A stretch of 64,000 bases of DNA. Origin: Perna viridis (Eukaryota). A program made the translations under genes and the position numbers. The first letter of the stretch is position 1; each line of letters starts with the position of its first letter. Positions 1 through 64,000 of the stretch are shown piece after piece. The stretch spans positions 29,797,626-29,861,625 of the forward strand of contig CM074516.1 of the NCBI GenBank assembly GCA_037379345.1, read 5' to 3'. Under the pieces are notes generated by a model. It had not been told where the DNA came from. It searched no databases and saw nothing but the letters and a program-made list of their open reading frames with translations.

Positions 1-1875
1 GCAAGGTATTAAAGATAATTCTTTTGAAATTAGGCAGATTTCGAAATCAGTAAATAAGTCTTTAGGGACGTTGCAACACTCCTTGAGGAACATGTCTCAA
101 CTGTTAATTACCCTTACTAATAACTTCAACACTTTGCATTCTAACCTTGTCCAACTGCAAAATGCAATCCAGTCATTGGTGGAAGGACGCATTTCACCCT
201 TTCTTATACCTAAACAAGTGTTTACTAAGACTTTACATAACATTCAATCCACTTTAACTAAATACTATCCAGGTTTTTATCTGACACATTTCCATGCCTC
301 TTATTATTATACAACACCCAACTTTATGTTCACTAGAAACCATTCCTCTATATATCACGGTACGATTTCCTGTATGTTCACATGTTTGTCCATTGCAACT
401 ATACAAAATCATTGCACTTCCTTTGCGGCTACTAACAAAAACCTCACTAAACATGCGACTAAGCTCTTTGATTTGCCTTATTTCTTAGCACTAACAAATG
501 ATCATGATTATTTCTTGCCATTGCAATCAGTTCACCTGACTAATTGCGTGCATGGCTCAACAATAATTCGTAATTTTAACATGGTATTAGTTCCTTCAAC
601 CAGCCTTCAATGTTCATCAGCAGTGTTCCACAACAATGTCAACCAGGTATCACAATTATGCAACTTTGGGTTTTTACAAAATCATTTTTAGCATAGTATT
701 ATTGAGTTAACATCAACATCGGTGCTTGTTTATGATAGTGAGGACATGTATTTAGATTGTCTTCAACACCAAAGAAGGATACCTGGGTGTACATTTTGCG
801 TTATTGATATACCTTGCAAATGCTCACTTTCTACAAGAAGTTTATATTTTTCTCCAAGGCTTGTTAAATGTTATAATTCAAGTCCTCATTTTTCTCTTTT
901 ACATCTAGTCAATCTTGCCTTGGTACAACAATTTTTCGATGAACAAAAATTTTCTAAGGTTCTTGGAGATACTTTATTTTCGACACCAGTTTACCTATCT
1001 ATTCCAATTTTTTCATTTTTATGAGCACAATATTTTAAGTGTTTTAGCTGCAGATGCAAAAACCCACTTAAATTTGAAGAAGATAGCGAACGCAGCTAAA
1101 GAGGATAAAATGATTTTTAAAACCTTATCAGAACCATTGTTGTCTGGAGAGATAAGTTTGAAATCAAAACAGCCATTTTATCTTTCATTTGTATGGGAGT
1201 TGCCAGTCTTTCTCTTTTCTCTTTCGCATTTTTTTTTGGGTAAAATCAAAAAGATGGCATTGTCTTTAACGGTTATGCAGCAAATGGCTAGTGTAAAATC
1301 TCAAAGTGCACCATCATTCATATATTATAAGCCAACTGATACACCTCAAGTAGAGCAAAATGTTATGAGCAATGTAAAAGAATTTTTAACGTCCGAATTC
1401 ACTTTGATACATGCTTCTGTTGTTCTTAGCATTTTAGTTTTGATATTTTTGTCGATTTTAGTTCTTTATTTATACAAGTCCAGGAGTATTCATTGTACAA
1501 AATTAATGTTAGAAGTTACTAGTGGCGGCAATTGTGTTGTCATCCCTATCCTCGAATTATCATTGTGCCCATCTTATTGTAAGTTCACTCGTTCAAATGT
1601 TGAAGACATTCCCTACAAATAAACTAGTTGTTGTTTGGTCTGAATTTAGAGAAACCAATTTGTTCACAAATCAGTCAGTTAATATACCTACTTCCCTACC
1701 CTGTAGTTTTATATAACTTTATAAGATGAACCAGATACTTCGACAACCCTTCAATACATATATATATGTGACACATCAGAATTTCGCTTCAGTCCTGAAT
1801 CCACCAGGAGATGTTGTTCAAAATGTAATAAAAACATCTGCAGTGAATTCTAATTCACTTTATCCATGTCTATGA
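1..1875 (+). pseudogene. env: env-like (class I fusion, errantivirus/baculovirus F-type) ORF of Gypsy element, 3' part, frameshifted; left-arm copy
   Basis: ORFs 71-691, 294-488, 722-1024, 915-1622 and 1522-1716 are frameshifted pieces of one protein with a heptad-like region, Cys-rich ectodomain (GCTFCVIDIPCKCSL) and TM segment (HASVVLSILVLIFLSILVLYLY). Reverse complement of 13906-15800. Confidence 0.75.
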
Positions 1876-2004
1876 ACTGATTTTTTTTGTTAGCAAATTC
1901 ACGATTCAGTAGTCGTCTTTAAATGTTTTTATCACATTCATAATACATTTTAGACAAATTCGTTTGGGAATTTAGACTTTAAGTAGAGTCATCTCTTCTT
2001 GTAG

Positions 2005-2677
2005 AGGTAAAATCGTTCGTTTACGCATCAAGTCGTGGTAAAAGTACCCGTGGCAAGGGAGGAATTAACAGTAAAGTTCGAGTTGTTCCTAGTGGCAAAA
2101 TTAGACAGTTATGCAATATGGCTGTACACGATCTTCAATCCGTGCCAGGAATCAAAATTGTTTACGTCTTTACCGGAATACCTGATATTTGTACCTTGAA
2201 AAGAGATAGAAGCTCTCTCTATGAAGAGAACTTTTTGGATATGGACAAAGATCATGTGAATCATTTTAAGAAAGAAATTTTATTTGTTCAAGAGAAAATG
2301 GAACAAATTGGTTGTAAGGTTGTTTTCTGTACCGTTCCTACTATAAACTTTTCAATGTGGAATGCACATAGACTGAAAATTATAAAAACAAAGATTATCC
2401 TTCCATGCAAAAGGCTCTGAATGATGCCTTACATACACAACATTGTTTTATTACAGATGTTAATTGCAAAAATGATGTTGTCACTCCCTTCGTCCACGCG
2501 GCTATTGTAAAGCAGAGAAAAGATGGGCATTTCAAATTTTCATATTCGAAAATGCCAGATGGTGTTCATCCATCACCAGAGTTAGCCGCTGCATGGGTTG
2601 CTAAGTTTAGTAAAGCTATTGACATAAATCAGCACAAACTTGCTTCTCTACTTGTACTTCTTATGTCATCTTTTTGA
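2005..2677 (+). pseudogene. SGNH/GDSL-hydrolase-like accessory ORF of Gypsy element (one frameshift ~2400)
   Basis: Frame open from ~1983: FVYASSRG (block I-like), VYVFTGIPD (block III-like), DGVHP (block V DxxH). ORFs 2118-2420 and 2405-2677. Confidence 0.6.
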
Positions 2678-3450
2678 TTCCGGGCCCTTGCAGAGGCGGT
2701 CGCCACAAAAGTGGTCATGTAATTCAAGTTGTTATGTATGAAACGGAATTCAAGGGCAACAACTGAGTTTAATTATCAAATATCAAGACATAGACATGGC
2801 TTTTTACACTCTATGATACCAAATTATTTTTGACGGTATCTGTTCTTTTTTTTAAATGTTTTTTTTTTTTACTGAAAAGAGACATAAGAAAAGAAGAAGA
2901 GTTTCTGTGGTTTAGACCAGGTTTATAGCATATTTTATAGCGCTCTTTTGAGCTAATGTATATGGTGTATATAAATGGCACTTTCTTTTTTTTTTATTCC
3001 CATATATTATATTCTTAAGTGACCCTGATACGTAGGGCTTACAATATTTTTTTTATATATGTATGTGTGTATGTAGTTGTTTGATAGTGACATTTTACGG
3101 TTAAGTTGCTGCTGTCCGTTGTGCTGTTAAGGCATTACAAACCGAACATTACCGATATAGTGACCCAGAACTGTGTTATCCGAAACAACGCCTTGGAAAC
3201 ATACCGAATAACCGTGTGCTTCATTTCATTCATTTTGAGGAGGTGATTCATTCTATGGATTTGTGATGTGAAACAGATGAAATTTGTGTTCAGAAGTAAA
3301 TCAATATGTGTTCATAGTGAAACATTCAGAGGAATGACTATTTTTGCTTTCAATAAAATTATTTTTCTGTTTATTTATATCATGAATATATTACGAATGT
3401 TTTCAGATGGTGCAAACTAATTTCGCTTTGGGGTCCAAAGCAGATGGGTC

Positions 3451-3460
3451 AGGAGGGAGT
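3451..3460 (+). promoter_or_regulatory. polypurine tract preceding 3' LTR
   Basis: AGGAGGGAGT immediately followed by TGTCATATAG; mirrored at 12324-12333 on the - strand. Confidence 0.65.
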
Positions 3461-5182
3461 TGTCATATAGTTCATTTTGATTAAAATTGATAAAGTCAAT
3501 TTCAATGTTGAAATTTCATTTTTAAGTTGTAATGTTCCAAATTTAGAATATTTAGAGTTTAATTATAGGTATTTGAACATTGAGATATTTTAATAATGTA
3601 TAAAGTTTTAGTTTTATTCTCCCACAGATGGCAAAAAGCTGTTTTCAATTAAATTAAGTGGCAAATGATTTCTTGTTTGTTCTGAAGATAAATTATCTAA
3701 AATTAACCAGGCTTTGGGCCCAGTTAATGAGATAGTTGTAAGCTTAATTACTTGATTGCGCAATTGAATCAGCTCTATTGCGCCAAGCCGGACGCTTAAT
3801 CAAGTGGTAGATAATTTGGACAATAGGCAATTTACATATCTTATAAGTGTTCCTACAGTGTCAAAAAGTAGTTTTAGGCACACATTTAATTGAAATGTAT
3901 CCGCCGTTTCCTAGCAAAATAAGATAACTTAATTTTGATTGGCTCTCATCTGGAAAATAATGCAAAAGCGAGGAATTTCTTTATTTGCTGGTATAGGGTC
4001 ACTTTTGAGTTAACCAGCAAATAAAGAAGTTCAAAATAATTCACTGTTTTCCAGGTGAGACAATTTTCATTATTCACTCTAGAAATTTAAAGTTATGGTA
4101 CTTTTGATGTTCAAATTAATTGGAAATTAGGTTTTAGTTTTTCTCTATTTAATTTGCTTGGTTCAGTAATTTGATTTTGTATTCACTGACTAAACTGTGA
4201 ATTTGAAGGATAACTTTGGCTACTTCTAAATGATGCTAAAACATGCAAAAGCCAGACATGTGTATGCAAGTATTTTATTAAGTTTTATTAAGAAATTTGG
4301 CTCTGTTGAATTATTTGATACTTTCAATATATTAAAAATAAGAGTTGTTATATCGATGATAGATTTTCTTATTACCATGTAAGCGTCCTTGGTTTAGCAA
4401 GTTCCAAAACATTTCAGGTAGTGTGTTTTATGGCATAGGTTGATTTTGAATATTCTCGCATTCTTTTATTTGTCTCATAATTTTGATTTATTCAATTGTG
4501 TAAATATGATCGTAATGTTGTTTTAATGAAACTGTATACATAAAACATGTTAAAGCTTATAATTGGAAACTTATGCCGGCCAAATAAATGTCAGAGTATT
4601 TTCATATAGGCCTAGTTGCGTTTTAAATTATGAAGTGTTAAGTTTGACCGTTCAAGAAATCAAGTGATTTGTCAAATTCAGAAAGTTTTTAATAACCATA
4701 GTAACGAAGATCTGATTGGTTAAATAGTTGAATTTAAATGTTCATTCTTATGCAATATTTGTTATACTTATGCATCTTATATGATATTGCTTATTATTGT
4801 TATAGCGTCACTTTTGAGTTTGCCAACAAATAAAGAAGTTCAAAATAATTCACTGTTTTCCAGGCCTCTCAGAAGACCCAAAGTCAGTTACCCAGTAACA
4901 CACAGTGCCATGAAGCCATACAGTCAACGCTAGCGTCTGTCTGTCTGTAACCTCTACTAGCTATTCCCTCACACTAAACAAGAATAATTGTAGTGTGTCA
5001 GTATTTACCAATTCTAACACGCAACTTGTACATGTAAGACTTTTTTCTTTGGTGGTATGTTACCTGGTTGTATTAATTTATTAAGATTTGTGCGTCACGA
5101 TAAGTGACCTGACTCTCTGTACATCAAATGTCTTCTTTTTACCTTTATTTTATCTAAATATCTAAATTTGGGAAAAATATAT
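3461..5182 (+). repeat. 3' LTR of Gypsy element (left-arm copy)
   Basis: Starts TGTCATATA after the PPT. The right-arm copy ends ATATATGACG, an inverted match to the start; this copy has lost the last ~4 nt. Confidence 0.55.
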
Positions 5183-6859
5183 ATTATAGCTAAATAATAT
5201 TTCAAAATCGAGTATTTGACATCACATTACATGAAACTTATTTCATATATACCTCATTATCAAAATTATCTATAATATGAATTTCATCACAAACATCTAG
5301 CCCTCCACTGGACAGATTAATTTATAGTTCCGTATGATATATATACATATATGGCATACGTTAAAAGCGATCTTAGTTAGCGTCTAGTTTTAACATCCGG
5401 CTTAATTGGCCTCCCATTTTATCTTACAGAATGATACAGATTTTTTTGTCACAAGAACCTCTGTTCCCATTTGATGGGTTAATTTAAAATCATAATATGC
5501 AGCATAATATTCGTGGGGCACATGTTGTTAGCAATTTTCGCTATTGTGCGACTGGAGGTAGTTTCTCATTGCACGACAACGTGTGTAACTTTAAATTAGT
5601 CTATCTAGTCCCTTAACATAGAAATCGAAGATTTAAACAAATATCTACTCAGTAAATTATACCACAATTAATCCTACTGGACACAAAATTGATTTTTATC
5701 AGTGTTGTATATGCGTACTAGTAACACTCGGGTATACCTTATAAGAATAACCAACTGCGATGAGGTCTTAAGGGTAGTCTTGAAAACCCTGGAATCATAT
5801 AAGAGCCATATTTTTTCTTATACAGTAACGTCCGTATGTATAGATGAAACGACAAAAATTTAAATTTTCATGATTGTAATGAGCTACTCATTCAATACAC
5901 TGCAGGGTATCATATTGAACGAACGGCAAGTTTTTCTACCTGTAAGTCGTGCAGGTATCAAGATTATGTAATCGGGCACTCCTTGCATCTTTATCTGTGC
6001 ACTTGGACTGAAAAAAACTATGGATTTGACGGTCTGTAGACTGTGCGGGCCTTAAATTGCAAATCTGAAACACGGATTAATCGAAAATGAAATAAAGATA
6101 CTAACGCCAAGGTTAGATGAAAAACATTCACCTATAATGCGAATCTGTTATTTCATTCTGTCATTTAAAATTTGTGACTAATAAGATTTTTTTGTAAATT
6201 ACTGCTTGATTTAGTCTTCCAATGTACGTCCTACGTGCATTACATTGAGCAGGTTTGATTTCGATATTTTTAGCGGAATATGTTCTGCCATTCAGTCTAT
6301 GCCGAGATTCGCCATTATTTGCACAAACTTTTTAATTTATCAACGGCCAAATGTGATTACATTGTATTTTTTAGGCAGTACAAACGTTATAGTATGAGCG
6401 CTTACATAAATGTTCGAGTTTGCAATCATTTTTACATGTAAATCAAATCCCATAGAGCAAAAATACATACGATATTACGATATTAAAGTTCAATAAGTTA
6501 TTCTCTGATGAAGACTGTGTATTTCCCCCATTTATATAAATGTCTAATAGTCGTGGAAATAATGTATACTTTACAAGGAAGATATTTCATCTTACGCTTT
6601 TAAAAGAGCATACATTTATCGTGGAACCGTACATAAAAGACTAAAATTTAGTATAGAGTATAAGTCTTATATTATAATCTTATAAATTGTAAATACTGCA
6701 TGCATCCATATACTCTCACTCCGGCGTCCCGTTCATTAACGGTGAAAAAAAAATAATGAGTTACCAGTTACTTAATAATTAAGTGTGGCCTGTAATCATG
6801 TAATATGAAATAATACTATTTGAAAGAGTAATCAAGGGAACCAAGGTTATGACATGGAA

Positions 6860-8360
6860 AACAGATATACACAAAAAAGAACATAGAGTAACTAAAATCA
6901 CACATACAAAGTAACAAAAGCAAATGAGCAACTCGGACTCCACTACAACTGGGAGCATGGACCAGGTGCACCGGTAGGGTAAGCGTCCTCTGCTTTTCTA
7001 GAAACACCCCTGCTCATGAAAAGTCAAATCCGAGGTGGACGAAAGAGGAAAGGAAAACTATGACACGTTGAACAAATCAGTTTTCATGGAGCAGATGGAT
7101 ACACCATAACGATCCATATAAGGTTTGTAATGATGACTTCAATCTTGTAGTAACATAATCCTGTTTGTAGAAGCCTATTTGTTAGAATTCTAGCGCGATA
7201 CAAAAAGTCTGAGTAGTCTCGGCACGCTATGGCATAACGTACGTATGAATTGTGATATGAACACTCCATAAGGAGGTGCTGAATGGATGTTGCCACAGAT
7301 GAAAGGAAAGTTGACAATTCTGAATGAAAAGTCATCACTTTTGTTGTAAAGTGTGGTCAATAGTTTTTCTTTACCATCGATCTAAGTGTAGGTCAAGAAA
7401 TGAGGCTGACTTCACAGTGTCTGTAGTATCCTTTATCTCAAGTTCTTTGGGGTAGATGCGATGTATCAAATCCCCAAAATAGGATTTTTGAAAGATTATA
7501 CGTCATCTATATAGCAGAAACTGAGATTAAAGGATTTAGCTAAACAATATTCTTTCTTTCGGATCAGATCAGCTATAAACTCATGAGAGTGAAAGAATAG
7601 ATCAGCAAGTAGAGGAGCACAATTTGTTCCCATTGGAATGCCGACCGTTTGTTGAAAAACGCGTCCAACACACTGGACAAGTATGTTGTCGATTAAAAGT
7701 TCCAGCATTTTGTAAACATCTTCTGTTTATTTGTGTTTATCTGTTTATCTGTTAATTATTTCTTACAAAGTATGAGGAATCTCTACCAAGAACTATATAT
7801 TTGTATATAGGTGTACCATCCTTTTTTGAAAAACAACGCTGTATAATGTTTCTAAGTCGGATTAGAACTGAGTATGTGGAATAGAAGTATACAGTTTTGA
7901 AAAATCGTAGGTTTTAATGCTATTATATTTTGATAATATCTCTGTTGGAGAAATAATAATATATAATGTTTTTGAGTCGGAATTCTAACAGATTATGGGG
8001 AATAGAGGTATAAAGTGTGACAAATCATAGGTTTTAATGCTATTATATTCTGAAAATAATCTTGAACTGATTGTCTCCAAAAGATCTTTCGAATTTTTCA
8101 GGTTCCACATTGAATTAATACCGCTACACGAGAGTGTTTTGGTAGGACTGCAAACCCTCTTTTACAGCTGTGAGTAAGTCAAAACACAAATATTGAAAGA
8201 GGTTTGGTGGTAAATTTTGCACATCCAGCCATTAAACGTATTTTGTATGGATTCTTGTGGTGTTTAGGAATCCAGTACATAGACGGTAAATCACAGTCAT
8301 CGTCCTTGGCGTTTAAATTGTAAGTGTCTATGGTTTACCGGTCAATGACATGGCAATTGC
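6860..8360 (-). mobile_element. Penelope-like retroelement relic (RT, decayed)
   Basis: Minus-strand motifs YWIPKHHKNPYK, KTYDFS.LYTSIPH, VGIPMGTNCAPLLADLF, FCYIDDV, LHLD, YVRYAIAC..YSDF. Many stops and frameshifts; ~120-bp local tandem duplication (7842-7932 / 7962-8052). Confidence 0.8.
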
Positions 8361-8856
8361 ATGATCGGTTGCATGACCGCAGACATCGTTTATATTAATA
8401 AGATTTGTTTTGCATTCATATAGGTTTATATCGTATCATACATTGTATATGTGCGTGTAGAAACACCTACATGTTTGTAGAGATCGCTAATGGTGGATTA
8501 GACAGCTGTATTTTATCCGTTTTGATCAATCTTTTTGGCGCAATTGTCTTTGGCAGAACCTACAGTGAGCTTGGTCTAACTTTTTTCTTAGATATACTTA
8601 TCAGCTATGCATGGAAGGGTGGGGGTTGGGGTGTGGAGATGGATAACTTGTGTATGATTAGGGATATATGAAAAGGGTAGGCATTTTAGTTGCAGTATAT
8701 GTGATAGGGGTTAACACACTTGGTTTTTTCACAGCAAACTGATCTTATTAATTGACATGGTAATGATGTCTTTAGATACAATGTCATATGTTCTGACCAG
8801 CATCCTACCGTGATATATATAGATACAGAGATACAGATAAGTGCCATGATATATGT

Positions 8857-9047
8857 TTGTGAGGACTCTATACGCTACACTGCTCCATCGGATCAAATTG
8901 ATACAGGGAAGATAACGTAAACGAATAGAAAGGTCTGAAAAATTCTCAACGATGTTAGAACTGTCAAATTTTTTGTCGTTCCCTCCGCGGGACTCAAACT
9001 CGTACCGCTGTGACATCTATGGCAACACCGCCTGCACAAAGTCCAGC
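8857..9047 (-). mobile_element. tRNA-derived SINE-family fragment with extra 3' segment
   Basis: Reverse complement matches 60102-60275 and the body of 60456-60608; B-box-like GTTTGAGTC. Confidence 0.65.
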
Positions 9048-10596
9048 AACTACCTTCTTTTTATATTCTCGAGTTTATTACCTTTTTTAATCTAGAACCG
9101 ATTTTGCAAATTTATTTATGTTTTCTTTGTAATAACAGCAGGTCGATGAAGTATGGTAGTTTACCGGGCTATCGCCGCGGATGGTAGTTCAAGCCGAGCA
9201 AGCGACAGAACCGGGAAACTTCTCCGAGCCTTGCAAAGCTACAACTACGCAGATGGAGCGACTTACGATGGGGCTACTACAAAAAATGCCCCTTTTTTGC
9301 TTGAGACATTTGAGGTGATTTTTGGATATCCATATAAATTAAAAAGAAATTACAAGTTTCTGCTACATTTTTAAAGATACCAAACAAATATGTGAAATAT
9401 TTATTTCTAATTTAATATAATTATGCATAAATATAATTCCAAAGTTGCTTATATTCATGATATTGGTAACATATTATTATAAATCAAATACACATTTTGG
9501 TTTAGTAGTAGTGGCAATGTTCCCTCTGTATGCCAGACATCTGAGAGAGCGCATTCATGCACATGTGTGTGTTACGGTTGATACATGTAAATGCTGTTAT
9601 TATTCTAACAAAAAATCTCATCAAGAATAAAGTCTTCCCATTGCGATTCAAGAGCAGATCCGAGAGGGTTGGGGTTTGTTTCAGAAATTTTATCGGCTAT
9701 CATTGCTCATTTCTGACAATTTTTGAAGAAAATAAAACAGGGAACTAAGCAAAACATAAAGTCAGATCAATGTCCCTAAAGTAAAAAAAATATCCGCATG
9801 CACCCAAACCTACACTGCTAATCACCAGTATACATCAAAGTGTCGTGGTCACGGTCAATGATGTGACATGACACCCTTCTGTGTAATGGATACAACCATG
9901 TTACAATAAACAGGACTTAGTAGAAACGCATGTTGCTTAATTGTATACATGTACCATTAATTATCGACCAAATGCATATAAAAGTTTAGGGTACATAAGG
10001 CGTTGTCCATGATGGCGTCTATGAAAAGAAATTTAACATTTGATAATGGAAAAAAGTATTAAATATATAGTCTGTACAATAAGTAATTTAAAAACATATG
10101 CCTGCACTTGTACTGTCCAACTTTGCTTCTAAATTACAAACTGAATATATCAAATTGAAAAATCTACAATATACCCTACATATTTATTAAGTTTCTCACC
10201 TAAATAAATCATGAATTCACCTACTATTCTAGTCGGCAGAACTTGCATCGAAAACCTCTCTCGTAGTGACGATGGTCACTATAATTGGTTTTAAGTAGTT
10301 GAGCACGATTGTGACATTTAACCAGACTCTTGCAAAATGATTTGTGGCGATGAGGTATCAAATTTTAAAATGCAGACTATATATATATATAGTGCGGCAT
10401 ACGGAACTATAAATTAATCTGTCCAGTGAAGGGCTAGATGTTTGTGATGAAATTCATACAGTCGGATGGACCAACCGACAAGGTGATTCCAAGTTCCAAA
10501 TATTATAGATTATTTTGATAATGAGGTACATATGAAATAAGTTTCATGTAATGTGATGTCAAATACTCGATTTTGAAATATTATTTAGCTATAAAT

Positions 10597-12323
10597 CGTC
10601 ATATATTTTTCCCAAATTTAGATATTTAGATAAAATAAAGGTAAAAAGAAGACATTTGATGTACAGAGAGTCAGGTCACTTATCGTGACGCACAAATCTT
10701 AATAAATTAATACAACCAGGTAACATACCACCAAAGAAAAAAGTCTTACATGTACAAGTTGCGTGTTAGAATTGGTAAATACTGACACACTACAATTATT
10801 CTTGTTTAGTGTGAGGGAATAGTTAGTAGAGGTTACAGACAGACAGACGCTAGCGTTGACTGTATGGCTTCATGGCACTGTGTGTTACTGGGTAACTGAC
10901 TCTGGGTCTTCTGAGAGGCCTGGAAAACAGTGAATTATTTTGAACTTCTTTATTTGTTGGCAAACTCAAAAGTGACGCTATAACAATAATAAGCAATATC
11001 ATATAAGATGCATAAGTATAACAAATATTGCAAAAGAATGAACATTTAAATTCAACTATTTAACCAATCAGGTCTTCGTTACTATGGTTATTAAAAACTT
11101 TCTGAATTTGACAAATCACTTGATTTCTTGAACGGTCAAACTTAACACTTCATAATTTAAAACGCAACTAGGCCTATATGAAAATACTCTGACATTTATT
11201 TGGCCGGCATAAGTTTCCAATTATAAGCTTTAACATGTTTTATGTATACAGTTTCATTAAAACAACATTACGATCATATTTACACAATTGAATAAATCAA
11301 AATTATGAGACAAATAAAAGAATGCGAGAATATTCAAAATCAACCTATGCCATAAAACACACTACCTGAAATATTTTGGAACTTGCTAAACCAAGGACGC
11401 TTACATGGTAATAAGAAAACCTATCATCGATATAACAACGCTTATTCTTAATATATTGAAAGTATCAAATAATTCAACAGAGCCAAATTTCTTAATAAAA
11501 CTTAATAAAGTACTTGCATACACATGTCTGGCTTTTGCATGTTTTAACATCATTTAGAAGTAGCCAAAATTATCTTTCCAATTCACAGTTTAGTCAGTGA
11601 ATACGAAATCAAATTACTAAAGCAAGCAAATTAAACCTAGAAAAGCTAAAACCTAATTTCCAATTAATTTGAACATCAAAATTACCATAACTTTAAATTT
11701 CTAAAGTGAATAATGAAAATTGTCTTACCTGGAAAACAGTGAATTATTTTGAACTTCTTTATTTGCTGGTAAACTCAAAAGTGACCCTATACCAGCAAAT
11801 AAAGAAATTCCTCGCTTTTGCACTATTTTCCAGATAACAGCCAATAAAAATTAAGTTATCTCAATTTGCTAGGAAACGGCGGATACATTTCAATTAAATT
11901 TGTGCCTAAAACTACTTTTTGACACTGTAGGAACACTTATAAGATATGTAAATTGCCTATTGTCCAAATTATCTACCACTTGATTAAGCGTCCGGCTTGA
12001 CGCAATAGAGCTGATTTCAATTGCGCAATCAAGTAATTAAGCCTACAACTATCTCATTAACTGGGCCCAAAGCCTGGTTAATTTTAGATAATTTATCTTC
12101 AGAACAAACAAGAAATCATTTGCCACTTAATTTCATTGAAAACAGCTTTTTGCCATCTGTGGGAGAATAAAACTAAAACTTTATGCAATATTAAAATATT
12201 TCAATGTTCAAATACCTATAATTAAACTCTAAATATTCTAAATTTGGAACTTTACATCTTAAAACTGAAATTTCAACATTAAAATTGACTTTATCAATTT
12301 TAATCAAAATGAACTATATGACA
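10597..12323 (-). repeat. 3' LTR of Gypsy element (right-arm copy)
   Basis: On - strand TGTCATATAG...ATATATGACG termini, preceded by PPT at 12324-12333. Confidence 0.6.
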
Positions 12324-13099
12324 ACTCCCTCCTGACCCATCTGCTTTGGACCCCAAAGCGAAATTAGTTTGCACCATCTGAAAACATTCGTAATATATTC
12401 ATGATATAAATAAACAGAAAAATAATTTTATTGAAAGCAAAAATAGTAATTCCTCTGAATGTTTCACTATGAACACATATTGATTTACTTTTGAACACAA
12501 ATTTCATCTGTTTCACATCACAAATCCATAGAATGAATCACCTCTTCAAAATGAATGAAATGAAGCACACGGTTATTCGGAATGTTTCCAAGGCGTTGTT
12601 TCGGATAATACAGTTCTGGGTCACTATATCGGTAATGTTCGGTTTGTAATGCCTTAACAGCACAACGGACAACAGCAACTTAACCGTAAAATGTCACTAT
12701 CAAACAACTACAGACGCACATACATATATAAAAAAATATTGTAAGCCCTACGTAGCAAGGTCACTTAAGAATATAATATATGGGAATGAAAAAAAAGGAA
12801 ATGCCATTTATATACACTATATACATGAGCTCAAACGAGCGCTATAAAATATGCTATAAACCTGGTCTAAAACACAGAAAACTCCTCGTCTTTTCTTATA
12901 TCTCTTTTCAGTAAAAAGAAACATTAGAAAAAAAGAACAGATACCGTCAAAAATAATTTGGTATCATAGAGTGTAAAAATCCATGTCTATGTCTTGATAT
13001 TTGATAATTAAACGCAGTTGTTGCCCTTGAATTCCGTTTCATACATAACAACTTGAATTACATGACCACTTTTGTGGCGACCGCCTCTGCAAGGGCCCG

Positions 13100-13776
13100 T
13101 AATCAAAAAGATAACATAAGAAGTACAAGTAGAGAAGCAAGTTTGTGCTTATTTATATCAATAGCTTTACTAAACTTAGCAACCCATGCAGCGGCTAACT
13201 CTGGTGATGGATGAACACCATCTGGCATTTTTCGAATATGAAAATTTGAAATGCCCATCTTTTCTCTGCTTTACAATAGCCGCGTGGACGAAGGGAGTAA
13301 CAACATCATTTTTGCAATTAACATCTGTAATAAAACAATGTTGCGTATGTAAGGCATCATTCAGAGCCTTTTGCATGGAAGGATAATCTTTGTTTTTATA
13401 ATTTTCAGTCTATGTGCATTCCACATTGAAAAGTTTATAGTAGGAATGGTACAGAAAACAACCTTACAACCAATTTGTTCCATTTGCTCTTGAACAAATA
13501 AAATTTTTTTCTTAAAATGATTCACATGATCTTTGTCCATATCCAAAAAGTTCTCTTCATAGAGAGAGCTTCTATCTCTTTTCAAGGTACAAATATCAGG
13601 TATTCCGGTAAAGACGTAAACAATTTTGATTCCTGGCACGGATTGAAGATCGTGTACAGCCATATTGCATAACTGTCTAATTTTGCCACTAGGAACAACT
13701 CGAACTTCACTGTTAATTCCTCCCTCGCCACGGATACTTTTACCACGACTTGATGCGTAAACGAACGATTTTACCT
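13100..13776 (-). pseudogene. SGNH-hydrolase-like accessory ORF (right-arm copy)
   Basis: ORFs 13361-13663 and 13176-13376 are nearly identical to the left copy, with an extra frameshift near 13230. Confidence 0.55.
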
Positions 13777-13905
13777 CTACAAGAAGAAATGACTCTACTT
13801 AAAGTCTAAATTCCCAAACGAATTTGTCTAAAATGTATTATGAATGTGATAAAAACATTTAAAGACGACTACTGAATCGTGAATTTGCTAACAAAAAAAA
13901 TCAGT

Positions 13906-16376
13906 TCATAGACATGGATAAAGTGAATTAGAATTCACTGCAGATGTTTTTGTTACATTTTGAACAACATCTCCTGGTGGATTCAGGACTGAAGCGAAAT
14001 TCTGATGTGTCACATATATATAAGTATTGAAGGGTTGTCGAAGTATCTGGTTCAACTTATAACGTTGCATAAAACTACAGGGTAGGGAAGTAGGTATATT
14101 AACTGACTGATTTGTGAATAAATTGGTTTCTCTAAATTCAGACCAAACAACAACTAGTTTATTTGTAGGGAATGTCTTCAACATTTGAACGAGTGAACTT
14201 ACAATAAGATGGGCACAATGATAATTCGAGGATAGGGATGACAACACAATTGCCGCCACTAGTAACTTCTAACATTAATTTTGTACAATGAATACTCCTG
14301 GACTTGTATAAATAAAGAACTAAAATCGACAAAAATATCACAACTAAAATGCTAAGAACAACAGAAGCATGTATCAAAGTGAATTCGGACGTTAAAAATT
14401 CTTTTACATTGTTCATAACATTTTGCTCTACTTGAGGTGTATCAGTTGGCTTATAATATATGAATGATGATGCACTTTGAGATCTTACACTAGCCATTTG
14501 CTGCATAACCGTTAAAGACAATGCCATCTTTTTGATTTTACCAAAAAAAAAATGCGAAAGAGAAAAGAGAAAAGAGAAAGACTGGCAACTCCCATACAAA
14601 TGAAAGATAAAATGGCTGTTTTGTCAGGCCAACTTGATTTCAAACTTATCTCTTCAGACAACAATGGTTCTGATAAGGTTTTAAAATCATTTTATCGTCT
14701 TTAGCTGCGTTCGCTATCTTCTTCAAATTTAAGTGGGTTTTTGCATCTGCAGCTAAAACACTTAAAATATTGTGCTCATAAAAATGAAAAAAATGGAATA
14801 GATAGGTAAACTGGTGTCGAAAATAAAGTATCTCCAAGAACCTTAGAAAATTTTTGTTCATCGAAAAATTCTTGTACCAAGGCAAGATTGACTGGATGTA
14901 AAACAGAAAAATGAGGACTTGAATTATAACATTTAACAAGCCTTGGAGAAAAATATAAACTTCTTGTAGAAAGTGAGCATTTGCAAGGTATATCAATAAC
15001 GCAAAATGTACACCCAGGTATCCTTCTTTGGTGTTGAAGACAATCTAAATACATGTCCTCACTATCATAAACAAGCACCGATGTTGATGTTAACTCAATA
15101 ATACTATGCTAAATATGATTTTGTAAAAACCCAAATTTGCATAATTGTGATACCTGGTTGACATTGTTGTGGAACACTGCTGATGAACATTGAGGGCTGG
15201 TTGAAGGAACTAATACCATGTTAAAATTACGAATTATTGTTGAGCCATGCACGCAGTTAGTCAGGTCAACTGATTGCAATGGCAAGAAATAATCATGATC
15301 ATGTGTTAGTGCTAAGAAATAAGGCAAATCAAAGAGCTTAGTCGCATGTTTAGTGAGGTTTTTGTTAGTAGCCGGCAAAGGAAGTGTAATGATTTTGTAT
15401 AGTTGCAATGGACAAACATGTGAACATACAAGAAATCGTACCGTGATATATAGAGGAATGGTTTCTAGTGAACATAAAGTTGGGTGTTGTATAATAATAA
15501 GAGGCATGGAAATGTGTCAGATAAAAACCTGGATAGTATTTAGTTAAAGTGGATTGAATGTTATGTAAAGTCTTAGTAAACACTTGTTTAGGTATAAGAA
15601 AGGGTGAAATGCGTCCTTCCACCAATGACTGGATTGCATTTTGCAGTTGGACAAGGTTAGAATGCAAAGTGTTGAAGTTATTAGTAAGGGTAATTAACAG
15701 TTGAGACATGTTCCTCAAGGAGTGTTGCAACGTCCCTAAAGACTTATTTACTGATTTCGAAAGCTGCCTAATTTCAAAAGAATTATCTTGAATACCTTGC
15801 AACAAGTTTGATGTTTTATCATCGACTACCTTTACAAAAGATGAAAGGTGATCCCCATGTTGCTGGAGAGCTTGTGTAATTTCTCTAGTTCTAACATTTA
15901 CAGCATTAGTATGTTTTGCTTACCACTCAACATCCGACATTGTTGCCGTTCGAAATAAACCTTTGGCTAAAGTGCATTTAAATGGTAAAAGTGACCTCGA
16001 TAACCTTCTACCATGGAAAATATTTGACTGAGGAACAAGGGTACGTATAGTCTTATTTGCTTCTTTCAAATCATGAGTCACAGACGTATGTAAATGACTA
16101 ATAAACGGTACCATGCTGTTGAACTGTGAGCAATTCGTTTGTGTGGCATTGCAGAACTCTGTTTGTGATAATGACAAGACTCTGGGTAAAGGAATCATAA
16201 AAATATGCAGCCATGTCTCTTGTGCGATGAAAAGCTTTGACTCTGGGAGAAACACTACTCCGTAATTCAATCTCTGAATCACACCTTGTGGTGATAGGAC
16301 AACACTTGCGGTGTCACAACTTATGATGACAAGGGGAACTAGAAGGAGACAGCTCCAAAAACTCAAGGAAGGACAT
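13906..16376 (-). pseudogene. env: env-like fusion glycoprotein, full-length but frameshifted
   Basis: Signal-peptide-like start (SFWSCLLLVPLVIISC), QRLNYGVVF, furin-type site RRLSR followed by fusion-peptide-like SLLPF..TLAKGLF.TATMSDV, heptad region, Cys-rich domain, TM segment. Confidence 0.8.
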
Positions 16377-16928
16377 ACAATGATATCAAAAGAGAAAATT
16401 TGATATGTTAATAATTACTTCAAATGACTGTAGCCAACGTCTCAGCATACAATCTAGCACTATGAAACAAGCAGTTAGAAACTACAAGAATACTTCAAAA
16501 GCATTTCCAATTTTCTGGGATTGAATCATCAATTTACCCTTAGTCATAGACAATTAACCTATATTTGAAGCAAATGTCTCAAAGCGCGCAATTCTTCTTA
16601 GCACCATTACCAACAGGCATTGTTGTTTAAGTTGTACAAGTGAGTCAATACACTATAAATGTTCAAACATGAAATTTGGTTACAACGTTGCTAGTTGCAC
16701 TCAGATTTTTGGTGTCAAGTACCACACTCTAACACATAAATCAATTGGTGGTGTCTCAAAACCACTCTCGAAACACAAAATAAACATGTGGTGTAGCAAT
16801 ACCTCAATGAAAATGAAATGAATTAATTACTCTTCATCAACAAACTTAGGTGAATAGAGCCCAAGAGAAACATAAAACACCTATTAAATATGGTTAGAAC
16901 GAGCCTGCACACTTTAACTTAAGAGTAA

Positions 16929-19230
16929 CTAGAGACTGCAAAAACTGTGAAAGCTAAGATACTCTCTATCGAAAATGACTTTTCCTACGTTTGCCCTTTT
17001 TGTCCATTTTGAGTCAATGACAGCTAGTTGATCATCATCAAAAGATTCATCTGGCTCCCATGAGCATGAGCCATCTTCCCAATTGACTAATATTTCTCTA
17101 CGACCACCCTCAAATCTTCCCCTAACAAGTTTCTTTATGCGATACTTCACAGCGGGATCAACAGGAGTTTGAGATGTTGGAAGGTTTTGTGAAACAGGGG
17201 CAGGTTCATTATCATTATCACTCAAAGATTCAATGTCTGCCTCAGGGTCATTATCAATCTGTGGAGGATTGTTAACCCACAAGTTTCTCCTTATTGGATC
17301 AGGGTGCATGTAAAGTTGCAAGTTTGTTGCATTGATAAGGAAAGCCTGACGCTTTTGATCTTACTCTTCGAATTCCATATGTGAAATTTGGTCCAATTTC
17401 CTCAATGCGATAAGGACCATTAGCCTTGTCACAGAGTTTTCTAGCTTGACCTTTGGGAAACTTGTGGTATTTCAACAATACAAGGTCTCCTATAGCAAAT
17501 CGTTGAGTTCTTGCATTTCTATCATGCCTGACTTTGTTCTTTTCCTTTTGTGCACTTTCATTCTGAGAAGCAATTGTATGATTCTGAATCAGCCACAACA
17601 TAGCTTTTACCTGACCTATGTATAATATCAAACAGAAGCTCCTGTAATTTTAGCATCCATCTTGCTAAACGACCTGTGTGTTTGGCTGTCTTCAACCAAA
17701 TGGGACCCCGATGATCAGTTACAACAGTGAAATGGTTATGTGAGATGAAATGTCGAAAAGTCTCTACACCTTTAAGAATAGCTAAGAGTTCCTTCTCTGC
17801 GGTTGTGTAATTTCTCTCCTCTTTAGTCAAGGTTTTGTTCCCATAAGCAATAATATACTCCTATTTTTCATCATCTAATTGACCAGGAACGAAGCCAGCA
17901 GCAACATCTGAACTATCACATGTAAGAATGAAAGGTCTCTCGAGATCTTTGTAGCCAAGAATAGGGGCAGGGACTAAGGAATGCTTGAGAGTTTCAAAAG
18001 CCGTCTGACACTTAGGTGTCCACTGGAGCCTAACTGGCTGATCTTTGTGAAGGAGAGCATTCATTGGAGCAATTATTTTGTTGAAGTCCTTGATAAACCT
18101 TCGATAGAAATTTACCATACCCAGTACTGAATGTAACTGTTTTTGAGTTTTAGGGACTGGGACATTGTTGCCTCTGTTTTCTCATGATCGACCTTGACAC
18201 CTTCACGAGATATGATGTAACCTAGAAATTTCAATTCCTGCACTGCAAAATTAGCCTCATGTAACCTGTCAAAATCCTGGGACAAATGACTGAGATGTTC
18301 TTCAAATGTATGAGAGAAAACCAAAATATCATCCACATACACCAAGAGAAATTTCCAATTTAAGCCCCTAAGAACATCGGACATCATTGCCTGGAAAGTA
18401 ATAGGACTTTTCATCAGACCAAACGGCATGCTTGTGAATTGGTAGATTCCTGACTGAGTGGTAAAAGAACTTTTATGCTTGCTCTCGTCAGACAATGGCA
18501 CTTGATGGAGACCAGATTTTAAATCAACACAAGAAACGTATTGAGCCTTTGCCTCCCAAATGGCGTCGAAACCCCTGTTAAGATGAGGTAGAGGAAAAGA
18601 TTGGGGAACAGTGACAGTATTTAATTTTCTGTAGTCAATTGCCATCCTCATTTCACCAGACTTTTTGAAGCACATGACTACTGGTGAAGCTCAATTAGAA
18701 GTAGATGGTTCGACAATACCAAGCTTTTGAAACTCTGCGATCTTGTTCCGCCCTACCTTTACGTGCTTGCCTATAAGGAGCCGATCTGATTGGTTTTGCA
18801 CCTGAGATAGTTTCAATGTGGCGTTGATAGAAGAGAGTGCAAACAAGTTGATCCATTGATGTTGCAAAGACAGATTTGTTCTTTTGTAAGAAGGCCAAAA
18901 GTTTCCGTTTTTCCTCAGGCGATCAACAAGAGGTTTCCAAATCAAAGGATAACCCACTAGAAGAAACCGAAGGTGTAGAACTGGAACGAGTTTGAGTCTT
19001 TGACGAACTAGGACTTGTGTCATCTAGAGAGTAGATTTGTTCCGTTTGAACAGATGAGATCTTAGCAACTACTTTGTGAGCCCTAATTTTGACATCTGAA
19101 TTTGTTGGATTTAGAACTCGTATCACAGCCTTTCCTTTGTGAACTTTAACAAGACACTTAGCTATAAATGAATTTTCAGGTAGCTGACATTTAGCCTCAG
19201 TTGGTTCCAAGAGAATTGTACTATTGTCAG
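16929..19230 (-). pseudogene. pol: Gypsy pol: RT, RNase H, integrase C-terminus (GPY/F) and chromodomain-like tail
   Basis: RMAIDYRKLN, DLKSGLHQ, MPFGL, YVDD; FILTCDSS, RNYTTAEKELLAI, TDHR; KLCDKANGPYRI; YRIKKLVRGRFEGGRREILVNWEDGSCSWEP. Multiple frameshifts. Confidence 0.9.
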
Positions 19231-22200
19231 CTTGTAATTTTTATGTTGTGTATGGTATATACATTCCATTGACGCATCTTGTATTTCAGTAGCGGTCAGT
19301 TCAACATTGTAGCATTTCCCCTTTCTCTTTAATTTGTTCACGAATCCCAAAACATAAGACGTCACACGCAATAGTTTTTGAAATGACGAATATCGGCTAA
19401 TGTCTATGATGTTGCTAATTCCACGAATATGCTCTGCTTGTGTGTGTTGATTTTTCACGGATTTTGTCCTTCTTGTTCGGTTTCTGCAGAATTCTCTTGG
19501 GTTTGTCCATTCATGAGTTTTTGATTCATCCACAATCCATTATTGACATTGCATCTATAATTCATTATGCATAAATTTGTCGGTGGACATTCCACGGTTA
19601 AGTAGTTAGGCGGGATTCGATTCCATCGGACAAAGGTTCCATTCCTATCCAGCGGTGATTTCTTTGATTTTCGGGACTCTGTTCCTCACGAATAATATTT
19701 CTCTGACTTCAGCCAACTTAACACTATCTGACTGTTGCTCCAATGTATTCAAAGTCTAAATATTCCGTTAGATGCGTTAGCAAACGGACTCCTAAAACTG
19801 CGACCTTAAGTTCAAGTTAAGGGATTGTCATGACGCTACTTTCTTTCTAGCCATTCTATAAGTAGCTTGGTTGTCGTGTACTAAATACACACAAGTGCCG
19901 TACGCTTTCATACTTACGTCCGTGACGATATCCAGTTTTGTTCCTTTGTTTTCTGAATACTTGTCGAAATAGTAGCGCGGAAATTCAAGTTGAGTACATT
20001 CATTTGTGTCATGTCCTATTTTATGTCCATTCTGTTACGATCTTTGATGGTAACAGTACGCCCCAATCTGCTTTGCTTTCCTACATTCCCTGCATTACGA
20101 TCTTGCTCCTAACTGTAACGGGCCTAATGACCCTTAACTGATCAAATATTTGAGATGATTTGTGTAAGACTTGTCGTTTCGTTACGTTGCAGGTCGTTGA
20201 ATTTGAATTTTGCGCAAATATCAATATATCACGTTTAAAGTCCCATCTCAAACCTAGAACATTGATGATTTTGTTCTTCTCCAATACGTTTTCCTGTATG
20301 GCATGTTCTCTAAGTGGTTGATAGTTGGATGCCTACGGGCTTAAGTTAAGCCTGTTTCTGTAAAAGGAATACATGACGCATCAATGGTTGATTGATTGTT
20401 GGAGTTTAACGCCCGAGTAGCAATATTTCCGCTAAATACAGACGGTGAACATGAAGTGGATGATAAAATGAACATGAAATAATGATGAAATGAAAAATGG
20501 GATGGGGCACAAGGATAAAGGGGTCGACAAATTTTGATTGCCACTGGAAATAGGGAAAGGTGGGTAGGGTCGGGCAATTTAGCCTCCTGTGGCGGAGCCC
20601 TGTGGTTCCTACTACGGGAGAATACCACAGTAGATTTCTTTAACGTGCGAGGAACGTGGTATCATCAAAGAATTTGATCCAATCTTCCTTGTTCTGAAAA
20701 TTCGAAATTACGTTGTCAACATACAAGTCCTTGTGTATAGTTTCCGTCCATTGTTTCCATTCTCTTTCAAATGTTTGTAAATGACGGCATGGAGTATAAA
20801 TGGTGAGCACGGTGCTCCGAATTGGACGGACTTAAATCTGTATGTAGTCAGTTTACTTGTGATCTCTCAACCTATGAAATCTTGCTCCTCAACTTTCTCA
20901 AAAAAGCTTCTTCGATCTTGATCGGCAATGGTATCTTCATAACTCTGCAGAATAGTTTCTTCTCGACTGAACCTTCTGACTATGTTCACAATTCATAATC
21001 AGTTTATTGTCCGGTAGTGGCGGCTTTTCTTCTATCCAGGGTAACTTTAGACTTGCTACAAGTCTAGGGTAACTTTGCAAAGTAACGGTAATCATGGTAA
21101 CTAAATACGATTCTTCATACTGCTCTTGGACTTTGCTCTCTATAGATGTACTGATTTAATTTCATATCTTGCTGCTTCTTCTCTCCAAACCTCTCAGGAT
21201 CAACTTCTTCTGTTTTGTGCATGACTAGAACGTTCATCATTGACGTAGTTTGTGCTCCATGCACTGACTTCTCTGCCAACCAACCGGACAACATATAGCA
21301 GCCCTTTGATTTACAGGCTTCTGGACCATTTTCTCTTTTTACTCTATCTTCGACTACGGGTCAGTAATAATCAGCTCCAATTAACATCAAAATATGTGGG
21401 TCTCTGTGGGTAATTAGATGCGCTAACATCAATCCAGTTAAATGTCTTAGATTTTCTGTTTTGTAGTTGTATATTTTTCGTCGGCGCTGCGATTTCCGGA
21501 ACGATCAATACTTTCAGTTTAACTTTCCATCATCCGTAATTAAGTGTATGGTGTCGGTTTTCAGGTGTCGAACCTTCATACTTTGTTTAGTATCACCAAA
21601 TCCAGACAAGTTCACGATCTTGGTTCCACCTTTTTTTTAATTCGAGTTATTCAAGTTAACTCCTCGGTAATAAAGGACCTCTGTGCTTTCATATACTGTG
21701 TGTCTGAGCTAACTTGTGTTACAGCAGTTTTGAGTAGAACATTTGTATGCGTCTTTGTATGAAGAATAGTGCCATAGATTCATGCGTACCCGCCTTGCGT
21801 TGAATAGTGCTAATGTTCACGTTTTTCTCGCTGTGTTGGCTATTCTATTCAGATATGTAATACAGGCTAGTATGGTGGCGTTTTTTACGTTTTTCCACAT
21901 GTTTGTTTTCATTTGCAGTTTGAAATTATATGATGGCCAAGACAATTGAAAAAGACGGTCTTTTTTACACTTTTTTCTCTCTTTTGTGTCAGTGATCTTT
22001 TCACAGTTAACGGATGCTTGTCATTACAAAATGCACATACAGGGGACAATTTGCATGCATTTGTATCAGGTTTTCTGATTTAAATTCCCCAGGATGACTT
22101 ACGTGACTTTGCGTTCGTTATCTGACATAGTATCTGTACCAGCTTCCATAATAACTGATGAAATATGCACTATCTCAGTTCATCTAATGTCCAGTTAATT

Positions 22201-22250
22201 GTAAGAATGCTACATATATCTCATGGTAGTTTCTCTAGACAAATAAGAGA
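19231..22250 (-). mobile_element. BEL/Pao element A, truncated inverted copy
   Basis: Reverse complement of ~26090-29113; VLGLRWD, NPA..LxRG, IDISRYSSFQKLLRVTSYV. Confidence 0.85.
20385..20662 (-). mobile_element. SINE (5'-truncated) inserted in BEL element A, left-arm copy
   Basis: (CAAT)n-type tail, flanked by CATCAA direct repeats; homologous to 27682-27959 and 51891-52135. Confidence 0.65.
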
Positions 22251-22256
22251 ATTACG

Positions 22257-24824
22257 ATGGAAGTAGTAATCGTACGGAAGATTGCATCCCCGATTCAAAT
22301 GAAATCGCGTCCTCATCGTGCCTTAAAGGGTTACTGCGCATCCAATATCAGCCAAAGAAGATTCACAGGAATTAGAACATTAGAACTCACAAATTCTAAA
22401 CTACTGCAGATTCGGAGAAAACATTCCTACACGTACAGTTTACGTAAAGAACCGATTTATTATTAGATACCTCCGGCTAAATTACTCAGTAGATGCGAAA
22501 AGCATATTCACGACTTATCATTTTCCCAACAAGGGAATAGATGCTTTTAACGTAGGCAGAAATATTAGAAAATAGATTGTACGTAAACATCATTTTGACG
22601 AGCTTCGATGATGAAGTGAAATATTACCATGAGTCTCAAAATTCATTGAGCAAAGGTGAATTTAACTTACGCACATATAATACAAACAGCATGAAGCTAC
22701 AAGACATGTCAGAAAGAGCGAACACTTTAGACACCGATAAACAAACTAAGGTACTCCGATTGAAATGGAACACGAATACTGACATACTGATGTTTCAACA
22801 AAATCAAGACAAGATACAACAAAAGGGAAATACCAAGCCTTAAATCCTTAGAGAGTCGTCAACGAATTTTGATCCATTAGGTCTACTCAGCCGGATAATA
22901 GTGAAATTCAAAATCTTTATTAAGTCATTATGGAGACACAATTTCAAATGGAATCAATTACTTCCAGTATATATCGAAGCAGAATGGAGAAAATTAGGAT
23001 GGCCCTAACCGAAGTTTTGAACCAGTTTCGATAGGAGTCTAATCATTGCCAATGAGGATACACTGACTCTTCATGTATTTACCAATGCATCAACAAAAGT
23101 GTACGAGGCATGCGACTATGTACAGGCCAAAAGTTCACCAAGTGCTAAATTGATAATGGCAAAAATCGAGGTGTCCCTATCAAACATATAACTCTGCCCA
23201 AACTGGAACTGAATGGAAGTGTTATTGATAACAAGACACGTATCCCACAACTTACTTGGAATTGACAAAATGTATTTCAGTGTGATGGCCAAACAACAGA
23301 AACAGTTCACTCATAATAGGGTCATGGAAATAAAAGAACTTTTCGATGAAAATCATTGGATGTATTGTCCGACAGCAGCCAATCAGGCAGATCTACTTAG
23401 ACGTGGTATTTCAAGCGAGAATTCGACAAACTATACACTTTTGCTCAATGAACCGCGATGGTTAACTGATAAACAGCAATGGCCGAAATGGGATAACAAC
23501 AGTGCTACAGCTACCTATACGGAATGCCTTAGCAACGAGAATCTTGATTCACAGGGTGATATCTGAAAAGTCATAGATATCAACAAATAAAGCAACTGCC
23601 GTATGTTGATACGAATTACAGGATACGTTATGCGATTTATTTACAATTGTAGAGTGAAAAAAGATACCACGCTACAAAAAAAAAAAAAACTATTCAAAAT
23701 AGATGAGTTAAATAATGCAATACGACACAAAGTATATACAAGACACTCAACGGAGGGCATACAGAGACGAACTAGCTTGTATTATACACAAAATGTGCGA
23801 ATTGATACGATAGTTGAAACTTTTACTCGACGAACACGACATTCTACTAAGCAGTGGTCGTATAGAATACACAAATGTTTCAGTAGAATTTGTTACCTAC
23901 CAGAGTTCGTTTAAAAGATTTGATAATTGATTCAGGTATCAACAGCACGCTTAACTACATTCAGCAAACATTTTGGATTCCGAGATTGAGAAATGCTGTG
24001 AAATCAAAACTGAACAAATGCATCATATGTCGTAAAGTCATCGCAAAACCTTATTCTACCCCTGACATTCGGCCCTTATCAAAAGAACGAGTTGAGGAAA
24101 ACACACCATTTAACATCACAGGAGTAGACTTTACAGTAGCGCTTACCGTACTAAACAAATACAATGAGGAATTAAAGGTAGGTATACGTTTGCCTTTTCA
24201 CTTGTGCCGTAACTAGAGCGTTGCACCTAGAATTAGTTCCGAACCTTACAGAAAAGTGCTTCATACGGTGCGTTTTACAGTTTGCGATTTTATGCAACTC
24301 CTATACTGTTAAAAAGCGGCACAACAATGCAGAACTCTTTGGGTCGGAAGATGATTGAAGCGATTATTAGGACTAACTGAAACGTCATTTTAAAAAGTGC
24401 TAGGACGTGCGCTTGTGGATGAGTAAACTCTTAGAACTATTCTTACCTAGATCGAAGCAACATGAAAAGACATACTGATCACACACCTTGTTACCGACAG
24501 TCGAGATAAAGGACTGCTCACCTTCTTTATTGATGTATACTTAGGTGGTACCGTATTTGCGAGATAACATTACAATCAAAAGACAAATTGATATAAATTC
24601 ACATCTTTAACTTAATAAACATGCATCGAAACAAAGAGAGCTTCTTGACAGTTTTGGATCACGATGGAAAGGAGAATATTTAGTGTCACTCGGAGACTAT
24701 CATCAAGGGACAGGTGTTTGTTTAAATTCATGACGTAGGAAAGCGAGTATTTTGAAGAGTTGGAGTCATACAGGACGTCATCACTGAAAAGATGGACACG
24801 AGATGCGATGGTCCGTACGAGGAC
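22257..24824 (+). mobile_element. BEL/Pao element B relic (RT, RNase H, integrase, C-terminal DUF5641-type region)
   Basis: KVLRLKWN, FDPLGLLS, LHVFTNAS, LPKLEL, YCPTAANQADLLRRG, FWIPRLR..CIIC, TGVDFT, RWKGEYLVSL. Heavily disabled. Confidence 0.85.
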
Positions 24825-26085
24825 TATGTTTGATAGGGCCGACTCGATTCTTTGCCATTATCAATTTTGCACTTGGTGAACTTTTGGCCTGTACATAGTC
24901 GCATGCCCCGTACACTTTTGTTGATGCATTGGTAAATACATGAAGAGTCAGTGTATCCTCATTGGCAATGATAAGACTCCTATCGAAACTGGTTCAAAAC
25001 TTCGGTTAGGGCCATCCTAATTTTCTCCATTCCGCTTCGATATATACTGGAAGTAATTGATTCCATTTGAAATTGTGTCTCCATAATGACTTAATAAAGA
25101 TTTTGAATTTCATTATTATCCGGCTGAGTAGACCTAATGGATCAAAATTCGTTGACGACTCTCTAAGGATTAAAGGCTTGGTATTTCCCTTTTGTTGTAT
25201 CTTGTCTTGATTTTGTTGAAACATCAGTATGTCAGTATTCGTGTTCCATTTCAATCGGAGTACCTTAGTTTGTTTATCGGTGTCTAAAGTGTTCGCTCTT
25301 TCTGACATGTCTTGTAGCTTCATGCTGTTTGTATTATATGTGCGTAAGTTAAATTCACCTTTGCTCAATGAATTTTGAGACTCATGGTAATATTTCACTT
25401 CATCATCGAAGCTCGTCAAAATGATGTTTACGTACAATCTATTTTCTAATATTTCTGCCTACGTTAAAAGCATCTATTCCCTTGTTGGGAAAATGATAAG
25501 TCGTGAATATGCTTTTCGCATCTACTGAGTAACTTAGCCGGAGGTATCTAATAATAAATCGGTTCTTTACGTAAACTGTACGTGTAGGAATGTTTTCTCC
25601 GAATCTGCAGTAGTTTAGAATTTGTGAGTTCTAATGGTCTAATTCCTGTGATGTCATTCATTAGTTCCCAGTGTCATCTTTGCAACTACAATAATGTCTC
25701 TCCCGCATATTCAAATTACATCGGCATGGTTCTTAACATTGTTCATATAGGTTAATCCGAGTATTTCTAGATTCCAGAACTTTTCTAAGTCAAATCTCAC
25801 GACTTCTTGGTCGATTAGAATGTTCATCATTGATGACTAGCCTGATTTTGCTTTCTTTTTTCGTCATACGAAATATCCCAGCTTCGACTTCGCTGCAGTT
25901 GGTCCCTCACCTCTCACAATTTTGTCCTATACCGCTGACCACTAGAATCTGACCTATCAGTAGGGATGTATTGAATCTTCTTTGGCTGATATTTGATGCG
26001 CAGTAACCCTTTAAGGCACGATGAGGACGCGATTTCATTTGAATCGGGGATGCAATCTTCCGTACGATTACTACTTCCATCGTAA
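24825..26085 (-). mobile_element. BEL/Pao element B, truncated inverted copy
   Basis: Reverse complement of 22257-23188, plus ~320 bp (25649-25972) deleted from the left copy. Confidence 0.8.
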
Positions 26086-26089
26086 TTCT

Positions 26090-29000
26090 CTTATTTGTCT
26101 AGAGAAACTACCATGAGATATATGTAGCATTCTTACAATTAACTGGACATTAGATGAACTGAGATAGTGCATATTTCATCAGTTATTATGGAAGCTGGTA
26201 CAGATACTATGTCAGATAACGAACGCAAAGTCACGTAAGTCATCCTGGGGAATTTAAATCAGAAAACCTGATACAAATGCATGCAAATTGTCCCCTGTAT
26301 GTGCATTTTGTAATGACAAGCATCCGTTAACTGTGAAAAGATCACTGACACAAAAGAGAGAAAAAAGTGTAAAAAAGACCGTCTTTTTCAATTGTCTTGG
26401 CCATCATATAATTTCAAACTGCAAATGAAAACAAACATGTGGAAAAACGTAAAAAACGCCACCATACTAGCCTGTATTACATATCTGAATAGAATAGCCA
26501 ACACAGCGAGAAAAACGTGAACATTAGCACTATTCAACGCAAGGCGGGTACGCATGAATCTATGGCACTATTCTTCATACAAAGACGCATACAAATGTTC
26601 TACTCAAAACTGCTGTAACACAAGTTAGCTCAGACACACAGTATATGAAAGCACAGAGGTCCTTTATTACCGAGGAGTTAACTTGAATAACTCGAATTAA
26701 AAAAAAGGTGGAACCAAGATCGTGAACTTGTCTGGATTTGGTGATACTAAACAAAGTATGAAGGTTCGACACCTGAAAACCGACACCATACACTTAATTA
26801 CGGATGATGGAAAGTTAAACTGAAAGTATTGATCGTTCCGGAAATCGCAGCGCCGACGAAAAAATACAACTACAAAACAGAAAATCTAAGACATTTAACT
26901 GGATTGATGTTAACGCATCTAATTACCCACAGAGACCCACATATTTTGATGTTAATTTGTTAATTGGAGCTGATTATTACTGACCCGTAGTCGAAGATAG
27001 AGTAAAAAGAGAAAATGGTCCAGAAGCCTGTAAATCAAAGGGCTGCTATATGTTGTCCGGTTGGTTGGCAGAGAAGTCAGTGCATGGAGCACAAACTACG
27101 TCAATGATGAACGTTCTAGTCATGCACAAAACAGAAGAAGTTGATCCTGAGAGGTTTGGAGAGAAGAAGCAGCAAGATATGAAATTAAATCAGTACATCT
27201 ATAGAGAGCAAAGTCCAAGAGCAGTATGAAGAATCGTATTTAAGTTACCATGATTACCGTTACTTTGCAAAGTTATCCTAGACTTGTAGCAAGTCTAAAG
27301 TTACCCTGGATAGAAGAAAAGCCGCCACTACCGGACAATAAACTGATTATGAATTGTGAACATAGTCAGAAGGTTCAGTCGAGAAGAAACTTTTCTGCAG
27401 AGTTATGAAGATACCATTGCCGATCAAGATCGAAGAAGCTTTTTTGAGAAAGTTGAGGAGAAGATTTCATAGGTTGAGAGATCACAAGTAAACTGACTAC
27501 ATACAGATTTAAGTCCGTCCAATTCGGAGCACCGTGCTCACCATTTATACTCCATGCCGTCATATACAAACATTTGAAAGAGAATGGAAACAATGGACGG
27601 AAACTATACACAAGGACTTGTATGTTGACAACGTAATTTCGAATTTTCAGAACAAGGAAGATTGGATCAAATTCTTTGATGATACCACGTTCCTCGCACG
27701 TTAAAGAAATCTACTGTGGTATTCTCCCGTAGTAGGAACCACAGGGCTCCGCCACAGGAGGCTAAATTGCCCGACCCTACCCACCTTTCCCTATTTCCAG
27801 TTGCAATCAAAATTTGTCGACCCCATTATCCTTGTGCCCCATCCCATTTTTCATTTCATCATTATTTCATGTTCATTTTATCATCCACTTCATGTTCACC
27901 GTCTGTATTTAGCGGAAATATTGCTACTCGGGCGTTAAACTCCAACAATCAATCAACCATTGATGCGTCATGTATTCCTTTTACAGAAACAGGCTTAACT
28001 TAAGCCCGTATGCATCCAACTATCAACCACTTAGAGAACATGCCACACAGGAAAACGTATTGGAGAAGAACAAAATCATCAATGTTCTAGGTTTGAGATG
28101 GGACTTTAAACGTGATATATTGATATTTGCGCAAAATTCAAATTCAACGACCTGCAACGTAACGAAACGACAAGTCTTACACAAATCATCTCAAATATTT
28201 GATCAGTTAAGGGTCATGAGGCCCGTTACAGTTAGGAGCAAGATCGTAATGCAGAGAATGTAGGAAAGCAAAGCAGATTGGGGCGTACTGTTACCATCAA
28301 AGATCGTAACAGAATGGACATAAAATAGGACATGACACAAATGAATGTACTCAACTTGAATTTCCGCGCTACTATTTCGACAAGTATTCAGAAAACAAAG
28401 GAACAAAACTGGATATCGTCACGGACGTAAGTATGAAAGCGTACGGCACTTGTGTGTATTTAGTACACGACAACCAAGCTACTTATAGAATGGCTAGAAA
28501 GAAAGTAGCGTCATGACAATCCCTTAACTTGAACTTAAGGTCGCAGTTTTAGGAGTCCGTTTGCTAACGCATCTAACGGAATATTTAGACTTTGAATACA
28601 TTGGAGCAACAGTCAGATAGTGTTAAGTTGGCTGAAGTCAGAGAAATATTATTCGTGAGGAACAGAGTCCCGAAAATCAAAGAAATCACCGCTGGATAGG
28701 AATGGAACTTTTGTCCGATGGAATCGAATCCCGCCTAACTACTTAACCGTGGAATGTCCACCGACAAATTTATGCATAATGAATTATAGATGCAATGTCA
28801 ATAATGGATCGTGGATGAATCAAAAACTCATGAATGGACAAACCCAAGAGAATTCTGCAGAAACCGAACAAGAAGGACAAAATCCGTGAAAAATCAACAC
28901 ACACAAGCAGAGCATATTCGTGGAATTAGCAACATCATAGACATTAGCCGATATTCGTCATTTCAAAAACTATTGCGTGTGACGTCTTACGTTTTGGGAT

Positions 29001-30260
29001 TCGTGAACAAATTAAAGAGAAAGGGAAAATGCTACAATGTTGAACTGACCGCTACTGAAATACAAGATGCGTCAATGGAATGTATATACAATACACAACA
29101 TAGAAATTACAAGGATGCATTTACAAATTTCCAAAAGAAAGCGACGACAAACAACTTAGTCAACCAACTGAAATTGTACGTCTATAGTAAATGACTTATC
29201 CACTGTGGAGGACTAATTGACAATACAAGGACTACAATATCAGCAAAGTTTCCAGTATTACTTCCACCGAAAGACAAACCCACACAGTTGATAATCACGA
29301 CCATTCATCGTAGACGTTTACACTCAGGGGTAGGAAGTACCGTTACTATCTTACTGGATTTCTACAATTAGACAAACTGTCAAAACGTTGTTGCATCGAT
29401 GTGTCATTTGCCGCAAAGTGATGGGTAGACTGTATCCTATTCCGGATCCTCTACCTCAACCAACTAGTAGACATGGTCAGTTTACGCCGTTTTCCGTACA
29501 AGGAGTAGATTTTAAGGGTGCTCTTAACATAAGATTCAAGTTGATCACTTGGCAGTTAAATTGTGAAAGACGTACCGCAGGAGTCGACCAAAAGTCATGA
29601 TCTTCGATAATGCTACCACATATGTTGCAGGATCTAAAGTTATTGAGAACCTGTCTAATGCACCATCAGTTCTACAGAATTTAAAACATTGTGGAACTAC
29701 GTGGAAATTCAACCCTAACAGAGCATTATGGTTTGACTGCTGATGGTAGCGCTTAATCGGCTTAACCAAGAACTGCATCCGAAAAGTCTAATACAGATCG
29801 CTACTCAGTTAAGAAGATCACCGAAATCGAGGCAGTGTTAAATGATCGACCTTTTACCTATGTGTCATCCTATCTGCTTGATGAGGAGCCTCTTACACCG
29901 TTAGACTTACTTAACGGGAGGAAGATTAAGACTATACCGTACTAGAACCCTATAGAACATAAAAGTACTACCGACGTTATACATACAGGATTCAATACAC
30001 TTTCGAAATGTCAAGCTAAAATAAAAAAAAAGAAGAGAGTACATAACATCACTCCAAGAATAGCAGAGAAACCTTGGGAGAAATACAAAGCTTTCACATC
30101 AGTGATGGCGTTCACATTTTTCCGATGATTTGAGTCGAATTCATTGGACGGTAGCTGAACTAAATCTGGATTCACGTCAATACCGATCAGCCGATTATAT
30201 CCATTGAAAGTGACTACACACTATGATCATTCTGAACGACTGGAGCCACGGACAGCCAAG
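26090..30260 (+). mobile_element. BEL/Pao element A relic (gag Zn knuckles, protease, RT, RNase H, integrase)
   Basis: CAFCNDKH, FNCLGHH, RHHTSL; VLLKTAV, AQRSFITEEL, LIGADYY; FGAPCSPFIL, LYVDNV; HSGV..CVIC, GVDFKG, DNATTYV, EIEAVLNDRP. Confidence 0.88.
27682..27959 (+). mobile_element. SINE (5'-truncated) inserted in BEL element A, right-arm copy
   Basis: TTGATG direct repeats at 27676-27681 and 27960-27965; ends GGCGTTAAACTCCAACAATCAATCAA. Confidence 0.65.
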
Positions 30261-30308
30261 TGTGCAGCAAAGGCAAATGTTAGCACTTAATGAACTTTTC
30301 AGTGTTAA

Positions 30309-30847
30309 TGTAAACAAAACATCGTATCTCCCGGAATTTTTCATCACATCGGCAAACAGCCGAAAACTTCCGAGTGAAGAAAAAATGAATGTTGATTACT
30401 TATAAAAGAAAATCGCGAATACATTTTGTATATTGATTTAAATGTGTTCTTGGCGTCTGTGTTAAAAAGATTTGATCTATAAATTAGTAATAGCTAACAA
30501 CAAACAATTCGTAGTTCAGTAATATGTGCTTTCGCTACCACTGAAAGATCGGCGGGAAAATGATGGATTTATCAATCTTTTCCTTAAGTGAATTAAGTCA
30601 TAAATGTATGAAAATTCTCCGAGTCACTGCAATTATTTCGTATACGCAATGGTGCTGTACGATTACCTTTAATTTAGTTATGTAATTAACTAATCAGATA
30701 CAGATAAATCACAATCACAAGTGGATGTACGTCGGCTAATATTGACTCACACCGTCGATTAATTTACAATAAACATTTAGGAGACAGGTAGACAGGATTT
30801 TGAAACACTAATAAAACCACACAGACTGTAATTTATAAGGGTTGACA
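30309..30847 (+). repeat. possible 3' LTR of BEL element A
   Basis: TGT...TGACA interval with AATAAA at ~30768 directly after the pol end; no second copy in window to confirm. Confidence 0.25.
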
Positions 30848-32187
30848 ATTTGTATGTCTCATATTGGAAAATGGCCGTCGGTCATTTGCAAAATTTGTTG
30901 GTCAATGACCGGCATCTGTTACCGTTTCTGGAACCTTGGTTTAGATGGTCCGTGCGAAACATTTTATTGTTACTTGAAATGAAATTACTTTTGCCCTTAG
31001 TTTTAGAATTTATTTATACTAACTTTGTCCCTGTGTTGTAAAGTATAAATCTGCATATATCGTGAGTTTATCTTTAAACCCGATGTAAACATGCATAATC
31101 AATATTTCATGGTTTCTCTTTTGATAATTATATCTCAATGATCTATTTGATTTCTGTTAATTAGTCTATAACAACGATGGGTTGGCTCGTAATACTTAAG
31201 GGCAGAACAATCAGCCTAAGCTTGCTATCAAGATGTTTAATACATAAACATAAACAAAGCATATCTAATTAAAGACACGACATGCATTATTATGTTTCTG
31301 TCCATGTGTGAGTCACTGTTAACTATAGATTCGGACTTGTGAAACGAATTAACTTTATCAACATTACAAATCAAACAGGAAGTAAATTAATTGGAATGAG
31401 CTATATAGACGCCATTTTAACGCTTTTTATAATTTTATTTGGATTTCAATCCAATCTACGCTCTCATTAGTATGTTGGACATCGTAATGACACATGATAA
31501 AAGGTGGGTTATGTAGAAAAAATATTGAAGCTTGCTTAACTTACACTACGCTTGTTCAAAGTTAGTATTTGCTTGCAATCAGTGTTTTATCTAAATTATA
31601 TTAAAGTGTGTTTGATTCGTATGAGTGTATGCTCGTCGTAGTTTGTGTGCCTAGCTTATCAATATTAATAATATTCAAATTGTTGTTTATAACAATGATT
31701 CCACTTTGAAAACAGATATTTTACGATAAATTTTGTATATAGTTAATCGTTAGGCATTGAACTCAAAATACCTTCCTACAGTAAGTCTACCCCACCCCCC
31801 ACCCCGGAAAAAAACATAAACAAGACAAAACAAAAATAAATCAAAACAACCAATGAAACAAACAAAATAATAATAAGATAACTATTTTAGTAGCAGTCTT
31901 TGTATGAATCATGCAAATTATGTAATATGTTATACACCTAAAAAATGATACATATTGTTATTTTTGTCATTAAGTTGCTTTATAGGTTTATATGATGAAA
32001 TGTATAATTATCAATTCCAATCTGTCTGCTCATAGGAGATAATCCACATTGAAAATCCAATAGTTTCTATTGTATTTTAGTGTCCTTTGCAGAGTTATCT
32101 CCATTTAGAATTTTACAGTACATTCTATATATTTTTTTTTAACTCCTAAGAACAACGTTTAATCGAAAAGAAACATACTTATACTCA

Positions 32188-32375
32188 TGGGTATTAATTT
32201 TCGTGGTTTATGGGAAAAGCACAAGTTCGTGAATTCTTGAATTCGTGGTTTTGATGATCTGTCATACATTTTAAAGTAAATAATCTCTTTTCGTTGGGAA
32301 TCGAAATTCCGGGTTTACCTTACCCACATAATCCGCGAAAATTGGTACCCAACGAACAATAGTACATTCACAGTA
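32188..32375. mobile_element. small MITE relic
   Basis: Repeated (A)ATTCGTGG motifs, inverted CGCGAAAATT and terminus CACAGTA. Confidence 0.5.
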
Positions 32376-33420
32376 TAACATTTTAAACAAAATATCAAAA
32401 AAATAAACATGTGTAGGCTTTCCAATCATGAATCACATTTTGCATGATTGTTATCTAGAGTCCTACACTGATTAAATGCGATTTGGTTGGCAAGTAACGT
32501 ACCAATATATTGATTAGAAGTTTCCGTAAGTGATGAATCATCCACTAAATAATTATTTAAATATTAAAAAGGAAAAGAAACGATATAGTAATGACTTTTC
32601 ATGTACATTAATAAAAATTAAATGAGTGTGAAAACATGATTAGCTCTATGTCAATAGTTCCAAATATATTTTGCATATAATACACAAGTATGGACGCAGA
32701 CTGGTATTGCCCAAAGAGCAGATTTGAACACACATACGTCTTGTCTTTAATGTGTTTGCATTGTTTAGAAAACTCCTCCATTTATTGGTATCAATAATTG
32801 AATTATACACATGTTGATAAATATCCATTAACATATGTTACTAAATATCTACTAATATCAATAAATGGGGAATAAACTCCACAATGGCTTACCATAATCA
32901 TAAGACAAGCCATATACATATTACAAGGCTTCTTTATTGAAAGTGTATTTGCATTTCTCCTAGATTAACATAAACCAACAGTGCGGTATCTGTCAGTTAC
33001 ATGGATGACCTTATTTTTAAGATGGTTGGGGACATGACTCCAAATTAGATAGGTGCCTTCTTTTAGTAGTTAAAATATAACTTACATAAAAAAATCATAA
33101 CAATTGATCAACCACAACTAAAGTCATCGCACGAAAACCAAGTGAATACGGATGACGACGACACGAACATCGCTGTCAGCACCATACCAATACACGTATA
33201 ATTGCTATTTTTTTACGGTGACACTATTATATTGAATATGTACATATATTTTGGAAGAATCCGAGTTTGGACATACTCCATTTCTAATTCCCTAAGAAGC
33301 CTGTCAATTGCTCTTCCTTAAGGCCAAATGAGTAGTATGTGATTTGCTTAGAATTTACATCTATAAGTTCTTTGTTTTTACATTCGTCCTAGTTAAAACA
33401 GTTCTCTAGTAAAAGACAAT

Positions 33421-33790
33421 AGTAGTATACTATGAGTTTTAGAAGTCGTCTTTTTCAGGGGATTAAGGGGGATTAGCCCCAATGCGCATGACGTCACAAA
33501 CGGTGACCGTGGACCAGAAGTGACCGGTAGAGGGAGGGGACAGGAAGTTGATCTTGGGTATGACCGGAAGTGGACCTTGGATGACCGGAGGTGGACTTAT
33601 ATGGGGACCAATTAGGGGAACATCGGGACCCTCTAATCTTCGAAGGGGGTGGGTTCAGAGGGAGGAAACGACTTCCATAGGTATCCTCATTAAGTGTCCT
33701 AATTAGTGTCATTATATAGTATGATGTAAATAGGTAAGTATAAAAAAGGGAGAGGCGTATTATGACAAGAGTTATCTTTCTTTGTTTATA
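33421..33790 (+). mobile_element. possible Polinton/Maverick-type terminal repeat relic
   Basis: Begins AGTAGT (known Polinton terminus), followed by a GC-richer block with repeated GACCGGAAGTG-like motifs and TGACGTCA. No Polinton core genes or partner TIR seen. Confidence 0.3.
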
Positions 33791-33794
33791 TTGG

Positions 33795-34851
33795 TTTTTT
33801 TCAGCTCTCCTGTCCAAAGGCCAACTGAGCTTATGCCATCAGTTGGCGTCCGTCGTCGTCGTCGTCGTAGTGGAGAAGTTGAAAAAAATCTTCTCCTCTG
33901 AAACTACTAGACCGACAGGTTTTAAACTTGGCTTGATTGTTCCTTAGGGCGTTCTGCAAAAAATGTTTCTTGGGATTTTTGATCCATGAAAAAACATGGC
34001 CGCTGTTACTAAAAATAGAACATAGGAGTCAGATTGCAGTTTTTTGCAAATAACTCAAAAACCGTTGCCTTTAGCAAATTTCTGGCATGGGTAAAATTGT
34101 TCAGCATCATGAGATGGACCTATGCCAAAATTTTCAAAATGATTGGTCAATGATATAGGAGTTACGGCCCCTGAAACAGTTTTTTAGCATTTTTCGCATG
34201 TGCAACTTTGAAAATCTTCTGCTCAAAATCCAATGCACAGAATTCAATGAACTTTGGCATATATGTTTCTTAGGCTATCCCACACAAAATGACTGTTGGG
34301 ATTGTTGATTCATGAAAAAACGTTGCCGTTACTAAAATAGAACATATTGGTCAGATGGCAGTTTTTGCAAATAACTCAAAAACCGTTGCCTTTACAAAAT
34401 TTCTGGCATTGGGTAAAATTGTTAAGCATCATGAGAAGGACCTATGCTGAAATTTTCCAAACCATTCAGTGATTAATGTAGGAGTTATGACCCCTGATAC
34501 AGTTTTTTTTTGTCACATGTACAACTTTGAAAATCTTCTTCTCTAAAAGTATTTAAGATCATTGAATGAAAATAAGCATAATAGTTCTTTTTGTTCTCAA
34601 AATGACTGTTGTGATTTTTAATTCTTGAATAGATATGGCTGTCTATACTAAAAATGGAATTAAGCGGTCATAAGACAGGTTTTTGAAAAATTTTATTAAA
34701 AATGTTGCCTTTAGCCTAAATTCTGGTTCAAGTCATCAAAATGCTATGAAAGGCATTTCCTGTACTTGGCAATTTAGTTGATTTTAACTTAGCCAGTCTC
34801 ATTCCACAAGTTTTTCAAATAAGCAAATGGTTAACCAGGTGAGCCTCTAGT
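33795..34851 (+). mobile_element. non-autonomous Helentron-type (HINE/DINE-like) element
   Basis: T-run insertion site, subterminal IR AGCTCTCCTG / CAGGTGAGC, (GTC)n microsatellite, ~3 internal tandem units of ~320 bp (AAAATCTTCT at ~33885, ~34211, ~34530). Confidence 0.75.
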
Positions 34852-35064
34852 ATTTGTACATTTTCATTATCGTCAATTGTTTTTTTTTTTTATTATTTGT
34901 AAATTATCTGTAATTGCATTGTCTTTGTGTAATAATGCCAAATTGAAGGAGCACTTTGATTAGATTTTAATTTTTTGATTTGAATTTCTTTGTGTTCAAT
35001 GGATTGTAATTTGAATAGATGCCTCACATATAAGACAGATGTTTGAAACTTCCCATTTTACTGT

Positions 35065-38000
35065 TGATTTCAATAGCCCATGCATTGATTTTTAACCGTT
35101 TTTACTGTGCTTTATGAATACATTACAGGTGTAAGGACGTGTTGTTCAATGTTTACCTATTACAGACACACTCAACCTTTTCATCGATTTTATCTGTGTT
35201 ATGGGGCTCTATCGGATAAATATCTTTTTTCATATTTTCAATGTTTACTCGGTTTGACCCGTTATGGGGTTCTATAGGGTAAACCGTTGATTTGTTGATT
35301 TTTTTCTCGCCGTATTTTCATTCGTAGTTTGTTTCCTACGATTTTTTTTTGTTTGAGACTTGTTCATTGTTTTTCTTTTTTATTATAAGGAGATTGAACT
35401 TTTTACTGCTATAGTATATTTGCTTGTCGCGTACACCCAAACTTGCTTTGAACGTATATGAGGCTCTATCGGGTAAACAATTTTTTTTCATACCGTTGCG
35501 TGTACTAGATTTGACCCGTTATGAGGGTAAACCATTCAACTACGGAATATATTTTTTCTCTCCATTTTTTAATACAGCTACACGATCTTTGTTCCGAACT
35601 CCTCTCTATACAGTTCCATTTATAGGTGTCACACAATTTCTCACATTTATTGGCCATAGGCCTAACTCTAACCCTAGGCAAATACCGTGGCTTGACCCCA
35701 ACCCTTAACATAACCCAAGGCCTAACTCTACACATAATCATAAACGTAATCCTTACCATACACCTGACCATAGATCTAACGATTGACTCTAACAACTTTT
35801 TCACACTGAACCTTATCCGAAATTCTAACCCTAACCCTAGTTATTTGACCCGTAAGCTAACTTTCCAATTGTTTTGCTAACATTGATCCAAGTCATAAGC
35901 CCGAACCTAAATAATTAACGAGGCCTGACCCTAACCCAATAACAAATTCTAGGTCTGACTTTCATAAAGTCTAAGATCTAACATAGACCTAACTATAGAC
36001 TTAACCACAATCCTAGACAAACAGTAACATCTGACCCCTACTTTAAACATAACCCAATACCTAACTATACACATAACCATAAACTTAACCCTTACCATAC
36101 ACCTGACCGTAGATCTAACGGTTGACTCTAGCAACTTTTTTGATACTAGACCTTATCTGAAATTCAGACCCTAACCCTAGCTCTAACTTTATCATGACAG
36201 TATCTTTCACCTAAATATAAAATTTTTAACTATATTTCAAACACTAACCCTAAACATAACCCAGAACTGAAACAAGTACATGAATCTTACCATTACCCCA
36301 TATGTAACTCTAGATATAACTTAAATCAAAGGCCTCAAGCTAGACCATCAAGACTAATACCATACACAAGACCTAAGTCTAGATCTAACTTTAACCGAAA
36401 CTTATACTAGACATATCTCTAGACCTAATCCTAACCCTAACACTAATTTAACCATAACCATAGACAAACATCAACATGCAATAAAGCAATAAAGATTTAC
36501 AAGGTAGTTCCCTGTCGAGGGATTCATTTAGAAGAGGTCACCAGACGTGATGCCATACACGTGCAATGAACACAAGGATGTGCAAACTGTAAACAAAAGA
36601 ATGAACAGACAAAAGAAAGTGCGGCCCCAAAAAGCCCTCGTGGTAGACCAGCTGAAGGAAAGAAAAAAGCCAACCAGAAAACAGATGTGACACCTATAAA
36701 TGGAACTGTATAGAGAGGAGTTCGGAACAAAGATGGTGTAGCTGTATTAAGAACGTAAAACGTACAACGTCAGAATATCAAATACTAGTGGAAACCAAAG
36801 CGGAATATCGTACATCCTTGTATAACGACCTTAAGAAATCAAGAAAATTACAAAAGTTCGACTAGATGAATCATATTGATCTACGGTGCCAGAACCTGAT
36901 ATAGTGAGAGGATAGTTCATAAAAAAAGAGGAGCTATATGGGAAATACAATAAACACCACCAGTCATGTTACCGAGGAACGAAAGGAAGAGAAGGCTAAA
37001 TAGAGTGGAAAAAACAGCCTTGGCGCCAAACGACACTGGGACGGCAAGACTACTTATAGTAAAACAGAATCATCAGAAGATTGGATCGTGAAGTGTTATT
37101 TAAACAGGAAGAACACTTTATGGAACAGACGATTTAGCAGGACCCGGTTTTGAAAAACAGACGACACTTCGACGAATGAAACAATGAATATGAATTGTAA
37201 ATAAAATATACATGTAAAAGAAAAAAAAATCTTGTTGTGTAATAAAACTACTCTAAAGAAAGACCTCCTTACAAAACAGTGTAGCTCAAAACCGATAACA
37301 CCTATTAAAACTGTTAGCGACGGCATAACAAACATAGTTACTATCAGAGTCTCATAACACGGGTCAAAGTTTGAGTGTAAGTAACTTGAAAACATACTAT
37401 AGCAATAAAAAGTTCAATCTCCTTATAAAAAAAACCATCATACAATACTTAAACAAAAAAAGGGGGCGAAGGAAACAAACCACGAATGAAAATATGGATA
37501 GAACAAATATATTCCGTAGTTGAATGGTTTACCCCATAACGGGTCTAATCTAGTACATGCGACATGTAAACATTGAAAGTATGAAAAAGAAACCGCTTGC
37601 CCGATAGATCCTCATAACACGTTCAAAGGGTTTACGCGACATGCAAATATCGAAAATACTATAGCAGTAAAAAGTTCAATCTCCTTATAATAACAAAAGA
37701 AAATAATTAAACGAGCATACAAGTCTGAAACAAAAAAAGGGCGTAGAAAACAAAGTACGAATGAAAATATGAAGAGAAAAAAATCAACGAATCAATGGTT
37801 TACCCAAAACAACCCCATAACGGGTCAAATCAAGTACATGCGACATGTAAACATTGAAAGTATTAAAACGAAATAGGTTTACCCGATAGAGCCCCATAAC
37901 ACGGATAATATCGATGAAAAGGTTGAGTGGGTCTGTAATAGGTGATGAAATGGTCGACTATAAAAATATGAAATGAAAGGTAATACACCATTGAAAAGCT

Positions 38001-38218
38001 ATTAATGTTCCAAATGGAAATCTTACAATTGTCAGGATAATCATTAGTCAAAATTTCAAACTGAACACAAAAAAATATTAAACATAATTAAACAAAATAC
38101 AATGATAAAAATTTATTTCTTAGTGGTAAACATTGCACAACACGTCCTTACACCTGTAATGTATTCGTAAAGCACAATAAAAAGCGGTTAAAAATCAATA
38201 CATGGGCTATTGAAATCA
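35065..38218. repeat. foldback-like structure with nested inverted repeats around a telomere-like core
   Basis: 35065-35157 vs 38124-38218, 35157-35560 vs ~37340-37942, 35570-35633 vs 36686-36750 are inverted homologs; reiterated GACCCGTTATGGGG/CTATCGGGTAAA motif. Confidence 0.8.
35655..36460 (+). repeat. degenerate (CCCTAA/CCTAAC)-like hexamer-period array with higher-order ~340-bp duplication
   Basis: CTAACCCTAACCCTAG and similar; block 35690-35840 is repeated at 36030-36180. Confidence 0.7.
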
Positions 38219-38727
38219 GTTGAGAATTTGATGAAATTGTATACGAAGATTATACAATAAATGTAGATGTTCATAAATGAAGTAATAGACTCTAACATTA
38301 TTATACTTTTAAAAAGACTTCTTTTTGAGGCTTTAATGGTATTGATATATTTCAACACGTTTTAATGTAATGCGTAGTGAAGCATTATACCTTCGTTAAA
38401 TGAAACAAAAAAATCAAATGAAATGAGTTGCTTGCAAATGATGTTATCCTAATTTTACGTCTGCGACAAAGGGAACATTTCCATCTGACCATTTTTCAAT
38501 TTGTAAATATTTTCTCCAAACAAACGGAGCACTATCTGTAAGTTGCTGGTAAAGAAATCGTTTTAGTGCAAGATCATATAATCTCATTACAAGCATATGG
38601 CATGCCCATAATAAGGAAAATTCATAGTTCGTTTGAGACAACGTTTTTACATCTACAGTTTAACAGTTTCGAACACCTCCTATCTCGAACATAAAATATG
38701 CACCATCAGTGCAGTAATTTGAAGTAA

Positions 38728-38886
38728 NNNNNNNNNNNNNNNNNNNNNNNNNNNNNNNNNNNNNNNNNNNNNNNNNNNNNNNNNNNNNNNNNNNNNNNNN
38801 NNNNNNNNNNNNNNNNNNNNNNNNNNNNNNNNNNNNNNNNNNNNNNNNNNNNNNNNNNNNNNNNNNNNNNNNNNNNNNNNNNNNNN
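38728..38886. other. assembly gap (159 N)
   Basis: Run of N. Confidence 1.
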
Positions 38887-39505
38887 TTGTGTAACCTACT
38901 TCAGTATTAAAAAAAATGTTTTATTCATTCTAGACTCTTAACCTATCATACTTTTAAAAAATCGCGTTTTAACTTTGACCCCAAACATCGTCTGCTTAAA
39001 TACAAAGAAAGAAAAAAAAACACATAAAACCATACCCCCCCAAGAAAAAAAAAAGAACAAAAAAAAGAAAAAAAACAGTTATTCCATGACTTTTCTCACA
39101 TTATTAGTAAGGGAAATGAGGGTATGATTGAAAAAAGTCAGTTTATACCTCCTTCATTGTTTCAAAGTGGTGCATTTTACAAAAGATTCACTATTGTCGC
39201 CTATGGGAAATAAAAAAGTACCATTCTACTTTATTGACTGATCAATAATTACCCAAGCTTTCTTCCCTTTCTCAATGATGTTTTCATTAATGTTTTGACC
39301 ACACCGTAGTGTTAAACTCTTAACAAAATGTGGTTTTCCACGATGAAAAAAATTCAAAAACATTTCAACACTTTTCCTACTTTATGAGTTATATGGAAGT
39401 TGATGTATATATGGAAACGTAGTTGTTTACTAATATAAATTATTTATTTCTTTGTAGGTTTAAGTATTTTTAGAAGATAGAAATAATGACCGAAATGATT
39501 ACACA

Positions 39506-52400: not shown

Positions 52401-55400
52401 CAATTTAGAGATTTTGACAATACAGATAATGTTGAAAACACAGAACCTGAACGTCAAGATTACACACAGACAAGGTCAAAACTTGACCACAGAGAGGTGA
52501 TGCCTATGTTACTGCTTAAATAAATTACTGGAATATTTTATGTTTCATATTTTCATTACCCTGTCATTAATTGTCGATGGAGTAAAGTTTTACTGCACAC
52601 ATCGCTCGTGTTCTTTCTCTTAAACCTTCACTTTTCCCACAAAAGACTATCAACACTAGGAAAAAGATATAAAATTTAGCATGCAACTTAAGTTTGTTGG
52701 AAATATTCTGGTCAGTCGCTCATCAACTTACTGTTTGCCTTTGATTTTTGTATTGCATGTATTGCGCTTTAAGTCATCGCCCCATCTATCTCCTTTACAT
52801 TTTTAGAGGTGATCGTCTCATACAATTAAGGTTGAAAACCACACGTAGATGTATATTGAGAAAAAAAACTTTTGTCTACTGACTGCATGGGGATGAAAAC
52901 GTACTAATATTCATAAGCACAATTCCTCTCAAACTGCTGAACAGATTTTGGGGTCTATCTATAGTAAGAATTAGAAACTGTTTAGATCCGCATAAAGGGC
53001 GATAATCAAAGGGGAAAGCAATTCAAACTAAATGCTTTCGGTTGAAACATAGTAAGGTTGGTGCTATTCACCAAAACCACCGAATAGATTTATATGATGG
53101 TTAGGCATACTATAAACATATACCTAAAGGAAAATAGCTTAATTCAGATCAATGTAGTTTGAACTTATTGAACACAATAAAAGAAGCTGACAACTAATTT
53201 TGTAGGTGGATCGACCACAAGAATCTGTAGAGAAAAGCCAGATCTATGAGGATAACCAGCTTTCATCCCAATCAACTTTACAAGAAACAATCAAGTAACA
53301 TGATACAGACATTTGAGTAAAAAATCTTTAAACTTTTAAACTTTAAATGATAATAGAAACAACAATGCTTTTTTATACTTTAAATTAAAGTTTTCAATTT
53401 GCAAAACAAAATGCGGAAATATTTGCAATATTTCTACTGGTGACAATGCAACACTTTTCATTTTGTAGTGTAAAAACATGTTTAATTACTGCAATGATGT
53501 TTGTTAAGACAGTTTACATGTATGTATTTACACTCAATATAGAAATGATGATGTTAAAAACGCAGTAGATGGCTGTCAAGAGGACACGCGGACACGGTCA
53601 ACACTTGAATACAGTGAGGTGAGGCTTATATATTTTTGGCAACAATAAATTGAAGATAATACTTAGATTACAGCACTTAACTGAATGTCAAAACAACAAT
53701 GCTAAAAGGGTCGTATATGTTGTAAAAATCATTATGTCACAAAAGACCAAAACAAATTAAAAAAAACGAACAAACAAATATACACGAGATGTTTAAAGAC
53801 TTTTTTACTGAAGTCATTTTGTCACAGCTCCGATTCAACAGAAGCACTTAAGCATAAACTAAATATTTGTAAGTATTTAAATCCCCCCAATGAAATAACA
53901 GACAGGAATAATGATAATTTTCTATATTGCAGTTGGTGCAGTTTGACCAAAACTTACAAGACTCAAAAGATGTTAATGCAACAGGTCAGTATGCAAATAT
54001 TCCATATACTGCATCACACCATGAATATATCAGGTGTATCCCAATAAGTCTAATACGGTATTCCTGTGTATTTTCTTTATAGTTGTTTTACTTGCGGGTA
54101 TGTACCCGGTATCCAACCATATATGATAATACCATATTTATATTATATTTCTTACTTATGGCAAGCCAAAGTGGAAAAATATCAATATTTTGTAATATAA
54201 GAAAATGAATTTTTAATATTACAAAATCATTTTTTTAATATTAGAAAATATTTTTTAATATAAGAAATTCATTTTGTAATATTAAAAATTCATTTTCTAA
54301 TATTATACATTCCTGATTTAGTAATGCTATAAAGTATCACACATTTTGTAATAAATGAATTTTTAATATTAGAAATCTAATTTGTAATATTAGAAAATGA
54401 ATTTGTAATATTACACAGTCACTTTTTTAATATTACAAATTCATTTTTTTAATATTACAAATTCATTTTCTAATATTACACATTCATTTTCTAATATTAT
54501 TTAATTCATTTTCTAATATTACAAATTCCTGATTTAGTAATATTATAAAATATCGCACATTTTGTAATATTACAAAATGATTTTCTAGTATTAAAAAATC
54601 GTCATTGAATTCGACAAATCCATTTTCTAATATTAGAAAATCAATATCTAATATTCAATAATAGTTTTTTAAGATTAGAAATTCAATTGAATTCTTAATA
54701 ATTAAAAAAGAATGATTTTTTCATATTAAAAAAGTGTTTTGTGATATAAGAAATCTTATTTGTAATATTAGAAAATAATTTTGTAATATTCGAAAATAAT
54801 TTTGTAATATTCGAAAATATTTTTTTAATATTAGAAAATGCTCATTTTTGTCCACTTTGGCTTGCCATACTGACTTGTAACATGACAATGCCAAACTGTG
54901 AAAAAGTAAATTTATACCAAAATATATTGACGCTGGAAGCACAACAGCATTTCATCTTTAAGCAAACAACTTTAACTTTGTTGATACGAATAACAAAATG
55001 CATTACTGTTTTAGATGTTGAAACATTTAATATCCCCCCGAACACAAGACTACCGATATATAAAGATGAAATTGAGCAATATGAGATCAAATTCAGCAGT
55101 CCTGTACAAGACATTTCTCGAGGGGCACGACATAAAGTCAGAAAAAAGAAAAAGAAGCAAAAACCCATACCCATAGACGAGTGGTTGCATGAGACCGGTT
55201 ACCTAGGTTATGATAGCATCGATGAAATTTGCGAAAAAGTAAATAAGTTCTACGATGCTTCATCTGAATCAATTGATGAAGAAGAAAACTATTTCAAGCA
55301 AAGCTGCAAAACGACTGCCAGAGGTATAGCTGAAGATAGTATGTTTATGAAGAATGGTCTTGATTTAGATCACGAATTCGTATCAGACATTGTTTCAACG

Positions 55401-58400
55401 TTTAGACGAAAAGAGACTAAATGCAGTTTTTATGATAGTTTTATTGAAAATATCGATGAATTAGAAAAACTGCTTAAAAGCGATACTAAAAAGTATAAAC
55501 GTGGATTCATTGAAATTGAAGCTTCACATTCAGCGAAATGCAAAATAACCAACGAATGTACTGTCATAGATATTTCAGGGAGGTCAAAGTGTGGTAAAGC
55601 ATTTTCTGACGATGAAGTTGTCGTGGAAATATTAGGCACAGAGGAAACTTCAAAATGTAGAATTCAGATGTTAAAAAGGGAGCACACAGGACGTTCGTTT
55701 GGGAAAGTTATTGGTGTTGTAAAAAAGAATAGATGTGCCGAAATACTTTACCCAGTATTTATTTGTGAAATTGATGAATATGAATTTGATAAGGCAAAAC
55801 CACTATGTAAGACAGTTCCCAAATTTCATCTATTGAAAAAACCCGGAGAAAAGGACCAATTTAGTGTCACAATCTACAAATACAGTAGAGGTAAACGGAT
55901 ACTAGAAGATGCAAAAACAATGAAAATTAACATTCATTCTATAAGGTCTTACCTTTTTTATGTGGTATGTTTAGCCTGGGACGATCAATATCCTCTTGGT
56001 GCAATTGTCAAGGTGCATCAATCAACTTTAAATTTTGTAAATTGCATGGATATTTTAAAGCTTCAATTCAAAGTACCGTTTTTGTATTCACCTCAGACTA
56101 CATGTGAAGTTGATACCATCGTCAAGAAGTTTGATGTACACATGTTTAAAGGCCGCAGGGATTTGAGAGCTGAAAACGTGTTTTCAATTGATCCAGAAGG
56201 ATCAAAGGTGTTTGATGACGCCATAAGCATAAACGAAATGCCAGATGGAATAACTGTCGTGGGAATACACATTGCAGATGTGGCATCTATCATTCCAATG
56301 GGAAGTGATCTTGATAACGAAGCCTTCCTTCGAGTGACAACCTTTTTCCCCGGACAATTTCTCAACCCTCATCATCTTCTTCCAGAGCCTTTAAGTCAAA
56401 ACATTTGTAGTTTAAATAAAGGAGAGGAAAAGCTCGCAATTTCCACTTTTCTTAGTTTCGATAAAGAAAACAACTTTTTGTTTAAACGAACAGAGTTTTG
56501 TAAAAGTGTTATAAGGAGCAAGCATATACTGAGTTACAAAGAAGCGCAGGAAATAATAAACGATTCTGTAACAGATCATCCGTTAAAAAAAGAAATTGGA
56601 AAATTAAATGATATTTCAAAGGCATTAAGAAGGAAAATGCTCGGGGCGGCGCGTTTTTCGGTACCGGTCGAAGTAAATTTACCGGGAGAACGCGATGAAA
56701 ACTGTTCAGAGGCATATGCTTTGGTTGAACAATTTATGGTCCTTACGAATCATGTAGTTGCTATATTTCTTCTGAAAACATTTCCCGACTGTGTGCCTTT
56801 AAGATGTCATGACGCAACTTCCGATATTTTAATAAACGAGTGGATTGAAAATTATCCACAGATGTCACATCTTATCTTGCATTTACAAGGTAGTCGGTCC
56901 TTACAAGGTGGGTATATCGACCTAAGAAATATCGAATCTCAGCTAAGACCCAACGACGTTGTTTCCTTACAACGATGGGTATGGCAGGAACTGATCAATG
57001 AAATAGGAAAGGGAAACATAAAAGCAGCTACTGAACTAGTATGCTCTGACGAATTGCATCCTTTTCAAGCTTTGGCATTGGCTGATTGGGAAGGCATCCA
57101 ATTAAACGCAGAATATCGCTGTTCTGGTAAGGAAGGCCAAGGGTTAAAAGGACAACATACCTCTTTGCGATTGATACCGTATGTTCATTTTACTGCTCCT
57201 ATTAGGAGATACATTGATATAGTGGTTCAACGACTTCTTCATCAAGCACTCAACAAAGAAAAAGACAAACAATCGCCATACCAAAAACATGAAATTAGCG
57301 CAATATGTTCACATGTGACATCAATTTCCAAAACCGCAGGGAAATATAGAAGTAAATGCAAAGAAATTATTCTTGGCGATATTATTTCTAAGACACCATT
57401 GTTAGTGAACAGCATTGTTCAAGATTTTACAGAATCGGAAATTATATTTATAATACCCGGTATAAAGTTTTTACACCAAAAGAATAAAACACTTCCGCTT
57501 CGTTATTTGTTGATGTGTTTACCTCCAACAACAAGCAATGATATGGATCAATTACGATCAAGAAAAGAAAAGAGTAAGTTAATACTCTATTGGAAAAAAC
57601 GCATATACTCAGCTAGAACGAAATTACCTCATCCTCAAAACAAGCAAAATGGTTACCAAAAACCATCACTTGGCGAATATCAACAAATAAATCCGAAGCA
57701 GAAAGCAGTGTATCTTAGAACGTCAGTATGGATCAATACCATTAAAGTACTTACTTCTGGTGCGACAAATAGTCAGATAAAGGCAGAACTGATGCATGGT
57801 AATGTCCGCCGTTACCTTCATAGTACTTTCAACACCGAGTTTGATATAAATTCTGAAATATATAAACCTGACACTGATGATAGTGAGGAAAAACACTACA
57901 TGTTTCCAGAACAGTTTTGCATGTTTAGTCACACTTTTAACCATGGTCAAGTTCTAAGAATTCAAATTTCCGCGGAAATGAAAAATGGGTTGTTAACAAC
58001 AAATGTTGATTTTCTTGACTTAACACAAAACATCAAGTTCTGTATGAAACACATGCGAGATACAATATCCTCTTTTGGAATTGTCACCGACAGATGTGTC
58101 CAAGATCAATATCAAGACTCACAGGAATATAAGGACACATGGATCCCTATTATGCAAATGGAAACAATATTTGCAGTCATAAGAGAATCGGGAATAGTGA
58201 TTAACGACGTCTTTGTCAAATTTGACAGTGACGGTGGCAATTTTACTTTCAAAACCAGTTTTCTTTTTGAAAGAAACATTAGCTTTTCAGTACTAACGCC
58301 AAGATTTCTAGCATTAGACAAAAATCCATTACCTGAAAGCGAATTGCTTAGTGGAACCGCAGACTACCTGTGCATTCGAACTTGTATTAATTTCGACAAG

Positions 58401-61400
58401 AGTAAGTCGATTCTTGCTAAAAGCATAGACGAAGGGAAATATTTTTGGATCGGTCATGCCAAAATATGCAGAACAGCATTAACCAATAAAGGTACATCAG
58501 ATGAAAAATTAAGGGTTTGGTACAAATTGTCAGACGGTTCAATTGTACCTGAGTGTCTTCGCCAATGCAATGGATGCTACTGTACTATCGAAATTCTTCA
58601 AAGAGCAGAAGCTGAAAAGTAAGAAATCAACTGCACAAAGGAATTTTGAAAACATGAAGCAATTTAATTCCATTAGTTCATTATCACTTAATTGTGTAAA
58701 GTATTGGTACATTAAAGGGGTGGCTTGCCCACTGTGTGAAAGTCTAAAATATCCCACAATTAATTAATTTAAAGATCTTTTATAGAAAGTATATTATTTA
58801 AATTATGAATAACACTCTTTTTAAAAAGATATATTTATACAAAGACAAAAAGTCAACAACTAATTTTTTTCTAAACCTCAATTCTTAATATATATGTTTT
58901 TGTAATCTATTGATTCTGTGCAAAGACATGTGTTTGTGAATTATAGGAGAACAGAAGTTTGTATAGAAAACTTGAATAAGGCTGATCGTCTTGCAAAAGC
59001 TATTGCGCTTAACAAGGACTTACCAGAAGATTGTAAGTTTTATTATAAATGCAGTATTCTAGAACAAGGAGAAGAGCAAATGTACATATCTTCATGACCG
59101 AACATTGCATATGTTTGGACTAAATATTGCTATTTTGCTATATATTTGTCCCTACCAATTATAATTTATAACCTCTGAAATATATCCCAAGCTTAAATAA
59201 ATAAAGAAAAAAAAATAGAACTTGCTCCGAATAGAATGATATGTACTTGAGACAATAAGTTAACATTATGCTTACTTATGACCATGAACATTGATGGATA
59301 GGTAGTTGAATTTCTGATGTCCTTGCTAATTTTCCTTTTTCAGTGGTAAAACCTTAATTGTGTCAAATAATTAAACATATCATGATTATTTAAAGGTATC
59401 AATAAGGCAACAACTATAAAGTGTGACATAGATATTGGGTTGCCAGCTAACAATTCTAGACAAAGCGAAGCAATACGGAAAGCTCTCAAAAATAGACTTA
59501 GTCTTATACATGGGCCACCAGGTAAAATATACTTCGAACAAGTAGTCATCTGATGCAATGTTAGTATAATTGTCTAAATATGTTTTTAACATCACCAGAA
59601 GATGGTAAAATTTACATTGAATATTTCGGATAACTGATATTCTTCTTCAGCATAAAACTCGCAAAACTTTATGTGCATAAATCTCGTACAACTTTATGAG
59701 CATGAAACTCAAAAAGTGCAAGATCAAAACAGATTCAGAAGCTGAATCACGTACGTTGTGGGTGGATGATTTTCCCTTTATCAAAGGCACACATAAGCAG
59801 ATGATATGGAGCCTAAATTGAAATAACAAAGGGGGTCTTTTATCAAAATCAAAAATAAAAAATAACTGGAAGTCAAAATATAGTTCTACGGAGTATTGAT
59901 GTATAGCATGTGGTGCTGCACCAGCCTTAGACCAAGACCTAAAAATGGATTATTTTTTTCTCGTTTATTGCATCTGGAGAAGTTGTTTGTAAATTCGTCA
60001 TCCAAAAGCTTTCCCGAGACACTCTTTTACATATTAACCAGTTTTTATTATGTTCTATGATCGTTACAAAAATGTTGTGGAGATCCTCCTGGGTGTGTGC
60101 ATAGATTTCACAGCGGTACGAGTTCGAGTCCACGGAGGGAACGACCAAAAATTTGCTTCGTAAATTTGAGAGTTTTAACATCGTTGGGAATTTTTCAGAC
60201 CCTTCTATAAGATTACGTTATCTTCCCTGTATCAATTTGATCCGATGGAGCAGTGTAGCGAATAGAGTCGTCACAATCTGAGACGTTGTATGATGTTGAT
60301 TTGTTGTGACATGCATCATTAATTTGATCCTTTATCCTACATAATAACACCTACATGAACTACCCCGTACTACCATACATCATGTACTACGTTACAGCCC
60401 TAGATTAATCCTACGAGGAGGAATGACTCGACCAACGAAAGCTATATTTTATATAGCCTAGCTGGCCGAGTGGTCTAAGGCGCTGGACTTAGTGCAAGCT
60501 GTAGATGTCACAGCGGTACGAGTTCGAGTCCCGCGGATGGAACGACCAAAACTTTGCTTCGCAAATTTGACAGTTCTAACATCGTTGGGAATTTTTCAGA
60601 CCCATCTATATATATATATATATATTTATTCCGATATGTATATAATAGTTCTTTGCAACAACGGTGAAACAACGGTGAAGCAATGTTATTCAATTTCGCA
60701 AGGCTTTTTTAAATATACATTGACAAATTTGACATTTTGGTTTGTTTTTCAATATTATTGATGAATTCGTGTCGTAGATATTTTTATTTACAATTGGTTT
60801 GAACTATACAAAATAATATTCTAGCGACTCAGGTTGCTTCTTTAGCAATAGGTAAAGATATGACTATAATGTAATATCTGTGGCTTTTACAGGAACAGGA
60901 AAAACATACACATGCATTAAACTGATACACTTATTTCATCAAATGAATAAACATAGGTTAATGGAAACTGAAGATGAGAAAGACAAAATACTTGTTTGTG
61001 GACCTTCAAATAAATCCGTCGACTTAATAGCACGTACGTATATATTTGCTCAAAGTGTAAAACGTTTTCTAATGACAACAAAGAAAAAAATCATCATATG
61101 GTCGATGATTTTTTTTTGGCCGTGTATACCACTCTGTTTACTTATTGTAAAAAACTAGTGCATTGAAGCAAAATCTTAATAGTCTGTAATTAAAAGTATT
61201 GAGACATTTCATTTGCAATATAATTAAACCTGTTTTAACCAATTGTTTTAATTTTAAATGTACGTTTCAAGTCAGTGACATAGTGTTTTTTTTTTTTTCT
61301 CTCATTTTTTCGGTTTATTCTTAACATTTCCAGTTCATGTATTATCAATTATTATTTTTATTTTGTAGGGCGTCTGCGCCGATATAGGAAAGATGGTGGT

Positions 61401-62646
61401 CCTAGTATTATTCGTTTCTATGGGACATCAATAGAACAGTCTACTTTTGGTATACCTGGAAAAAATGTCATGGAGCAGCGTGGATCAGATTACAAACCGG
61501 ACCCTGACATGAATGATATTTCTGTGCATCATCTGGTACGAAAACGTGGGGACTATTTAGAAGAGATTCGTAAGTTTGAAGAAAAGTTTAGACGGGACCC
61601 ATATCGAATTGACTCAAAAACTATGTCAGATTATCGGGATCTTTTAAAAAGTGCAACAATTGCCGAAATAAGACGACATGATGTGATTCTATGTACAACA
61701 TCAATGGCAACGAGTCCAAGATTACTGGAAGCAGTAGGGAAAAAGATTTCACAGCTTGTAATTGATGAAAGCGGAATGTGCACGGAACCAGAAAGCATTG
61801 CCACTATAATTGCAGCAAGACCTAACCAAGTAACACTAATAGGTGACCATATGCAACTTCGCCCTATAGTGATGTCAAAACATGCTGCAGATCTGGGGCT
61901 CCAAAGATCTCTTTTTGAAAGATACAGTCGACATCTTGGAAAATCAAAATTTATTCAGCTATATCGGCAGTATAGAATGGTATGTTTGATAAAAATGGTT
62001 CGGTATCTATGTAACAATCGAGTTTTAAAAATTATAATTATAAAAAAGCTGTTACCCACAATTATAATTTTACAATGAGGAAATAAACACAATCAAAAGG
62101 AGAATTTTAACCCGATTTCATCATTATTGACCAAAACTACAGGATACTGACTGCAAAACCTGGATACTATCAACCCTTTTTTTACAAGACCGATGTATTC
62201 TCACATATTTTGAAAAGCAAACAAAATCCAAAATATAATTAGTTTAACATCCTTAATGTGTCAATAAAACACTTCAATTTGATTACTATGCAAACGTAAT
62301 ATAAAATATTTTATTAATTATGTTTGTAACAGTAGATAACAAACCCGTCTGTACGTAAATTTATCACCAGTTTACAAAGGCAGTAATGATATTTAATTAA
62401 TTGCTTCAGCACAAAAGCATCTGTCACTTCCCATCTACGGAATTCTACAACGGAAGTCTTAAAACTGAACCATCTGCATCTTATGAAGAGAACCCAAGGT
62501 TATCCATCTGGCTAAATGACCGCGGATTACATCGGGAAGAGCGTCATGTATTTTGTCATATAGAGGGCGTGGAAGAGGTTTCAGAAGTGAGCACCGAGGA
62601 CCAAAATGAACATTCATTCAAAAATGACAAAGAGGTAGAGCAAGTA
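39506..62646 (+). CDS. HELZ2: HELZ2-like multi-exon gene: HEPN - C2HC ZnF x2 - RNB exoribonuclease - SF1 (UPF1-like) helicase; 3' end outside window
   Basis: Proposed exons: 39506-40432, 42608-42689, 43054-43200, 45822-45911, 47615-47683, 48232-48368, 48644-48817, 49800-49830, 50183-50515, 50953-51092, 51461-51549, 52409-52496, 53206-53294, 53543-53618, 53933-53984, 55015-58618, 58947-59032, 59396-59521, 60893-61033, 61369-61979, 62410-62646. All GT-AG, phases compatible, 7329 nt without a stop. RNB followed by SF1 helicase is the HELZ2 signature. Confidence 0.7.
40866..42219. mobile_element. MITE (outer) with ~80-bp imperfect TIRs, intronic
   Basis: CGTGCACACCCCCACTCATCAAC...TACCTCCCATTACCGAATC vs GATTCGTAAATGGGAGGTA...GTTGATAAGTAGGGGGTGCACG. 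Confidence 0.65.
41131..41988. mobile_element. palindromic MITE (inner) with ~340-bp TIRs
   Basis: 41131-41470 is the reverse complement of 41654-41988 (TAGGGTTT...AAACCCTA). Confidence 0.85.
48232..48368 (+). CDS. exon encoding C2HC zinc finger plus basic NLS-like stretch
   Basis: DIHKCGKCGMEFTVLDEYLKH......CKKRLKRK; AG/GTAAGT boundaries. Confidence 0.75.
50183..50515 (+). CDS. exon encoding alpha/beta domain with GSLVV motif
   Basis: ORF 50197-50568; phase-1 acceptor (50183 or 50195) and donor at 50516. Confidence 0.7.
50953..51092 (+). CDS. exon encoding second C2HC zinc finger plus basic stretch
   Basis: DTFKCGRCDQVFYQVEFFCSHKLECKRKRKKRR; TTGCAG acceptor, GTAATT donor. Confidence 0.78.
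51891..52135 (-). mobile_element. SINE (5'-truncated) with 14-bp TSD, intronic
   Basis: AGCAGGACAGTAGA at 51877-51890 and 52136-52149; (TTGA)n tail; homologous to 27715-27959. Confidence 0.85.
54157..54869. mobile_element. MITE with 19-bp TIR and internal ~21-bp AT-rich minisatellite
   Basis: TATGGCAAGCCAAAGTGGA ... TCCACTTTGGCTTGCCATA; internal TTTT(G/C)TAATATTA(G/C)AAAAT repeats in both orientations. Confidence 0.85.
55015..58618 (+). CDS. HELZ2: 3.6-kb exon with cold-shock/OB-like region and RNB (RNase II/R) domain of HELZ2-like protein
   Basis: ISGRSKCGKAFSDDEVVVEIL, RRDLR..VFSIDPEGSKVFDDAIS, VGIHIADV, LVEQFMVLTN, YVHFTAPIRRYIDIVVQRLL. Acceptor TTTTAG at 55014, donor GTAAG at 58619. Confidence 0.92.
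58947..59032 (+). CDS. HELZ2-like exon (linker before helicase)
   Basis: RTEVCIENLNKADRLAKAIALNKDLPED; phase 2 in, phase 1 out; GTAAGT donor. Confidence 0.75.
59396..59521 (+). CDS. helicase exon, Q-motif and first half of Walker A
   Basis: NSRQSEAIRKALKNRLSLIHGPPG, spliced to TGKT in the next exon. Confidence 0.85.
60102..60275 (+). mobile_element. tRNA-derived SINE fragment with extra 3' segment
   Basis: B box GTTCGAGTC; homologous to 8857-9020 and 60500-60608. Confidence 0.65.
60456..60624 (+). mobile_element. tRNA-derived SINE with (TA)n tail
   Basis: A box TGGCCGAGTGG, B box GTTCGAGTC, Leu/Ser-tRNA-like head, non-tRNA body, related copies in window. Confidence 0.8.
60893..61033 (+). 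CDS. helicase exon, Walker A second half and motif Ia
   Basis: GTGKTYT...ILVCGPSNKSVDLIA. Confidence 0.9.
61369..61979 (+). CDS. helicase exon, motifs Ib, II, III, IV
   Basis: VILCTT, LVIDESGM, LIGDHMQLRP, SLFERY, QYRM; GTATGT donor. Confidence 0.92.
62410..62646 (+). CDS. helicase exon, start of RecA2 (AAA_12-type) domain
   Basis: HKSICHFPSTEFYNGSL...SFKNDKEVEQV; GTAAGT donor. Confidence 0.88.
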
Positions 62647-64000
62647 GTAAGTGATGAAACTATCTACTGTTTAAGTTAAATTAAATGCGTACTGGCAATG
62701 TTTACATGTATCAACGAAAATACTGGGGAAGTACGTTTCCGAGATAAGGGGTACATGTATGTTCATCCTTTGTTGCTTACCTCATTGAAAGAATCATTTG
62801 CAATATGGCAGACAGGTGTAGCTGGCAGAGGAGGATTTCTAAATGTCACTCAAGGGTTTTAAGCTGATATTTATTTTGCAAGTTCTTCCGTTTGTTGTCT
62901 GGTTTGTCTTTCCTATTTTCAGTTTTTGTATGCACTTGTATTTTCTGTTTAGATTCGTCATGTGGACTTTCTTTGCTTACGTTTTGACCATTTCTTGGAC
63001 TTAGATTGATCTGAATTGTTCTTCTGTTTCGCGGCTTTGGTATTAAAACCTATTTAAGAATAGATCAACGTCTGTATTCTTCTTATGTGAAAATCTTTAA
63101 AAACGTATGGGTCGAAGAAGGTAATATTTTTACTTGATCCATATAAATTTTTGAAAACGAAATCAGAGACTATGGAAAACGGGGACAGGTTGGCCGAGGT
63201 GTCAAATGTAATGCGCTTGACTGGTATTTGCGTATTCGACACGGCTGTGGTTTCGAGTCCCAAATGTATCCAGGTTTTCAGGCACTTGCCATAGTCAGAG
63301 GTATCACTATTTGCCGGCTTGGAATATCATGCTTTACTTTCCCACAAGCCTAGCTATCATGCAAGACGCCTACACTAGTCAAACAGTAGTAAATTTCACT
63401 GTCGATTAAAAAGTTCCAGAGCTCATAACTTTATTCACACGTGTATTCACCGAAATAAAATTTACCGAATCCCTACTACCATGTTTAAAAACAAGTACAA
63501 AAAGGAAGCATGACATGACTGTTTAGCGCTTTGAGCGGAATAAGATATTATTTTATACTGATTTAAAGAATGTATTTGGCGTAATAAATTTCTATAAATC
63601 ACATGCTAACTAAATTCTGTGCTTTCACCTCCCCCTTTCCCCGAAAACATCATTATTGTTGGTTTTGTACATTAACTAATATCACTGATGATTTAATTAA
63701 TCAATCTACCGATAACAGAATGAATTTTTTATTAATTAAAAAAGGATTATAGTTTTTATATAGAAAATTTATATGATATTAAGGATAAACAACTTGCCAT
63801 CTTGACAATTAAAATTAAATCACTTAAAAGAAGTGCTCTCTTCGGCACTCAAGATTGTAGTTTTCATAACAAAAAAATATAGAAATGAATTACATTAACA
63901 TAACATGACAGACAAATGAAGTGATTAACAATAAGAATTTTATGTATATTGAATCTATTGCATTATAACAATTTAAATATATATCATCGTAACTTTCTTT

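Follow-up and report, generated by a model that had tools for sequence, protein, structure and literature searches.

A decayed bivalve Ty3/Gypsy element with a pol-end chromodomain and an F-type env that, when intact, most likely encodes a polyprotein

The window, a 64,000-nucleotide stretch of the Perna viridis genome (GCA_037379345.1, contig CM074516.1), contains a retroelement whose pol ends in a chromodomain-like sequence and is followed by an env-like reading frame. The first-pass annotation regarded this pairing as a union of lineages that are normally separate, chromoviruses and insect errantiviruses. We asked to which group the element belongs and what its env would encode.

Identity and state of the element

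The locus is an env-bearing Ty3/Gypsy element on the minus strand, and its features are given on that strand. Its pol has the Ty3/Gypsy order of reverse transcriptase, RNase H and integrase C-terminal module. The reverse transcriptase (18112..19023; PF00078, E 9.6e-27 when X stands in for the stop) keeps its YVDD motif, while its frame is interrupted by one stop and by frame changes. RNase H (17558..18181; PF17917, E 1.4e-31) also contains one stop and passes near 17580 into the SH3-like (GPY/F) module of the integrase C-terminus (17389..17574; PF24626, E 0.007), which is 40% identical to its counterpart in P0040 (E 3e-7). The integrase core is deleted here, and the same deletion cuts the stretch where the 'mini' bridge domain would follow RNase H. 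Other genomic copies, observed only via read and contig mapping, carry about 1.3 kb extra at 17587, and their contigs extend past 19235. In the window, the pol segment upstream of the reverse transcriptase (18923..19230) is truncated at 19230 by a Pao/BEL fragment; gag, the start of protease, the PBS and the 5' LTR are missing, and no tRNA was found within the window. Every ORF is broken, and none of the element's proteins can be produced from this copy. A Ty3 capsid is fused to this env family in one Mytilus gene model (P0009).

The end of pol (16990..17150) encodes a divergent chromodomain, as judged by PDB sequence matches and relatives. All 30 PDB matches at E<=10 hit chromodomains, the best of them with E 7e-4, so the chromodomain-like end of pol annotated earlier holds, even though Pfam Chromo scores under its cut-off (E 0.16). 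Relative L001 has a clear chromodomain at the equivalent place (E 8.6e-9), and that of P0032 is also clear. A homolog search with the pol tail gave 105 candidates, none at E<=0.01. The chromodomain would direct integration toward chromatin.

The supposed union of separate lineages did not survive comparison with published elements. Chary and Hayashi (eLife 2026; PMC13524379) describe a cnidarian, mollusc and annelid errantivirus clade, all with chromodomain, that is basal to, and neighbours, the chromoviruses; their chromodomain sheet marks 12 of 19 mollusc elements as chromodomain-bearing, and in their mollusc table the 30 rows covered here, of 46, are all ENV_F, with LTRs up to ~1.85 kb. The chromodomain-plus-env layout is thus already known. 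Like these 'ancient errantiviruses', which have bivalve hosts including Mytilus, the element has a Ty3/Gypsy pol with a chromodomain C-terminal to the integrase (sub-threshold in Pfam) and an F-type env downstream; it differs in that the window copy is decayed. Insect errantiviruses (gypsy, ZAM) share the F-type env, but the named env relatives of our element are bivalve, and chromoviruses share the chromodomain after the integrase. We consider it probable that this is a decayed, 5'-truncated copy from a low-copy family of bivalve ancient errantiviruses, in which intact env most likely encodes a polyprotein.

Env: a predicted fusogen followed by a second membrane segment

The first part of env begins with a signal-peptide-like hydrophobic stretch (16316..16369), without an upstream in-frame ATG in this copy. 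The following region (14545..16315) corresponds to the ectodomain and first transmembrane helix (TM1) of an F-type class I fusogen, with an RRLSR cleavage site (15995-16009), a fusion-peptide region, heptads and a cysteine-rich part. Identity to the intact P0001 is 62-63%, measured piecewise, and PF12259 is matched at E 3.7e-4 in the window copy and 1.9e-14 in P0001. Relatives carry the signal peptide, RxxR site, fusion peptide, heptads, cysteines and TM that are broken in the window by two or more stops and by several changes of frame. The parts named earlier for this ORF are present, but the ORF is not open, and env is longer than was described. When the env model was compared with the PDB, 244 chains matched at E<=0.001 and, among the matches listed, all are RSV/hMPV F, although TM-scores are low (0.21-0.27; model pTM 0.46). 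Searching PDB sequences with the env profile turned up weak coiled-coil matches only (10 at E<=1). Taken together, homology and modelled fold identify env as an F-type class I fusogen, as had been proposed. Only 5 of 26 env relatives have a species name, all Mytilus or Ruditapes, and the window env clusters with Mytilus proteins in a quick tree used for placement only (L004 G, P0026 and P0185 on long branches; P0014 excluded as a mis-joined gene model). These sequences make a bivalve the most likely host, in keeping with the molluscan origin suspected at first.

Env continues past TM1 with a signal-like stretch, a second transmembrane helix (TM2), a predicted cytosolic domain and a terminal LYPCL. 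The first-pass annotation missed this second membrane protein with its matrix-like domain, as well as the decay of the copy. The published errantivirus analysis was confined to the ectodomain, and its main text has no mention of matrix, cytoplasmic, late domain, SGNH or esterase (PMC13524379). The internal signal-peptide-like stretch (14480..14539) has basic residues, a short hydrophobic core and small residues before a putative cut; assessed by eye and by a positive-inside count, it is kept in all 23 relatives listed. TM2 (14308..14362) was located by hydropathy in relatives and mapped from P0001. Baculovirus-type F differs in having neither the second TM nor the tail, and PF12259 spans only P0001 residues 19-602.

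The beta-rich domain behind TM2 (13989..14290) has one frame change in this copy, its pieces being 57% and 53% identical to P0001. The tail-domain model of L001 has a pLDDT of 92. With a 116-aa tail model, the top-ranked folds were Mononegavirales matrix proteins in two libraries and with two programs, spanning Borna-, paramyxo-, pneumo- and filoviruses (Borna disease virus M, paramyxo-/pneumovirus M and filovirus VP40), and the single domain is about the size of Borna M. On these models the tail appears to resemble the fold of the Mononegavirales matrix (budding) protein. Because it is encoded in env behind TM2, and not by a separate gene without a TM anchor, it would work like M without being a canonical M. 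A coronavirus M/ORF3a-like fold, suspected at first, was rejected, as none occurs among the matches listed in the fold searches, although this absence is not decisive. ESM Atlas searches with the tail gave leads below 0.9 only. The C-terminal LYPCL (13909..13923) is a YPxL-type late motif, presumably ALIX-binding; YPx[LI] occurs within the last 20 residues of 10 of 23 relatives and not once in 12,650 ectodomain residues. Late motifs are also found in VP40 and other matrix proteins.

Intact env would thus comprise a signal peptide, an F-type fusogen cut at the RxxR site and a TM1 anchor. We infer that the internal signal would re-enter the membrane and that a signal peptidase cut would free a small type I membrane protein as second product, made up of ~30-35 aa exposed outside, TM2, a cytosolic matrix-fold domain of 110 aa and, within one subgroup, a YPxL at its end. 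This tethered protein would coat the inner membrane face, collect fusogen and Gag capsids, and recruit the host ESCRT machinery for particle budding.

The strongest competitor keeps the element among the known errantiviruses, within the published chromodomain clade, and its tail as a real second membrane protein or a long tail, and takes the beta-rich domain to be a trafficking, chaperone or receptor-binding module unrelated to matrix, its fold a chance likeness among small sandwiches. We judge this unlikely, though worth weighing: one viral protein class tops two libraries and two programs across four virus groups, the positive-inside bias and late motifs agree with a budding role, and the ectodomain separately indicates negative-strand viruses. 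Considerably less probable is a matrix-fold tail without the internal cut, with fusogen and matrix-like domain in one chain, or with the post-TM1 helix lying on the cytosolic side, which would leave the domain outside. The hydrophobic core is indeed short, the env model shows a single continuous helix, and the tail domain contains sequons. Against this, basic residues lie C-terminal of both TM1 and TM2 in relatives, small residues stand where they would be expected ahead of the putative cut among the relatives listed (by eye), and the corresponding segment of L004 G is clearly hydrophobic.

Likeness to negative-strand RNA viruses

The best structural matches of whole env are long class I glycoproteins of viruses that we take to be jingchuviruses, among them Hubei myriapoda virus 8, megalopteran chu-related virus 119, Shayang fly virus 1 and Mogami virus. 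Several of these G proteins also match the env tail by fold (that of Hubei myriapoda virus 8 is not among the tail matches listed), and L004 G has the identical order of TM, signal-like stretch, TM and tail. Jingchuviruses differ in having an RNA genome that carries L and N genes and no RT, and their G measures 730-1235 aa. Their G tails allow no sequence alignment with the env tail, and a profile comparison of the env and L004 tails gave no match, one alignment being dominated by ectodomain columns. A single negative-strand virus came out of the viral-contig scans. Jingchuvirus virions are unknown and no matrix gene is listed for them (PMC10770922).

The cassette would be common to env and the long jingchuviral glycoproteins, most likely acquired from such a negative-strand RNA virus. 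On balance we lean slightly towards a single fusogen-plus-matrix polyprotein shared by errantivirus env and the long G of several jingchuvirus lineages. The 'missing' jingchuvirus matrix would then be the membrane-tethered, Borna-M/VP40-like C-terminus of G, and the Gypsy lineage would have taken over the complete entry-and-exit module, and with it budding as well as fusion, plus an accessory cytosolic esterase. Ty3/Gypsy Gag is not known to carry a retroviral-type matrix; an env matrix-like protein could explain the membrane wrapping of such elements. A matrix-fold domain in env and G would answer two questions at once, and in a testable way: what gives Ty3/Gypsy capsids their membrane, and where the jingchuvirus matrix lies. 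If the domain is real, it would point to a negative-strand RNA virus, and not to a baculovirus, as the nearest source of this env, and a membrane-tethered form may bear on the origin of the matrix fold.

ORF4 and the 3' end

The complex genome claimed for the element is evident in its remaining parts. ORF4 (13123..13780; SSRG ... GIPD ... DGVHP), broken in this copy, follows env as annotated, and we file it as SGNH/GDSL-like because the block III Asn of the oxyanion hole is missing (Pro 65, Cys 30, Thr 5 and Asn 4 of 106 sequences). The residues of blocks I, II and V are near-invariant (Ser 98, Gly 99, Asp 103 and His 105 of 106). PF00657 is found in 12 of 72 members and scores above the cut-off in P0185, and PDB profile matches agree. 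By comparison of sequences ORF4 is accessory, being absent from some relatives. Its product would be a Ser-Asp-His hydrolase of the cytosol, which most likely works as an esterase on lipid or acyl groups at the membrane where particles assemble. Retroelement-borne GDSL/SGNH hydrolases are known from the bdelloid rotifer Vesta LTR elements (GDSL ORF3) and from L2/CR1/RTEX esterases, and have been proposed to work at membranes (PMC5408684). In Vesta, however, the GDSL replaces env with S, G, N and H intact, whereas here it is a fourth ORF beside env without the block III Asn. That ORF4 is a host or passenger SGNH sequence, non-working in the element, or a non-enzymatic RNA-binding domain like Oskar OSK, is very improbable: despite its absence after env in L001, the missing Asn, a weak OSK match in 1 of 72 members, a host-like multi-SGNH protein (P0121) among the matches and a genomic context established for few of 491 relatives, ORF4 sits within the element between env and the PPT at multi-copy depth, one contig of a diverged copy links its end through the UTR to the LTR start, Mytilus gene models join it to env and chromodomain, and its Ser, Asp and His are almost invariant.

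Downstream lie a 3' untranslated region of ~0.8 kb (12334..13122) without an ORF of at least 80 aa and a polypurine tract of nine purines (12325..12333), one base ahead of the LTR; both had been annotated correctly. The single LTR, at the 3' end (10557..12323; ~1.73-1.77 kb), starts with TG at 12323, and its inner border is supported by depth steps from 32 to 676 and from 11 to 132. Its outer border is ambiguous. The end at 10597 depends on an 8/9 inverted match, which we rejected as fixing the border since 44 such matches occur in the window against 31 expected by chance; 10557 is an equally good candidate, with the terminal CA kept and found in both copies. The second copy is an inverted duplicate of 10378-15800 on the plus strand (1..5351), also broken, which holds the 3' part of env, ORF4, UTR, LTR and flank. 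We rejected it as a second, independent insertion because it extends beyond both LTR-end candidates into flank shared with 10378-15800; the two are 96.4% identical over 5,429 columns, with 1.5-3.6% mismatches by region.

Env as a fusogen followed by a probable second membrane protein

The Gypsy element occupies the minus strand between 19230 and approximately 10560-10600. The first-pass annotation described its env as a fusogen with one transmembrane helix. The fusogen part stands, but env does not end there: it runs on past that helix (TM1) with a second one (TM2) and a 110-aa domain. Among 1,534 candidates, 26 env relatives were found at 32-63% identity, nine of which match PF12259. All five species-named relatives are from Mytilus or Ruditapes. 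Because the window env falls inside a 15-row group containing Mytilus proteins in a quick tree, its sequence points to a mytilid-like host as likely.

For fold searches, the query was a model of an intact relative, P0001 (pLDDT 69, pTM 0.46). RSV or hMPV F appeared in every row among the PDB matches listed, which supports env as an F-type fusogen; TM-scores are low because domain placement in the monomer model is uncertain. The best BFVD matches were Hubei myriapoda virus 8 G and an abalone herpesvirus protein, and nine more chu-related or unclassified long glycoproteins also rank above baculovirus and paramyxovirus F. The herpesvirus protein (A0A145VUZ2, uncharacterised, 801 aa) is the second-best whole-env structural match, over 804 columns. 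In the models this hints at fusogen exchange with a mollusc herpesvirus, and the protein is absent among the tail-domain matches listed.

Intact env relatives are 760-850 aa long, of which PF12259 accounts for just residues 19-602 in P0001. TM1 is followed by a basic patch and a short hydrophobic stretch; some 30-35 residues further on lie TM2 and the 110-aa domain, or tail, whose predicted fold appears to resemble that of Mononegavirales matrix proteins. The window copy carries all of these parts at 53-57% identity to P0001. Across 23 relatives, basic residues number 6 before and 61 after TM1, and 8 before and 75 after TM2. With basic residues C-terminal of both helices, a membrane crossing is needed between them, such as a putative internal signal would give. 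Against such a signal, the tail shows no clear depletion of sequons (0.90 vs 1.15 per 100 aa), and the AlphaFold model shows TM1 and the hydrophobic stretch as a single helix. A C-terminal YPx[LI] occurs in 10 of the 23 relatives, compared with none in 12,650 ectodomain residues, and the window env terminates in LYPCL. Motifs of this type recruit ALIX/ESCRT.

A negative-strand viral relative and a model for budding

The negative-strand RNA virus on contig L004 (PF00946, E 7e-69) has its genes in the order G, probable N, small ORF, L. Its G (1,017 aa) scores 121 bits against the env ectodomain profile. It shares the layout of env: three hydrophobic segments (696-714, 722-740 and 817-835) precede a 180-aa tail; sequence and profile comparison yielded no alignment between the two tails. 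The small ORF (L004:5396-5776) has PTAP and LYP side by side at its end, which by sequence are late-motif-like and stand on a separate protein. The ICTV profile of Jingchuvirales gives GP, NP, L and unknown ORFs, with matrix unlisted and the virion unknown (PMC10770922). Viro3D calls aliusviral class I glycoproteins unusually long, and the passages covered mention N-terminal extensions only (PMC12583693). Neither errantivirus env nor jingchuviral G is described with a matrix-fold domain in the accessible parts of the literature searched, including PMC12440569, 10.1101/2024.12.15.628590 and 10.1101/2024.11.25.625296.

We lean slightly towards errantivirus env and jingchuviral G sharing a fusogen-plus-matrix polyprotein. 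The matrix fold typifies negative-strand viruses, and the nearest matches of the ectodomain are jingchuviral, so the simplest direction would probably be capture from a virus of this sort. Layout, homologies, decay, predicted folds and motif counts are what the analysis shows; beyond them, we infer that env would be made as a polyprotein. Furin-type cleavage would release the fusion peptide, and the internal signal would start a second membrane protein with the matrix-like domain. This domain may line the membrane, collect capsids and fusogen, and bring in ESCRT for budding. The putative esterase encoded by ORF4 could act on lipid or acyl groups as an accessory protein in the cytosol, and the chromodomain would direct integration.

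Chromodomain and ORF4

The pol end, initially called chromodomain-like, gives only E 0.16 against Pfam Chromo, but all 30 of its PDB sequence matches are chromodomains (cpSRP43, CBX, Rhino; best E 7e-4). Clear chromodomains occupy the equivalent place in L001, a contig with a related element (E 8.6e-9, directly 5' of an intact env), and in the gene model P0032 (E 4e-6). By sequence, the window chromodomain thus appears real and divergent. Its pairing with an F-type env had been taken as a surprising joining of separate lineages. This surprise fails because the combination is already described in mollusc elements: all 30 mollusc rows covered, of the 46 in PMC13524379, are ENV_F, five from Mytilus californianus, and 12 of the 19 mollusc elements in its chromodomain sheet have one.

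ORF4 starts about 130 bases 3' of env. Read depth is even over pol, env and ORF4 (about 3x single-copy contigs), a single contig of a diverged copy links LTR start, UTR and ORF4, and the Mytilus gene models P0040, P0185 and P0032 fuse ORF4 to chromodomain and env pieces. ORF4 therefore belongs to the element. No ORF4 match lies in the 690 bases 3' of env in L001, so it is not universal among relatives. An SGNH-like assignment is supported: a profile search of PDB found GDSL-like proteins, and 12 of 72 family members match PF00657. A representative search at E<=0.001 recovered 491 relatives. Conservation among the 106 members of 200-300 aa is 98 for Ser, 99 for block II Gly, 103 for Asp and 105 for His; block III Asn occurs in only 4, and a hydrophobic N-terminus in none. 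Rotifer LTR elements carry a GDSL ORF where env would stand (PMC5408684), whereas here ORF4 is additional to env; a retroelement esterase thus has precedent. Neither a bivalve element with an SGNH ORF behind env nor the combination of env with a fourth, esterase-type ORF turned up in the accessible parts of the literature searched. P0121, a 2,135-aa host-like protein with multiple tandem SGNH-like repeats related to ORF4, is possibly a cellular relative or domesticated copy.

Decay, duplication and neighbourhood

Piecewise translation of the element ORFs, with X in place of stops, recovers reverse transcriptase (PF00078, E 9.6e-27) and RNase H (PF17917, E 1.4e-31). Stops or frame changes are found in all ORFs. 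The integrase C-terminal SH3-like module directly follows RNase H (40% identical to that of a gene model from Mytilus coruscus), the integrase core being absent from this copy. Contigs of other copies (92-93% alike) have about 1.3 kb extra at 17587 and extend upstream of 19235; in the window, gag and the 5' LTR are replaced upstream of 19230 by a Pao/BEL fragment. Contigs from two DNA runs carry a variant lacking 440 bases (17019-17460), with most of the integrase tail-to-chromodomain region gone. Four of 24 listed runs were mapped. From two RNA runs under the same species label, 39 and 42 reads mapped out of 10 and 13 million, mostly on the LTR and almost none on env or ORF4; none in these two was 99% alike to the window copy, which shows no sign of transcription in the sampled runs.

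A 9-purine tract precedes the LTR, whose first bases are TG at 12323; DNA depth jumps at this point (32 to 676, and 11 to 132). Outer-end candidates at 10597 and 10557 each match the LTR start at 8 of 9 positions, a level found 44 times in the window vs 31 by chance; 10557 retains CA and occurs in both copies. Positions 1-5351 are an inverted duplicate of 10378-15800 (96.4% identity). About 200 bases in common past either candidate end rule out a second insertion, so 1-5351 is a duplication or mis-joined haplotype. The Pao/BEL fragment (PF05380) forms a 99% inverted duplication (19231-23188 and 24825-29113) and, with the 96% duplication of the Gypsy 3' end, makes two large palindromes near each other; these are genuine fold-back duplications or else haplotypes that were mis-joined. 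Within the LTR, a 67-bp direct repeat (94%) lies at 10919-10985 and 11728-11794, 809 bp apart.

Elsewhere, a 332-aa open frame at 39464-40459 (+) has no Pfam match at E<=0.001. A host HELZ2-like gene occupies 54750-62075 (+): an open frame of 1,290 aa carries RNB and OB_HELZ2 domains, an AAA_11 helicase exon comes later, and a 21-bp tandem array (54187-54839) lies 5' of the gene.
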